A stretch of DNA of 63,677 nt, filler included, from Asterionella formosa (lineage: Eukaryota): assembly GCA_002256025.1 (NCBI GenBank). It is 21 parts of 21 records of this genome, joined end to end, with 100 filler letters (N's around TTAATTAATTAA, not from the genome) between each part and the next. Parts side by side here need not be neighbours in the genome. Positions count along the whole stretch, not along the records: positions 34,982 to 36,682 come from NKIB01001445.1; 20 more parts are not named here. One strand, 5' to 3'. The position numbers were made by a program, and so were the translations under genes. A model generated the notes under the pieces. It was not told the origin of the DNA. It did no database searches and worked only from the letters and a program-made list of their open reading frames with translations. This document shows positions 1-63,677 of the stretch, piece by piece. Numbering within the stretch: the first letter of the stretch is position 1; every line of letters begins with the position of its first letter.

Positions 1-406
1 GAAGAATCAGGCCGTGATTGTTGAATGTTGTCAACAATTTTCAACAGAACAAGTAGTACTGATACTACTAATAGCTAGCTAGTCATTTCATCTACATTCT
101 ATCATTTGGTTGAGGTTGAAATGAAGTAATAGTGAGTCGTAATTTACATATTGTGTGTATACTAGTATAGTTACAATATTTTTTGTCTTCTGCTCCGCCC
201 TGCAACGTATTATCAGTACTTTCTGTATTAGGTATGGATGGGTGTGGTCCGCCCGAGGTAGAAGTCGTTCTCGTGTGTACATTTTGTACCGACCATTTTT
301 TAGGTGTCGGTTTGACCTAAAATTCAGGGTGTGAATAAGAAGTACCCGAATGGCAAGACGATAGCTGGAGCGGGAATTGCTGCTACCTGGTACCACACAT
401 ATCTTA

Positions 407-1704
407 GGGTCGTTCTTATCATTTTTTTTCGTGTATCACGGAATTTGAATTTTTTTGAAAATGTATCAGCAACGGTAACTCGATTTGAACTGAATTTCAT
501 TCATTCCAAAAGTGTCACTGTATCACTAATTTGTGATCACATTGTATCATGGAGTAAAATGAATCTTCAACGGCAACAGGCTGGCGAAGATCATGTGTAT
601 ATCCCTCCAGAATATAATGATGGTCTTGATATCAAGCAACAACAAAATATAATTACCGGGAAACTAAATATAATATTAAAAACACACATTTGCATGAATC
701 ATGTCGTCGCCATTTGATTTACTTGATGATAATGACGATGACAGTAGTGATCTTGATTTCTTCTTCCTCTGTCATTTAACTAAGGAAGCAGAGGAAAAAG
801 AACACTCATCCAAACGACAAAGGCGACGCTGTAAACGGCAGCTTCAGTCATCTGAACGACGACGACAACGAAGGCACAAGTGGCACCACGAAAGAATCTC
901 CTGGCAATCACATGTCGAGAAACTCAATCACGAGATTGCTTTCGAGAAGACATACAGAATGTCACACAGAGCATTCAAAAAACTCACCTCCATGCTGGAA
1001 ATTCAGATTGCAGGGAATTATTCCAAATGTGGCACTTCTGAGCCCATAATTCCCGAAATTGTGGTAGCCATTGGTTTGCGATGGCTGGCTGGTGGCAGTT
1101 ACATCGACATTCGTCATGCCTACGGTTGTAGCATTGCTTCACTTTATCGATGTCGTGATTTGTTCATTGATGCTGTACTAAACTGTGAAGAACTCGAAAT
1201 TATTTTTCCAAAAGAAAAAGAAGAATTTATCAAATTGGCTTCCAGCTTTGAATGCAAAAGCTCAGAGGGCGTGATGAGAGGATGTGTTGGTGCTATTGAC
1301 GGCTTCCTTGCCACCATCAACCGCCCGACTATAGTTGAAAGTGGCAACAACCCTGGTTCATTTTTTTCCGGTCACTACATGACTTATGGAATCAATGTCC
1401 AGGCTGTTTGTGATGCTGACTCAAGATTTATTTATTTTGGTGTAATTGCACCGGGAAAATGCAGTGACCAAGTAGCTTTTGAAAAAACTTCCATTTTCGA
1501 TCAAGTTGCAGCATTCAACACAGGTTTTTATCTGGTCGGCGATGCAGCTTACACATTGTCTGATGTAATGCTTGTTCCCTTTGTTGGCTCACAACGTGAT
1601 GATCCAACACAGGATACATTTAACTTTTTCCTTTCACAGCTAAGGATAAGAATAGAAATGGCATTTGGTCTTCTTCAGACAAAATGGTGTGTTCTGAAAA
1701 AAAA
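407..1704 (+). mobile_element. PIF/Harbinger DNA transposon, left part
   Basis: TTA (404-406) is followed by GGGTCGTTC, a Harbinger-like target plus terminus. TGTATCA subterminal motifs repeat at about 432-549, then the transposase ORF follows. Confidence 0.65.
701..1704 (+). CDS. Harbinger/HARBI1-type DDE transposase (DDE_Tnp_4), truncated by contig end
   Basis: Motifs YRMS, LRWLAGGSY, GCVGAIDG, NVQAVCDA, GDAAY, FNFFLSQLRIRIEMAFGLL; the D-D-E triad is intact. Confidence 0.93.
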
Positions 1705-1804
1705 NNNNNNNNNNNNNNNNNNNNNNNNNNNNNNNNNNNNNNNNNNNNTTAATTAATTAANNNNNNNNNNNNNNNNNNNNNNNNNNNNNNNNNNNNNNNN
1801 NNNN
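1705..1804. other. Artificial contig spacer (N44-TTAATTAATTAA-N44); first of 20 such spacers in the window
   Basis: Identical 100-bp N/stop-linker blocks recur, e.g. 3507, 5309, 7111, 34882, 36683 ... 61880. Adjacency across them carries no biological meaning. Confidence 0.98.
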
Positions 1805-2187
1805 TGGTTTTGGGAGGTTGTTGGTGAATTTGATCGGGAAACCAAGGCGCGATTGTTGCAATTTGTGACAGGAACCAGTGGTGTTCCAAGTCGAGGATTT
1901 GGAGTGTTGCAAGGAAATGATGGAAATGTTCAGAAATTTACCATTCATGGAGTAGGAGTTGATGTCTGTCTTTATCCTCGAGCTCAGTAAGTCTCTCATG
2001 TATTGTTGTTGCACTCGCCTTGCTGCTGAATGAATGTACCTTTTGCTCACCGCACTCTCCTCTTTTTTGCTGCTCCAGTGCTTGTTTCAATCGAATTGAT
2101 TTACCAATGTATGAGACACGACAGGATTTGAAGGAGAAGTTGAAGTTGGCAGTCACCATGGCTCCCACTGGATTTCATATTGAGTAA
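1805..2187 (+). CDS. HECT E3 ubiquitin ligase, C-terminal fragment (exons 1805-1986 and 2079-2187; intron 1987-2078)
   Basis: Not in the ORF track. Spliced translation is WFWEVV...RLLQFVTGTSGVP...YPRAH/ACFNRIDLPMYE...KLKLAVTMAPTGFHIE*, with a GTAAGT...CAG intron and the catalytic Cys motif HxCFN. Confidence 0.92.
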
Positions 2188-3606
2188 GTAATATGGCTGA
2201 TGGAGGAGGAGGCAGGATGGATACATATATATATTTTTTAGCATGTCTTTAGGAACCTTGGTACACATAAATCCAGCAATGCTTGTTTAGTACCTGTGAC
2301 TTTGAAATGTTTCATTAGTTTCTAGCATGGTACATTAGTAGATTGTAGTTTCTAAAAGTATACTTTGTTTGATGAAGAAGTCATCATATTTATCATCATG
2401 ACAAGGAAAATGTAATGTGAGGAAGTAGTCAAAGACCACACAGCTACAGCATATTGAGATACTTCCATAGCACTAGTACCCTTTATACTCATTAACCAAT
2501 GCTACATTCATTGCGTCACTTCATTTCCGGCATCCTTCAAAAACTCACTAGAGAATATACTAGGCTAATGGTATACCCCAATCCAGGTACCTGGAAATAG
2601 TTACCATACCATGGTAGCTGTATTAGTTCGAGTTATGCATAGGTCGAGACCACATTATCATAGAGTCATTTTTTAGGAACAACACCAGTTGGTAGTAGTA
2701 CATGATGAAATTTTTGATGCATGGGTAATAAAAAAGTTGATGGAAACTCCAAAGTACAAAAAGTCACCTACCAAGACTGTGTTTTATCTAAAATTGACCT
2801 CACATCACGCCTTTCAAAATACTGTGTACGCAAAAGAACGCGGACTTCGCAAAAGAACGTAAAAAGACCATAAAAAGCCGGAGACGAATGCACAAAAAAT
2901 CGCATATCTTGGTTTCCCATTCTTTTGCGGTTTTATGCTGCGTTTTGCGGTTGTTGAGGTCTTTTGTGAATTTCGTGCTCTTTAAAGGTCTGTTTGTTCA
3001 ATTTCTCTCAGTGTGATAAATTATACCTTTACACTGAGCTACTGGTAGATATATATGTGCTGCTCATGGATGTTTAATGCCTTATCAGACCTCAAACTCG
3101 CTTTGACGAAATGACAAGAGGTGCATGTACTTTTCAAGAAGTACGTGAAGTTTGCGACCTTTGCAAAAAGACCGCGAAGCATGAAGACTAGAATTTTACG
3201 AGATAATTGAAAAAAATCAGTGAGGTCTGTGCACAATACACACAGCATGGAGCACTTGATATGTACAAATAGGTGACTAATAGCATGTTTTGACCTTCAT
3301 TTTGAAAATTTGAATGCTAATCCTCCGACTTGGCTGCTCAAAGAAATAAGGGGTATCAGTTTCCGTGCAGCGGAATCTAATTCACGCATTTTCCTATTAC
3401 TATTGAATCTGTTTCGTTGTTCCAATCAGCCATACTAACAAAGAGAAGCAATTCATTGTTAGCTGTTCATGTTTTGCTTACACAACAACATGCATTTCGC
3501 TTCTATNNNNNNNNNNNNNNNNNNNNNNNNNNNNNNNNNNNNNNNNNNNNTTAATTAATTAANNNNNNNNNNNNNNNNNNNNNNNNNNNNNNNNNNNNNN
3601 NNNNNN

Positions 3607-5308
3607 TGCTGAAGTGATCCACAAAAATCGTCGCCGCAGTATACCTTTGAGTAGTCGGAACTCCCTTCAGTTGCGCAATAAGGCCGGGTGCGGGCGACTG
3701 CATTTGATCGACTGACACGCATTTTCCGGGGAACGCGGGCAGGTCTCCTCCCACCTTGCCCGGTGGGGCCTTGGATCGCCATGCTCTGCGAGTGGCCTTG
3801 CCATACATGCAAGCAGCGCATTTTGGGATTCGTCCCTGAAGGAGGCTCTTTGGAAGAAAACCAGCTCCCGCCATGCAGCGAATCTGCTTGAAAGGAAGAT
3901 GTCCCAGCTGGTAATGGACTTGCAAAAGTTGGGCCGTAGAAGTCATGGCATCCTGTTCTTCAATCTCGATGGGCCGGGCATCGGTATCATGGAAAAGGTC
4001 GAATCCGGGCTGGTCAGGAGTGGTCGCGAGACTTCTCTGTTGGTTCTCAGCCGTGGTCATCGGAAACTTAGGAACTGTTGTAGGCTTTGGTTCTTTCCAC
4101 ATGAGTTCCGCATTTTCATCAAAGTCATACGGGAGTGTTGAATCTTGCTCCTTTGCCTGACCATCAGACCAGATGCACTTATTGTCAGGAACAGTGTTTA
4201 GTTTAAAACACCTAAGCTCTGTTTTGAAATCTGTTTGCGTTTTGAGAATCGCCTCATATATTTGATATCGGTTAGTCCCTGGGGCAGTTAGCAACGTAGC
4301 TACATTTGTAGCCGGATTCAGCTTGACATTTCGAATATAGAGATTATTGTCCCAGCACAGGGTCACCCTATCTTCATAGGTAGTGCACCATGCTCCCTTA
4401 GTCCCAATCCGACCACGGTTAATTTCTTTCTCCAGTGTCGGGGTGATAACATCCTAAATGGGGCCTTGGGCGCATAAAATGTCCCAGGAATACGAAAAAT
4501 GTGAACACGTCCCGTATCATCTTCTATTTTCCACTTAACCGTTCCCTTCAGTAGAACCGGTATGGGGCCTCCCACGCCACTTATTTGGGCTTTTACCTGA
4601 GTAGGGGTACCTACAAAGTCGGTGCGACAATTGGTGACGCATTTAGATCAGCAATTGTCAATCATTAGTAGATAACTGTCAGAATCAAATGGTCGAGGTG
4701 TGACTGAGCAACCTTGATAGGTGGTAGACATACTGTATCCCATAGGAGGGTGTGACGTTGCTATGTAGGCCTGCATCATGGTCGGGCGCATTTTATGAGG
4801 GGCCTTCCATTTTTCGCCCACACAAACCCATGATTGCCCATGGCGAGATTGGCACCGTTTTGATGATTAAGCCAGAGTGAATTCCATCTTTCGTAGCATG
4901 GCTTCGAAAATGCTTATACCATATTGTAACCCAGCGTAAGCATATAGTGGAATCTTGGAACGTTTTCGCTTTGGTATGTACTGACTAGATGATGCAGAGC
5001 GCATAAAGGGGGTGCTGACAAAGATCACAAGAAACCATATACACCATAGGAATGCTTCCGATGACATCGAAAGGTAATCCGACACGAGAGTCACAAAAAC
5101 TGGCCCACAGAGAATGAATTGATATAACCCATAGCTAAATATACCGCATCTGGATGTGGGACACACGTTCAATCAGAATCTGCGATACTGTCTCGTGGTT
5201 TCCAACCAAAGTCCACCTACCCTGTAATTCATCCACTGACCTCATCACAACCAGTTTGCAGGACATTGCCTATGCCTTGTTACATCCCACCACTCGGTCT
5301 CCCATTGC
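3607..5308 (-). mobile_element. Degenerate Ty1/copia (CoDi-like) pol fragment: protease region, GAG-pre-integrase, integrase start
   Basis: FDSDSYLLMIDNC*, GTVKWKIEDDTG, HYQLGHLPF, CAACMYGK, PGKCVSVDQMQS, TIFVDHFS; contains an in-frame stop and a frameshift near 4365. Confidence 0.85.
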
Positions 5309-5408
5309 NNNNNNNNNNNNNNNNNNNNNNNNNNNNNNNNNNNNNNNNNNNNTTAATTAATTAANNNNNNNNNNNNNNNNNNNNNNNNNNNNNNNNNNNN
5401 NNNNNNNN

Positions 5409-5620
5409 AGATAGAATCTGTAATATTTCACATTATCAGTACCCTTCATATTGTGAAAAGTGAGAAGATATTCTTCAATATATATCCTCCACCGGAGAAC
5501 ACGCTGAGTTTCTGTGTAAAGTAATAAAGAAAAAAATATGATGTTCAGTGTGAACATGTAGAACCGTATTCAATGACATAGAGCGAAATTCTTTGAAAGG
5601 TTCTTAATTGACAATCAGAA
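5409..5620 (-). pseudogene. Gypsy-type RT/RNase H remnant
   Basis: TQRVLRWRIYIEEY...HNMKGTDNV resembles the gypsy RNase H C-terminal motif RxxRWxxxLEEyxxxIxYIKGxxNxxADALSR. Confidence 0.6.
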
Positions 5621-6422
5621 ACCTTAGTAAAAAATATGGAAAGGAAAATTACGATCAGGATAACTCATGAGTGTACCTGCAACTAACAATGCTTTCATTG
5701 ATGCACAAGTTTGTTGATGTATGCATAGGTAACCATACAAATGGTCTAGTTCCATTTCAATCCTGTTTTAAGATTTGAAGACCAAAATTTGAAGTCGGTT
5801 GGAGTTTATCGATATCCCAATGAGTCAGTTTCTTTAACAGACCATTTCATATAGAATGGTGCTGGAGGACTTCAGCCATAACAGCATATTTCCGTATCTG
5901 TATAGTTAGGAGCTTGAATGTTCCATGTGTAAACATAATCCTTGATAGGTGTATCAAAATATAACAAACCATTGTGCAAATGTTCTGTACGTATCATTAT
6001 AGGAATGCATGACATGCAGAAAAACACTGATATATCCACCATACAGACAGGACATGGTATTTGTAAATTATCCGTCATAAAATAATCAGCTGGACAAATG
6101 AGCAAACTCGCAGAAGGTACTACGACCAGGTACTTCTGTTGCAAGATACAAGCTGACGGATTAAATTTTGAGAGCATCATGCTGAGTACTGGCAAAGGAA
6201 GAAAAAGGTGGGATCATACCTGCTATGCATGGTATATATTAATTATATATGTTCGATTTACAACAAAATGTCCTGAAGTGCAATCCATTCATAAGTGAAA
6301 GATCAGGACCCACCGCGATCAAGTATTATTCATCTTATGTCATGGTGCATATACAACGCAGCCACCAATGCTTGGGTTGCTTATGACATGAGAATGAAAT
6401 GCAATTAAGCTTTGCATTTTAA

Positions 6423-7110
6423 AATATCCCGTGTTACAATAGCGGTGATATCCAACCTGTAATTATCCTGTAAATAACAAAAGTTATTCAGGTAATGATT
6501 GACGTAAGACATATTCAATGTGCTGTCGCTCATAAATATATATATATATGTATATTTTTAAAATCATAGCATTGTTGCTTTTGTCGCACATACTTCTGTT
6601 AAGGCGATATGTTCAGCATTCTGCTGGTTTTTTTTATTAGGCACATCGGCCACTAACTGACCAACAGGAGGGTTCATGACCACTAAAATGTCCTCGTCTA
6701 CCAAAACTGGAACGGCCATATCCATTATGACGACCAGTCATGTGACCTGCTCGACCACCTTGAGTACGAGGATTCTGGAAACAATTGATGTTAATATATC
6801 CTTAGAAGTAAAACAGGAAACCGGAATTGGGCCCTGATATGTATATGGAACATCATGTCCATCAATACAGTTATATATATCCCGCGTAACATTAACCGCG
6901 GTATCCATAGTGTATTCAACCTGTAAATAAACAATATTATTCAGGTGATGACTAACGTGAGATATACTCAACGAGTCATTATTAATAGCATCGCTATTAT
7001 CGCACATACCTCTGTAATGGCGATCAGCAATCTGCTGTTGTATAGTAGGGACAAAAGTCACTATCTGGCCAGCAGGAGGGTTCGTGACCACTGAAATTTC
7101 CTGGGCAGAT
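6423..7110 (-). repeat. Diverged tandem duplication (~450-bp period) of a decayed coding segment
   Basis: 6423-6700 aligns with 6876-7105 (atatccc-g..., cctgtaaataa, ttattcaggt, cgcacatac, caggagggttc-tgaccact); peptides VVMNPPVGQLV vs VVTNPPAGQIV. Confidence 0.6.
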
Positions 7111-7210
7111 NNNNNNNNNNNNNNNNNNNNNNNNNNNNNNNNNNNNNNNNNNNNTTAATTAATTAANNNNNNNNNNNNNNNNNNNNNNNNNNNNNNNNNN
7201 NNNNNNNNNN

Positions 7211-7877
7211 GCATTCACTTTCTCAGCTGTAAACCCGTGTCTCCACCTAGCCTCACTACATCCATCCCTCCTCTAACGGTGCTATTTACGTCCACTGTCA
7301 AATTCTTAAGGAGGTTGTATCAAGTGCTGCTGAGGCCGAATTAGCTGCTTTATTCCACAATGGCAAAGAGGCATATGCTATTCGCACCATTCTTGCTGCG
7401 CTTGGTCATCCCCAACCTTCTACCCGTATTGTCACCGATAATAGCACTGCCAGTGGCATCGCCAATGATACTGTCCGACAAAAACGTTCCAAAGCTATGG
7501 ATATGCGTTATTACTGGGTACGCGATCGGGTTCGCCAAGGCCAATTTCTTGTATACTGGAAAAAAGGTAGTTTGAATCGTGCTGATTATTTCACTAAACA
7601 TCATCCCGCTTCCCATCATATGTTGATGCGCCCGCACTATCTCCATTGCCCTCCATCCCTCCCTAGTCCTCCTAACTATTATGCGTGCTTGGCTTCCGAT
7701 GCTGATAGCATCTCCATCCCCGCTCCTGTTCTTCTGCCTGCATCTGTTGGTGAGGGTGTGTTAATATCTGCATATGATGCTCCATACATGCGCCGTACGA
7801 ACCATACCGGCGCAGCCACCAGATTAGGTACATGCGTGAGTGCTGACAACGATGTACTTGGAACAGCAATAGAATAG
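7211..7877 (+). mobile_element. Copia RNase H 3' end of pol, running through the PPT into the 3' LTR
   Basis: VVSSAAEAELAALF, TDNSTA, KRSKAMDMRYYWVRDR, NRADYFTKHHP; PPT GGTGAGGGTG lies immediately before the LTR. Confidence 0.92.
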
Positions 7878-7925
7878 TCATAATATTGTAGTTCACCTTT
7901 ATTCACGATAAGGTTCCCCTCAACA
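7759..7925 (+). repeat. 167-bp LTR (3' LTR of copia family B)
   Basis: TGTT...AACA termini; apparently identical to 35108-35274. Confidence 0.93.
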
Positions 7926-7990
7926 CCAGGTACCAGGGTACAGTACTCTCGTACCAGGTACCTGGTACCAGTACCAGGTACCCCGTAGAA

Positions 7991-8256
7991 TGTTGGCCAA
8001 CAACGAACTCCTGACGATTCATCTTGAATTCCCATCTTGAGCAGTGTTTTACATCTATAAGGAGGTTGGTACATTGAAAAGTGCAACGTCACTAGGGAGT
8101 ACCGTTAGTGTAATACTACAGGTAGGGCGATTTTCACACTGAATGCCCACTTTACATTATTAATTTTCAACTGATAAAACCACTCTGTGTGAATGTTCTC
8201 CTGATCCTGTTGTCTTATCGACACAGCCGAGGAACACAAACACCGTAGTTTCGACA
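7991..8256 (+). repeat. Probable solo LTR related to copia family A LTR; left boundary uncertain
   Basis: 8125-8256 resembles the 3' half of LTR 10720-10983 (cactctgtgtgaa, ctgttgtcttatcg-cacag, gtagttt-c-aca). A TGTTG start at 7991 gives a similar length; no TSD found. Confidence 0.65.
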
Positions 8257-8318
8257 CCAAGAGCCCATGACAATTCAAATATCGCAAACTCTCAAATAAT
8301 TCCTTCATTCCCGCCCCA

Positions 8319-9422
8319 ATGCCGTCGCAACTCCGAAACGGGAAAGCGACTTCGACTGTCAATCGCACTGTTCCCCTATGGGTGTTCCTCGTCACCAATA
8401 TCTTCATCTATTTTATCACGCGAAACACGTCAGAGCCGGCAGATTCGCTCCATATTAGTGGCGAATCTGTGCCTAAAGACTTGACAGCATATGCTTTGGC
8501 CATTCCAGAGGGAACAACTCCAAATTTGCCATCCGTTCAGATTAACGATGCATCTGTTGATAAGATGCGCGATAGATCGGGCATAGTGTACGGTGGCAAG
8601 GGCGATAAGGTGCACTTGGGAGGCTTTACCGACATTGATTTACACGGAATTTCACCTGCTCTTTGGAAGGAAATGGTGACTGAATTTGGTATCAAGTCCT
8701 TGATAGATCTAGGCTGTGGTCGGGGTATTAGCACCTCTTGGTTTTTGACACATGGGGTGAATGCTCATTGTGTGGAAGGGTCGCATGATGCAGTCTTGCA
8801 ATCCATGTTGCCGGATCCAACTACGCAATTGACAGAACACGACTTTTCTCGAGGTCCATGGTGGCCCGAAAAAACCCAAGATGCCGTGTGGTGTGTGGAA
8901 TTTTTAGAGCATGTAGGACGCAACTTTCATCATAACTACTTGCCCATTTTTCGCAAAGCGGCCCTTATATTTGCGACGCACTCTATATGGGGCGGGTGGC
9001 ATCATGTTGAAGTTCATGATTCAGAATGGTGGATCCAAAAGATGCAAATGTACGGCTTTGTATACTCTGAAAGGTTGACTCTTCACGTGCGGGCCATTGC
9101 CAAACAAGAAGATAAACAAAAAATTCCGTCTGTGGTGAAAGATCAAAGATACTATGCCCAACACTTGATTCACAACTTGTTGGTTTTCATCAATCCAGCA
9201 GTGGCAGCCTTGCCACAGCATGCACATTTGATGGCCGAGCCAGGCTGCTACAATCCCGAGGCTAATAATGTTACAGATCGCCATAAAAAGTGTGGAACAC
9301 TAGTCGGAGGTGATACGGAAACGCCTCTGCCTTCAGAGTTTGAGCCTATTGTATTGACACCATCGATGGATACAATGTGGGAGAATCTCGTGAAGAAGCA
9401 CCTTGAAAGCATAGCTCAATAG
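8319..9422 (+). CDS. Putative SAM-dependent methyltransferase with N-terminal membrane anchor (type II), intronless
   Basis: Hydrophobic VPLWVFLVTNIFIYFI, SAM motif I IDLGCGRG, DAVWCVEFLEHV; strong similarity to the paralog at 20812-22060. Confidence 0.82.
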   Translation: MPSQLRNGKATSTVNRTVPLWVFLVTNIFIYFITRNTSEPADSLHISGESVPKDLTAYALAIPEGTTPNLPSVQINDASVDKMRDRSGIVYGGKGDKVHLGGFTDIDLHGISPALWKEMVTEFGIKSLIDLGCGRGISTSWFLTHGVNAHCVEGSHDAVLQSMLPDPTTQLTEHDFSRGPWWPEKTQDAVWCVEFLEHVGRNFHHNYLPIFRKAALIFATHSIWGGWHHVEVHDSEWWIQKMQMYGFVYSERLTLHVRAIAKQEDKQKIPSVVKDQRYYAQHLIHNLLVFINPAVAALPQHAHLMAEPGCYNPEANNVTDRHKKCGTLVGGDTETPLPSEFEPIVLTPSMDTMWENLVKKHLESIAQ

Positions 9423-9474
9423 TTAATTGCTCACTTAGTTTATGTATCCCACAATATGTACTAGATATATAGTA

Positions 9475-10578
9475 TCAAAGGATGCTACTACTAGAAAACG
9501 TGAAATTTCGTATGTGCAAGAATTGATTGAGCCCCTCTGCCATATTGATGCCATAGTTGCCTTCAAGATCAATCGTCCAAAACATGATTCCACGCGGCTT
9601 TGAATATTCTTCCAATTGCCTGTAAGCCGATTCCAATTCTTGTGGTGTAATGAACAGTGACTTTTGATCATCGGCCCATCCATTGGCAAGACCAATCACC
9701 AACTTGTGAGGTGGGATCACAATGAATTGATCGGGTAAGTTTACGGATTGGTCTTCTGAAAATTTTACCTCCCATTCCGTGATATTCATGAAGCTTAACA
9801 TATAGTCTGACACTCCATTGTATCGACTCTCGTACATGGCTCTAGAATACGATTCATACAGCTGTATCGAGACGAAATCAATGGCATCGTCCCACTTGGC
9901 GTAGACGTAGGCGTAGACATTTGCACCATAATAAGAAAAGTCGGTATGCTTCCAAACTCGAGTTGAGTCCGTCAGGTTTACATACCTGCTGAACCTTGAC
10001 GAGCCCGAATCGAAGTAGGATTGAGGGGGAGCCATGCTTACTGTCAGACCATCACTTTTGGCCAAGGAACTAATTTCCCCCATTTTATCCAAACACTCCA
10101 GAGAAAAGTAGTTGTTGCTGTGCTGGAGAATATCATTTCCTTCTAAATCCCAGTCTATGCCATGAAAGATTCCATTAGACCAGTCCTTCCATACTTCGTA
10201 GATGACGTCTGCGTCGTAGTCTTCTGGCAAGTGTCCTCCGTCCCAGCCGCCTATGCTGGCTAGATGTACAGTATCAGCATACCCTGTTTGATCCAAAGAA
10301 CGAATCAAATGCTCGATACAGGTCAAATTTAATCTGGAACCAATGATTGGCAAATTCGCTAATGGCGACTGTTCATTTGGCACCGCAACATTCCAAAAGG
10401 ACCAAACGACGACATTGACACCTGATTGAACAGCACGTTCCACACGTCCATCTCCACAAGTTGAAGCGTATCCAATCAGTAATTTAGGCGGAAGGGTCCT
10501 GGTGGCGTTGATTATTTTTATTCGAAGCCAGGAAGATAGTAAGAGCAACGTTGCCAATCGTCGGGAGGTGCTTATCAT
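9475..10578 (-). CDS. Glycoside hydrolase family 18 (chitinase-like) protein with N-terminal signal
   Basis: SIGGW and GIDWDLEG (DxDxE) motifs, SMAP, IQLYE, KLVIGL, GIMFWTID. Confidence 0.85.
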   Translation of the reverse strand: MISTSRRLATLLLLSSWLRIKIINATRTLPPKLLIGYASTCGDGRVERAVQSGVNVVVWSFWNVAVPNEQSPLANLPIIGSRLNLTCIEHLIRSLDQTGYADTVHLASIGGWDGGHLPEDYDADVIYEVWKDWSNGIFHGIDWDLEGNDILQHSNNYFSLECLDKMGEISSLAKSDGLTVSMAPPQSYFDSGSSRFSRYVNLTDSTRVWKHTDFSYYGANVYAYVYAKWDDAIDFVSIQLYESYSRAMYESRYNGVSDYMLSFMNITEWEVKFSEDQSVNLPDQFIVIPPHKLVIGLANGWADDQKSLFITPQELESAYRQLEEYSKPRGIMFWTIDLEGNYGINMAEGLNQFLHIRNFTFSSSSIL

Positions 10579-10719
10579 TGCAGTTTGATATCCGCATCAT
10601 TGGAACGACGAATTGTTAGATTTATCATTCGTGACACCAGATAAAAAATGTGTATCATTCAAGGCATTGAATATTAGATGTCATCAATATTTTGTATTCA
10701 TAGGTTAGGAACCAGTCCG

Positions 10720-10983
10720 TGTTAGGAAACCTACATATGACAATGGTACATAATGACGGATGGACTGTGGTGCAACACAACCAAACAAAGGACGAAAAAG
10801 CGCCATGTAGGGCGCCATGTCAACACAGAACTGATTAGCAGTTCGATTGCCACATCAAATGCTCACTTTACCTAATTATCTGGTTTACAATCAATTTGAC
10901 CACTCTGCACTCTGTGTGAACATTCCCCTCATTCTGTTGTCTTATCGGCACAGTTGGGGGATGCAAATACTGTAGTTTCAACA
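10720..10983 (+). repeat. 5' LTR family A (264 bp)
   Basis: Direct repeat of 16459-16718 with scattered substitutions and indels. Confidence 0.93.
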
Positions 10984-13149
10984 TAATTAGTTAAAGGTTG
11001 AAGTAACAGCAACAAAATGGGGACCAGTGACAATGATGGCCCCAGAGATGACAATATAAACACTCCACAAAAAGAAAAGAAGGAATCAAGGGAGACCAGA
11101 AAGAAACAACACATGTATGGGTACCACAAGCTCATGATACCAAGACAGGAGCCCAAGTTTGAGGGCAAATGCGATGACCTAAAGGGCCACATTTATGACT
11201 GTTCCAATGTAAGACAGCCAGATATCTTCATGAAGAAAACAAAGGAGATTGGAGAATTAGTCAGAAGGACATACAAGTATGGTGGGTAAATCTGGTTGGT
11301 TGTTGAGAATCTGGAGTTACCAGTCATGGCTGAACCAAGTGACCCACCAGAAAATTCGACCAGGACTCAAAAAAGGATCTGGGAAAAGCAAGTTGATGAG
11401 TTTGTAAAGTGGAGACGCTATCTTGCTTAAAAAATCAAGACTTTATACTCATTGGTGTGGGGACAGGAGTGCACCAACATCATGCAACAGAAGATCAAGG
11501 CACTGGACACATTTGATAATATGTTGAGTACAGGTGATGGACTATCACTATTAAGGCCATTAAGGACATGGCATATAATTTCCAAAGCCAAAAATATTTT
11601 CTCCACTTTCTAAATAAATTGAAGTGCCGATTCTACCTATGAACTCAAGGACAGTTTGCAACGACAAATGAAGTATAATTAGAACAGCAGTTTCAAAACT
11701 TAGTTGACATGATTGAACACAGTGGCAGGTCTGTTGGGCATGATCCAGGAATCGAAAAAATCATTGCCACAGAGCAGGGAAAGAATCTATCGACAATGAA
11801 TTCATCTATGAGAGAGGAAATAAAAAGGGATGCCCAGGGGAAGTACCTTGCTGTTGCTTCTTTCCTACTTGGCGCTTACCAATCGCACTTTAGAAGGCCA
11901 GTAGAGAATCTGAAGATCGATTTTTTGCAGGGTCAGAACAATCATCCTACTACGGTCACTGCTGCACATCATCTTCTCACCATCTGGAAACAGGAGTCTC
12001 GGAATCTTTTGCGCCCAATAGGGCCTGCCAGTGATGGTGTGTCATTTACAAATGTCCATGATAATACATCTGATCCTGAAGTCACTCTTGCAAACAATGA
12101 GCCATGTGACAGGGCCAGCATAACATGTCACAAATGCGGCAAGCAAGGGCATTATGCAAAAGAGTGTACTGAGCAACGTCAGTCGGCCGGGAGTGACAAT
12201 ACTCATTGCTGGTATGGAGGATGGAGAGTTCTTGATAACCTTTCAACTGTGGATGTGTTTCAATGTGTTTCACAATGCTGCCTTACTAGGCAATAAACAT
12301 GAGGGTAAGATTCACATGGATATACATTGCGATTCCAGAGTCACTAGCACCAAAATGGTTGGAGAAATGCCTGGATATGGTACAGTGTGGTACCATCCCA
12401 ATGGCATAGCAAACATTCTATCCTTATCCCGAGTGAAGGAAAGGGGATACAGAGTCACACATGACAGCACAAACGGGAACGAGTTCATGGTTCATTAATC
12501 AGATGGGACTTCAAGAATATTAATGGAATCTGAGCAAGGCTTGTAATTGCTTCATGTACACCAATGCCAGCGTGCTAGCCGTCGCTCTAATCAACACAGT
12601 AGCAGATAATCGGTCTAGCTACACAAACTGTGAGTACTCCCGCGCTATGTTGCTAGCTCGTAAAATCCAAATAATGATAGGACGGCCAGCAAGCACACAT
12701 ACTTTAATGAAAATTGATGACAACAACCTACTATCCAACTGTCCAAATAATCGAAGCAACATTGCTGCGGCAGAAAACATTTTTGGGCCAGATTTGAGAT
12801 CTCTTGAAGGCAAAACCATCTATCAGGCAGCCACATGGGTAGAGGCCTACACTGTCAATATCCCAGAAGAAATAATGAGTCAATACCGTGACATCATCCT
12901 TGCTGGACACATCATGTTTGTCAACAAGATACCATTCTTTATGCTGAGAATATCCCGATACATTAAGTTTGGAACTGCCAAGATGATATAAAATCAGCAA
13001 GGTAGTAATACAATCCTTACTGCGATTGTTAAGCAAGTAATGAGCATCTAGATGAAAAGTATATTTTAAAGTATGCGTGATAGAGCCTCGAATATAGTGG
13101 AGTTCGTGGGTTGCACCAGAGCCTAGCGCGCCCGGTAGAAACAATACAA

Positions 13150-14150
13150 TTTTTGCATTAAAGTGTCCGAAAATGTAGAAACCGTCAGTCACCAGGGGAG
13201 CTCGTGATTATTTCCGCAATGCGAATTTTTTATTTGCGTAAAGAACATGCAGTTTATTGTTACATTTCTATATGTATGTCTATCATAAACTTTAAATTGA
13301 CCTTATCAAGACTCCATAGAAATATGGACCATGACAATTAGTGCTTGTTACATGGCTGAAACTCACTACAAATTTGACATAGAGGTATTTCTTGCATCTT
13401 GAGGTGTTGTGCTCTCTCCGAGATTTCTATTGCTCAAGTTTTCTCATCAATTTGTACAGCATATAGCAATAATTATCTTATAGAAGTTATCAAGCTAGTT
13501 ACGGTGGACTCAACGATGTCTCGTTTTTGCTCGTATCTTCAAAACTGAGCAAATGACGACCAAAAGCAACTTCCAGCGGCGATTTTTGTCAATACCAGGC
13601 AGTGCAAAACATTATGTTATTGAACGATTATCTCTTCTATGTTAGTCTACATACTCGTGCGAAATAGGAATTGTTCATTGTCAGTATTCGTGAAGATATT
13701 CAACTCCATAATTTTGTCATGGTCAAGATGGAGTTGCTGTCTCATCAACCCCATACCACAGGCAGCTGTACAAACATACCACATGCAAGTACTGGTAGTA
13801 CCCAGTAGTATGTATGCCAAGCATATATAATATACAACGCTATATATACGGAATGTACAAAGCATATACTATACAATGTTTGTTGTATGTATGATGTGTT
13901 CCAGCCATGTCGAAAATGTAAGTACATCTTATACAGTATGTATCCGATTTCTTGACAAAATATACAGTGGTACAAATTTATTTTTATTCTTCGATTTTCA
14001 ATATACTAAGTAAAAAGAGTCATTGAAAATTTAGTTTCTATCATTGATAGAAATTAAAATTGATTTGCTACAAATTTATTCAAAAAAAGTAATCCCGAGT
14101 TCCCCCGACAAACTCATTATGCATTTTCGGACACTTTTATGCAAAAAGGG
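13150..14150. mobile_element. Non-autonomous TIR element (piggyBac-like right end) nested in the copia integrase
   Basis: TTTTTGCATTAAAGTGTCCGAAAATG at 13150 is inverted as CATTTTCGGACACTTTTATGCAAAAA-GGG at 14122-14150. A second imperfect IR lies internally (GGGGAGCTCGTGATTA / TAATCCCGAGTTCCCC). No coding capacity. Confidence 0.7.
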
Positions 14151-14507
14151 TAATGGACCAATGGATGATAAGATGGGTTTGTTGCTGCTCATATGCAGTC
14201 AAGGGGCCGGAGCGTTGATTTTGGCAGACATGGTATGCAGTGATAATGGTGAGACGGCTGTGGTTTGCAACCCGAACTGCTGGAGCCATTGCCCTTCGTC
14301 CCACAGCCAGGCAACGAATAAGGCGGATACTATTTCCTCAGCCTCACTACTGGTCGTGTCCTTTATAAAAACCACTGGACGGAACTACCTATGCCGCATG
14401 AGTTCATTGATCAGGTACATGCACTCGCCCACCGCAATGGTAGCAGCATGGGCACAGCAGGCCTTGAATTTACTGATCGAGATGGGGGTAATCCACTAGT
14501 CAACACA

Positions 14508-14632
14508 GATGATGATGACAGTGATGATGAATCTTATAACCCAAATCCCTCTGATGATGGTTATGATGGTGATGATGGTGATGATGGTGATGATGGTGAT
14601 GATGGTGATGATGATGATGATGGTGATGATGG

Positions 14633-14679
<47 letters not shown>

Positions 14680-14733
14680 ATGATGATTATGATGATTATG
14701 ATGATTATGATGATTATGATGATTATGATGATT

Positions 14734-14800
<67 letters not shown>

Positions 14801-14828
14801 GTATGAGTATGAGTATGAGTATGAGTAT
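14508..14828 (+). repeat. Compound microsatellite (GAT)n/(GATGATGGT)n/(GATGATTAT)n/(GAGTAT)n in the copia integrase-RT linker
   Basis: Read directly from the sequence; encodes in-frame poly-D, DDG, DDY and EY tracts. Confidence 0.95.
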
Positions 14829-16458
14829 AAGTTTGATGACATCCCCAATGATCTTGACAATGAGTCAAATGATGACAACAATGGGTATGATGATAACAAT
14901 GCCAATGACTCCAATGCTGCTCTCATTGCAAGAGTGTATGGCAACGAAAATGGAAATGAAAATAATGAGCATGATGACAATATTGAATACGAAAATGTTA
15001 GTGAACCTGATGAAGAACAAATCGAACAAGAAAACAACAATGAATATGGGAATGAAATTGAATTACAAATCCCTGAGCAAGGAAATGTGGAAACTGAATC
15101 CGGTGAAGCCGATAACGACTTTGAGAATGAAATGGATGAATGCTATGAGATGCGCAGTGAAAACTATGATCTCTGTCCTAGGCGTCCACATGACTACAGT
15201 CACTTAGACACCACACTTGAGAGCATTATCATGACACAACACAGTATGAAGAAAAGAATTAAGCTGTTTGGGGAGGCAGGTGTAGATGCAGTACTGTAGG
15301 AGCTGCAACAGCTTCATGATCGAGAAGTTATAAAGCCCAAAAATGCACCTGAGTTGTCAGCAAGCAATAAAAAGGGGCAATACAATAATTAATGTTCTTA
15401 AAACAGAAGCTTAACTGCACTGTTAAGGGCAGAGGATGTGCAGACTGAAGAAAACAACGAGATTACACCTTTAAGGAAGAATTCAGCTCGCCCACAGTGG
15501 CAATTGAATCAGTAATGTTGTCAAGCGTCATAGATGCAAAGGAATGTCGAGACGTTTTGACTGTTGACATCCCAGGTGCATTTTGGCAAGCCGACATGGA
15601 ATACAAAATTCACATGAAATTGGAGGGGAAAATGGATGAACTCCTTGTCAGAATCAATCCAAAATTATTTAGTAGGAAACATGTCCAAGTTGAACGTGGA
15701 GAACAGGTGCTTTCTGTTGAGCTAGAAAGCACACTAAGGAATGGAGAGGCCGCCACTCCAACTGCAGGACAACTTTTTGAAACTAATGGAACTGATACCA
15801 TCCCGCTTGGTGAGGAATAGGCTGAAATGTCCATTTCAATGTTTTGCCATGCTTCTGTTCCTATGCAAACGGGCCCGTCCTGAGATACAAAACGCCGTGG
15901 CTTTCCTCTGTACCCAAGGGAAGGGACCAGAGGACACAGACGACTTAAAAAAGCTTGCCCACATAATGAAACACCTCAGATTATCAAATGGTGGATTGAT
16001 ACGTCATTTGCTGTTCTTCTGACATGAAAAGCCACACTGGTGGTGCCATGAAGCTAGGAAAAGGAATGATATGAGATGCCACATCCACTTGCCAAAAAAT
16101 CAATACCAGGAGTTCCACTGAGGGGGAACTGGTGGGTGTAAATGATGTCATGCCGCAGCACAGGGATATGATATTATGGACTCACTCACCATCTACCAGG
16201 ACAACCAGAATACCATGCTGTCATTGGAAAAGAATGGCCATTCCTCCAGCAGTAAACGGACTTGCCATATTAACATTCGGTACTTCTTTGTTACCAACCG
16301 TATTGCCTCCAAGGATGTGTCTGTCACATATTGTCCAACTGGCAATATGATTGCTAATTGTTTTACAAAGCCCCTCCAGGGGTCGTTATTCAAGAAGTTT
16401 CGGAATCAAATCCTGAACATTGATTCATTGACTGACAGCTCATTGGATCACAGGAGTG

Positions 16459-16718
16459 TGTTAGGAAACCTACATACGACAATTGTACATGATGATGCAT
16501 GGACTGTGGTCCAACACAAACAAATTAAGAAAAAGCGCTATGCTGGGCGCCCTGTCATCACAGAACTGATTAGCAGTTCGATTGCCACATCGAATGCTCA
16601 CTTTAACTTATTATCTGGCTTACAATCAATTTGACCACTCTGCACTCTGTGTGAACATTCCCCTCATTCTGTTGTCTTATCGGCACAGTTGGGGGATGTA
16701 AATACGGTAGTTTCAACA
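16459..16718 (+). repeat. 3' LTR family A (260 bp)
   Basis: Preceded by purine-rich CAGGAGTG; TGTTAGG...TTTCAACA. Confidence 0.93.
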
Positions 16719-16723
16719 GTCCC

Positions 16724-16937
16724 TGTCCGGCAACATGTTGTCTGTATCAGGAAAATGACCGCAACCAGCAGAATTCGAAAAATAGTCAGCACCACAACTA
16801 AAACTCATAATTCTATAAAATCTTTTAGGAATGATTACAATCAACCATTCTTCATAGTATCTACAGCCTATTTGGTCCCTGACATATCCTTACAGGATAC
16901 GAAAAGCAATAGAAGGCTTCAGGGCACAATTTCAACA
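16724..16937 (+). repeat. LTR remnant of copia family C
   Basis: Shares ataattctat-aaa, gattacaatc, tatctacagcctatttggtccctgac, tccttacaggatac and the caatttcaaca end with the LTR at 61980-62238. Confidence 0.8.
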
Positions 16938-17689
16938 CCTTGTGATGTTCCATGATTTCCTCTTTGCAAGGCAATGGAGTCAATCCTTCTGTCACAAAGC
17001 ATTTGACATGCGAACCTCTCTCTTGATCCTCCTTGATTCTTCCACACAAGCAACAGAAGTTATATTGGACCAAGTCAGGATATGTACCCAAAAGGGTACT
17101 TGTACTGTTTGGTAAAGGTATGTTTTACATTTCAAATTCACAACATTTCTCCATGTAGTAGTACGATTAGAAAGTTGTGGTAATCGTGAAGTCTACTGGC
17201 ATATCAGAACCTAATGATTTTCAATTTGATGCACATATGAAGAAAAGATTAAAAACGTGAACTGTCCTAATGACTGTACCAGTGCCTTTGGGTAACATAA
17301 CACGATATGTAGATGAATGATAATTTTTAAAAGTTAATCCATCATTGAAGGAAGAAGAATGCTTCGTTGGGACCAAACCACAAAACATGAAGGTAGGGAA
17401 TTATGTACTAGCGGCAACAGTTTACCATCATGACCAACGTTTACCTAGGTGAGGAACAATGTGAATTGGATTGAGTCAAGGAATCAATCTGATTGGACTG
17501 GTATAGAAGCTAGTATTTGTCGAACTCGCAATGAACTAATGCTGATGAACTATCCCTATTTAAATTGTCTTAGCCCAAGAAACTAACTACAATAGGTTGG
17601 AGTTGGGTACGTATCCCACCACTTGTTTCTGTTCCATCGCTTCCAACGAATCCGCCATTCTCATCTCTACATCGAACCTCTCTTTCTAT

Positions 17690-18268
17690 TTACTGCACTA
17701 CCTGAAGAGGTGCGCTTTCCAAAGCCCGGATGCGTGCCTCCAAGTCGGCTTCACGAGCTTTGGCAGCTTCCAATTCTACCTGTGATCTTTGAATCTCAGT
17801 CTCTTGGCGATAATCTCTCATTTCGTTTCCGCTGTTGCCAATAGCGCCAAGTCCATAACCAAGACCGAATCCACCGAAGGGGTTGTACCCAAAGGGACTG
17901 TATCCCATCGGACTGAGAATAACAGTGGAAGTTGGAGCCATGGGTCGGACAATAGTGGTACTGGATGATCTGTAAACTGTAGACGGACGAGAAGGAGAGC
18001 GAGCAGGAGAGTATGAGCGACCTCCTGCTCTGCCACCACTGCGGCCAGCGACGATTTGGGAAGAGCCAAAGTCAGCAGCCAGGACTGGCTCGGCCGTCAA
18101 GAGCGATCCAGCCAAGAAAGCGGCGGCGACAAATGAGGCCGCGATCTTGTTCTCGTTCTTCATGGAGAGCGAGGTTTGAATGTGGATCACTGGCGCGACA
18201 GGGGCGAAGGCGGCGACAGGTCCAAGGGAAAGGACAAATGCGGCGACGATTACGGCGAAAGATTTCAT
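17690..18268 (-). CDS. Plastid (probably thylakoid)-targeted protein with GRSGGRAGG motif and C-terminal coiled coil
   Basis: MKSFAVIVAAFVLSLGPVAA|FAP is a signal peptide with ASAFAP-type cleavage. A second hydrophobic segment ending PVLA|ADF resembles a lumen signal. Likely start is 18268, not 18373. Confidence 0.75.
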   Translation of the reverse strand: MKSFAVIVAAFVLSLGPVAAFAPVAPVIHIQTSLSMKNENKIAASFVAAAFLAGSLLTAEPVLAADFGSSQIVAGRSGGRAGGRSYSPARSPSRPSTVYRSSSTTIVRPMAPTSTVILSPMGYSPFGYNPFGGFGLGYGLGAIGNSGNEMRDYRQETEIQRSQVELEAAKAREADLEARIRALESAPLQVVQ

Positions 18269-18970
18269 GGCTGGGGATGATGATGACAGGGAATGATAAT
18301 CTATGTCGGAGGTATGGAAAGGTGACTTCAAGTATCCATTCGATGCACAAGTCGACAAATACGTAAATACCATCGTAACATGCTACGGTAACATTGTCGT
18401 CAGCACGTCAACCAAAACCAACTAGGTACCGGTACCAGGGTCCCTAATGCTCACGGCACGACAGGGGGAGTCCATCTGGTTTTCTACAACGACCAGGGCT
18501 TGTGATTACGTCAGCAGTCATTCATGTTCCTCCTCCTACGGTACCTGGTACCAGTACCAGGTAACAACCGGTAGACTACCAGGTAGTATCTTGATCTACA
18601 GAAAGTCGCAATATATTTTGTACTGGTGGCACCTGGTACCAGCAGGCACTCAATTTTCCAGTTAAAATCAATTTGAGTCCTGTCTGTGCTTTTGTATGAT
18701 GGTGTCCAACCTGGTAGACTACCTGGTACCTGGTGGAAGTGGAGTACCTGGGACTCCTGGATAATGCATTTGTGCAGGAGCTGTTTCAATCACCCCATGG
18801 AAACTGGTACCATGGTACGTGTCGAACCATCGTGATGGGACTCATCCTTCTGATAGTTCAGCTATCAGCCATCCTTATCACAATTATCTCCGGTGCGGAT
18901 TGAACGAGATTGTCGACGAATCTATAGTTTGCAACATACAAATTCCATAGAAAAACAAGCATCATCCACC

Positions 18971-20665
18971 ATGCTACCTCGCCTTGGTTGCAAACGATCA
19001 ATGACATCCATGTGTCTACTTGGACGAGGTTCGTACAGATCGGTCCGTTCAAGCAGTCATTACGTTACGACGAAGAGATTCAAAAGTCACATTTCAATCG
19101 TGAGCAACAACGACTTGGTTCCACGTGAAACGCCCAACGCCAAACAAACCATTGATTTCCAAAATTCACAGGCAAATTTTTCCGCCAAAACAACCGCACA
19201 AGTCCTTCGAGCGACAATTGTCTATCAATTTTGCAAGTTTCCCTTATTAGTGAAGAACGCTGATTACTTGCTTCGCATTTCACGAAGCTTATTGGGTGAC
19301 ACCATCACTGATAATTTTCTCAAGGCGACATTCTTTGGTCAGTTCTGTGCCGGCGAAGACGAACAAACAATCCAACCAGTCATGGAATACCTCAATTCAA
19401 ATGGAATCGGTGGCATTTTAGACTATGCAGCTGAGAATGACATTCACCCAGGCATGAGCAAACAGGATAATGATTTTCCTAGGACTAGCTATGACTACAA
19501 GTCAGAAGCTGCATGTGATGTTCACGTGGAAGCATTTCGATCTTGTATCAGGTCCGTGGCAAAGGTGGCTCCAGACGGCTTTGCAGCCTTGAAAGTAACT
19601 GCCTTGGGAAATCCCAAACTGCTAGAAAGAATGTCTCATGCTCTTAAACAAGCAGAGAAACTTTTTTCCAACTTGGACACAAACCGAGATGGTGTCGTGT
19701 CTCGACAAGAATTCAAAGATGGATATCGCTACTACTTTACAAATGTTGATGACAAATTACCAGAATTGCTTGAACTTTTGGATCCTTGTGATACAGGGAC
19801 TGTGGATTACATTACTTGGACTAAGCTTTTCACACCTCAAGATCTTCCCCGTTTGATAGCAAATCTACATGGGAATGGCACTCTGCCCAATGCCACACTT
19901 ACTGAGGAAGAACTAAAACTGATGGAAGTCATGTTTCATCGTGCCTACAAGGTGGCTGACGAAGCTGTAAAATGTGGCACCAAGATTTTGGTCGATGCGG
20001 AGCAAACACGATTTCAACCAGCAATTGATACTCTTGTCTTTCATCTTCAACAAAAATTCAATTCGACAGAGACTGCAAAATCACCAGTGATCTTCAACAC
20101 GTATCAATGCTATTTAAAGGATACTGTCCAACGCTTAAGAATGGACGTGGAGCGGTCAGAGAGATTCTCCTACCATTTTGGAGCCAAATTAGTTCGAGGT
20201 GCATACATGGAAAGTGAAAAAGCCTCGGCGGCCATGTTGCACTATCCCAGTCCCATTCATGAAACGGTTGAAGATACGCATATGTGTTACAACGATTCTG
20301 TGGAATTCCTAATGCGCAAATCTGTCGAAAGTAATAGGGAGATCGAAGTAATGTGTGCGACGCACAATGAAAACAGCATCCGGCGAGCCATTCAATTGAT
20401 GGGTGAACTTGGAATCGCAAAAGATTCTCACTCTGTATATTTTGGCCAACTCTTCGGCATGTCGGATAATTTGACTTTTAATCTTGGTAAGCATGGATAT
20501 CGGACATACAAGTATGTACCTTACGGAGAAGTAAAGCAAGTCATGCCGTTTTTAATGCGCCGAGCTCAAGAGAATAGTTCCGTTCTAGGAAACGCAAAAC
20601 GAGAGTTGGAGTTTCTAAAAGCTGAGGTATGGAGACGCATGAAACTGCCCTTCCGAACATCCTAA
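18971..20665 (+). CDS. PRODH: Mitochondrial proline dehydrogenase with EF-hand insert
   Basis: FFGQFCAGED, ILDYAAE, LKVTALG, VDAEQT, NTYQCYLKD, GAKLVRGAYM, ATHNENS, FGQLFGM, KYVPYG, RRAQENS; Arg/Ser-rich presequence. Confidence 0.95.
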   Translation: MLPRLGCKRSMTSMCLLGRGSYRSVRSSSHYVTTKRFKSHISIVSNNDLVPRETPNAKQTIDFQNSQANFSAKTTAQVLRATIVYQFCKFPLLVKNADYLLRISRSLLGDTITDNFLKATFFGQFCAGEDEQTIQPVMEYLNSNGIGGILDYAAENDIHPGMSKQDNDFPRTSYDYKSEAACDVHVEAFRSCIRSVAKVAPDGFAALKVTALGNPKLLERMSHALKQAEKLFSNLDTNRDGVVSRQEFKDGYRYYFTNVDDKLPELLELLDPCDTGTVDYITWTKLFTPQDLPRLIANLHGNGTLPNATLTEEELKLMEVMFHRAYKVADEAVKCGTKILVDAEQTRFQPAIDTLVFHLQQKFNSTETAKSPVIFNTYQCYLKDTVQRLRMDVERSERFSYHFGAKLVRGAYMESEKASAAMLHYPSPIHETVEDTHMCYNDSVEFLMRKSVESNREIEVMCATHNENSIRRAIQLMGELGIAKDSHSVYFGQLFGMSDNLTFNLGKHGYRTYKYVPYGEVKQVMPFLMRRAQENSSVLGNAKRELEFLKAEVWRRMKLPFRTS

Positions 20666-20811
20666 CAACTGCGACAAACTGGACATGCCGGTATAGGCGC
20701 AAACTATCAGAAAAATATATTTGAATACATGTTAACTATTAAACATTCGTATCAAGCACAGCTTTGAGTAGTCCATTCAAAGGAACATGGATAGAACAGA
20801 CTTAAGCTTTT

Positions 20812-22060
20812 TTAATCTCTTGCATTTTTGATGACTATATTCTTCTTGACCAGATCGGTCCAATCCTTGTCTTGTTGCGGCGTCAATACCAGAGGATCAA
20901 ATTCTGGAGGCGGCTTGCTTTCCTTGCTCCCGTCACATGCTCGGTTAAGAATCTTTTTGTCCTTTCGTGAATGGTAACATCCTGGCTCAGCCAACAAATG
21001 AGCGTGTTGCGGAAGGGCTGCCACAGCGGGATTGATAAATACTTGTATATTGAGCCACACATGTTGGGCATTATAAAGTTCTCCGTTGGGGGCGGTACTC
21101 TGGAATTTTTCTGATAAGGCAACAGTTCGAGTAGCATTAGTCCATCCTTCACTGTAAATGAATCCGTACATCCTAAACTTGTTTATCCACCTTTACAAGA
21201 AGAATGGCAAATATAGTGAGAACGAGGCCAATTTCTAGAATAACCTTTGTCCAACAGCCGCACATGGGACTAAATCAATTGAAAAGCGAAACTCACCAGT
21301 CATCGTCATGAACTTCTACATGATGCCACCCACCCCATTTGCTATGAGTGGCAAATATTAAAGCTGATTTTCGAAAGGCTGCAAAATAATTGTGGTGATA
21401 GTTTCTCCCTACATGCTCCAGAAACTCCACGCACCAGACCGCATCATAAGTTTTCTCTGGCCACCACGGACCTCTTGAAAAATCATGTTCAATTATTTGT
21501 TTCTCTGGATGAGGCAACACAGTCTTGAGTACCGCATCGTGACTTCCCTCTAAACACAACGCCTCGACCCCATGCAAGTAAAACCAAGCCGTACTGATGC
21601 CTCGACCACACCCCACGTCCAACAATGATTTAATGCCGAAGAACTGGATCATAAATTTCCATGTTTCTGGAGAAATTCCCTGTAGATCAATGTCAGTAAA
21701 TCCACCCAAGTGTTTCTTGTCGCCTTTTCCGCCGTAAATGGATCGTTTTGGATTGTTGGCTTCTTCCTGGTCATCAATTCGAATGCTAGGGAGAGCCACA
21801 GCCTTGCCTTCTTTGGGAGCAAGTGCATATGCAGGGTGGAACCCGTTTCCTTGTGCGACCATTGCGGAGCTAACATCGAAAGACTCCTTATTCTGACGGG
21901 CCGCTCGATTTTGTCGCAATGTGTTTTGAAAGACCAGCAAGTTGCCCAAGATGAGAACCCAAACGAGGTTCGTAGATCTTATACTATAAATATTTCCAGT
22001 AGAAGAGTTGTTCCCGCGCTGAGTAAACGCCCATTTCGATCTTTTCTTTGGCACTGCCAT
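20812..22060 (-). CDS. Putative SAM-dependent methyltransferase, paralog 2 (exons 22060-21297 and 21190-20812; intron 21191-21296)
   Basis: LDVGCGRG motif. Removing the GTGAGT...AAG intron gives HDDDW/WINKFRMYG, matching HDSEWWIQKMQMYG in the paralog. Confidence 0.85.
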
Positions 22061-23142
22061 GATTAGAAAATGCTTCTCTTGCGTCAAACAGTTGTAACAA
22101 TACCCCAAACTTCTACTTCTCCCTCATTCTGCATTGGCCATAATCTTTTACCTTACACATGTAGTACATACCGGCACTTTCCTGTTGGTCTGATACTGGT
22201 AAATGAAAATCAGCTTGCTTACGGTACCTGGTACTGGTATCAGGTACCTGGTACCAGGTGTATTTTTCTATTGTGTATTTAATAATGATTGGCAATATCG
22301 GACCCATTGCAAAATTCTACCGGTATGTGAAGATAGGAAATTTAGGAAATATATTTTCTATGATGGGCAATAGCGAGCTAAAAAATTGACCTTTAAACTC
22401 GATGAGTAAAACAAAATTGGTTTGTTGAAAATTATTGTGAAAAATTGTCAACTTGCACTTTTTCTTGTGTTATCGAAAGGAAATTTCAGAAAGGTTCTCA
22501 ACAGTCCTGGAGGAGCAGCAACATATTTTTCACTTGAAAGAGAGTAAACTCCAGAATCAATTTCATTGAAATTGTTATCGTCACTCCAAAATAAAAAAGA
22601 AAGTAACAAATTTTAATCAGCGATAGCATGCTTGAGTTCAACTGTACAAATGAATGGCAGGCTTTCCAATACATAGCTGGGTAGTATGGAATGACATGGG
22701 ATGGAATGGAAGGAAACTGTTGAAATTTGATTATGGAAACAAAACCGACAATACGCTGTTGACATAGTTCCTTTGCTCATCACCAGACAACAAACTGGTT
22801 CAACCAGTGAAAAGCGATTTCTTGGCAGTATCAGGAAGAGGAGGAGTAGCAGGAAGGAGTGCTTTCTTCAATGGTCTAGAGCAAAACTATTTATTACTAA
22901 AATTAGTATGATTGACCATGGTGGGAACAAGTCAAACATGACAGCAACAATCAACAAGCACATACCTGTCCACTCTTGCTTGAGAAATACGAGTTGATGG
23001 AGTAGAAAGCTGTTTCTCATCGTGTTCCGTCTACTTCTTTGCTGAGTTTTAGATAGCGCATTGGGATTGACGAAATCTCGTTGTCATTCTAGATGATAAT
23101 ATAAAGTAACACAAGTACCAATGTGAAAAGAAGCAAGGGAAT

Positions 23143-23395
23143 GGCTTACGGTAGTTGGTTGAGCATGTTGCCTTTGATCTGAAGTTGTGTGATTCGATTC
23201 CCGCAATTTTATTGAAGCAATTGATGGGTTCGACTACCACACTCCTGATTGCCGTCCCACACGTTATTGCCTGGTGTGCGAGAAATAGCTAGTGGGTTAG
23301 ACCAGCACAATACAAGCAGCTTGTGCCGCCTTAGTACTAGGCGGTCGGAGTTTCCCCTAATACTTCTGCTATGACAAATAATTTTCGTGAAAGGA
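23143..23395 (+). repeat. tRNA-derived dispersed repeat, copy 1
   Basis: A-box-like GGTAGTTGGTTGAGC and B-box-like GATTCGATTCCC and GGGTTCGACTACC; homologous in reverse to 34015-34260. Confidence 0.55.
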
Positions 23396-24779
23396 AGTTG
23401 GGGACTCACCTAAACTAAACAGGTCTTTTCCACAGGCAGTAAAATGAATACTTGCCTTGAAAAAGGGGAGTAGGAAAGGGCTGGCTGGTATAAAACAGCT
23501 TATCAAGCAATTATTGTGATAAGAAGCAATGAAAACTACTGTTGTACTAGAGCAGCGGGAAAAAGCCAACACATCAGCACTAAAACTTGCTGCCAAGATC
23601 TGATTTGAGATAGTGTAGAACATGTTGAAAAATACTCGAAAATTATAGTTAAAATTTAACAGCTGATCATATTTGATGAAAATACCGGTTCAGTGACGAG
23701 ATGGAAGCCTAACTTTGACCTACCATAACGTTCTTAGTTTTGATACCAAACCACTGATCGAGGTCGCTTTTGAACAATCATTAATTGATCAATCACAATA
23801 TATTAAATCTAGAGAAGAAGGTGACCGGAAAGGCTTTCGGAATTAAACAGAAAGAGGAACAGAAAGTTTGGCGCCACTATGACGAATCAAGCACTATGCA
23901 ATGATATGAATCCCATAAGAATTCGAATTATCCAACAACCAGCCACTTCCATTTGATGAAGCGTCGGTACTTGAGACATCAATGGACAGAGTTTGTATAC
24001 TTTGGAGTATGCTGGAAGATAGCAGGGATGTACTAGATGGTGGAATTGCCATCAACATTTTACAGAAAACCATCATTTCGTGCCTTCAAATAGACTAGCT
24101 TATCCAACTCTCGTCTCTAAACCATGGAAATTGGATGATCAATGAGTGGAAAGTATCACTCCTGCTGATTTTTTCATTGACAGCAAGGGAATATTGATAA
24201 TCATAAAAGACATTCAACAGGTTCCACATTCACACGCCTACGCAGTACCAAGTTTAAGTTATGGTGTTGCTACGGACAGTATAATTCATGTTCTTAGAGG
24301 ATGAATTTGCCAATCTAACTGTTCAAAGAAAAAAGGGATAGAACATCCCAGCAATGAGTTTGAAAGCACGTCCAAATAAGTGGTGCAAATCTCTTTTAGA
24401 ATTTTCAAAAGCAAGTAAGTTCCAATACAGAATCGGCACAAGCAACTCTTGCTGTAAGACGAGAGAAGTAGCTAATGAAGTTTACAAGTATGAACCGCGA
24501 AAAGTTAAAGGAATCTCGGGCTGAAGTAGCAAACAATGAAGTGTCAAAAAATGTGAGGGTAAAGAGTATCAAGAGAATGTCAGTTTTGTTGAATTTTTTG
24601 AAGCCAAACTTTTTGAAGCAATTGATGCACTGAAAAAGAATTCTGTAGCTCTCATGCATCCAGACAGTTGAAGATGATCCTAATCATAATTAGTATATTT
24701 CTACTTTTATTTGTTATTGCCTTTTAATCAAATTTCTTCCAGTTATTTTTTGTCTGTATGCTACATTTATCCTATTTCA

Positions 24780-26020
24780 GTCAGTTCGCTTCATCGGCGC
24801 AACACATTAACTGGAGGCCACCTAAACCCATTGTTAGTGACAACATAAAGAGGAAGTACCTTGTACTACATCCAAATTTCTGACAGTTGGCTGGAAGATC
24901 AGCCCACCCAAGAGGACGAGCATTGGGCATTGAATCAACAACAAGCTCCAACTAACCAGACATTCAAAACCATTAGCAAGTTGTTCCTTCCTTTTATCAT
25001 AATCCATGAGTAGGTAAAAATTTGAAAGCCGGCACAAGCAGAAAGAATAGCAACTGATTTCCTCGGGCTGAAGGACCAGGATTTCCTCAGCATTATCCAT
25101 TTATTGGTGAGCAACCCAAGCTTCACCTCAATTCTAATGTGTAGTTGTGAAAGGAAATAGTTCTATGCATCTTTGTTTGTTGATTTCCTTTGATCACCAA
25201 CAAAGGGACAGAGGACTTGATCAGCCAATGTGTAAGCAGCATCACCTACTATGTACTAGTGCTGTCCTGGAAAAAGGTTGGATACAATCTGGAAAACTGT
25301 GTTCTTTCAAATATTTTCTGATCTGGACATTTTCCTTCTTGTGCCACAATACCAAAGTATTGGAAACAACAATTACTACTGTCGCAAACAGTTTGAACAT
25401 TCAATCCATACAACATATAATGCTCAGAACAATATGCTTGAGGGAAGCTGTCACAATCCTTTTTTCTTGGTTTGGCAATAGACTGTAAAAACCCATCTAG
25501 TCATAGCACCTATGCATCCCAAAAATAGGTGCTGCTCGCTTTTTCTCGAGTAATCCATTCATCACTGCTTGTTTCTCTTCCTAGCTATGCTACAGGGAAT
25601 TTAGCTAATAATACTGTGCAGGAGTTCACTGCATCAAGGAATGTTTCATTGATCACATAAACAAATGGATAAGAAACTCCATAGATGTGATGAATGTCTA
25701 TGGTGAAGAGGTTTCCACATGCAAGCCAGCAAAGGCCAATGGCAAGGATAGACTTGGGATAAAAATGCTGATTTATGCTATATAAACCGGAACATGCATT
25801 CGATTTGACAGCATCAGTTGTGATGGAAGGTCGAAGTAGTTCCAGTAAGTGATTGAAAGCTTGAAGAGACACGTGATGATATTCACGATAAAACCTATTC
25901 TCATGAAGAAGCTTTGTGACATGATCATTCCAGTCAAGTCATTGATACTCTGATTTCGCTGATTGCACTGGCTTTCAGTTTCGTCCATAGGACTCCAAAA
26001 ATGATAATGCAACTGCTGTT
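24780..26020 (-). pseudogene. Decayed Harbinger transposase
   Basis: Fragments MSLQAFNHLLELLRPSIT, LAIGLCWLACG, FLDAVNSC and GCIGA parallel the intact transposase at 701; many stops and frameshifts. Confidence 0.75.
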
Positions 26021-27726
26021 AGTAACATAAAGCTCGTCTGTTGTTCCACTTGTACTTCCTGTTCTAAATCAAGATTGTCAATGACAGGAGCCCAACTGGT
26101 GTCAGACTCTTTTGGTCGATTTGTTATTTTCATCACATGGCTGTTTGCAGAGACACAAGAAAAACGGCTTACTGTTTTGCCATTACTGAGGTATATTTGT
26201 GACATGTATCTCTGTAAAGATTCACTTTTTTCTGAAGATAAAAAATAATTTGCATCTCTGTTAAGATTGCCCTGATGCACTGAGGTTCTCGAGCAGGGCT
26301 CACTCCAGCCAGATTTTCTCCTGGTTGTGTCTTGTTCTTGCTTTGTTAAAGTATTACCTTTATTGGATAGATCTATATTGTTAGACGTAGAAGACTATAG
26401 ATAGAGACATTCGTTTATCTTTCCGTTTCTATATTCTTATTGTGAGTTTACTAAACTAGTTTAGGTTGTTCGGTTTGAATAAACAAACGAACTATTCTCC
26501 AAATACTGTTTGCATTTCTAGAAACATACAATCATAGATAGACCCATGTCTATCTCACACTCACTGATCATAGGTTTATAACCATTGATCAATCATTTCA
26601 AACTATTGGTCTTTGGAAATAGCTTATAGTGTCCAGTTCATTATAGATGGAGTAACAACATAAAATGTGTGGTTGATGAGAGCTTGGTACGTCAAAGTTG
26701 ACTCATTCGAATCATTTGACTCGTTTGACTCCGAGTCATTATTACGTAGATGAGCTCGCTTTTAACATTGCTTGTGGTTGCTTTTCTCGTCAGGCTATGG
26801 ATGGTGCTGGGGGTTGGCGGGAAGACAGATGAACAACGCACCGTAGGGTATACCGTACGTACAGTATCTGGTGGTCCGAGTAGCAAACACTTTCATCGAT
26901 GATCCGAGGAACGCTTGGTCAACAGGCACCACGACACCAAACGAGTTGGCAGCAATCATGTGGCTCGTCGACGTACGTATTGTTATGAATGAATATACCC
27001 GTAATAAGTACAGGTATTCTATTTACAACGTAATTACAAATCGGGGGTGGTATCTGTTCAAAGCATGACATGGATTTATTTCACATCACTATGGGGAGGT
27101 CAGAAGTTTGTACTTACTGCTACGCACGCCGCCCCTGGCTGCCCAACGCTTACTGCATGCATACCACTTCCGTTCAACCCCCGCAAGCCTGCCGCTACTG
27201 TGTGCTCTTCCTTATTCCTGCCTGTCATTCAGTTATTCGACAGCAGCAGTGGCCAGCGTTAACAGCCGCAAGTATATATGTATCGTAAGTAATACAATAA
27301 CTAGAATTGTGGTTCAGTGAAATCGATCCATCGAAGCAAACAGTAAAAGAATAAAGGCTCTAAAGTTCAGCATCTCGTGTTGACTGAATGAAACCCAATC
27401 ATACATGATGTGCGTATATGTAGATCAAGGACCTTACTGCTTAATGTGATCATTCCGCAGCACTCTTGACCCTTTATTGTATTGAGACGAGGCGCTGATG
27501 TGTTTGGGGCAATTTGATTGGACCAACCATCTGGAGCGATGACTCGTGAAACAGTACACCGGATTGAACTGCTGTTACTGCTGCTTATCTCAAGGATTGC
27601 TGCCAGTGTGTAGGGTAGATGGATCGATGGATCTATATAGGTGATGGAAGAACTCTGCGGAAATGTTGTTACCGGTACTCACATTTGTCCTACTTTGTCA
27701 AATTCACAATAGAGCAAGCGAGGACC

Positions 27727-28854
27727 ATGTCGTCAGACGGAGAAGATGGCCCTCGAAGACCACCGGAGCATCTCTACATGCAGCCGCTTCACCACGATAA
27801 AGGCCTTGAACCTCATGCATATCATCATCATCATCATCATCATCCGGCAGCTCGCTACCCACGCTATTCACATGGAGAACACGAGCACCCTCCCATGGGC
27901 CCACCACCACCGGAACAACTCATCGTGCGACCTCACTCATATGATCACGCAGAACATGCTCAGTCCATGGGACCTATTATCACCCGTCATTATCGTTCGT
28001 CTGTAACTTCGCCTTTGCCACTGACGGACCGAAACTCACCGCAACAACTAGACCGAGAGGGACCGTCGGGTCCATACCCTCCTCCTTATGGATATGGTCC
28101 ATCTATGGGACCACCCCCTCCATATGGGTATTATGGAGGGGCTTATTATCCTCCCGGTTACCCTCCGCCCCCGCAATACTCTCCTTATCCTCCTTATGGT
28201 TATCCTCCAGTAGCATATCCTAGTCAACAAGCTAAGGAGGCATCGGCACTACAACCTGGGCGAACCAAATCTGCAGCTCAAACCAAAACTCAACCTCCTG
28301 ACAGAAGTCCATCTTCCATGTTCAAAGTCCCGATAAATCCATACATTCAACAAGACATGGAACTCGAACGTATCCGTTCTCAGACAGAAATTAAAGTCGC
28401 ACCCATTCGGACCGACTTTCATTTCTTTGTTGACGATGTGGACGAGTCTGTCCGAGAAGAGGCAGAAAATGAGTGTGGCGAACAGCACAAGGAGGACTTG
28501 TTTTTACTGTATTCCAACATGAATGCTCGATTGATTCAAAAATTAAAAGTGTTACCCAGGGCACGTCGTGCGGTTTACATGGCCAAGGAAGAACAAGATC
28601 GACTTCGATTTCAGAATGATGACGAGATTGCTAGTCGGCATTGTGCAACGTTGACAGCGCGAGCCAAGAGTCCGCGAGATGATGATGAGACTGATATTAC
28701 ACCTACTGCGAGTGCGTCGTTTGGGGACGATGATGTTTCTAATAAGAAGCGAATCTCACCAACAGACGAGGAAATGGAATCTCCACCAAAGAGGAATAAG
28801 CAAGATGAGGAGGCCGACAATGAGTCACTGGAAGGAGAGAAGAAGGCGGAGTAG
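27727..28854 (+). CDS. Pro/His-rich nuclear protein with a degenerate HMG-box-like domain
   Basis: PIRTDFHFFV...ARLIQKLKVL...RAVYMAKEEQDRLRF resembles an HMG box; acidic/basic tail; likely start MSSDG at 27727. Confidence 0.6.
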   Translation: MSSDGEDGPRRPPEHLYMQPLHHDKGLEPHAYHHHHHHHPAARYPRYSHGEHEHPPMGPPPPEQLIVRPHSYDHAEHAQSMGPIITRHYRSSVTSPLPLTDRNSPQQLDREGPSGPYPPPYGYGPSMGPPPPYGYYGGAYYPPGYPPPPQYSPYPPYGYPPVAYPSQQAKEASALQPGRTKSAAQTKTQPPDRSPSSMFKVPINPYIQQDMELERIRSQTEIKVAPIRTDFHFFVDDVDESVREEAENECGEQHKEDLFLLYSNMNARLIQKLKVLPRARRAVYMAKEEQDRLRFQNDDEIASRHCATLTARAKSPRDDDETDITPTASASFGDDDVSNKKRISPTDEEMESPPKRNKQDEEADNESLEGEKKAE

Positions 28855-29280
28855 TCCTCTTGGATGTAGGTGACTAGACCAGGGAAAAAGGAGGGGAAAC
28901 GATATGAATGGGGAATGGATGGGCAAACCAGAAGAAAAGTGAATAGAGTGTGGAACTCTCGACGATCGAATATGGCAAAATAATGGACAAGAATGAATCG
29001 GGGAGACTAGAGATGGAATATATTGAGGGAACAAGGATCAAGGGAAACAAAATTAAAAAATATGAATTTAGTCGGGGAGACTGAATCTGGAATATACAGC
29101 TTGGAAGTGGGTTAGCAGGAACACTTGCCAAGCGCTATTTGCAATGTATGTGGTCGTCGTCAGATCAGCACAGTGAATTTTTCTATAAAGCATATATATT
29201 GTTGCGAGGTGGGGTACTGAACGACTACTGTATAAATAATCCAAACCCGAAATGCTTTCTTTTGAAGCTAATCCTATTAT

Positions 29281-30153
29281 TCATTCCTCTTCATTCCATA
29301 TCTTTCCACAAACATTGCATTGGTATCTCATGACAACATTTGGTCCATCCTTTACTCCCCATGTTTCCCCCTTGCTCATTTCGTTATTTCGGTTTGTAAT
29401 ATTTCCAGTCGAAGTCACGTCCTTTGTGGACCCACATGTACATATGGACGTTGCATGATGCGATTCCTCCATTGTTGGTTTTATACTTTTCTGTGTATCG
29501 TCCATGGCCATATTCCAGATGGATTTTTTAGAACCCTTTCGTCGTCTATATGGATTCCCATAGCCGTCGTCGATGATAGAAGAAGTAGCAGTGGTAGGTG
29601 GTGGTGGAGCCGTTGCTGTTGTTTGAGCTAGTTGTCGTTGTGTCTTTTGAAACCGTTCTGGTAATTGAATTGGTTTAAAAAATCCACCTGCATCTTTATC
29701 ATGTAACTTTTGCTGTTGTTGTAGTTGTAGTTGTAGTTGCTGTTTTGTGGCTTTTGGTACTGATGATGATGGCTGGTTCTTTCGTTTTCCTCGCAATGAA
29801 TTAATAATTCCCAAAGGATTCTTATTTTGAATTGAAAATGTTCGTGCTGATTCTTCTGCAAATTCTTGTTGTAATTCAATAAAGGCTTCTGAGAATAATG
29901 TTTGAATATCATCATCAGGAGCGAATGACTTGACAACTACTTGTTGTTGTGGTTCTCTAACGGCACGGCTCGTGTAGTAATGTAACCAACAAAGGGGAGT
30001 CTTGACAAGTCTTCGACCCATTGGAAGGCCAACGACGACATTGGAAAGTGATGTTTGACACATGGAACAAAGTTCCGTAGTTGTTGGTGTTGTTGACGTT
30101 CTTTGACGTTTAGAACCAGCAGAATAAGGAAGGGTATTACCGGTTTTAGGCAT
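29281..30153 (-). CDS. Hypothetical protein with C-terminal TFIIS-type zinc ribbon
   Basis: CTCGS...KGETWG...MRYQCNVCGKIW at the C-terminus; additional CxxC...CxxH near the N-terminus. Confidence 0.7.
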   Translation of the reverse strand: MPKTGNTLPYSAGSKRQRTSTTPTTTELCSMCQTSLSNVVVGLPMGRRLVKTPLCWLHYYTSRAVREPQQQVVVKSFAPDDDIQTLFSEAFIELQQEFAEESARTFSIQNKNPLGIINSLRGKRKNQPSSSVPKATKQQLQLQLQQQQKLHDKDAGGFFKPIQLPERFQKTQRQLAQTTATAPPPPTTATSSIIDDGYGNPYRRRKGSKKSIWNMAMDDTQKSIKPTMEESHHATSICTCGSTKDVTSTGNITNRNNEMSKGETWGVKDGPNVVMRYQCNVCGKIWNEEE

Positions 30154-30504
30154 GATGAATGAAAGTTTGTAATGTCGAATGAGGATGGTCTTTGCACTGT
30201 GTCAGGGGTCTGAATGTAACAAAATGTGAATAGTAACAATTATAATAATACTAAGAATAGAATAAAAACACCGGTGCACAAAGAAGTCCATTTATTTAAT
30301 GTATTGTATGTTATTTCTTAATAATTTATCCAAGACAGCTGTGCTGTAGTAAATAAATAAAAACGGACGACCCGATCATCCGCTGTAAGAATAATCACAC
30401 CGTAGCCATTGTTATTGTTGGCAACGACTGTAACTGTGTGGCACACACACCTCTCCTTCAGTTCTGTTCATGCTCTACGGATACATTCGTTCTCATGATA
30501 GGTC

Positions 30505-31899
30505 ATGATGGCACATGCTTCAACGGTTACCTCTACCTGCATATCCCTTGATGACTTGTCCCCTCTGCTTCTGTCGAAAGAGATTCCATCAACTACCAGC
30601 AGCAGCGCATGTCTGCAGGATGATACCCTCAATACAACACTCATTGGCCCCGTCAAGGTTCTAATGTCGGGACTGCACGGAAGGGGTCTCTTTGCCACCA
30701 GGAATATTGAAGCTGGTGAATGCCTCTTTTGTACACCTCCCACAGTGTCAGCACCAATGACCAATGTATTGAGAACGTACCAGTCCAATCCTCAGCTTGG
30801 ATTACAACACATTGCTGAAACGATATTGATCAAACATATGAAACGGGTATTGAAGAAGAACACCATCGTCGCTGCCAGTATCATGGCTTTGACTGCAAAC
30901 GAGACGACCATTCCTGATATTGACAATGATGTTATTCTGCAAATGTTGATTGCCAAGGCATCTCCATTGACCACTGCTACTGCTACTGCTACTGCTACTG
31001 CTACTGTCAAGGATGAAGACTTGCTCCAGATTATTCGACGCAACGCCTTCGGACCTGATTTCTATTCCTACAACAAGATGCAAGACACGATTTCACACAT
31101 TACATTTCACCGTATCTTGGGCCTATATCCACTTGCGGCTATGTTGAATCATTCCTGCACACCCAATGCTGTCAGAGTCTTTTGTGGGGAACATATGCTT
31201 GTCCATGCAACACACAATGTCAAGGAAGGAGAAGAATTGCTGTGGAGTTACATTCCTCCGACAAGTGGATACCAAGACAGACAACATTCCATACACAAAT
31301 TTGGTTTCACATGTACTTGTACAAGATGTACCATTGAAAAATCTATTCCATGGTTAGCAACACTTGATACTACTAAATTTCAATCATTGTACAATCAATC
31401 GAACCAACAATTCATCTCTGCTACGATACTAGAACCAATCATTCAGCAACTGGAACATTTGCTTACTACCTTGACCAATGAAGAACAGCGACGATATGTA
31501 CGAGTTGGATTCATGAATCTATACTTGAATTACTACAATGCATCATTGCTGCACAGCAACAATTCAATAGACGATGAGTCCATACAAAAAATCCGGGTGC
31601 TAAATGTATTGAAATCTGCAACTCAATTGCATTTCGCATGTTGTGTCTGTTGTCATGCCAGTACCGAACATTTAAGTATTCTACACTTGTGCTATGACTT
31701 GGTAGTGGGATGGTCGAATACTAATGACAACAATCAAAAGCAAATAAAGTTTTGGACGGACCAACTCAAACGTGCTCACATGGTGCGTTACGGGAAATTA
31801 GGTAACAATTTGGAAGCACTGAGGTCGTGCATGGTTCATACAAAATTAGTTTTGAGAAACTTGAATGGGTTAGAAAAGAGTGAGTATGCTTTTCTATAG
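30505..31899 (+). CDS. SET-domain (SMYD-like) lysine methyltransferase
   Basis: HGRGLFATRNIEAGE, LYPLAAMLNHSCTPNA, GEELLWSYI, post-SET FTCTCTRC; internal (GCTACT)n gives an Ala-Thr run. Confidence 0.9.
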   Translation: MMAHASTVTSTCISLDDLSPLLLSKEIPSTTSSSACLQDDTLNTTLIGPVKVLMSGLHGRGLFATRNIEAGECLFCTPPTVSAPMTNVLRTYQSNPQLGLQHIAETILIKHMKRVLKKNTIVAASIMALTANETTIPDIDNDVILQMLIAKASPLTTATATATATATVKDEDLLQIIRRNAFGPDFYSYNKMQDTISHITFHRILGLYPLAAMLNHSCTPNAVRVFCGEHMLVHATHNVKEGEELLWSYIPPTSGYQDRQHSIHKFGFTCTCTRCTIEKSIPWLATLDTTKFQSLYNQSNQQFISATILEPIIQQLEHLLTTLTNEEQRRYVRVGFMNLYLNYYNASLLHSNNSIDDESIQKIRVLNVLKSATQLHFACCVCCHASTEHLSILHLCYDLVVGWSNTNDNNQKQIKFWTDQLKRAHMVRYGKLGNNLEALRSCMVHTKLVLRNLNGLEKSEYAFL

Positions 31900-32035
31900 A
31901 GTAATAATAATACCATAAACAACAAACTAGTACACATTCGTATTTACTTAATAATAAAGTTACAGGCTACTACTATATAGAGATAGAGTCATAGAATGGA
32001 TGTTTTACTTTTATTAGTTACTAATAATTATGTCC

Positions 32036-33001
32036 TTAACTTGTTTTTGTCATTTTACGCATTTGAAAGCCAGATGTATCATGAGTATTCACTGGAGGAG
32101 CCATTCTCTGCCATTTAGGTTTTCGTCGATTGGCACGTCGGCGTTCGGAATTCAAGGCGTGTTTGTGGGCAGTACTGGTAGCAGCATCGCCACCAACACC
32201 ATTCTGGACGCGTCGTTCGGCAGCTGCTTGTTGTTTTCGCTGTTGATCTTGTCGTCGCATTCGTTCTTCTGGAGTTAATGTGCTCCAATCGACCTTTCGC
32301 TTTTTGCCTTTTGGTTCGGGTTCTGGTGGTGTAACTGCTATTACTGATGGCTTTTCTGCTTCGGCCAATTTGAGGGCTTCTTCTTGAATGGCAGCAAGTG
32401 CCGAAGGGCCCTCGCGTTCCAACTGACGGGTTAGTTTCCTACGATTCTTAGAGTTGAGACTCTGAATGAGTTTTTTGATTTCTTCTTCGTCAATGAAATT
32501 GCTGCCTCCAACTGATACTGGTTCAGCATTCACATTATCCGTAACTTCGGTACTCTCAGCAAGGGCAGCAGCGTGAGGTGTGGCTGCTTGCTTATCCGAA
32601 CATTTGAATTTTTCAATTTTCACTTTTTTGGCTGGAGAGGGTAGAATTTCCTTTACTTCTGGACGGTCGTCGTCGTCATCGTCGCTTTCAGACGATTCTG
32701 ATTCTAAATCTCCCTGTTGTGACTGTTGTTCTTCCACCTTTGCAGTTTCTCCCTTCCCGTCATTCGTTTCTGTTACAGCAATCACTAATGGTCGATCATT
32801 ATCATCACAGTGCACCACTTCATCTGTTCCATCCATTCGTTCCTCGTATCTCTTAATCATTCGACGCTGTTTGGCATTCAGAGTAGTAGGATCTTTCGTC
32901 AATAGATCCAAGGCAACCTTGTCAGCCTCACTGATTAATGCAAGTTTGGCAGCTTCTTCAGCCGTGACGGCCTTTTTTGTTCGTTTGGCAAATAACTTCA
33001 T
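32036..33001 (-). CDS. Hypothetical basic/acidic low-complexity (possibly nucleolar) protein
   Basis: 321-aa ORF with repeated LNAKQRR/LNSKNRR/LNSERRR motifs and NLS-like KGKKRK. Confidence 0.7.
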   Translation of the reverse strand: MKLFAKRTKKAVTAEEAAKLALISEADKVALDLLTKDPTTLNAKQRRMIKRYEERMDGTDEVVHCDDNDRPLVIAVTETNDGKGETAKVEEQQSQQGDLESESSESDDDDDDRPEVKEILPSPAKKVKIEKFKCSDKQAATPHAAALAESTEVTDNVNAEPVSVGGSNFIDEEEIKKLIQSLNSKNRRKLTRQLEREGPSALAAIQEEALKLAEAEKPSVIAVTPPEPEPKGKKRKVDWSTLTPEERMRRQDQQRKQQAAAERRVQNGVGGDAATSTAHKHALNSERRRANRRKPKWQRMAPPVNTHDTSGFQMRKMTKTS

Positions 33002-33396
33002 AATGATGATGAAACACAGTCGATTCTCCTGTTAATTTATGATATTTATTCTTGATATGTTACTCTCTCGCTAGAGCCACACTCAATCGTCGTGTTTCTT
33101 TCGAAAAATGATTGGGACGCTTTGTTTATTCGTTTTTTGTTCGGAGTCGTTGCTGGATAGTACATATAATTTTTTTGTATTACGACCAAGCCAAGAATCG
33201 TTCTGATGATCACATGCACCGCGGTGTACCGGTATTTATTTTGTTTTATTTGTTGGCTGTGGCTGATCGTACATACGTACGTACCGGTATATTCATTCAG
33301 CTGAGACCACAGCCATTCGGGCATCCATGCATGGGTCTTGATCAGAACCATTTTCTGGCCATATGATACGGTAAGCGGTGGGGTGCCAGATACCAG

Positions 33397-33484
33397 CAAG
33401 TTGCGGTCATTTTGCTTAAACTAACATTTCAATCTAGGATAAAAATAGCTAAATCTTTAGTTTCAGCAAAATTACCGCAACTTG
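33397..33484. mobile_element. 88-bp MITE, TIR CAAGTTGCGGT, CAG target duplication
   Basis: cag|CAAGTTGCGGTCATTTTGCT...AGCAAAATTACCGCAACTTG|cag. Confidence 0.85.
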
Positions 33485-33727
33485 CAGGTGCCTGGTACCG
33501 GGGTGTTGCGAAGTCACACTTAGTATCAGCTACATATTCATCACCGAATATTTTTATGATGTGTTATGCTCCTGCAAGGAGAAACAAAGTCGTCGAGAAG
33601 AAATTTCATAGTGGAATAAGGGACATTGACTGGCTGAACAGAATCAAGCTCATATCCTTTCAATCCCCTTCTATGCAATCAAGAAAGTGTCAAAGCTAAA
33701 ATACCGTAGCTCCTTTCCAGCATGTAC

Positions 33728-33985
33728 GGGGGGACCTAATAGACCCCCCCATCATAGCAACATTCAGAAATTATTTTTTCTGAAAATCATTCTGTAAAAT
33801 TTCATTCTGAAAGGAATGTGACACTGGCAGGCATTCAAAAATTTGAGTCCTCCGGTGATGATATTAATTCAACATTTAAAATTTCTAATGGTTTTGTGCT
33901 GGCCCATTCATTTCAAGTTTATCAAAATGCATTTTTACAGAATTTTTTCTGGAAAAAAACCAATTTCTCGAATTCCCCCCCCCCC
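33728..33985. repeat. Imperfect palindromic (MITE-like) segment
   Basis: TTTTTTCTGAAAATCATTCTGTAAAATTTCATT (~33774) is inverted as AATGCATTTTTACAGAATTTTTTCTGGAAAAAAA (~33926); G-run and C-run at the ends. Confidence 0.45.
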
Positions 33986-34014
33986 AATCTCAGTTCTGAG
34001 TGTCAAAATTTCAC

Positions 34015-34260
34015 ATTTTGCGAAAGCTGTTCGTCTTAGGAGCTTTAGGGGAAACTCGTCCGAACGCCTGCTAGGAAGGCGGCACAAGCTGCTTGTAGTG
34101 GGGCAACCCTCTATTTCTTGGACACCAGGCAAGACTATATCTATATGGGAAGGTAAGGAGTGTGGGAGTCGAACCCAACAATCGCTTCTTAAAAAATTGC
34201 GGGAATCGAAACTCAGAACTCCAGATTAAAGGCAAGGTGCTATGCCCTACTACGGTTGTC
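34015..34260 (-). repeat. tRNA-derived dispersed repeat, copy 2
   Basis: Reverse strand GACAACCGTAGTAGGGCATAGCACC...GTTTCGATTCCCGCA...GGGTTCGACTCCCAC...AAGCAGCTTGTGCCGCCTT, shared with 23143-23395. Confidence 0.55.
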
Positions 34261-35107
34261 AGGATAAAAGGAGGTTCTTGGTTATTATGAGTTTTTACAA
34301 TTAGTGCATCTATATTAACTCATAGTTAAAGGGAGCGATTCACAAAGACCTGAATGCAAAGGTCATTAGATGTCATAACATTGGTATGGATAAACTAGAG
34401 GTGCATAAATACCAATAGTTATCACATTGCATATAGTTGTGGGTACATAACAATGTAACATGTACTACAAGCTACAAACTACAAACTAGTAACTGTGTAT
34501 TTAGCATCACCTACTAATCATCATCAATCCCGTGTACATGTATGTACTACATATGGGTACCATGGTACCAGGTAGTAGTCTTGTGCGAAATGAAAAAGAG
34601 TACATCTTTCACTTATGGTACCAGGTAGTCATTGCTTGGATATGCAATGTGCACTCATTGGTGGTTAGTACTAGTAAAATGTTCTAGTAGACGCTCTGTG
34701 CTTGCCCTTGACCCTGACGGAATCTAGCTCACCAGTAAAGCCCCCAATTTTTTGGATTGGGGGAATGAGTTTCACCCTAAAATATTTCCTTACAAATCGA
34801 ATTTCAGCATAATAGTATTCAAAACGATCATGCCACAGATGGAAGATAACTGCTGTCTGAGCTGGCCAGCATAGTATTTATNNNNNNNNNNNNNNNNNNN
34901 NNNNNNNNNNNNNNNNNNNNNNNNNTTAATTAATTAANNNNNNNNNNNNNNNNNNNNNNNNNNNNNNNNNNNNNNNNNNNNAATGCATTTCTCCACCGGT
35001 ATGAATGTACAGAAGTGCACTGTTCTGGAAAATATCGGTATGCATCATACATAGGAGAACGACGTAGTACATACATCTTGCATCCCTGTATGCATTCCGG
35101 TATCAAC

Positions 35108-35274
35108 TGTTAATATCTGCATATGATGCTCCATACATGCGCCGTACGAACCATACCGGCGCAGCCACCAGATTAGGTACATGCGTGAGTGCTGACAACG
35201 ATGTACTTGGAACAGCAATAGAATAGTCATAATATTGTAGTTCACCTTTATTCACGATAAGGTTCCCCTCAACA
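35108..35274 (+). repeat. 167-bp 5' LTR of copia family B
   Basis: Same sequence as 7759-7925; followed by a leader and gag. Confidence 0.93.
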
Positions 35275-35421
35275 GAACTACAATATCTGTTCTTTCTCTC
35301 TTGTCCGCACCTGCGAAGTTGCGGGTCTTGTTGACAGTGCAAACCAGCACTGGTCTCAACAATCAACCGTCCAGCACCGCTTGCCCGTTCGCTGTCCCTG
35401 TCTCTCAGGCCTTCTTCCACC

Positions 35422-36510
35422 ATGACGACTCCAATCGTTTCCGCTGTTTTCCCCTTCCCTCATCCGCTCTTGACGCCGATCGAGGGCAAACCTACAGCCT
35501 TCACTGTAACCCGCCTTCGCAAGGAACTCTTTGCCAACGCTCGCTCTGTCCACTGTACCAGTGGTGGTGGTGCCAATGGTTTCCTTGGTATTGTCATGGC
35601 TGCTGCTCCTTATCTCTTACGTGCCGGTGAACCCTTTGTACCGCCCGAACATCCCGGCATCCAGCCGACACACAGTGCTACTGCAACACAGTCCCAAATC
35701 ACTGCTGCCAACCGTCTCTTTGACACCTCCCTTGACGCATTCCGCCGTTACTCCCAAATCCGTGAAATTCTCCGACAACAAATTCTAACAGCCATTGACC
35801 CAACCTACTACAACGTTCTGGAAGATGCTACATTTGGATATGCAGACATCACTGTTCTGACCTTACTTGCTCACTTAGAATCTACATATGCAACATTGAG
35901 TGCGGATGATTTGGAACTCAATCGCATGCGCTTGGCCGATGCTTGGACACCAGAGGAACCTATTGAGCATTTATGGATCCGCATCAAACATCTTCGTGCC
36001 ATTGCTGATGCTGGTGGAGAACCTTTCTCTGACAGTACTGTCATGCGATTGACTCTTTCTGCTTTAGAACAGGCTGGTGTATATTCGCATAGCATTCAAA
36101 CTTGGCGTGATCGCGCTGAGCTGGACCGTACATGGGTTAATTTTTGCCCACATTTCATGCATGCTGATAAGGAACGATTGCGCCTTGCCACCGCCACCAC
36201 TGCCGGTTATCATGGTGCCCATGCTGCCATTCAAACCAGTGGCCCTCCCCCATTGCCAGCTATTGCTGCCGCTGCTCGTGCTGTCCCTTCTGGATACACT
36301 TACAACAATGTCCAATTAGGCTATTGTTGGACTCATGGTCTTACCAAAAACCCTGACCATACCAGTGCAACTTGCAATCATCCAGCTTCTGGCCATCAAC
36401 TCAATGCCACCCTTGATCGACGTCTGGGTGGCAGCGTCCGTCTGTTCAGTGATGGTCCCCGTCCTACCCGGCCACCCCGTGTTTCACCGCCACCTTCACC
36501 ACTTGCTTGA
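35422..36510 (+). CDS. Copia family B Gag
   Basis: Intact 362-aa ORF 148 bp downstream of the LTR; GGGANGFLG, DATFGYA, and YCWTHG...HTSATC Zn-knuckle-like motif typical of CoDi-like gags. Confidence 0.88.
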   Translation: MTTPIVSAVFPFPHPLLTPIEGKPTAFTVTRLRKELFANARSVHCTSGGGANGFLGIVMAAAPYLLRAGEPFVPPEHPGIQPTHSATATQSQITAANRLFDTSLDAFRRYSQIREILRQQILTAIDPTYYNVLEDATFGYADITVLTLLAHLESTYATLSADDLELNRMRLADAWTPEEPIEHLWIRIKHLRAIADAGGEPFSDSTVMRLTLSALEQAGVYSHSIQTWRDRAELDRTWVNFCPHFMHADKERLRLATATTAGYHGAHAAIQTSGPPPLPAIAAAARAVPSGYTYNNVQLGYCWTHGLTKNPDHTSATCNHPASGHQLNATLDRRLGGSVRLFSDGPRPTRPPRVSPPPSPLA

Positions 36511-36682
36511 TGTGGAGGGGAGCAAGTTGCTGCCGATAATACTATTAACACAAAGTTATCTCCCATCACTTGTCCCCCCGTCACACTCATTGCTGATTCT
36601 GGTAGTTCTGGCAATTACGCCACTGTTGATTTACCTGTCATCAACAAACGACCTACCACCAACCCTATCACCATTCAACTTC
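36511..36682 (+). CDS. Start of pol (aspartic protease), in frame after the gag UGA
   Basis: CGGEQVAA...TLIADSGSSGNY...NPITIQL in the same frame as gag, with no ATG before the DSG motif. Confidence 0.8.
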
Positions 36683-37920
36683 NNNNNNNNNNNNNNNNNN
36701 NNNNNNNNNNNNNNNNNNNNNNNNNNTTAATTAATTAANNNNNNNNNNNNNNNNNNNNNNNNNNNNNNNNNNNNNNNNNNNNTTAACTACATTGCATTAG
36801 CTACTCTTAGTGGTCACCACTGTCAAATATTTTACATGGTTTCATGTATGTATAACATGTGTACCAGTATTTATACTAAATTTTTATATGGATGGTGTCT
36901 TTTGCTATTAATTTTGGTGTCCGATGACGTCATGAAACCTATCCCTATCCCCAAATTTGAGCGGATTAGGGTTAGGGTTTCACAATATCTCCACAACCGG
37001 TTTTATTACATCACTAAGCGTGCTCCACAAAAACCGAAAAGTACGTGGAGATATTAAGAGGTTTACAGTATATTTTACCAATGGTGGCCGCCCTTCAACC
37101 TGTGCTTGCAGGCCAGCCAGACGCCCAGTCACGATAACACGTCAGGCGTGACTGGAAGAGAACCTGAATTTGGTGTTTGCATCCGTGTATGTATACGTAT
37201 CACACCCCTTTAACGGGGTACAGGTACCAGGACCAGGTATTTACGATACCCGTATGGTAGTTGCTTATCATCATATGTATTCAAAAGAACATTCGCTCGT
37301 TCAAATTTTATTGGGTTCCTTTACAGAGTTTACCTGTAGCTACCTGGTCAACTGTTTTTTTCTTCTCAATGACCCATCGACTACCAGGTACCGGGATTTC
37401 TGATACTACCCACTAGGTGCAAAGTACTTCCTGGCACCATCACTACCAGCAACGACAGTTCAATCCGTGCTCGCGGAGTATACCGTTAGATGCTTACCGG
37501 CAGATTTCATCAGTCCTTACCGAGACATACTACCAGGTACCAGGTAGGTACCGGTACCTGGTACCCAAGTAACAGTAGACTACCCGGAGTAATTCTGTGG
37601 CTGCATGGCATTTGCGAAATACAGTATTCTGCTGCAATTACAGATATTTAATTATGGACCACGGCAACTACCGGTACATAGCATAAAATATTCTTACCAC
37701 GTGCGTCGTGTGCATACCGGTATTTATACATAAATGGATGTAAATACCGGTTTCTCTCTACAAGCAAATATTGACCCTTTGGATCATGCACTGTGTACCG
37801 ATAAGCACTAGCGGGCACTCCATCATACCGGTATGTACCGGTATTTGAAAATATTTTGTATATTGAAGCAAACACCAGCCAAGCAAGAATGATGCCGGTA
37901 CAAGGAGACAGGTGAACCTG

Positions 37921-37985
37921 CAAGTTGCGGTCATTTGGCTTACCGGTAAATAAAGTTTTAGTTTCAGCACAATTACCGCAACTTG
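37921..37985. mobile_element. 65-bp deleted copy of the CAAGTTGCGGT MITE, CTG target duplication
   Basis: ctg|CAAGTTGCGGTCATTT...AATTACCGCAACTTG|ctg. Confidence 0.85.
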
Positions 37986-38583
37986 CTGGTTACCAGTGTG
38001 GTACCTGGTACAAGGTATCATGTACCAACAACCGGCACTCCCTCCCAGTTGCCTGGTACCTGGTACCAGGTACCAGGTACCTGGTAAATACCCGAGGGAG
38101 AATCGGTAGTCCGTACTTACGTATAACCCAACAAGCGTACCAGTATAAGTCCCGTCTACCGTTACGAGGAAGGATGATGATGTGTTGGGTTTAGTATGTA
38201 CTGTACTCGAACAACAAGGTTTCCTCATAAATATCATACTCTGTTCCTGACTCGATGCATAAAATTGGCATTTAGGCGACCACGCATTACATCAGCCAGG
38301 CCAGTCTCGTCATCGAGCCCTCCGCGAACCAAACAAGCGTGTCCTGTAGTCTACCGGTAGTCACCTCAATCGCAGCTTAAGAGAGTTTACAAGACAGCAG
38401 ATTGTAATTATCTTCATCATTGCTTAATTTTAATAGTTCGCCATAAAATTGGCCATCATGGAAGAGTCATTGCCAGAACAGTCNNNNNNNNNNNNNNNNN
38501 NNNNNNNNNNNNNNNNNNNNNNNNNNNTTAATTAATTAANNNNNNNNNNNNNNNNNNNNNNNNNNNNNNNNNNNNNNNNNNNN

Positions 38584-40072
38584 TCGTTTTGCAACCATGA
38601 AAGCCGAAATTGAAGGAACAACGAGGAAGGTCTCGGTCACTCTGGTGAAGGAAGAGTTTAGATATTTTGTTGAACAACTGGTCAAACAGTTTTCGATTGG
38701 AATTACCCTTCACTGTTTTGGGGCGCCCGATCATATAAGAATATAGCTCCATGAGGTGATCCATTATTCCTTCTTGAATGGAATGGAGTTTTTCAGGAGG
38801 AACGTGCCCATTAACACCAAGAGGATCGCCACCAAAACACAACTGATACCAAAGGGATAGATGAATCTTTGGCTCACATTATCCAATAAATCTTTTATGC
38901 CACGGATTAATAGTTCTTCGTAATCAATCTGACCTACAGGACTGCATTCATGAGATGGATTGTCCGTTTGATCAAACGGACAATCACATTCACGACACAT
39001 TCTGGCAGTCTTTAGATATGTTTTCTTTCGTCCGCATTGTCCATCTAAACCCTCAGCATCACCGAGAATTAGACCAACCGGAACTTTCACATTAAGTGTA
39101 AATTGATTGCCTCCGAAATTGAAAATGTGTTTGAATCCACCAGCTTGTTGGACATTCTTGACCCCCTCAAGAAATATACCAAGTGACATTAGGACAGGCT
39201 CCATGGTGTACTTTCCTTTTTCAACCGTGTGTGTCATGTCAATAAAGAACATGAGTGGAACAAGGAAGTCCTTTGGCTGAGAACATAAATATTCATGGGC
39301 ATCTATCCACCAGGTACCAGTGTGAAATTCGGATCTGACACTGGTGGGTTGTGGAGCTTTACACGGATTGACGAAATCAAATGACACATTTTGTGGTGAC
39401 ATTAGTGTGTCGTCATTTGTCAAGAGATTCTTAACCTGAGCCATGAAATCAAAACATACAACATCAACCAGTTTTCCATCATGCAATATGGCCTGTTTCA
39501 CCTGGGGAGTTAATTCAGTCATGTTAAATCGGTTTTGAAATTCTTTCAGAACAAGATTCAAAAATGAATCCAGCTTCCTGAGCTGTGCTGCAGAAACTCA
39601 TGATTTGATCATACATATAAAGAGGAGAACGGGTGCCGAGCAAAAGAGTAAGCAGTCGAGACTTCATAACATCGCCAACTGAGAATGGTATACCAGGATT
39701 GGCGGAGGAAAACCTAATCCCTGTGGTGCTCAGGACTGGAATAGTATTGGTTTCATCCTGTACCACTATTTCGCTTGTATTTTCTTCATCTTCTTTTTGA
39801 TCAATGTCATATATATTGGTATGATCGCCAAAATGTAGTGTTTGAAAATGTCAAATTTTGGCCCTTTTCTTTAATGACGACGAAAAGTCATCAGCAGGTG
39901 ATGGTGGAGATTGATGAAGTCCATCATATTCTTCCTGACCGTCGTCTGGACCAGTTTCTGGTTTACGAAACAACTCAGCAGCTGTTTCGCATTCGGGGCT
40001 ATGTGCGTAATGACGGTGATGGGAAACAAATGGAACCTTACCACATATCAAACAGCAATCGTCGTTGTTCAT
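38584..40072 (-). pseudogene. Plavaka-like transposase, N-terminal part, frameshifted
   Basis: N-terminal CxxC..HxxxxxxC finger, EFHTGTWW, LMFFIDMTH, MEPVLMSLG, LILGDAEGLD, CRECDCP, HQSDRDLPR spread over four overlapping ORFs. Confidence 0.75.
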
Positions 40073-41749
40073 GGTGATAAAACACGATTAAATAGCGATT
40101 ATGTACCGATATTTGTTTAATAGAAAGAGACAACGGCCAATATAGATATTTGATTTATCATTTGTAAAACCACAAAATAAATTATCTCATTCAATTCGAT
40201 TTAACACAGCTATACATCCAATGCTACTTTCACTAAGGCCAGCCACTTGCTAGAGATATGACTGTTTACTGTTTGAAGTATCTNNNNNNNNNNNNNNNNN
40301 NNNNNNNNNNNNNNNNNNNNNNNNNNNTTAATTAATTAANNNNNNNNNNNNNNNNNNNNNNNNNNNNNNNNNNNNNNNNNNNNCGAGAAAGAAGTCTCGA
40401 AGGGAGAAAGGAAAGAGAGAAGAGGAGAGTAACGCAATTGTTGCGAAAAAGTGCAATTATTAGAGAAATATAGAGTCACGTGAGGATGGCTGGCAGTTTT
40501 TCTGTTCCAAAAAACAGGCAGGAAGCCAGTAGTAGCTAGTTGCAATGTTTTTGTGTCCGAATCCTACCTGGATCTAGTACCTACAAAGGGCAACATTCAG
40601 TTCAAGTTTCATCCTTACATGTTTATGAAGATTCATTCGTTTTAGCAGCAAATTCAGCATGACGTTTGTTTTTAGCTAAAATGGATCCCTCTGTTGTTGC
40701 GAAAGTTGTTAGTTATATTTTCAAAAACAAAGAAATTTTGCTGTGAACAGGTACGTGATGTATTGCTATACATCAGACTTACTATGGATGTTTCTTACTG
40801 AAAAGATGGCACTTAAACCCATTATCGCATTTCCCAAAATGGCTATAAAACACCCAGTGCGCCATATCTCAAAGTTTCAACTCTGTAGGCTTATCGGATG
40901 TGAATGCAGATTGGTTTGCTAACCGATGTATCTCCCGGTTATTTCAACTAAAACCGCAGATAAGCAAAGAAGCAGAGAGTGATCCCAAACTTTCAAACTA
41001 TAGATGGAATGGAAGTGATCCACAACTTCCGGATGATTACAGAATGGAACATACAAACAAACCACGTTTAGAATATATCAACTCTACATTTGGAAGTATG
41101 TGCATTAATAAAATGCGAGAACGACAAAATAAATTCAACAACATCTACTAAGGCGCGTATTACGTGAAGTGACCATCACGTAAAAAAGCCTAGTTGATTT
41201 TGAATGGATCACATGAATTAGTTGAATACATCAAAATGCTTTCTTGAATATATCTATATATTATCTGAATACATCACGTTCATTATTTGATCAGAGTATC
41301 ATGCATGCATTCCTGATCATCACTATATTACGTGATCACCTTCACATAATTATTTGAAATACTTCACATAATTATTTGAAATACTTCAATTTTTCTGTAA
41401 TTCAGTTCACATTGCCTTATATTTTTGTTCACGTAATTCTATAATATAGTTCACGTAATTTATTAAATTTTTTTACGTAATTTAAAAGTACTATCAAATA
41501 ATGTTGATTACTAATTCAACAACCGGTATTTCACATTCCATGGGAAACAAATCTCGATATGCAATCAAACAAAGCTGTTCTATCAGACACCCAGATGCCC
41601 AGTCTCATAACAGTCTCAACAAGAATGGGAGCAGCTATTATATACAACAGGGGAAGCTTTAGCTCTGGAAAAATGCTTTTATTTGGCTTTCAATTGGAAT
41701 TTTGTTAATGATCAATGCATACGTGCTCAAGACCAATGACAAACTGATA

Positions 41750-42084
41750 GGAGTCCAATTAGAATTACTAATGTTCATGTCCTCTCAAGTTCCAGTGGTC
41801 CCATTGATGAAGGATAACAACATACTAAACATCAAGATTCAAACCTCTTTATGTATCATTACAAGCCAGGTCGACATTTGGAGTCTTACAGCAAAGATAT
41901 GATCAATTGACGCTCAGGGGAAGCTTGTTTATTGATTTCCTCAGTAAATCCTGTGACATGGCTAAAGCGTATGTCTTCAGTCCAGCAGATTCCTTGCTTG
42001 TTCACCTACTGCTACAAAAGATGACTCACAGATATCCTCTTGTCTGACTGGATGAGCGTTGCAATACACCTAGATACTCAGTCC
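41750..42084 (+). repeat. Dispersed repeat, reverse-complement copy at ~44367-44698 (unclassified TE remnant)
   Basis: About 330 bp of high identity, e.g. TGTCCTCTCAAGTTCCAGTGGTCCCATTGATGAAGGATAACAACATACTAAACATC in both. Confidence 0.85.
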
Positions 42085-43353
42085 NNNNNNNNNNNNNNNN
42101 NNNNNNNNNNNNNNNNNNNNNNNNNNNNTTAATTAATTAANNNNNNNNNNNNNNNNNNNNNNNNNNNNNNNNNNNNNNNNNNNNCAGCTCCTACTTTGAA
42201 CGTCATTTGGGTGGGTTTTCGTTTAGGAGGTGGTCCTGGAGGAGGAGGTGGTGGCGGCAAGGCAGCCCATTCTGCTGGAGGAGACATGTCGACACGTGTT
42301 CTTGTCGGAGAGTCTTAAGAGTCCTTTTTCGATGAATGAATTCAATTGGGAGGAACAGGTATCTTCTTCGAATGAATTCTGGGAGGCTAAGTCGACTCTT
42401 TTGAGAATTTCATGTGTGTACGAGGAATGAAACGCTGTCAGTGACAATGACGACGACGAAGAACAGAATTTAAGTTTGCATCTCTGCCCACCTGCGATGA
42501 AATTATCGCATGTAATCGCTCAAAATAACAGGCCCGAAAAGGTGGGTCTTTTATAGAGAGCAAATAGTCCGCGACTTCGCCAAAATTGTTGATATTTGCA
42601 GCCAGCCGCGCCATTGTACGATTGACAAATGCTTCCTCAGTGCTATATATATATATTGATTAAAAAAATGCTGAAAAACAAAAAGCCCACTAACTGGGTA
42701 ACGTTAAATAATATGTATGTAGAAGTAATCTGGAGCTCGTACCTCGTAATACACAGAAAAAGATAAACTCTTTGTTCCACATGCAGCCTCCCGTTGTCGC
42801 CGGGATGTTTTAGTCTGTTCTTTTCTTTATTAGGTAAAGCCTCGACTTCGAGTTTCATAGAAATTTCCAACAGACGCCTGGTGCTCGGATGAAAACGTTG
42901 TAGACTTCTGCTCTTCAGTATTTACCGGTACTGCACACTACCAGGTACTTACAAAATAGTGACCACGTTTAACAAACGCTTTGTACAGGTAATGCAGTTT
43001 GTAAGAATAATATTTGCTCTTCCTTGCGCGCTCAAGAAAACTGCCCCAGAATGATGCATCGGTCCAGCTCTTTCGCAGGCCGCTCGTTGTGTCAAATTTC
43101 TCTACATAAGTGCCTCCAAATACTGTACAGACTACCGGTATACATATTTGTAAAAATGTCCTCTGTGTTGTCTGCTTCTCTTCCTCAGACACCAGTCTTT
43201 TTTTCGATATCAACAGCCTAACAAACACATTTGGCCATTATCGGTACCATTGCTAGGCCCCCTATGAAAAAGCGGCATCTGCAAGAATGACTTCAGGTCA
43301 AATACAGTATGCACAGATGACATGGTACCAGGTACCTGGTACATGGTAACATG

Positions 43354-43620
43354 CAAGTTGCGGTAATTTTGCTTACTGTGCTATGTACGTCGTCATCCCA
43401 GCAATATGGTGATTCCACTTGCAAGTTGACACTTGTGCATATCTTTGACAGCTGTTCGATTAATCAACCGGCCGGCTTGTTGTTCCAAATTATATTTAGA
43501 TTAATCTTATTTTAAGCCTAAAATATTGAGACCAATCTGTTTTGCTTATTCTGCCATTTGCTTCCATTGATTTTGCTTATAGTAGGACCGTTTTGCTTAA
43601 AGTTGCAATTTTGCTTAATG
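43354..43620 (+). mobile_element. Terminus of a longer member of the CAAGTTGCGGT family with subterminal TTTGCTTA repeats
   Basis: Starts CAAGTTGCGGTAATTTTGCTTA; TTTTGCTTA recurs at about 43540, 43571, 43591 and 43610. Confidence 0.55.
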
Positions 43621-46336
43621 TGTGATGTCACCATTTTGACCCTTCACTGCCATCACACCCACCTACTACCAGTACCTGTCGTAATATAATCATATTATAC
43701 CGGCAAACACAAGACAGGTAACAGTGATATAATAGAGTCAAACAAAATAGACATGCGGGTTATTCTACTATTAGCAATTGAATAGTCTTAGCTAAGGGAC
43801 CATAAAAGTGAAGTTATATGATGCTGTATGAAACCAATCAAGGCGAACGAGATAACAACAAGGGTAACAATGATGATGACAATGNNNNNNNNNNNNNNNN
43901 NNNNNNNNNNNNNNNNNNNNNNNNNNNNTTAATTAATTAANNNNNNNNNNNNNNNNNNNNNNNNNNNNNNNNNNNNNNNNNNNNCATGCTTGAGGATGTG
44001 CTTGAGTTGATCTTTGAATGATAGTGACTCTCGAAGTAAGTCAAAACCAAGCGAATCAATTTTTTTTGTTCTTTTCATTGTTCAACTCAAACACTTGTTG
44101 CCACGCATTGTCGATCAAGCAAAATGACAATCAACCTCAAATCTTCCTTGGCGGAAACCTCTTGATCTTCTGGATGAGTTATCATGAGTTTTAGGAGTAT
44201 CTTTAAGGTCTTGAGACAGGCAGCGAAGTCGATTATAAACATGTTGAAATGTTTTATTGAGTAATATCATGGCATCCAGCCACTGTTATTGACTCTCAGA
44301 GATATTATGAAGAGGGTAATCTTCCAGCCACATTACTGTGACTTTCTTGTTGAGACTGTTATGGTGGGACTGAGCATCTGAGTGTATTGCAACGCTCATC
44401 CAGTCAGACAAGACGATATCTGTGAGTCATCTTTTGTAGCAGTAGATGAACAAGCAAGGAATCTGCTGGACTGAAGATATATGTGTTAGCCATATCACAG
44501 GATTTACTGAAATCAATAAACAAGCTTCCCCTGAGCGTCAATTGATCATATCTTTTCTGTAAGACTCCAAATGTCGACCTGGCTTGTAAGGATACACAAA
44601 GAAGTTTGAATCTTGATGTTTAGTATGTTGTTATCCTTCATCAATGGGACCACTGGAACTTGAGAGGACATCAACAATATTAATTCTAATTGGACTCTTT
44701 TTGAATTCAAAGTGAAGTATCTTACTAGAAGTAGTAGTATTTGTTGAATATATGAGCTTATTTGTTAATCCTTGTGTGTAACTCGTTCTCCAAGTCGACA
44801 CCAAAGTATACAATGAGGGTTAGTCGAGTTCTCTCATTATTGAGTTCTTATACATATATGATATAACACTAACCCTATATACATCTGTATTGATGCGCAA
44901 GATCGCTCACCAGGTACCTGGTATGCTCTCTGCCTACACATCATATTTTATTTTAACAATCGCTCATGAATCAAACATGAGAAATTTCCCATTATTACCA
45001 TGATAACAAACCATGATAAAATGATTACCTGTATTAATTTCGATTTTGTACAACAACTGCTTAACACTTTTATCAGTTACTTTGATAGTATACATGTGTC
45101 CCTAGCAAGTAGTGAAAGAAACGAAAACGTAGCTTTGATATTCATCGCGAAATACTGGTAGCTAAAAATAGAAAATCGGCGGAAGCAAGGCAGCGCTCGA
45201 CTGACCGGTAGGGAAATGCATATAAACTACCGGTAGGAGATTTCTGGAATAAGGTATCTTGAAACTCAATATTGTGATTGGAGGGAAAAAAAACAATTCC
45301 AACCCCCTTCCCCCCCAATCATAGTAGCACTACCAGTATGCTGCTTGATAACTGCCTCAAGTGTAAGTGTAGCCCAGAAGATTGTCCAAAGATGATACTA
45401 TAAAGTATAAGAGTATTTGTTCGACTAGCTTACTGTTTGTTTTTGTGCACAACCAGGAAATTAAAAAGTCAAACTGTAGTACAGGTCAAAATTGTGGTTA
45501 TCAAAATTTCATGTTAATTTAGACAATATTTTCATTACAATAAACTATTTTTGATGCAACAGTTCTGAATGTTTAAGATTTCTTTATTGTCTTCTCATGA
45601 CAATGGTCCAGAATCTTGACCTCACTTTGTACCAGAACAACAACAAACTCATGACAAAAATAAATTCAATTCCTTGGATTACAANNNNNNNNNNNNNNNN
45701 NNNNNNNNNNNNNNNNNNNNNNNNNNNNTTAATTAATTAANNNNNNNNNNNNNNNNNNNNNNNNNNNNNNNNNNNNNNNNNNNNTTGTCAGCTGCTCATC
45801 CTCTGGTTCTTTTTCTATATTGTACTTGCTAGAGTTATCGCTGTAGACTATTTGTAGCTGCTCCGAGACGGAGAAGGCCATTGTGGCACATCTCAATTTC
45901 GATTCACTACGGAGACATGCAATGCTCAACGATGCTCAACAAGTACCAACGGTGCTTTATTTCCAATCTGGCAGGCTATTGTAATCTCTACAATCAACAA
46001 TGACTTAATTATGTGTCTACAACATCAACTACTACTACGTGTGCTGAATTCTACAGTGTGAATCGTCCTCTTGCATGTGTTATTCTTTGCCAGTTCAGAT
46101 CAAAGAAATATGTCGGAGCGGAAAAAATAATAAGTGAATCGGAATTGGCGACTCTTTCGTTCATTATATGGTGAAAGCAGCATAATATTGCGGCAGAGCA
46201 GCATAATTTCGCTTTTAAACTGTTGCGATGGCTAGTTGGTCAACATATATTGTCACGAACACACATAATTATTGGTGTGATCACATAATTATTCGATAAG
46301 TGAAATAAATTTTTGTTTAACCCGAATAAATTAGGG

Positions 46337-46415
46337 AAAAAGTAGCATAATATTTCAAAAAAGTAACATAATATTTTAGAAAAGTAACATAATATTTTAA
46401 AAAAGTAGCATAAAT
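46337..46415. repeat. 21-bp tandem repeat (AAAAGTAACATAATATTTTAA-like, ~3.5 units)
   Basis: Read directly from the sequence; resembles subterminal repeats of a TIR element. Confidence 0.8.
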
Positions 46416-46499
46416 ACGTCACTTTACACATAAATTCGAAAAAGTGCCGTAAACGGCGTCTTAGATGGGAGTGGAACCAGGCGACAAATACATGTGAAG

Positions 46500-47484
46500 T
46501 CTCAATGCACCATCGATGTACGTCATAACTTTCTTGGCTGAACCAGGAATTATAACAAACCATGCCCTCGAAAATTATTTGGATGTCTTTTATTTCCTGC
46601 ATTGACATTCCAACCTTATCCTTGCAAAGCTTGATTCCGGCGTCTGTAGCCATTACCAAACAAGCAACAAGCATTACTCCAACGGTTTCATTTCCTGTTA
46701 TCTTTGGAAAACATCCATGGAATCCACCATGAAAATTGCACCTTGGCATATCCCGATCGCTTTGATGTTGCATCATCTTTGACACTTTTATGAATAATGT
46801 ATCAAAAGCGGTTCTATTTTTCAACCCCTGAGCAGAGGTAACAGTGCCGAACTTTACCGAGAACAGAAGAATGAGATAACGCATCATTCCCTCATGTATT
46901 GAGTGCAACTTTTCAGGAGGGCAATGGCCATTGATTCCCAATGGATCTCCACCAAAATCCAGCGCATACCAGCAAGGTGTAATAAAACGTTGTGACACGG
47001 CATCCATTAGTGTTTTGTCGTTCATTCCTAATAGGGCAGCATAACCCACTTGCCCTACTGGAGAGCATTTGATTGATGGTTTATCTAATTTGTCGTATGA
47101 ACAATCACATTCCCGACAGAGACGAAAAGTTTTCAGGTAATATTTAATCCTCCCACACTGATTGTCCAATCCTTCCGCATCGCCAAGCACCAACCCGACC
47201 GGTACCTTTACAACCAGGCTATGCTGTTTGCCATGGAAATTGAAATTATACTTGAAGCCACCAGATTTCTGAGTCTCTTGAACTCCCGACAATATAATTG
47301 CCAAAATTGTGTGATAATCCTTGCACTTATCGTCGGCAGTCATATTTTTGTTCAATGCAAGACTCTGACCATCAAGTTTTGGTATTAGACCAAGGGGGCG
47401 CCAAGCAATGACTTTGTTCCTTACAGTTGTACGGAAAATCCCAAGAGAAAACAAAACTGGCTCCATGGTGAATTTAGAATTTTC
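46500..47484 (-). CDS. Plavaka-like transposase core, partial
   Basis: MEPVLFSLG, WRPLGLIP, YHTILAIIL, LVLGDAEGLD, CRECDC, LHSIHEG, QSDRDMPR. Homology ends near 46500, where the ORF runs into 21-bp tandem repeats. Confidence 0.8.
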
Positions 47485-47785
47485 NNNNNNNNNNNNNNNN
47501 NNNNNNNNNNNNNNNNNNNNNNNNNNNNTTAATTAATTAANNNNNNNNNNNNNNNNNNNNNNNNNNNNNNNNNNNNNNNNNNNNCAAATAATGGACCATT
47601 GGATAATCATTTCTTAGGAAATTGTAGTTTGTGAAAACCTCATAATAACCAATTTAGTATGCGAAACTATATTGTTACCATTATCATTTATATTATTCTT
47701 ATATATTTATCGACGTTCGCTTGTTAGTTTTTGGTCCCACCCGATTGATTTCCATAAATTATGTGGAGGCATGGCAACATAAAAA

Positions 47786-49283
47786 TTATCTTTCCGTATC
47801 TGTTCCAAAACTTCTTGCAGCCGGTTTCAGAGATTTCCTTGATTCCTGTGGTTTCAAAGCAGGAACAACAAATGCTGCCGAAAGTATGTTATGAAATTCA
47901 ACAACGCTCAATTCAGTTGTATCATTGCATAAGGTGTCTCCTCTTGCAAAAAACATACGTTTATGAATTTTCATTTCAGTTGAACTTTTCAAGGAACGAA
48001 TACACGCTAAGAGATAGGTTGTTGAGTTGGAGAAAATAACATTTCCCCAAAGAAGTAGTTTTGCAGGAACTGTGTAGGAACTTGATCCATCTCCCTTCTC
48101 CCAGTTCACTTCCACTTCGACCCAGTCAAACCATTCACGACCAGAGATTCCTGCCTTTGAATCATTATTCCATTTCGGATGGCATCTGAAAATAGTAGTT
48201 TGGCCGGGAATGGTACTTTCAATTTTAACATGATAATAAAAGTCAATCCTTACAATGGAAACAGGCCCAATCCCATCTTCAAGACTTTTGATTTTTGCTA
48301 TTTCTATTGCTGAATTCGCAATGCTCTTTATGTAGTTGGCCCCCTTCGGTAAATCAGGATGAACCAATTGAGACAAGGGTGCATCCTTACTCCGTGATAC
48401 ATGCCCAATTTTATTAGGGACACCTGCTATAGTCCATAGACCATTTGATGATGAAGCAGAAAATTGAACTTTAACAGGAAGGGCTGGTGAATGGATTTTG
48501 GTAGGCGATATTCCAAAATTTTCAGGCGACCTACTAGGCAACATCATTGTATCCGGAATCATTCCTTCGAAATCAATTTCTGTTGAAATACCCTCAGTTA
48601 CATTGATGGTATTTTCTCTACTCATCTTCTTTTGTTTGTTTTCTGTATGTAATGAATCACTTACAAAAACAATTTTTCGTGCCAATGCAAACTGCCTTGT
48701 TTCATACGACCTTGTTAAAATGTCATGCTTTAATCGATGTAATTGTCCATTGACACGCTTACTGGGTTGCTCGTTTCAATTTGTCTTTCAAAAAAGACTC
48801 CAAATATCCACCAAAGAAATTAAGAGGAGATCCGAACTTCCTAATCAGATGAGGGTAATGTTTCATTCCATGAAATTTTGCCATTCGTAAGCCAATTTGA
48901 GATATCATTTCCTGTTGGGGACCAATCATAATCTTAGTAGTAACTGACATAAATCTCTTAACCCTTTCCTCTAAAATATCAATACATGTTGATGTATATT
49001 GTGGTATGAATAAAGTATCATTGATAGATATTCATAGCCATAACAGCAATGTGAAATCCTTTTCTAGGTGCATGTTCTCTGAACCCATCATTCCACCCAT
49101 TGAAAGAATAGTTAACAGACATAGCTAATCCGGGAATTTCTTGCCCTGACATTTTTGACAAAGCTGTCATCCCAGATCTGTATGACAATTTTGGAATATC
49201 ACGATCGCTTTGCCTTTCCAAATGACTATTGATATATCTAGCACTTTGTTCGAAGTATTGTTTCGAAAATACATTTCTGGTGC
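47786..49283 (-). pseudogene. Plavaka-like transposase, C-terminal part, frameshifted
   Basis: RQSDRDIPK, KFHGMKHYPHLIRKFGSPLNFFGGYLESFLK, IFRCHPKW...EWFDWVEV...VPAKLL. Confidence 0.7.
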
Positions 49284-49383
49284 NNNNNNNNNNNNNNNNN
49301 NNNNNNNNNNNNNNNNNNNNNNNNNNNTTAATTAATTAANNNNNNNNNNNNNNNNNNNNNNNNNNNNNNNNNNNNNNNNNNNN

Positions 49384-51082
49384 GGATGGCATATTGAGTC
49401 ATACACTTCACGAAAAGCCAACCTTGTCGGGTTTGATGCAAAATCTTCCCGTAAAACTGGAATGCCCATTGTCAGTGCGGTAACAGTAGTGGAGACACAA
49501 GGGAATAAATACCTTCTCCGTGTACATGAAGCTGTGTATAATCAAGGCAGTCCTACCACCCTCCTCTCAGAGTTTCAGTTACGAGAACATGACTGCATTG
49601 TTGATTCTATTTCCACTAAGCACCCAACAAGCATACCAGGCAGGAAAGGAGGACAGTGTTTTCTTCCCCGTCCTCATGTCTACATCCCTTTTATCATTAA
49701 TGGAGGTCTTATGACATTCAGACACCGGTTACCAACAGAACAAGAATTAACATCATTGCCACCTATCGATATCACAGCAGACTTCCCTTGGGATCCTAAC
49801 TCACACTACAGTGACCAATGCTTATCATTGCTGCCATTACAGCAAGATATATCAGTCCAGGTACATAACATTGTACACATGAAAGACGATAAACTCTGCA
49901 CCTCACCATATGTACTCTTGGACTCTACCCTCGATACATACAAGAACCCTTTGGGCTTGGTATTAAACCCAAATCTTGCAGCTGAGAAACCTAACAAAAT
50001 GTGCCATGCTCTCCTTACTACTCGCATAGTCAATCCAAACATTGATGCCCTCAGACCATACCTAGGATTCCAATCAACTGAGGTCATTTCCCATACCTTG
50101 GCCAACACAACACAATTGGCTAAAGCTATATACCGGTATCCCCTTCGACGCCACATTAAATCCCGCTTTCCTCAAGCTAATCGACCACGCCTCAAAGAGA
50201 AGGTAGCAACTGATACATTCTTTGCCAACTGCCGCGACATTACTGGTGCTACTTGTGCACAGGGTTTTTATGGAATCACTTCCCACGTTATCAATGTATA
50301 TGGTATGCCTTCCGAAAACGGTGCCCCCGATGCGTACAACGATTTCCTGCGGCATGAAGGTTGCCCCACCATCTTACGTCGAGATAATTCACGTGTCCAA
50401 TCTGGCTTACGGTTCCAACAACTCAACCGTTTGTATCTGATTGGGGATGAATATACGGAGCCATACCATCCACAGCAGAACATGGCTGAGTTACGGGCAG
50501 TTAAATGGTTGAAGCAACACACCCAATTGCTACTTGATCGAACAGGAGCACCTCCTATGCTTTGGTTGCTAGCATCACAGTACCTTGCTGCTTTACACAA
50601 CCATAGTGCTGATGAGACCCTCAATTGGGCGATTCCCCTCACACTACGTCATGGAGACACCCCTGATATCTCAAAATTCTTACACTTCCAGTTTTATGAG
50701 AAAGTGTATTACTTAGACTACCAAGAGGTATATCCAGATACTAAAGAAAAGCCTGGGTACTGGGTTGGAATTACAGACAATGTGGGGGACATCCTGACCT
50801 ACAAAATCCTCACTGACCATACACAACAAGTGCTACACCGCAGTGTTGTCCGACCATGTGACCCGGCCCACCCCAATCACCGCATACAGTTTAATCCCAT
50901 GAACAATCCTGCGGTAGCCAACACAACTCCTCTTGCCCCCTTACCTGCTTTACATTTCTACTCCACTCCCACCCGTGTCGAACCCACCATTTCCCGCCAG
51001 CGCAAAAGGACACCTGGTGTTACAATACCGACTTCGAGGGGAGCAATAACGTGTGAGAGTCCAATACGCACAGCACAAGAGA
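49384..51082 (+). mobile_element. Copia (CoDi-like) pol fragment with integrase, copy 1
   Basis: Open across the whole contig; VATDTFF, RRDNS, EPYHPQQNMAE, GDTPDIS, WVGITDNVGD. Confidence 0.9.
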
Positions 51083-51182
51083 NNNNNNNNNNNNNNNNNN
51101 NNNNNNNNNNNNNNNNNNNNNNNNNNTTAATTAATTAANNNNNNNNNNNNNNNNNNNNNNNNNNNNNNNNNNNNNNNNNNNN

Positions 51183-52881
51183 TCATACCGGTCAACTTCT
51201 CGTATTCGCGTAGAAGTTGCATACGAAATTTCTGCATTTGCACCTCCCAGTATTCACCATACTTGTCCTCTTTCCAAGCATATTCCACTCCTAGGTGTTT
51301 CTGTAGAATACCCTGCTCGGTAATATTGAAATCTTCCTTGATAACATTTTTCATATACCGGTACTCCACTGCACTTGGAGTCCCACATACAATACCGTCA
51401 TCCACGTAATTAACAAGTAGACCATCAATTTGTCCATCCTTGTTCCGGTGCATAAATAACATAGGGTCGATCTTGCTCTTCGTCATACCTGGTTTATTGG
51501 TGACACATTTCGCAAACGTCCTGGACCAGCATCGTGGAGCTTGTACTATCCCGTACATAGCCTTCACAAGCTTGCAAACATGTGTATCGGAATCGACTCC
51601 GATCAAACCTTGAGGGGGCTCAATATAAATGTCCTCATCGACGTCAGCATTTAGAAATGCTGCTTCCACATCAATAGCCTCCGCTCGCCAACCGTTGTAC
51701 ATCGTCACTGCGAGTACCGTTTTGATTGTCGCATCGCTTGCAACTGGAGCAAATGTCTCAGTAAAATCGACACCTGGGATTTGCTCATATCCCTTCACGA
51801 CCAATCTTGCCTTGTAAATGGTCTTCCCGGTTAACACATCTTCTTTAATTCGAAACACCCATCTCGTTTTTAGTGTTCGCTTCTTAACAGTATCACGTTT
51901 GATAACTTTCCACACTCCTCTCGACTGGAAGTTTTCATATTCTTTGTTGATCGCCTTGATCCACTCTTTCTTGTCTGGTCTTGCCATTGCTTCATCGTAG
52001 CTTGTTGGTAATCCTGGATCAGAAGCCAGACTTGCGTTGTACACAAAATTCACCTGTGTATTCTTCGTAATTTCCTTCATGTTATCCTCCTCGATAACAC
52101 CAGGCATCTCAGTATCTCCTGAAAATTTCACAATTTTCGTACTCGTAGGATTGAACGATGAGTCCAATCTTCGCATTTCACGTGCCAACTTCGCTTGCTT
52201 AGACTGAGCACTTTCCGCACGTTTAGCCTTCACAATTGGGGTATTGGTACCTGTAACCTCGTATTTCGTAGTACCATCTATCTTAGTTGATTGTTCAGTT
52301 TTCCTCCCCAATTCTTGCTTGTCATCATCTTCATCTTCATTATCGGACACTTCTCGAGGTTCGAACTCGTCGTAAAAATCGTCATGTAACTCTTCATTAT
52401 CTTCTCGTACTGATATCTCCGTATCCTGTTGGTTGGTGACTGGCTTGAACATTTTCTCTAGTTGTTTGGAGTTCTCACCTGCGTCATCACATCGGACAAA
52501 TTTAGTCGTATGTCCTGCACCTGCAAGTTTTGTGAGTAACGCTCCAATGACAGTTCCGATGTCACTTTTCTTCTTAATAAAAAAACTCCAGCATTTCCTT
52601 GTATACCGGTAATCGTCCACGGCCATCACCCAATACTGATTTCCCACAGCGGATTTTGCGTAGGGTCCGCTAATATCAATAAACAGTCTTTCTCCTGGTG
52701 TCGTAGCCTTCTCTTGCGTCATCTTGGGTACTGCGCGTGCTTTCGCCTTGGCTGCTGCGCATCCTGCGCACACCTGTAAATTTCCAATAAGTTTCCACCC
52801 AAATAATTTCGATGTCTCACGAAGACATTTTTCCCCCACATGTCCAAGCATTTCATGCGCTTCATTTATTTCCACAATCAC
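51183..52881 (-). mobile_element. Copia pol fragment: GAG-pre-integrase, internally deleted integrase, RT
   Basis: HEMLGH..CAGC, FIDISGP, VRCDDAGE, KARLVVKGYEQIPGVDFTETFAP, DVEAAFL, MYGIVQAPR, YVDD. Confidence 0.92.
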
Positions 52882-52981
52882 NNNNNNNNNNNNNNNNNNN
52901 NNNNNNNNNNNNNNNNNNNNNNNNNTTAATTAATTAANNNNNNNNNNNNNNNNNNNNNNNNNNNNNNNNNNNNNNNNNNNN

Positions 52982-54680
52982 TCTCTTGTGCTGTGCGTAT
53001 TGGACTCTCACACGTTATTGCTCCCCTCGAAGTCGGTATTGTAACACCAGGTGTCCTTTTGCGCTGGCGGGAAATGGTGGGTTCGACACGGGTGGGAGTG
53101 GAGTAGAACTGTAAAGCAGGTAAGGGGGCAAGAGGAGTTGTGTTGGCTACCGCAGGATTGTTCATGGGATTAAACTGTATGCGGTGATTGGGGTGGGCCG
53201 GGTCACATGGTCGGACAACACTGCGGTGTAGCACTTGTTGTGTATGGTCAGTGAGGATTTTGTAGGCCAGGATGTCCCCCACATTGTCTGCAATTCCAAC
53301 CCAGTACACAGGCTTTTCTTTAGTATCTGGATATACCTCTTGGTAGTCTAAGTAATACACTTTCTCATAAAACTGGAAGTGTAAGAATTTTGAGATATCA
53401 GGGGTGTCTCCATGACGTAGTGTGAGGGGAATCGCCCAATTGAGGGTCTCATCAGCACTATGGTTGTGTAAAGCAGCAAGGTACTGTGATGCTAGCAACC
53501 AAAGCATAGGAGGTGTTCCTGTTCGATCAAGTAGCAATTGGGTGTGTTGCTTCAACCATTTAACTGCCCGTAACTCAGCCATGTTCTGCTGTGGATGGTA
53601 TGGCTCCGTATATTCATCCCCAATCAGATACAAACGGTTGAGTTGTTGGAACCGTAAGCCAGATTGGACACGTGAATTCTCTCGACGTAAGATGGTGGGG
53701 CAACCTTCATGCCGCAGGAAATCGTTGTACGCATCGGGGGCACCGTTTTCGGAAGGCATACCATATACATTGATAACGTGGGAAGTGATTCCATAAAAAA
53801 CCTGTGCACAAGTAGCACCAGTAATGTCGCGGCAGTTGGCAAAGAATGTATCAGTTGCTACCTTCTCTTTGAGGCGTGGTCGATTAGCTTGAGGAAAGCG
53901 GGATTTAATGTGGCGTCGAAGGGGATACCGGTATATAGCTTTAGCCAATTGTGTTGTGTTGGCCAAGGTATGGGAAATGACCTCAGTTGATTGGAATCCT
54001 AGGTATGGTCTGAGGGCATCAATGTTTGGATTGACTATGCGAGTAGTAAGGAGAGCATGGCACATTTTGTTAGGTTTCTCAGCTGCAAGATTTGGGTTTA
54101 ATACCAAGCCCAAAGGGTTCTTGTATGTATCGAGGGTAGAGTCCAAGAGTACATATGGTGAGGTGCAGAGTTTATCGTCTTTCATGTGTACAATGTTATG
54201 TACCTGGACTGATATATCTTGCTGTAATGGCAGCAATGATAAGCATTGGTCACTGTAGTGTGAGTTAGGATCCCAAGGGAAGTCTGCTGTGATATCGATA
54301 GGTGGCAATGATGTTAATTCTTGTTCTGTTGGTAACCGGTGTCTGAATGTCATAAGACCTCCATTAATGATAAAAGGGATGTAGACATGAGGACGGGGAA
54401 GAAAACACTGTCCTCCTTTCCTGCCTGGTATGCTTGTTGGGTGCTTAGTGGAAATAGAATCAACAATGCAGTCATGTTCTCGTAACTGAAACTCTGAGAG
54501 GAGGGTGGTAGGACTGCCTTGATTATACACAGCTTCATGTACACGGAGAAGGTATTTATTCCCTTGTGTCTCCACTACTGTTACCGCACTGACAATGGGC
54601 ATTCCAGTTTTACGGGAAGATTTTGCATCAAACCCGACAAGGTTGGCTTTTCGTGAAGTGTATGACTCAATATGCCATCC
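52982..54680 (-). mobile_element. Copia integrase fragment, copy 2 (near-identical to copy 1)
   Basis: Same 1699-bp boundaries with a few SNPs, including RRDNS->RRENS at a probable catalytic Asp. Confidence 0.9.
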
Positions 54681-54780
54681 NNNNNNNNNNNNNNNNNNNN
54701 NNNNNNNNNNNNNNNNNNNNNNNNTTAATTAATTAANNNNNNNNNNNNNNNNNNNNNNNNNNNNNNNNNNNNNNNNNNNN

Positions 54781-56479
54781 TCTCTTGTGCTGTGCGTATT
54801 GGACTCTCACACGTTATTGCTCCCCTCGAAGTCGGTATTGTAACACCAGGTGTCCTTTTGCGCTGGCGGGAAATGGTGGGTTCGACACGGGTGGGAGTGG
54901 AGTAGAACTGCAAAGCAGGTAAGGGGGCAAGAGGAGTTGTGTTGGCTACCGCAGGATTGTTCATGGGATTAAACTGTATGCGGTGATTGGGGTGGGCCGG
55001 GTCACATGGTCGGACAACACTGCGGTGTAGCACTTGTTGTGTATGGTCAGTGAGGATTTTGTAGGTCAGGATGTCCCCCACATTGTCTGTAATTCCAACC
55101 CAGTACCCAGGCTTTTCTTTAGTATCTGGATATACCTCTTGGTAGTCTAGGTAATACACTTTCTCATAAAACTGGAAGTGTAAGAATTTTGAGATATCAG
55201 GGGTGTCTCCATGACGTAGTGTGAGGGGAATCGCCCAATTGAGGGTCTCATCAGCACTATGGTTGTGTAAAGCAGCAAGGTACTGTGATGCTAGCAACCA
55301 AAGCATAGGAGGTGCTCCTGTTCGATCAAGTAGCAATTGGGTGTGTTGCTTCAACCATTTAACTGCCCGTAACTCAGCCATGTTCTGCTGTGGATGGTAT
55401 GGCTCCGTATATTCATCCCCAATCAGATACAAACGGTTGAGTTGTTGGAACCGTAAGCCAGATTGGACACGTGAATTATCTCGACGTAAGATGGTGGGGC
55501 AACCTTCATGCCGCAGGAAATCGTTGTACGCATCGGGGGCACCGTTTTCGGAAGGCATACCATATACATTGATAACGTGGGAAGTGATTCCATAAAAAAC
55601 CTGTGCACAAGTAGCACCAGTAATGTCGCGGCAGTTGGCAAAGAATGTATCAGTTGCTACCTTCTCTTTGAGGCGTGGTCGATTAGCTTGAGGAAAGCGG
55701 GATTTAATGTGGCGTCGAAGGGGATACCGGTATATAGCTTTAGCCAATTGTGTTGTGTTGGCCAAGGTATGGGAAATGACCTCAGTTGATTGGAATCCTA
55801 GGTATGGTCTGAGGGCATCAATGTTTGGATTGACTATGCGAGTAGTAAGGAGAGCATGGCACATTTTGTTAGGTTTCTCAGCTGCAAGATTTGGGTTTAA
55901 TACCAAGCCCAAAGGGTTCTTGTATGTATCGAGGGTAGAGTCCAAGAGTACATATGGTGAGGTGCAGAGTTTATCGTCTTTCATGTGTACAATGTTATGT
56001 ACCTGGACTGATATATCTTGCTGTAATGGCAGCAATGATAAGCATTGGTCACTGTAGTGTGAGTTAGGATCCCAAGGGAAGTCTGCTGTGATATCGATAG
56101 GTGGCAATGATGTTAATTCTTGTTCTGTTGGTAACCGGTGTCTGAATGTCATAAGACCTCCATTAATGATAAAAGGGATGTAGACATGAGGACGGGGAAG
56201 AAAACACTGTCCTCCTTTCCTGCCTGGTATGCTTGTTGGGTGCTTAGTGGAAATAGAATCAACAATGCAGTCATGTTCTCGTAACTGAAACTCTGAGAGG
56301 AGGGTGGTAGGACTGCCTTGATTATACACAGCTTCATGTACACGGAGAAGGTATTTATTCCCTTGTGTCTCCACTACTGTTACCGCACTGACAATGGGCA
56401 TTCCAGTTTTACGGGAAGATTTTGCATCAAACCCGACAAGGTTGGCTTTTCGTGAAGTGTATGACTCAATATGCCATCC
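54781..56479 (-). mobile_element. Copia integrase fragment, copy 3
   Basis: Same 1699-bp boundaries with a few SNPs. Confidence 0.9.
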
Positions 56480-56677
56480 NNNNNNNNNNNNNNNNNNNNN
56501 NNNNNNNNNNNNNNNNNNNNNNNTTAATTAATTAANNNNNNNNNNNNNNNNNNNNNNNNNNNNNNNNNNNNNNNNNNNNACCGTCCCCCTTCCTTGGCAG
56601 TGCTTATTAATTATGTACTCCGCATAGCACAAACCGTCTTTTAATTAATGTTAACTATGAAATACAGTTACCTGTGA

Positions 56678-56764
56678 AAGTTGCGGTAATTTTGCTGAAA
56701 CCAAAGATTTAGCTGTTTTTATCTCAGATTAAAATGTTAGTTTAAGCAAAATGACCGTAACTTG
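56678..56764. mobile_element. CAAGTTGCGGT MITE copy in reverse orientation
   Basis: Reverse-complement match to 33397-33484; flanks tacctg(tg)...ctggtacc. Confidence 0.8.
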
Positions 56765-57264
56765 CTGGTACCTGGCACCAGTGGGGTAGGAACCCTTGTA
56801 CTCCGCAACTGGTAGGAGTACCAGGTACTCCTACTGTACATGGGAGGGAGTTGTACCAGGTACTAGGTACCAGGTACCAGTTCCGATCAGGCGTTGGTTG
56901 TTGGCTTCGCTCGTACCGCCGGTATAGGAAATACTCCTACATACCAGATAATAAATAAGTACGCACGGAACTAACATCAACCATCCATACTCATGATGGG
57001 GGAAGCGGACCCACAGCTGCAGGCGCATGAAGCATTATATTGTTGGTGGTGCGTGGTAAACCACCTTCAGGCGAGCGAAGCCAGCAGCGACAAAAATACA
57101 TCATCACCCGCGGCCCTTGCTTCGGTTTAGCTCTATAACAGGAAGCAACAGATTCCCCACACCATCCACCGCCCCGCCATCTCCATTTCTTGACACTAAC
57201 ATTATTCTTTAGATCTTGTTGTTGTTATTGTGAAATCCCGCGTATATACTCCACCTACAAGACT

Positions 57265-58277
57265 ATGATTGCTTTGGTGTTCTCCACTGCACTCTTTGCT
57301 ACTCAGGTAGCAACCATTAGCGGGGCATTTTCTGCCACAGTACTCCCACACTTCGTCTCAACAGTCACTCATCGAGCAACGGTTCGATTGAGTGTTGGTG
57401 GTTCTGGATGGGACAATGATTCCTTCCTATCATCTCTTTCCCCGGACGACACAAAAGAAGGTGATTTTAAAAATATCAAACGACCTGATGATGAAGGATC
57501 CATGGGAGGATCTCGTTTTGCAGACATGATGGCCAAAGCCAAAAACAGCAATCCTCGTCCTTCTGTGGATCCATACTATAATGTTGCATCGCCGTCGTCC
57601 TCGTCGTTTCGTCCACCAATTGTTCCCAAAAACTCACCTTCTACGTCGTTTGTTGCCGGTGGGGTAGATTTGAGTAAACTAACGACAGAGGAACAAGCTG
57701 CCTTGTTTCGGCAATTCATGGCCAATACTGCACCATCATCATCATCATCATTACCCACAAGAAGCAATACAGACTATTATCCGGAAGAAAGACCTAAGGT
57801 ATTACCTGGTGGGTTAGCACCTGATGGACGTAAGGTTGGACGGAATCGTGATGCTGATACGATTGCCAATACAGGAGATTTGTATTTAGCACAACTCAAA
57901 CGAGATTCTACCGTCCGTACTAGAGCTAGGTATGAAGGAGATTTGGACAAAGCGGAAGCTGTCTTTGAAGACGCTACCGTGAAGGAAATTGCAAGTACCC
58001 TTACAACGAATCCATATCTTGAAAAGTAAGTTCATTTCTGGCTATTTATGCGGTATGCCGTCTGTTTGTATTTTATATGTTTGTCTCAAAATTAGCTCTT
58101 TTTTACAGAGAAGATACGGCAGAAGAATTGGCGTTGATGGGGACGGTGGCAGAAGAATTGGCCATTATTCGAAGTACGATGCAAAATGTTCAACCTGTAG
58201 ATGTTACAAGTGCTGGTATTAAGTACAAGGACAAGCTAAAGATGAAACGAAATGCAAAGAAAGAAGCACCATTAGGA
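57265..58277 (+). CDS. Predicted plastid-targeted hypothetical protein (exons 57265-58025 and 58109-end; intron 58026-58108), truncated
   Basis: Signal peptide MIALVFSTALF...ISGA|FS. The GTAAGT...TTTTACAG intron keeps the frame (YLEK/EDTAEELAL). Confidence 0.75.
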
Positions 58278-58377
58278 NNNNNNNNNNNNNNNNNNNNNNN
58301 NNNNNNNNNNNNNNNNNNNNNTTAATTAATTAANNNNNNNNNNNNNNNNNNNNNNNNNNNNNNNNNNNNNNNNNNNN

Positions 58378-60081
58378 GTGCTCAAATCTTTGCAAATGAA
58401 GCGTATTTCGTAAAAGCGTACCCGATGGAGAAGAAGTCTGGCGCGGGTTTGGCGCTCCGACAATTCATTCGTGATTACGGAGCACCTGAGTACCTCACGT
58501 CTGACGGGGCGTCCAAACAGACTGGACCGAAAACGGAATTCATTAAGAACGTAAGGAAGTATGGGATTGAACATCACGTGAGCGAAACTAAACAGCATCG
58601 ACAGAATCGAGCGGAGTCAGTCATTCGTGAAGTGAAAAAGCGATGGTTTCGACAAATGATGAAGCGTCGGGTTCCGAAGCGTTTGTGGGATTACGGAATC
58701 GTGTGGGTGTGTGAAACAATGTCTCTCACTGCTAACTCATCATTTGCGCTGGAAGGTCGGACTCCTATAGAACAAATCACAGGCGAGACACCCGACATAT
58801 CCGAATACTTGGATTTCGGGTTCTACGATTGGGTGTGGTACAAGGATAATGCAGGGGTTGGCAAAAACATGTTCGGGCGCTGGCTTGGTGTGTCTCACCA
58901 AGTCGGTAACCTAATGTCGTATTGGATTCTAACCATTGCTTGTCGCGTTATCTCACGCACTACCGTGCAGCGTTTTTTTATCACTCACCTTGAACTGACA
59001 ACTAGCGAGGTCAACGACAGATGCAAGGAGTACAATGAGAGGATAAAGGAAATAATGCGTGACGACAACCACCAAAATGCAGGCGACGAGGAGGAGCGAC
59101 AATTGCAGGATTGGGATGAATACTCGGATCTGCAGGACGACTCAGTATTTGGCGAAGAGATAAACAATGTTGTGAGCGATCACCAAATACCAGATGCCGA
59201 TGACACTTTCACGCCCGATATTTTCGAGGATATATACCTCAACAAAGAGATAGCGATAGCGAGGGGCGCTGGAGAGGACAACGACGGTGGTCAGTTTGGC
59301 AGAGTCACCAAGAGATTGCGCGACGCCGATGGTAGACCTATCGGCAAGGCTCACGAAAATCCTTTGCTTGACACCAGAGAGTATGAGGTCGAGTTCTTTG
59401 ACGGACACTCAGAGGCATTGTCTTCTAACCTTATTGCTCAGAATTTGTTTTCACAGATAGACGAGGAGGGCGAACGACACGTACTTCTCGACGACATTAT
59501 CGACCATAGGCGGAATGCGACGGCACTCGACAAAGAGGACGCGTTCATCACAATGTCTAACGGTGTCAAGCGGCGGAGACAGACGACTCAAGGGTGGCAA
59601 CTCCTGTGCCAATGGAGGGACGGGAGTACCACTTGGGTCGCACTTAAGGATATGAAGCAATCGTACCCCATACAGGTGGTGGAGTACTCAATTGCTAATC
59701 GTATTGATGACGAGGCAGCGTTCGCGTGGTGGGTGCCGACTCTTCTAAAGAAACGGGACCGAGTCCTAGCAAAGGTAAAGTCTAAGTATTGGCAGCGAAC
59801 TCACAAATACGGTATACGGATACCGAAGTCCGTCGAAGAGGCGTTAGCGATTGATAAAGCCAATGGCAACACATTATGGTGGGACGCCATCTGCAAGGAA
59901 ATGAAAAACGTGCGACCGGCATTTGAAAAGTGGGAAAAGCGAGAGGGAGACCTTCCGCCAGGGTACCAAAAGATAAGGTGTCATTTCGTGTTCGACATCA
60001 AAATGGGCGAAAACTTTCGGCGTAAGGCGAGACTAGTTGCTGACGGCAGCCGGACGGAAACGCCCGCAGCCCTGACGTATT
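58378..60081 (+). mobile_element. Copia (CoDi-like) pol fragment: integrase core, chromo-like segment, RT start
   Basis: LTSDGA, QNRAESVIRE, GETPDISEYLDF, GWQLLCQWRDGSTTW, HKYGIRIP, VFDIKMG..RKARLVA. Confidence 0.92.
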
Positions 60082-60181
60082 NNNNNNNNNNNNNNNNNNN
60101 NNNNNNNNNNNNNNNNNNNNNNNNNTTAATTAATTAANNNNNNNNNNNNNNNNNNNNNNNNNNNNNNNNNNNNNNNNNNNN

Positions 60182-61879
60182 ATTGAGAAACTGTATTGTT
60201 CTTGCCAGTATGTAACACAGCATGTCTTTCCTTCCAGGCGCCGTCCATCAGGAGCCATATTTGTGTGATGGCCGTTTTACCCAGCTATTGTATTCTGCTT
60301 TTGTAGGACTTGGATCTGTTTTAGCGCTCTTTACTGCACTTCCCCATCCTTTGCTTAAATATCCTCGTAACCTCCCTGTCTTGCCCATTTTGTTTTGACG
60401 TTACATTGCCTGACATATCATTTTTATTGTTGTATCCAACGTGCCTGGATTGAAACTTGGCTGAAATGGACCTTTTGTTAACGATAAAAGGTGTTTTACG
60501 TGCTCAAGTCATACTGGTGCTACTGTTTGTCCCACATTCGACTGCTTTATCTTAGATGCCATTACTTTGAGTTGCAGTCCTCTAGTATTGTGTGCGCTTT
60601 TAGGATATTTTTACACAATCATGTGTTCATTTGACTCATCCTCTCCACATTGAGTGCATGTCTTGATCCCTTGGTGCATTAGGTTCCTTCTCTCTCCGGT
60701 TGGGAGCCATCCGTGGATGCATTTTGTGATCCTTTTCTGTAATTGACTTTGTTGGCTCTTGAAGGATGATGATATGATATTGCCCCAGTCCACCTTTTCT
60801 CTTTCTCTTTCCTGGTCATATTTTTTACGAAGTATACTTTGCAGTTTTCTAGCTTGATATGCTGTCTCATATGTTCTGCTGAGTTTGTGTGGATCCTTTT
60901 TCCTTGAATGTGTAGACTTGCTTGCATGGTCGGAAAGTGTGTGATTCTTTGCTTGGGCCTACCAGTTGCAAGCGATGTGCTTCTTTGCAGAAAATTTGAT
61001 GCCATTGCATCCGCTATGATATTGATTTCTGATGACAGTGTCAGTTTCTTCTTTGCCGTTCCATTGTCTTGATGTGCTCTGAGTGATCCACTTGACTTTT
61101 ACTGTCACCGGTATCATATCTATAATTTCTGAGAATAGAGAAATTGCCAGTCGTCTTCCCTTGTGCATGCTCCAAGACAAAACATTTATTCTTGCAATTG
61201 CTGCTGCACTGTCTGTCCATATATTCACTCCTGATGTTGTTTCGATCATGTGATTCTTGAAGTATTCCGTGAGAAACTTAGCGCTGATGCTAATCCAAAG
61301 AGTTCAGCTCTAGTAGAGCTATTATGTGAGTTATCTCCGTCGACTGGACCGGAACATGCTGCTGGTAGAATTGCTTTTTTCTTGCTGTGGGTTTTCAGTG
61401 TCCATGCAAATGAGCATCTTGAATCCGATTCCATTGACCCATCTACTGCGATGCTGAGTCTATGTCCCAGACTCTGGTGCCTTCTTAGTTTATTTTCGCA
61501 GCAGTCGCTGCTCATGTTTCTGTAGCGCTCTGGTATGTCTTCTGAACGTTGTCTCTTTTTGTCTTTTCACCTTGGCATCCGTTTGTATTGCTATTTGCCT
61601 ATTCGTGCTGATCCTTCCAATAACGTTGACATCACATGGCAAACTACCTTTTGGTGGGGTTCTGTTTGTGATTTTTCCCTTATTTCGATCGTATTGTAGA
61701 GTAAGCGGGCTTATGTAGGTGTTTCGATGCAAAATCCATTTGCTCTTTTCTTTTATAAATTCCCCAAATATTTTTTGTCCAGCTGGATAATAAATCATCA
61801 TAGTTATAGGATAACTTGATCATAGTTTTGATCTTAAAATTATCATATATACGAAAATCCTGTGCCACTTAGCGTATGA
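60182..61879 (-). pseudogene. Decayed non-LTR retrotransposon 3' part (RNase H plus C-terminal Zn finger), possibly Ambal-like
   Basis: IAVDGS, SSTRAELFG, IWTDSAAAI, VKVKWI, HGWLPTG, CTQCGEDESNEHMIV across frameshifted ORFs. Confidence 0.78.
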
Positions 61880-61979
61880 NNNNNNNNNNNNNNNNNNNNN
61901 NNNNNNNNNNNNNNNNNNNNNNNTTAATTAATTAANNNNNNNNNNNNNNNNNNNNNNNNNNNNNNNNNNNNNNNNNNNN

Positions 61980-62238
61980 GAAAATATTTTAGGAAAGAAA
62001 ATCCCGGTATAAATTACCTACTACATATTGAATCGAATGAATCAAGAAAGAATATGGTACCAGAGAATTCGAAAACAATCTACGCCAACAGTAAAAACCC
62101 ATAATTCTATTAAAACTCTTAGGAACGATTACAATCGATCACGGAGACATCGTTGTTATATCTACAGCCTATTTGGTCCCTGACGTGTCCTTACAGGATA
62201 CAAGAAAGCATAGAGTGCTTCGGGACGCAATTTCAACA
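61980..62238 (+). repeat. 5' LTR of copia family C (5' end cut by contig edge)
   Basis: Ends TTTCAACA exactly where similarity to 16724-16937 ends; gag follows. Confidence 0.8.
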
Positions 62239-62371
62239 GTTTTAATAGAATTAGCCGGCCAGGAAGAGCCGTGATACCACAATCAACAACAAGCGGACAA
62301 TTGAGAGTCCGGAGACAAGATCTGAGGGTACCAGACCATCCAGAGTCTGAAGAAGTCGCACAAGGCGCATC

Positions 62372-63677
62372 ATGAGTGGCAAAGGAAAGTTTACCAAGAA
62401 GGCTCAAGCCAAGGGAGGGAGCAATATTGCTTCTCAATCAATCAAGAAGTCAGTCAATGACTATAACTACTACCTCGGATCATCGAAGCAGGCATCTGAT
62501 TATGAGACTACTACTGAGTACCTCATCAATCATATCAAGAAAGTGTTCGACTATGGCAACGACATAGGAACCGCGCTCGAGTTATTAGAACCAATGAGCA
62601 CATTGGCATGGAAGCCAAGAATGCAAGTGAGCATTGCAACAACAGAAGAAGATCGCGCTGCAGAGAATCGACAATATGAGATTGAAGACAAGGCTGACTA
62701 TGACACCTACAGTAAAAGGGTACAGGCCTACGAAAATAATAATACCAAGGCATATGCGTTGCTCTGGGAAAGATGCAACAAAGCCATGAAGAACAAGATT
62801 GAAGCGAGATCCAATTACAATAGGATCGAAAATAACCCAATAACATTGCTTATGGCAATTAAAGAACACGCACTAAATTTTCAAGAAAATCGATATTTTA
62901 TGTCGATCATTTTAGATGCGATGAAAATGCTTTTATTTACAAAGCAGAAAGAAGGAGAAAGTCTACAAGACTACACCAAGAGATTCCGTGTGGCATGTGA
63001 TGTGCTCAAGTCACACATGGGAGGACCCATTATCCTCACCAAGTTCGTTGAAGCCATGGATGGATACAACGAGACCGACATCAAACAACAAGATAAATTT
63101 CGTGAACAAGCTTTCAGTCAATTTATGGCATATATATATCTTGATAATGCCGACAAGGCCAAATACAGATCAATTATGACCGGGCTGAACACTCAACAAT
63201 CACTCGGCAACGATCAATACCCAAAAACAATCACCGAATCAAATAATGTTCTCAGCAACCATCGGTTTGACATAACAAATAAATCCGTCTACAAGAAACC
63301 AGGAGATAAAGATAAAGAGAAGAAACAGAAGGATGCAGGCAGGGAAGACGAAGACGTGAACTTATCGTTCGCACAGTTAGAAGGAAAATGTTACTGCTGC
63401 GGAAAAGCAGGTCACAAATCCCCTTCGTGCCGAGACAAGAATAAACCCAAAGAGGAATGGGCTATCAACAAGGCTCAAAGCCATGCACAGGCACAGGCTA
63501 CTAATACATCCGACACGAGTACAGTTACCTCTGTTAATTCCAACAACCCGCCGTCATCACAAGCTTCACAACAAGCAAATGCCAATCAATTTGGATGGAC
63601 GGGAGCTCATATAAAACTACAATTTTACCAAGCATCTGAGATGCGTGACTGGATACTATTGGATAATCAATCAAGTG
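62372..63677 (+). CDS. Copia family C Gag-protease, open to the window end (missing from the ORF track)
   Basis: MSGKGKF..., YYLGSSKQASDYETTTEYLINHI, KAYALLWERC, SLGNDQYPKT, Zn knuckle CYCCGKAGHKSPSC, protease WILLDNQSS. Confidence 0.9.
   Translation, partial: MSGKGKFTKKAQAKGGSNIASQSIKKSVNDYNYYLGSSKQASDYETTTEYLINHIKKVFDYGNDIGTALELLEPMSTLAWKPRMQVSIATTEEDRAAENRQYEIEDKADYDTYSKRVQAYENNNTKAYALLWERCNKAMKNKIEARSNYNRIENNPITLLMAIKEHALNFQENRYFMSIILDAMKMLLFTKQKEGESLQDYTKRFRVACDVLKSHMGGPIILTKFVEAMDGYNETDIKQQDKFREQAFSQFMAYIYLDNADKAKYRSIMTGLNTQQSLGNDQYPKTITESNNVLSNHRFDITNKSVYKKPGDKDKEKKQKDAGREDEDVNLSFAQLEGKCYCCGKAGHKSPSCRDKNKPKEEWAINKAQSHAQAQATNTSDTSTVTSVNSNNPPSSQASQQANANQFGWTGAHIKLQFYQASEMRDWILLDNQSS

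Follow-up and report, generated by a model that had tools for sequence, protein, structure and literature searches.

The stretch of DNA analysed here (the window) comprises 63,677 nucleotides of the Asterionella formosa assembly GCA_002256025.1, joined from parts of 21 records. One of these, contig C1445 (NKIB01001445.1, positions 34,982 to 36,682), carries the 5' part of an LTR retrotransposon in plus orientation, a member of what is here called family B. The 5' LTR (35108–35274, 167 nt) has TG...CA ends that are common to 30 copies in the genome: the right end, directly before the primer-binding site (PBS), was identical in all 30 copies read, and the left end was the same TG in each of the 28 copies with the left flank in view, the flanks themselves differing. 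Contigs from public sequencing runs also diverged from the element exactly at both LTR edges. Downstream, a gag reading frame of 362 amino acids (35422–36510) is open, as the preliminary description had stated, and ends in a TGA in frame with pol; the start of pol, with the protease motif ADSGSS, extends over 172 nt (36511–36682) and is ended by the contig end. Elsewhere in the window, an internal piece of family B pol (167 nt, 99.4%) was found at 5142–5308, at a contig end, and the ORF at 698–1704 presumably encodes a PIF/Harbinger-like transposase.

The remainder of the element was supplied by three near-complete elements on metagenome contigs (L051–L053), which are collapsed assemblies 98.8–99.3% identical to the window element and which contain gag, the in-frame TGA and a pol that is open over 1356–1377 amino acids. 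In intact elements pol stays in the gag frame past the TGA, which points to stop-codon readthrough. A purine-rich stretch follows the TGA (36508–36510) in the window and likewise in L052, L053, L074, L075 and L080, with a similar context in L076 and L046. The motif order of the pol protein from L053 (P0003, 98.9% to the window) is one that we take to be PR-IN-RT-RH. Pfam matched this protein with SH3 at 441–497 and RVT_2 at 914–1030, the latter at 20.8 bits and thus below the 31.6 cut-off, and PF07727 was found on many relatives; Pfam returned no family for gag or for the RNase H piece at 7211–7758 described below. Among 30 relatives the RNase H acidic residues D1141, E1197 and D1232 were invariant and D1281 nearly so. 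Six two-LTR copies of the family were inspected for target-site duplications: four had clean 5-bp duplications, one was imperfect and one was not judged. The element thus shows the Ty1/copia hallmarks of TG...CA LTR ends, a polypurine tract before the 3' LTR and a 5-bp target duplication. The named relatives of its pol within the best 120 of 1,460 matches came from Cylindrotheca, Fragilaria, Fistulifera and Nitzschia (58–63%), and one of these 120 was named as a bacterium, which is likely contamination. These relatives and the genome's putative plastid contigs point to a diatom host. No relatives were found on viral contigs, and Rfam gave 0 matches.

A search of the genome (68 Mb in 15,436 contigs) yielded 266 candidate copies, of which 40 were scored and 30 fetched and compared. 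At least 99% identity over 333 nt was seen in 15 of the 30 (window copy included), with differing flanks, and this copy identity supports the earlier proposal that the family is young. The reason originally given, identity between two LTR copies, did not survive. A second LTR identical to 35108–35274 does lie in the window, on the plus strand at 7759–7925, where it closes another family copy as its 3' LTR and follows that copy's RNase H end and polypurine tract (7211–7758, tract at 7749–7758). The two LTRs are, however, on separate contigs (C1444 and C1445), and there is no target-site duplication between their flanks, GTATCAAC and CCAGGTAC; they belong to different insertions, so that their identity cannot date one element.

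The PBS begins at the first base past the LTR. Its 12 nucleotides (35275–35286, plus strand, GAACTACAATAT) are the exact reverse complement of an arm within the LTR (35232–35243, plus strand, ATATTGTAGTTC), from which they are separated by 31 nt (35244–35274). This perfect complementarity had been noted in the preliminary description, together with the lack of a TGG after the LTR, and both were confirmed by direct reading. Among the top genome copies the arm was intact in 30 of 30 and the PBS in 28 of 30. Dinucleotide shuffling of the LTR produced a 12-nt complement in only 1 of 20,000 trials, with offsets of 0–2 allowed. Across the window, 19 of 57,607 positions had a complement of at least 12 nt in the preceding 167 nt; these were mostly GGTACC repeats, the other cases being the B site and position 62238, which belongs to a second LTR family. 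Repeats of the GGTACC/CCAGGTACC type are numerous (7926–7980, 34560, 37540, 38060 and 56860), a related dispersed repeat occurs at 33450, 37951 and 56730, and several insertions adjoin such repeats.

Folding of the 5' leader, which had been proposed as a check, gave a predicted structure for 35230–35424 of -48.3 kcal/mol (z -3.5; 0 of 200 shuffles equal) consisting of a central helix and one inner hairpin only. A small R/U5 hairpin (35244–35263, plus strand) is predicted to stack on the primer helix, at the start of the 31-nt strong-stop template (35244–35274). The inner hairpin was paired in 91.8% of cells in lineage B, and one of its pairs was changed on both sides, a pair that is unpaired in 15 of 33 rows. 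When leaders were folded together with the PBS, the intramolecular primer helix had a probability of 0.98–1.0 in nine of ten; in L074, which has 9 bp only, the arm was unpaired in the predicted fold (mean probability 0.18). The very short R-U5 described earlier also held up, the 31-nt loop being the shortest seen and shared with one foreign element (L075).

While the leader structure is a prediction, the pairing itself is backed by sequence and covariation. We chose 20 loci for divergence among 138 gag matches, and the 17 with a B-type junction comprised ten perfect helices of at least 12 bp, one helix of 10 bp and six decayed junctions. A second set of 20 loci contributed B copies with nine perfect helices, one of 10 bp and one decayed, and three without a junction. 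L048, L061, L067 and L069 were without a junction, and neither L076, for which no LTR was in view, nor the ambiguous L086 was judged. Subfamily B2 (gag about 80%) pairs ATATTGTAACTC with GAGTTACAATAT, and subfamily B3 (gag 62–70%) pairs ATATTGTAGCTC with GAGCTACAATAT. In a set of 33 distinct gap-free junctions, from which duplicates and the indel rows L038, L039, L043 and L064 were left out, the helix was 97% paired, compared with 32–43% for slid controls, and 0 of 500 shuffles matched its paired fraction or covariation score. Two of the 12 helix pairs were changed on both sides (GC in 28 junctions and AU in 3; UA in 23 and CG in 9). On a tree these compensatory changes represent two or three inherited events, not 12, and the stronger evidence therefore lies across families. 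Two further features of these junctions were recorded: L046 (908–995) has a 44-nt tandem duplication in the loop, doubled to 87 nt with the helix untouched, and the apparent LTR end directly before the PBS reads TCAATA, not TCAACA, in L054, L047 and L074 (an end without 3' LTR support).

Pairing between arm and PBS, with different letters, was found in eight further families, four of them on foreign contigs. Family C (gag 35%) had 14, 14, 14 and 13 bp in four copies, with one decayed, and family D had 12 bp in one copy and two decayed related copies; C, D and B share ancestry. Family E pairs 62102–62117 with 62238–62253 of the window in a helix of 15–16 bp with a 122-nt loop, paired in 13 of 13 aligned copies; among its older relatives matched changes occurred at three of ten junctions, the other seven being decayed. 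B and E are 16% identical over 456 amino acids of pol (RT-RH). Family E is a very abundant young copia family (387 candidates, CCHC gag, co-varying variants), and its contig in the window starts inside the LTR. Family A pairs 10866–10878 with 10984–10996 at 12 of 13 positions in the window; 13 of 13 were paired in one of seven copies, and the other six were imperfect. The family A element (10719–16718), of copia type, is full-length but decayed, and its pol contains a long GAT repeat (14454–14894); solo LTR remnants akin to families E and A lie at 16770–16937 and 8181–8256. The foreign loci are eukaryotic pieces in bacterial bins (11 + 2 + 2 loci); contigs L074–L083, L085, L086, L207 and L208 are diatom-type retrotransposon contigs within bacterial genome bins, that is, bin contamination. 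The 5' junction could be judged in four foreign elements and was paired in all four: L075 (12 bp, 31-nt loop), L080 (15 bp, 54-nt loop), L074 (9 bp, 40-nt loop) and L207 (16 bp, 120-nt loop). Loop length across families ranged from 31 to 122 nt. Lineage F (of the type at 51139–52881) has a palindrome at the PBS position and no LTR complement. This 12-nt palindrome (L234:2739–2750, L235, L236, L243 and L245) stays palindromic while changing (CGCTTTAAAGCG, CGTTTTAAAACG and TGTTTTAAAACA), and it possibly serves in priming or in pairing between two genomic RNAs.

The helix also stands in a fixed relation to a candidate RNA start. Diatom promoters have been reported to contain an initiator-like motif, TCAH(+1)W (PMC4686930), and such a motif, TCATA, lies at 35227–35231 on the plus strand, which would place the start at 35230 (the H) or at 35229 (the A). 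TCAHW is found 13–15 nt before the 3' end of the arm in eight of nine families (B, C, D, A, L074, L075, L080 and L207), against a background in that register of 2.9% of window positions; the three-position interval was chosen after viewing these same families. Family E has CCATA at the initiator place, and two B2 copies have lost TCAHW. From its sequence, the RNA is predicted to start at 35230 (or 35229) rather than at 35232, which would give a primer of about 14 nt with two unpaired 5' bases, the arm forming its 3' 12 nt. This length resembles the distance of 13–19 nt from an RNA 5' end at which HIV-1 RNase H is reported to cut RNA:DNA (PMC5728404), a likeness that is suggestive only. As to public sequencing runs, 18 of the 21 listed contain the stretch, 13 of them recorded as RNA and all as contigs. 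The four runs examined had flanks at both LTR edges, so that DNA or read-through is present and neither an RNA end nor a level could be read; a depth peak of the run contigs at R-U5/PBS combines several subfamilies and was disregarded. L052, which begins with the last 55 nt of the LTR (35220), was considered as marking a start site and set aside as an assembly artefact.

Taken together, the sequence on C1445 is very likely the 5' end of a young element that belongs to a diatom-specific lineage of Ty1/copia retrotransposons and uses its own RNA to prime reverse transcription. Support for the self-priming architecture first put forward for this site thus comes from compensatory changes and from its recurrence in families whose arm sequences are unrelated. 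We propose that Pol II would start at the TCAHW initiator (35230) and that the first ~14 nt would fold back, the last 12 pairing with the PBS and closing the 31-nt loop with its small hairpin. By analogy with Tf1, the element's own RT/RNase H would then cut after 35243 and free a 3'-OH, from which RT would copy 35274 back to 35244, giving a strong-stop cDNA of only ~31 nt that would jump to the 3' LTR via the short R. During plus-strand synthesis the PBS would be copied anew from the primer, and this would account for the joint changes of arm and PBS.

An unlikely alternative is that the same primer acts in trans. It would then stem from another genomic RNA, an aborted transcript or a small RNA derived from the LTR, or would be released by a host nuclease, and neither fold-back nor RNase H cleavage of an RNA duplex would be involved. 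The free variation of the loop (31–122 nt) and the lack of a predicted pretzel would suit such a route, and covariation between arm and PBS would suit any route with the arm as primer. An intramolecular helix as probable as that of the nine leaders would, however, outcompete a primer in trans, and the precedent of Tf1 is RNase H cleavage (PMC7175516). It is very unlikely that the helix is purely structural, acting in translation control, packaging or PBS protection, with the RNA starting upstream and something else priming. In the main family B, U3 (35209–35215) can pair with 35287–35293, adding 7 bp to the helix, as would suit an RNA start located farther upstream, and one run contig (X1) spans the whole LTR, which may reflect DNA or a join through R. 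The 7-bp extension is nevertheless not kept in the other families shown; moreover, the initiator lies at a fixed distance and the 3' arm always starts at the LTR end, the exact start of minus-strand DNA. For a U3 hairpin over the 3' copy of the arm, 2 of 100 shuffles were as good in the main family B; as a general feature masking that copy it was rejected, being unremarkable in the other 12 of 13 sequences.

Priming by a host tRNA fragment (either a half tRNA or a 5' piece whose end lies in the D-arm), with the LTR match secondary, is highly improbable. The PBS was compared with 61 distinct tRNA genes from 49 loci, of which 27 genes lie on contigs that look nuclear and 34 on organelle-like ones, drawn from 63 of 3,876 candidates scored; the cytosolic part is incomplete (Asp, Glu, Gly, His, Pro, Tyr, Cys, Phe and Gln are absent), so the comparison is not exhaustive. 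The 3' ends of these 61 genes, from this incomplete cytosolic set, paired with at most 5 of the 12 PBS nucleotides. At their ends the arms of B, B2 and B3 do resemble tRNA positions 8–13, and the best internal match to the B PBS was 10 nt, Watson-Crick, to nt 5–14 of a tRNA-Asp, with 9 nt for a tRNA-Ile against B3; only organelle genes reached 10 nt. The tRNA-Asp gene lies on a contig that we take to be plastid from the gene names of its ORFs, and a genome-wide pattern search for the 10-nt match returned this one site, compared with two in the control. In half-tRNA-primed copia elements (copia, Osser and Bianca) the segment matched by the PBS lies inside the tRNA and ends in the anticodon arm; here, with a cytosolic set that is incomplete, 10 nt was reached in organelle genes. 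Furthermore, unrelated PBS sequences occur in families C, A and E as well as in the foreign elements, and if a tRNA were the primer nothing would oblige the LTR to co-vary. A control search for a tRNA-iMet-primed family gave 14 matches compared with 9 in its control; the four loci examined fell within ordinary genes and no such family was found. Lastly, a chance inverted repeat amplified with the family is scarcely credible despite the 19 window positions with such repeats, being ruled out by the compensatory changes; the position at the LTR end and the recurrence in nine families also speak against it.

Self-priming itself is already known, being proven so far for fission-yeast Tf1, a Ty3/gypsy element of the Tf1/sushi group, and only predicted for the plant copia TAR lineage. 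In Tf1 the RNA's initial 11 bases are reported to pair with the PBS, and RNase H to cut between bases 11 and 12 (PMC7175516). As in Tf1 and Tf2 of Schizosaccharomyces pombe, Tj1 of S. japonicus and the Tf1/sushi group at large, the PBS of the diatom element lies at the 5' LTR and is complementary to the predicted 5' end of its own RNA, and no tRNA 3' end among the 61 genes compared fits it; Tj1 is also described as having an in-frame stop between gag and pol (PMC4600332). By all signs in its sequence the element would work like Tf1, yet it is no member of Tf1/sushi: those are Ty3/gypsy chromoviruses with the order PR-RT-RH-IN and a chromodomain, whereas the diatom element has PR-IN-RT-RH and no chromodomain was found. 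It also differs from Tf1 in a predicted primer of 13–15 nt with up to three unpaired 5' bases and in a loop of only 31 nt; the third duplex of the Tf1 pretzel (bioRxiv 10.1101/2022.12.06.519325) is not predicted in it.

Self-priming has been predicted for the copia TAR elements, and also for Tcn1, from an LTR complement of at least 10 bp located 0–5 nt after the LTR (PMC6317226). The diatom element resembles TAR (Houba and Osr-1) in this respect, with 12 bp at offset 0, whereas, of the 120 best matches out of 1,460, the named relatives were diatom proteins and none carried a plant name. It also resembles the CoDi elements (Blackbeard and Surcouf; CoDiI/CoDiII), described as a diatom-specific copia lineage: its LTR of 167 nt compares with 163 nt in Blackbeard, and both have one stop between gag and pol (PMC2806351). 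A gag search for a named CoDi reference gave one match, from Fistulifera. In the main text of that source (Maumus et al., 2009) we found no statement on primer sites, which its supplement may list. Fungal GalEa copia elements likewise have no tRNA PBS; their conserved hairpin site is reported to be a palindrome with no LTR complement (PMC5445492), whereas the diatom site is non-palindromic and has one. The palindrome of lineage F resembles the GalEa site. No report of self-priming in diatoms was found in the literature searched, which did not extend to subscription journals or the CoDi database pages.

We suggest tentatively, as a proposal still open to considerable doubt, that diatom copia elements have largely abandoned tRNA priming, with at least two lineages, 16% identical in RT-RH, self-priming with an initiator-measured primer of 13–15 nt, no pretzel and a strong-stop cDNA down to 31 nt, and with a third lineage using a co-varying palindrome. 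If so, self-priming would be of old standing in the copia branch and would have been put to use there repeatedly, while the RNase H of copia elements would cleave RNA:RNA at a defined distance from the cap. LTR finders that demand a tRNA PBS would under-call diatom elements. Being young and high in copy number, with gag and pol open, compensatory variants that occur naturally and a start site that can be predicted, this family makes primer-making by a copia RT/RNase H directly testable, and it would also allow a test of how a 31-nt strong-stop cDNA achieves strand transfer. A self-priming precursor has been the subject of speculation (PMC3601003), and the finding would bear on which came first, tRNA priming or self-priming.

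Follow-up and report, generated by a model that had tools for sequence, protein, structure and literature searches.

Insertions of TA-CCGG-TA in a copia pol frame of the diatom Asterionella formosa as probable excision footprints of pogo-type transposons

The stretch of Asterionella formosa DNA analyzed in the present study (63,677 nucleotides, filler included; hereafter, the window) contains a copia pol frame in which the word TACCGGTA occurs twice. The preliminary description of this frame regarded both words as 6-bp in-frame insertions left by a TA-targeting element that had inserted and re-excised, and proposed that the word is actively written into this genome. The locus raises the questions of whether these words were gained as insertions, what left them, and whether the other copies of a word that is unusually abundant in this genome share their origin. 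Our results make it highly probable that each TA-CCGG-TA word is the scar of an excised pogo-type cut-and-paste transposon, a known mechanism on an unusual scale.

The copia pol frame and its two insertions

The features of the locus are listed in Table 1. The frame lies in a stand-alone 1,699-bp contig (C1456), which holds the whole ORF, ends within pol, and has assembly spacers on both sides. Since it stands alone between spacers, its neighbors in the window are not its genomic neighbors. The nearest cluster of a window protein consists mostly of Bacillariophyta (score 0.94, with recognition slightly below the threshold), and freshwater or algal metagenomes make up most of the sequencing runs in which this DNA occurs. 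The 566-codon open frame was identified as copia pol by its match to RVT_2 in Pfam, and the order of the domains, integrase and then RVT_2-type reverse transcriptase, is that of Ty1/copia. The integrase was recognized by motifs that we take to be characteristic of it; Pfam returned no integrase match for the window copy, which carries a 483-bp deletion. With this portion of the core missing, the window copy probably lacks a functional integrase. At least 64 matches to the pol fragment are present in the assembly, a lower bound since 40 of 291 candidates were scored. A different in-frame integrase deletion of 630 bp, found in L004, L006, L028, and L030 (with L014 nearby), starts exactly before the TA at 52604; its junction has a 3-bp microhomology, and the deletion in the four copies is possibly one inherited event. 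Judging from the two deletions, many young copia copies look non-autonomous.

Table 1. Coordinates of the features of the copia pol contig
Feature	Position in the window	Strand	Basis or occurrence
Ty1/copia pol fragment (integrase zinc finger and core start, spacer, reverse transcriptase); entire C1456	51183..52881	-	ORF, Pfam
RVT_2 reverse transcriptase domain, residues 323-538 of P0001	51268..51915	-	E 9e-44
Probable TA-CCGG-TA scar, reverse transcriptase, just past YVDD, RY added	51356..51363		10/23 spanning copies
483-bp in-frame integrase-core deletion, junction on 10-bp near-direct repeat; common to L007	52454..52463	-	
Probable TA-CCGG-TA scar, integrase region, RY added after VDDY; private to window copy	52604..52611		1/18 spanning copies
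Assembly spacer, N runs around TTAATTAATTAA	51083..51182		
Second assembly spacer	52882-52981		

Thirty loci of the copia family were fetched, 18 of which span the site at 52604 and 23 the site at 51356. In the window copy, the word at each site is a 6-bp insertion at a single TA, and in the phase used the six added bases encode Arg-Tyr at both, so that the frame reads VDDY-RY-TRKCW and SAVEY-RY-MKN. CCGGTA was present at 52604 in the window copy only; the single TA was found in 14 copies, TA-CC-TA in two (L022 and L025), and another 3-bp change in one (L020). At 51356, CCGGTA was absent from 13 copies. The polarity of the paralogues at both sites establishes two 6-bp in-frame insertions with RY as an extra dipeptide, as the preliminary description had claimed. 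The spacing on the YVDD side, which it had judged to be two residues too long, was also confirmed: the RY-bearing reverse transcriptase segment has a spacing of 38 between Y/H-VDD and the conserved LG, vs. 36 in all 21 other distinct segments, including those of other copia families. Its expectation that most copies lack exactly CCGGTA was borne out, with the correction that the insertion at 51356 is common to 10 copies. The 6-bp gain keeps the frame, and the copia ORF therefore remains open with an extra RY. By themselves, the two sites belong to one partly deleted retrotransposon copy and are of minor importance.

Nine of the RY-bearing copies at 51356 show 0-2 differences in 939 bases, although their contigs are mostly short and without flanks, so that they may not count as nine separate insertions. 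The tenth, L012, differs by 25-27, and at three diagnostic columns, which lie to the left and right of the insertion, it retains the older state. A single RY clade was rejected (p-AU 0.004). The word was thus apparently gained twice at this site; the data fit both an independent insertion into this TA in L012 and a short patch moved by recombination.

The copy L029, without the insertion at 51356, has one mismatch from the window copy. The closest copy without the insertion at 52604, L007, shares the 483-bp deletion and has seven differences over approximately 1,270 bp. Since L007 and L029 are near-identical to the window copy and yet insertion-free, both insertions are very recent, within about 0.1-0.6% divergence. 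Of the earlier proposal of active writing, this recency, as distinct from ongoing activity, is what the data show.

Both TAs sit in TATA. Counting TA-CC-TA at 52604, four events fell on two of 223 TAs, the probability of which is approximately 6e-5 (calculated by hand) when targeting is uniform and the four are taken as independent. Both TAs were apparently hit repeatedly and look like preferred targets.

Abundance of the word and the spectrum of insertions

There are 20 copies of TACCGGTA in the window. The 68.4-Mb assembly contains 28,528 copies vs. 1,718 of the reversed control word (16.6-fold). In a 155-kb sample that was not chosen by motif, 46 copies were observed vs. 3.1 expected under an order-3 Markov model, a 15-fold enrichment; TA-CCG-TA was enriched 2.5-fold in the same sample, and TA-CC-TA was not enriched (54 vs. 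51). TACCWGGTA exceeded TA-CCGG-TA with an enrichment of 30-fold (62 vs. 2.1), which CCG ends do not account for. GGTACCW units are stacked at window positions 7952-7987, 18542-18585, 37531-37563, and 38057-38086, and TACCWGGTA indels are mostly tandem gains within such stacks.

To obtain the indel spectrum, 291 sequences (904 kb, counting overlapping loci) from repeats that were picked by search and not at random were aligned all against all. Among 2,051 distinct indels, 523 were polarized as insertions, for which we required that most partners, and no fewer than two, lack the added bases. TA-CCGG-TA accounted for 8 of the 26 polarized 6-bp insertions, and every CCGG filler was framed by TA. 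The other TA-framed fillers among the 523 were CC (three rows, two events), CA/TG (two), CAG/CTG (one), CCAG (one), CCCGG (one), and CCAGG (one), with none for CCATGG. The excess of CCGGTA insertions at TA that had been predicted was thus found. In contrast, CCWGG and CCATGG insertions at isolated TAs were rare in our data (one and zero polarized, respectively). CpG changes were over-represented in old copies (6-13 of 19-45 mismatches), and, given these changes, the CCAG and CTG fillers may be decayed CCGG and CCG.

A second retroelement-like family occupies contigs 49385-51082, 52982-54680, and 54781-56479, which are 99-100% identical. Its TACCGGTA, at 50131, is present in 12 of 12 covering copies and is not polarized. 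No Pfam match was obtained for this stretch, and none of the 20 indels of this second LTR family (window 49385-51082) was of the CC type.

Pogo-type families and the origin of the word

A profile search returned 93 DDE_1 matches in the assembly. Family A is 2.46 kb long and has ends CCGTAAAACC..., terminal repeats of about 21 bp, and a 421-residue frame with a DDE_1 catalytic domain over the cut-off (E 1.1e-21). Its catalytic residues (D203, D321, and D357) form a DD35D triad. A BrkDBD match remained below the cut-off (E 0.0067), and HTH_Tnp_Tc5 was not listed for family A at E 0.1. We counted 166 family A terminal-repeat ends in the assembly, 800-bp internal-deletion forms among them, vs. 0 for the control. 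Nine copies were 99.4-100% identical over 1,955 bp, eight of which had different flanks. Family B starts with CCGTATACTT; its first five bases and its DD35D spacing, which was 35 in three copies, are those of family A. The ends of both pogo-type families are CCG...CGG, and family C starts with CAGTG. A second frame of 145 codons lies in family A on the strand opposite to the transposase (L051:2286-2720 region).

TA precedes 87 of 105 family A and B ends, and a comparison of filled with paralogous empty repeat copies revealed that the TA is duplicated on insertion; terminal inverted repeats are thus combined with a TA duplication, as in pogo elements. The filler CCGG corresponds to the terminal bases of these resident TA-duplicating families. 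The CCG...CGG ends on pogo-type DD35D elements also revise the earlier suggestion of a TA-targeting element with CC(A)...(T)GG termini: TA-duplicating elements with CC...GG ends exist, but the termini found are not CCA...TGG. Family A itself carries the CCGG word or a one-base variant, from which its most divergent copy is free. Eight of the 105 family A and B ends (L079, L090, L091, L233, and L240) read TA-C-CCG, which is one base longer.

Element and scar were found at the same TA in different copies of a dispersed repeat. This TA carries a family A end in one copy (L250/L289), is empty in 118, and reads TA-CCGG-TA in L256 and TA-CTG-TA in L255 and L257, which are near-identical to each other. 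Since the filled, empty, and L256 forms are paralogous repeat copies approximately 87% alike with outer flanks that do not match, the trio points to shared targeting or descent and not to an observed excision event. Only one end of the element was found at this TA. A neighboring control TA of this repeat had no such scar, and a second TA occupied by family A had no CC-type scar and two other insertions. In another repeat, one sub-unit contains family A, and a scar marks the homologous TA in the type of sub-unit next to it. When the flanking bases of 247 motifs were compared with those of 87 element ends, they fitted at positions -1 to -4 (p 0.13-0.7), where the motifs differ from ordinary TAs, and deviated at -5 and -7 (p 0.006 and 0.008; eight positions tested).

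The polarity of the copia insertions, the indel spectrum, and the matching resident elements support the excision-footprint interpretation of the preliminary description. We propose the following course of events. On insertion, the element targets a TA, which becomes duplicated, as observed at filled vs. empty sites. In a later excision, staggered cuts would leave terminal bases on each flank, as is established for Tc1/mariner. Three-nucleotide CCG overhangs could then pair via their self-complementary CG and, after fill-in, yield TA-C-CG-G-TA with a net gain of 6 bp. Alternatively, two filled 2-nt CC overhangs joined blunt would generate the same word. The absence of a TA-CC-TA excess together with the 2.5-fold enrichment of TA-CCG-TA leans towards 3-nt overhangs, while the two TA-CC-TA insertion events fit 2-nt overhangs. 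The genome-wide excess would have been built by repeated hopping of a modest number of copies followed by end-joining repair; approximately 28,000 words vs. approximately 80-90 family A copies would require a long history of hopping. From a few polarized events, we infer the same origin for all 28,528 words.

The words may instead be mostly footprints of another, possibly extinct, TA-targeting element with CC...GG ends, such as CCA or CCT, which would also generate TACCWGGTA, with families A and B being minor contributors. The 30-fold enrichment of CCWGG speaks for such an element, as do the flanks at -5 and -7, which are unlike those of family A and B ends and suggest that these families may not be the sole or main source. 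Furthermore, a genome search with DDE_3 (PF13358) gave no match, and yet family A passes the DDE_3 cut-off in a direct scan; this search can therefore miss transposases, and the mariner families PF01359 and PF01498 lay outside it. Nevertheless, the 50 DDE_1 loci examined had three terminal types, namely, CCG, CCG, and CAG. A terminal-repeat scan of 20 further DDE_1 loci returned only families B and C again, with many loci lacking detectable ends, and no element emerged when the window was scanned for terminal repeats of the CC...GG type, which yielded motif clusters and copies of the second retroelement. Since a CCGG scar also occurs at a TA that family A occupies in a paralogue, and the family A burst is matched in age by the two copia scars, we consider another element to be an unlikely main source.

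We regard as very unlikely a hit-and-run process in which repair or a transposase writes CCGG at TA without a full cycle, either by abortive integration or by templated end-joining at TATA breaks. The ratio of words to elements is very high, both copia sites were apparently hit more than once among the 223 TAs, a filled allele at the same locus was not seen, and the 52604 TA is precisely where the 630-bp deletion of four copies starts, all of which such a process would accommodate. However, the filler matches the ends of resident elements and the TA is always duplicated, neither site is adjoined by a CCGG template, and the 630-bp junction, with its microhomology, may reflect one inherited event.

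Slippage, selection for a protein-binding motif, and an assembly artifact scarcely deserve credence: although the word is palindromic and clustered in non-coding DNA, and the similar TACATGTA has been read as a transcription-factor site in Phytophthora (accessible text of PMC3520976), all three are refuted as the origin of both copia sites by paralogue polarity, CCGG is not copied from adjacent sequence, the insertions lie within transposon coding regions even in copies with stops and frameshifts, selection may retain promoter scars and cannot create them, one insertion is common to 10 contigs, and the motif at window 27670 is covered by a contig from an independent run (run X4) that has a single gap letter over 2,838 bp.

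Known footprints and the wider record of insertions

Excision by a pogo-type transposon agrees with what has been described for related elements. Tc1/mariner transposases make 2- or 3-nt staggered cuts and leave terminal bases between two TAs (bioRxiv 10.1101/659086; PMC7913693; PMC5224488, in their accessible parts). The footprints of Sleeping Beauty are TA-C(A/T)G-TA and shorter variants (bioRxiv 10.1101/659086; PMC5224488), and those of Tc1 include taCATGta (as cited in PMC3520976) and a +4 scar (PMC13148408). The marks in A. formosa resemble these in that a few bases matching element termini are placed between two copies of the TA, and the net gain is likewise within 4-7 bp. In contrast to the footprints in assays, the 4-nt CCGG dominates over 2- and 3-nt fillers, and the marks are fixed and inherited, at approximately one per 2.4 kb, and not rare products.

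Among pogo elements, the features of which were taken from the available text of PMC7386202, Passer (DD35D) leaves footprints of 0-4 bp (PMC9976928) and has been reported from stramenopiles (PMC7386202; PMC9976928). Family A is likened to Passer by features alone: DDE_1, DD35D, the 421-residue frame, short terminal repeats, TA duplication, a length of approximately 2.4 kb, and the weak Brinker-type match. It differs in that HTH_Tnp_Tc5 was undetected and in the 145-codon frame on the other strand. Fot and Fot-like elements are likewise DD35D.

In Phytophthora, motif-1, TACATGTA, lies upstream of 12,070 genes, and the accessible text of the report rejects a Tc1 footprint origin for its abundance and conservation (PMC3520976). 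It shares with the word in A. formosa its abundance in the genome of a stramenopile, its structure of an 8-bp palindrome framed by TA, and the form of a known footprint; however, polarity and a matching element have been shown for the diatom word, from A. formosa data alone. The A. formosa genome suggests that abundance is not an argument against a footprint origin, including that of TACATGTA as treated in the accessible portion of PMC3520976. In the main text of the open-access literature, as distinct from figures and supplements, we found no report of TACCGGTA or of footprints in diatoms. Footprints are usually met a few at a time in assays, whereas here a single word is present approximately 28,000 times, can be polarized, and matches a young resident transposon. 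The scar word thus registers earlier hopping that goes unnoticed when surviving copies are counted, and it is a mutagen that leaves the reading frame intact. It also provides a simple way of testing over-represented palindromes that have been filed as transcription-factor sites.

TA-CCGG-TA was not the largest class of small insertions. XY-(C or G)-XY, in which XY is any dinucleotide, comprised 184 of the 228 polarized 3-bp insertions, and XY-GC-XY comprised 64 of the 104 polarized 4-bp insertions vs. seven with CG. These classes were seen in all fetched repeats (e.g., L001-L030 and L111-L132), and they resemble what an element that duplicates 2 bp would leave behind. We speculate, tentatively and with some doubt, that small insertions in this diatom arise mainly as transposase scars: pogo-type TA-CCGG-TA together with the commoner XY-(C/G)-XY and XY-GC-XY from an element with a 2-bp duplication. 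They would be numerous enough to set word frequencies and to add in-frame residues inherited by a spreading retrotransposon lineage, and TA-framed palindromes regarded as promoter motifs in other stramenopiles, such as TACATGTA of Phytophthora, would have the same origin.

Plavaka-like transposase frames are present on the minus strand at window positions 38767-39597 and 46240-47484 (E 2.3e-5 and 0.015, both under the Pfam cut-off), and a Plavaka-like element is a candidate source of the XY-(C/G)-XY class. A 90-bp MITE, taken to have G...C ends, was considered as the cause of this class and dropped; its flanks are better interpreted as an element with CAAG...CTTG termini that duplicates 3 bp, CWG, at the center of TAC-CWG-GTA. 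A CWG duplication is also described, in the accessible text of PMC4482050, for NuwaI elements, which usually start with GGG and have been reported from animals. The palindromic MITE occurs at window positions 33396-33485, 37920-37986, and 56676-56765, and 382 exact ends were found in the assembly.

Follow-up and report, generated by a model that had tools for sequence, protein, structure and literature searches.

Self-priming of reverse transcription is established for the retrotransposons Tf1 and Tf2; for the Tf1/sushi group, which belongs to Ty3/gypsy, it has been inferred. Drosophila copia is primed by half a tRNA. To our knowledge, experimental proof of self-priming is confined to Tf1 and Tf2, and its prediction for copia elements to a single plant lineage. 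According to the available text of PMC5341516, which cites Levin 1995 for the Tf1 mechanism, the self-primer, located where R begins, anneals with the primer-binding site (PBS), is cut off by an enzyme of the element itself and is extended to strong-stop cDNA. In Tf2 a downstream start yields a primer-less RNA, and the choice of start decides whether reverse transcription takes place (PMC5341516, same text). Among copia elements, the accessible sections of PMC6317226 propose self-priming for rice Houba and Osr-1 and predict it for the plant Ty1/copia lineage TAR, with the criterion that at least 10 bp of the 5′ LTR be complementary to the region 0–5 bp past the LTR. The same sections name half tRNA-Met as the primer of Osser and Bryco and half tRNA-Ile as that of Bianca. 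Fungal GalEa copia elements have no classical PBS and carry a Conserved Hairpin Site at the PBS position, as far as the available part of PMC5445492 describes them. For diatoms, Maumus et al. 2009 (PMC2806351) use in their main text none of the terms PBS (except as wash buffer), primer binding, tRNA, priming or PPT, and our search of the literature outside subscription journals met with nothing on how diatom copia elements are primed or on their PBS.

The window analysed here is a stretch of 63,677 nt from Asterionella formosa (assembly GCA_002256025.1). Its 21 pieces were strung together artificially with N44-TTAATTAATTAA-N44 linkers; 20 of the pieces are about 1.7 kb in size and one is 27.7 kb (7211-34881). 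The element of main interest, family C, has its LTR junction on the final piece (61980-63677), which holds a single copy of the family C LTR.

61980..62238, plus strand: 5′ LTR of family C, 259 of 266 bp present, ending in ...TTTCAACA; delimited by metagenome copies.
62372..63676, plus strand: gag-pol open frame, its first 435 aa with a CCHC knuckle, open at the window end; from frame reading.
16764..16937, plus strand: remnant of a solo LTR whose family is related to C, with 78% identity over 183 nt.

A search of the metagenome collection with a 23-nt core from the family C LTR returned six contigs, all near-identical to C. Three of them (L001, L004 and L005) place the true LTR start, TGTTGGA, 7 nt upstream of the piece start, so the absence of the first 7 nt reflects a contig end and not biology; the full LTR in the metagenome contigs is 266 bp long with TG...CA ends. 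The polypurine tract CAGCAGGAGTG lies directly 5′ of the LTR start in these same three contigs, and L003 has an unrelated 5′ flank at that place, three different flanks being found among the six. Past the LTR end ...CAACA, four of the six contigs (L001, L003, L004 and L006) continue into the PBS and two (L002 and L005) into unrelated flanks. The polypurine tract and the varied flanks indicate a mobile LTR element at several insertion sites. The family C LTR is genuine, and its end at 62238 is independently confirmed by the metagenome copies. As for the related solo LTR, its final 80 nt scored 85% identity to the family C LTR in one comparison and 88% in another, and no PBS follows its end.

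A leader of 118 nt separates the PBS from the gag frame. The 435 aa of family C are 93% identical to the first 435 aa of P0001, a 1624-aa polyprotein from a public assembly which carries RVT_2 (copia-type reverse transcriptase, RT) near its C-terminus, and in the alignment consensus of full-length relatives a DDE integrase-like motif lies ahead of the RT. The nearest named relatives of the family C protein are from Fragilaria crotonensis (71%), Nitzschia inconspicua and Epithemia. Ty1/copia marks, pooled across families, comprise RVT_2 (in P0001, in the window piece 51127-52881 and in a relative of family B), CCHC gag (families C and A), TG...CA LTRs (TGTTGG...CAACA) and a 5-bp target duplication (family A). 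Family C is a Ty1/copia LTR retrotransposon, and its host is most likely a pennate diatom.

The junction itself is made up of the following parts:

62239..62253, plus strand: PBS of family C, 15 nt, GTTTTAATAGAATTA, directly 3′ of the LTR and with no TGG start; from an inverted-repeat scan.
62102..62117, plus strand: proposed self-primer, the putative first 15-16 nt of the element RNA and start of R; complement of 62238-62253.
62099..62101, plus strand: CCA, which resembles an initiator of the YCA type and borders the complementary site on its 5′ side, with A 62101 as proposed start; from sequence context.
62118..62237, plus strand: structured R-U5 loop between primer and PBS; from a predicted fold.

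The preliminary description of this locus had claimed a 15-nt exact complement between the PBS and the element's own LTR, and it is present: GTTTTAATAGAATTA (62239-62253) is the exact reverse complement of TAATTCTATTAAAAC (62102-62116), as seen by direct reading, by self-blastn and by the inverted-repeat scan. The last LTR base, A 62238, also pairs with T 62117, which brings the match to 16 nt. The post-LTR bases are GTT and not TGG. When the family C LTR was shuffled, an anchored exact complement of at least 15 nt arose in 0 of 20,000 shuffles. The self-primer site is invariant in L001-L005, and the PBS is identical in L001, L003, L004 and L006.

Three copia families with different PBS sequences had been claimed for this stretch, and all three (A, B and C) are found in the window. 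The parts of the other two are as follows:

35108..35274, plus strand: 5′ LTR of family B, 167 bp, with an identical copy at 7759-7925.
35275..35286, plus strand: PBS of family B, 12 nt, exact complement of the self-primer site 35232-35243.
10720..10983, plus strand: 5′ LTR of family A, with the site 10866-10878 one mismatch away from the PBS.
10984..10996, plus strand: PBS of family A, 13 nt, matching the LTR site with one mismatch.
16459..16718: 3′ LTR of family A, with the site 16601-16613, one mismatch, at a position other than that in the 5′ LTR.

The family B copy at 7759-7925 serves as a 3′ LTR, located behind the end of a pol frame. The 12-nt complement of family B was equalled in 1 of 20,000 shuffles, and the fold with the 5′-end:PBS helix has a z of -4.85. 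For the gag of family B (35422-36510) there is a single long relative, an RVT_2 protein of 1585 aa from Fistulifera solaris, and a tblastn search with the C-type polyprotein missed family B; together these mark B as belonging to a divergent copia lineage. Family A, although decayed, is complete. In a repeat search its LTR pair was 93% identical over the last 202 nt and 88% over the first ~70 nt, and its target-site duplication reads GTCCG/GTCCC. A complement with at most one mismatch was obtained in 2 of 5,000 shuffles of the 5′ LTR and in 4 of 5,000 of the 3′ LTR, and the fold has a z of -3.60. In the simplest history, the 13-nt duplex would have been perfect at insertion, and each LTR would have acquired one mutation afterwards. 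Separately, the repeats at 33384-33489, 37908-37990 and 56664-56769 were considered as LTR-end/PBS pairs and rejected, being palindromic MITE-like units with no LTR or gag adjoining.

Wider searches were made with a profile built from 26 full-length relatives. In the prokaryote genome collection the profile search gave 18 loci, and a second search in five of those bins added L073; these loci in bacterial metagenome-assembled genomes (MAGs) are mis-binned diatom copia elements. In the viral contig collection the polyprotein profile gave 23 pattern matches and no relatives, and the family C LTR core gave no matches. Altogether, nine Ty1/copia families with the same layout were obtained, namely A, B and C in the window and six from MAG bins:

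L007: complement of 16 nt, 0 of 20,000 shuffles.
L008: complement of 16 nt, 0 of 20,000 shuffles.
L015: complement of 15 nt, likewise in a second copy of the family in the locus, 0 of 20,000 shuffles.
L018: complement of 15 nt, 0 of 20,000 shuffles.
L009: complement of 14 nt, 0 of 20,000 shuffles.
L073: complement of 14 nt with one mismatch, 0 of 5,000 shuffles.

The complement begins at base 0 after the LTR in all nine testable families, is 12-16 nt long, and is exact in seven and interrupted by one mismatch in two (A and L073). All nine thus have the complementarity of at least 10 bp, starting 0–5 bp after the LTR, by which self-primers are recognised in the available sections of PMC6317226. 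The self-primer site lies 43 to 237 nt from the LTR end in the testable families. A TGG start was found at 0 of 12 junctions (A, B, C, L007, L008, L009, L015, L018, L073, L012, L019 and L021), so the reported absence of a TGG-type tRNA PBS from family C extends to every junction inspected. Three of these junctions (L012, L019 and L021) showed no complement within the 99, 55 and 91 nt of LTR, respectively, that precede them before the contig start. They are not counted as negatives because the LTR part is too short, given the distances seen elsewhere. Their LTR ends read ...CAACA followed by A+T-rich sequence. Judged by their sequences, the families come from two or more copia lineages that have diverged from each other. 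L023/L058 have a 12-nt inverted repeat following ...CTCA, which falls within coding sequence and was taken as chance.

Each PBS is specific to its own LTR. In a table of seven by seven families, the PBS matched its own LTR over 12-16 nt (family A, 7 exact) and the LTR of any other family over at most 7 nt. The covariation of PBS and LTR, a check that had been called for earlier, was followed across eight families at 12 positions, with pairs counted by script in a register anchored at the LTR end. This anchored counting was used because MAFFT alignments, both of the eight R-U5-PBS segments and of C with L007, lost the register of the helix arms. With the own partner, 95 of 96 cells were Watson-Crick pairs, and covariation extends to all 12 positions, each of which has two or more types of pair. 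With swapped partners in the same register 301 of 672 cells paired (0.448), a background that is high because all PBSs are A+T-rich and related. Families C and L007 are 71% identical; 6 of 15 homologous positions of their sites differ, and all six differences are compensated in the PBS.

Minimum-energy folds were computed for single sequences from the self-primer site to just past the PBS. In 7 of 7 families folded, the closing stem is the 5′-end:PBS helix, with z between -2.6 and -6.5 (family C, -4.67). A long U5 stem (62173-62180 : 62222-62230) is predicted in common for C and L007, and in the alignment fold of these two, 8 of 20 predicted pairs have changed on both sides and still pair. These comparisons support the earlier proposal, made from three families, that the pairing and not the sequence is conserved, as far as sequence comparison can speak to it, and extend it to nine families.

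The position of the site within the RNA was considered from two sides, the sequence at its 5′ edge and public RNA libraries. CTCA, TCA or CCA with its A at -1 or +1 of the site occurs in 8 of 9 families, and the edge motif of family B is TCA followed by 2 nt. We take this YCA motif to be an initiator, presumably in agreement with the Inr consensus; read in this way, it would be a hint that the RNA has its 5′ end at the site. The family C stretch occurs in 18 public runs from 12 studies, 13 of them on record as RNA. The samples are estuary, lake and other freshwater, and there is one poly(A) algal library. Four runs from four studies (X1, X2, X6 and X9) were compared with family C at 90% likeness. 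These runs consist of assembled contigs, in which transcript starts are not visible and depth cannot rank parts of the element.

RNA-library contigs of three studies (X1 record 1, X2 record 10 and X6 record 19) bridge U5, PBS and gag, and no joints were reported among the contigs of X1, X2, X6 and X9. The proposed start is spanned by X2 record 9 (62004-62175), X9 record 25 (62006-62146) and X1 record 1 (61980-62415). Such contigs would be given by U3-R of the 3′ LTR in full-length RNA, by DNA or by read-through. Bin 62094-62150 shows a weak step in contig depth; with the reservation that depth in contig runs cannot rank parts, neither this step nor the peak at 62151-62238 was taken as evidence for a start. 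Under the same reservation, the summed contig depth of ~62151-62238, the last ~88 nt of the LTR, is ~60 to 600 times that of the gag region in X2 and X9 (104,487 at the LTR end vs 175-1,845 in X2; 21,989 vs 10-117 in X9). A number of contigs have their beginning near 62149-62169, which is downstream of the proposed primer. Many diverge into unrelated sequence exactly past 62238 or 62239 (X2, 4+2; X6, 2; X9, 6+1), and X9 records 27 and 28 are examples that do both.

Contigs confined to the LTR end allow several explanations. They may come from related families with kept U5 stems and other PBSs, or from read-out of 3′ and solo LTRs into their flanks, such flanks being present in 2 of 6 DNA copies. 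By analogy with Tf2, they may also reflect a downstream start that gives primer-less RNA. If the abundant contigs at ~62149-62238 mean that a main transcription start lies downstream of the primer, this could count against self-priming.

The base after the LTR is by definition the seat of the 3′ end of the minus-strand primer. A PBS at precisely the primer position, together with the lack of a TGG start in any family, makes self-priming the best reading of these junctions. The same two features argue for the tRNA-independent self-priming which the preliminary description had put forward. We estimate the probability that family C primes its own reverse transcription by Tf1/Tf2-type self-priming at about 0.8. 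The individual steps in family C, from transcription start to re-templating of the PBS, are those we infer from the arrangement of the sites. Transcription would start at or next to the A of the YCA motif within the LTR (~62101). Nucleotides 1 to 15-16 of the RNA (62102-62117) would fold back over a structured R-U5 of ~120 nt, and this 5′ end would pair with the 15 nt after the LTR (62239-62253). The element's RNase H would then cut the RNA at the 3′ end of the duplex, and the freed 5′ piece would be extended by reverse transcriptase through U5 and R into minus-strand strong-stop DNA. During plus-strand synthesis the primer would be copied, so that the PBS is rewritten from the start of R in each cycle. 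Such rewriting would keep the two sites complementary while both drift. Under the general replication scheme, it may thereby explain why active-looking copies are perfectly complementary while the families differ.

The helix may be real and serve another end than priming, as a long-range stem between R and the leader with a role in packaging, dimerisation, translation control or RNA stability, while the element uses some other primer. Covariation and folds demonstrate pairing and not priming, and the abundant species in the RNA libraries covers the U5 part only, without the 5′ arm, both of which fit a structural stem. We nevertheless consider it unlikely, as the 3′ arm begins at the first post-LTR base in every testable family, whereas a purely structural role gives no reason for anchoring at the very base that defines the LTR edge, and a site for another primer, e.g. 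a TGG start, is seen at none of the 12 junctions. It is very unlikely that the primer is an RNA of the host, for instance half a tRNA, a tRNA of an organelle or a small RNA, and that the LTR site resembles this RNA by descent or mimicry. Copia elements elsewhere do use internal tRNA fragments, as given in the accessible sections of PMC6317226. The PBSs are all A+T-rich and some have short motifs in common, which we would also expect from common descent. Nine different PBSs would, however, need nine different host primers. The longest anchored complement to 38 distinct tRNAs from the MAG bins was 4-8 nt, which is a weak test since these tRNAs are mostly not of diatom origin. The LTR site has no tRNA-like feature, Rfam giving no match at E up to 10 over 61980-62400, and ARAGORN found no tRNA in the window or in loci L001-L024.

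Priming might also occur in trans, with the 5′ end of a second RNA copy or a short LTR transcript annealing to the PBS. Retroelement particles package RNA dimers, and complementarity alone cannot separate cis from trans. Against this stand the intramolecular fold, which is the minimum-energy structure in each of the seven families folded, and the U5 stems, which are conserved with compensatory changes as expected of a recognised structure; we give priming in trans a chance slimmer still than a host primer. A chance inverted repeat is barely credible. The sequences are A+T-rich and of low complexity and shuffles occasionally reach 12-14 nt, but none of the shuffles for C reached 15 nt, and the anchored feature recurs in nine families.

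The mechanism and a copia precedent (TAR) were already known; the diatom host group is new, and the comparative support is unusually clean. Nine diatom families provide a second, independent place to study tRNA-independent priming and bear on how old hairpin priming may be among LTR elements. Annotation is affected as well. The PBS search of LTRdigest relies on tRNA matches. Filtering with LTRdigest keeps only LTR candidates with a recognised PBS, according to the available text of PMC7466962. Pipelines that require a PBS may, if tRNA-based, discard self-priming elements, which would lead to an undercount of copia in diatom genomes. Given the RNA libraries from estuary, lake and freshwater, family C may be active in natural populations.

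A broader and more doubtful proposal is that self-priming is general, perhaps ancestral, in diatom copia elements, with the primer bound to an initiator and with U5-only RNA acting as a brake on transposition. It is suggested by the presence of at least two lineages too divergent for mutual detection by tblastn, and we hold it only tentatively, as the less probable side of the question. If it were true, the choice of start would decide whether an RNA is reverse transcribed, as for Tf2. The RNA at ~62149-62238 would then derive from a downstream start, or be a processed U5 fragment without the primer, and would act as a built-in or host-imposed brake on transposition. Elements of this kind would also be invisible both to tRNA-fragment silencing and to annotation pipelines based on a tRNA PBS.

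Tf1 and Tf2 of Schizosaccharomyces pombe resemble the present families, as does the Tf1/sushi group, in having a PBS that adjoins the 5′ LTR and is the complement of the beginning of R, and in having a structured U5. They belong to Ty3/gypsy, whereas the diatom families are Ty1/copia, with RVT_2 and an integrase-like motif before the RT. The Ty3/gypsy order, with RT before integrase, is not what is found, which places family C outside the Tf1/sushi clade. The Tf1 duplex is 11 nt long, compared with 12-16 nt in the diatom families. Priming of Tf1 has been shown by experiment, while that of the diatom copia families is deduced from their sequences.

The CoDi elements described by Maumus et al. 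2009, copia lineages specific to diatoms, agree with the present families in host group and superfamily, and the closest named proteins come from Fragilaria crotonensis, Nitzschia inconspicua, Epithemia and Fistulifera solaris. Osser, Bryco and Bianca are likewise Ty1/copia elements with a PBS lacking a TGG start. Their PBS, as described in the available sections of PMC6317226, matches an internal part of a tRNA and is common across families, whereas the diatom PBSs are family-specific and match their own LTR. GalEa shares with the diatom families the copia type, the lack of a classical PBS and, where the PBS would lie, a structure that is conserved; in the accessible part of PMC5445492 its site has no LTR complement and the Tf1 model is ruled out by the authors, in contrast to the diatom families, every testable one of which does have the complement. 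TAR, including Houba and Osr-1, likewise comprises copia elements with no tRNA-type PBS and with an LTR complement of the post-LTR region (PMC6317226, same sections). TAR occurs in land plants and the present families in diatoms, and in both self-priming is a prediction.

In the LTR of the copia family C, the last ~88 nt (62149-62238), which lie downstream of the proposed self-primer (62102-62117), had a summed contig depth ~60-600 times that of the gag region in the public RNA-library runs X2 and X9, although contig depth cannot rank parts of a stretch. Across X2, X9 and a run from another study, X6, several contigs started near 62149-62169 and many switched to unrelated sequence right after 62238/62239, where the LTR meets the primer binding site (PBS). 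An additional branch point followed 62196 in contigs from two studies. The excess and divergence of contigs at this U5 end (62149-62238) could stem from related families with other PBSs, from LTR read-out or from a downstream start. Relative to the window copy, contigs of all three runs, each from a different study, also carried an 18-nt in-frame insertion at 62403, within the basic repeat at the N-terminus of the family C gag.

Across all loci and the LTR edges in the window, families of the C/A lineage are nearly identical where the purine tract gives way to the LTR (…AGGAGTG followed directly by TGTTGG/TGTTAG…) and at the LTR end (…CAACA), the exception being L008, a locus from the prokaryote genome collection, which ends in …CAAGA. 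Unlike these edges, the remainder of the LTRs is not alignable between families. Solo LTR fragments related to these two families are present, the C-related one directly downstream of the family A insertion:

8000-8256: family A-related, 80% across its final 76 nt, with the end ...TTTCGACA
16719-16937: family C-related, 78% over 183 nt

In the decayed family A element, a 9-nt unit is repeated ~30 times or more as an array (14454-14894) inside an open frame (14391-15299) for which there was no Pfam match.

Diatom copia elements were also present in bacterial MAG records of the genome collection (L007-L024, G001-G005). Their presence in these bins, with at least seven such contigs in bin G003, points to eukaryotic contamination of the bins.

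The window (1-63677) was put together artificially from 21 contigs, with N44-TTAATTAATTAA-N44 linkers between them, and adjoining pieces are therefore not genome neighbours. Twenty contigs measure 1698-1704 bp, ordered roughly by size, and the single long one spans 27,671 bp (7211-34881). Further open frames were as follows:

701-1756 and 38764-39561: DNA-transposase domains
49462-51138, 52926-54602, 54725-56401 and 58425-60137: 558-570 aa, each filling a whole 1.7-kb piece

The four long frames had no Pfam match; two pieces, with starts at 52982 and 54781, are identical over their first 200 nt. Among the two transposase frames, a DDE_Tnp_4 domain of the PIF/Harbinger type was matched at E 1.4e-23, and a second match, to Plavaka, was weak and below the cut-off (E 2.5e-5).

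Two kinds of small repeat were found:

23160-23340 and 34020-34260: two-copy repeat with a tRNA T-arm-like stretch in reverse-complement orientation (…GAGTCGAACCC…)
33384-33489, 37908-37990, 43341-43376 and 56664-56769: palindromic units of ~80-105 bp

The two-copy repeat may be a tRNA-derived SINE; ARAGORN called no tRNA in either copy. In the palindromic units an A+T-rich loop separates two inverted arms (...CAAGTTGCGGT[CA]ATTT...) and low-complexity sequence rich in GGTACC/ACCGGT adjoins them; in appearance, these units resemble MITEs.
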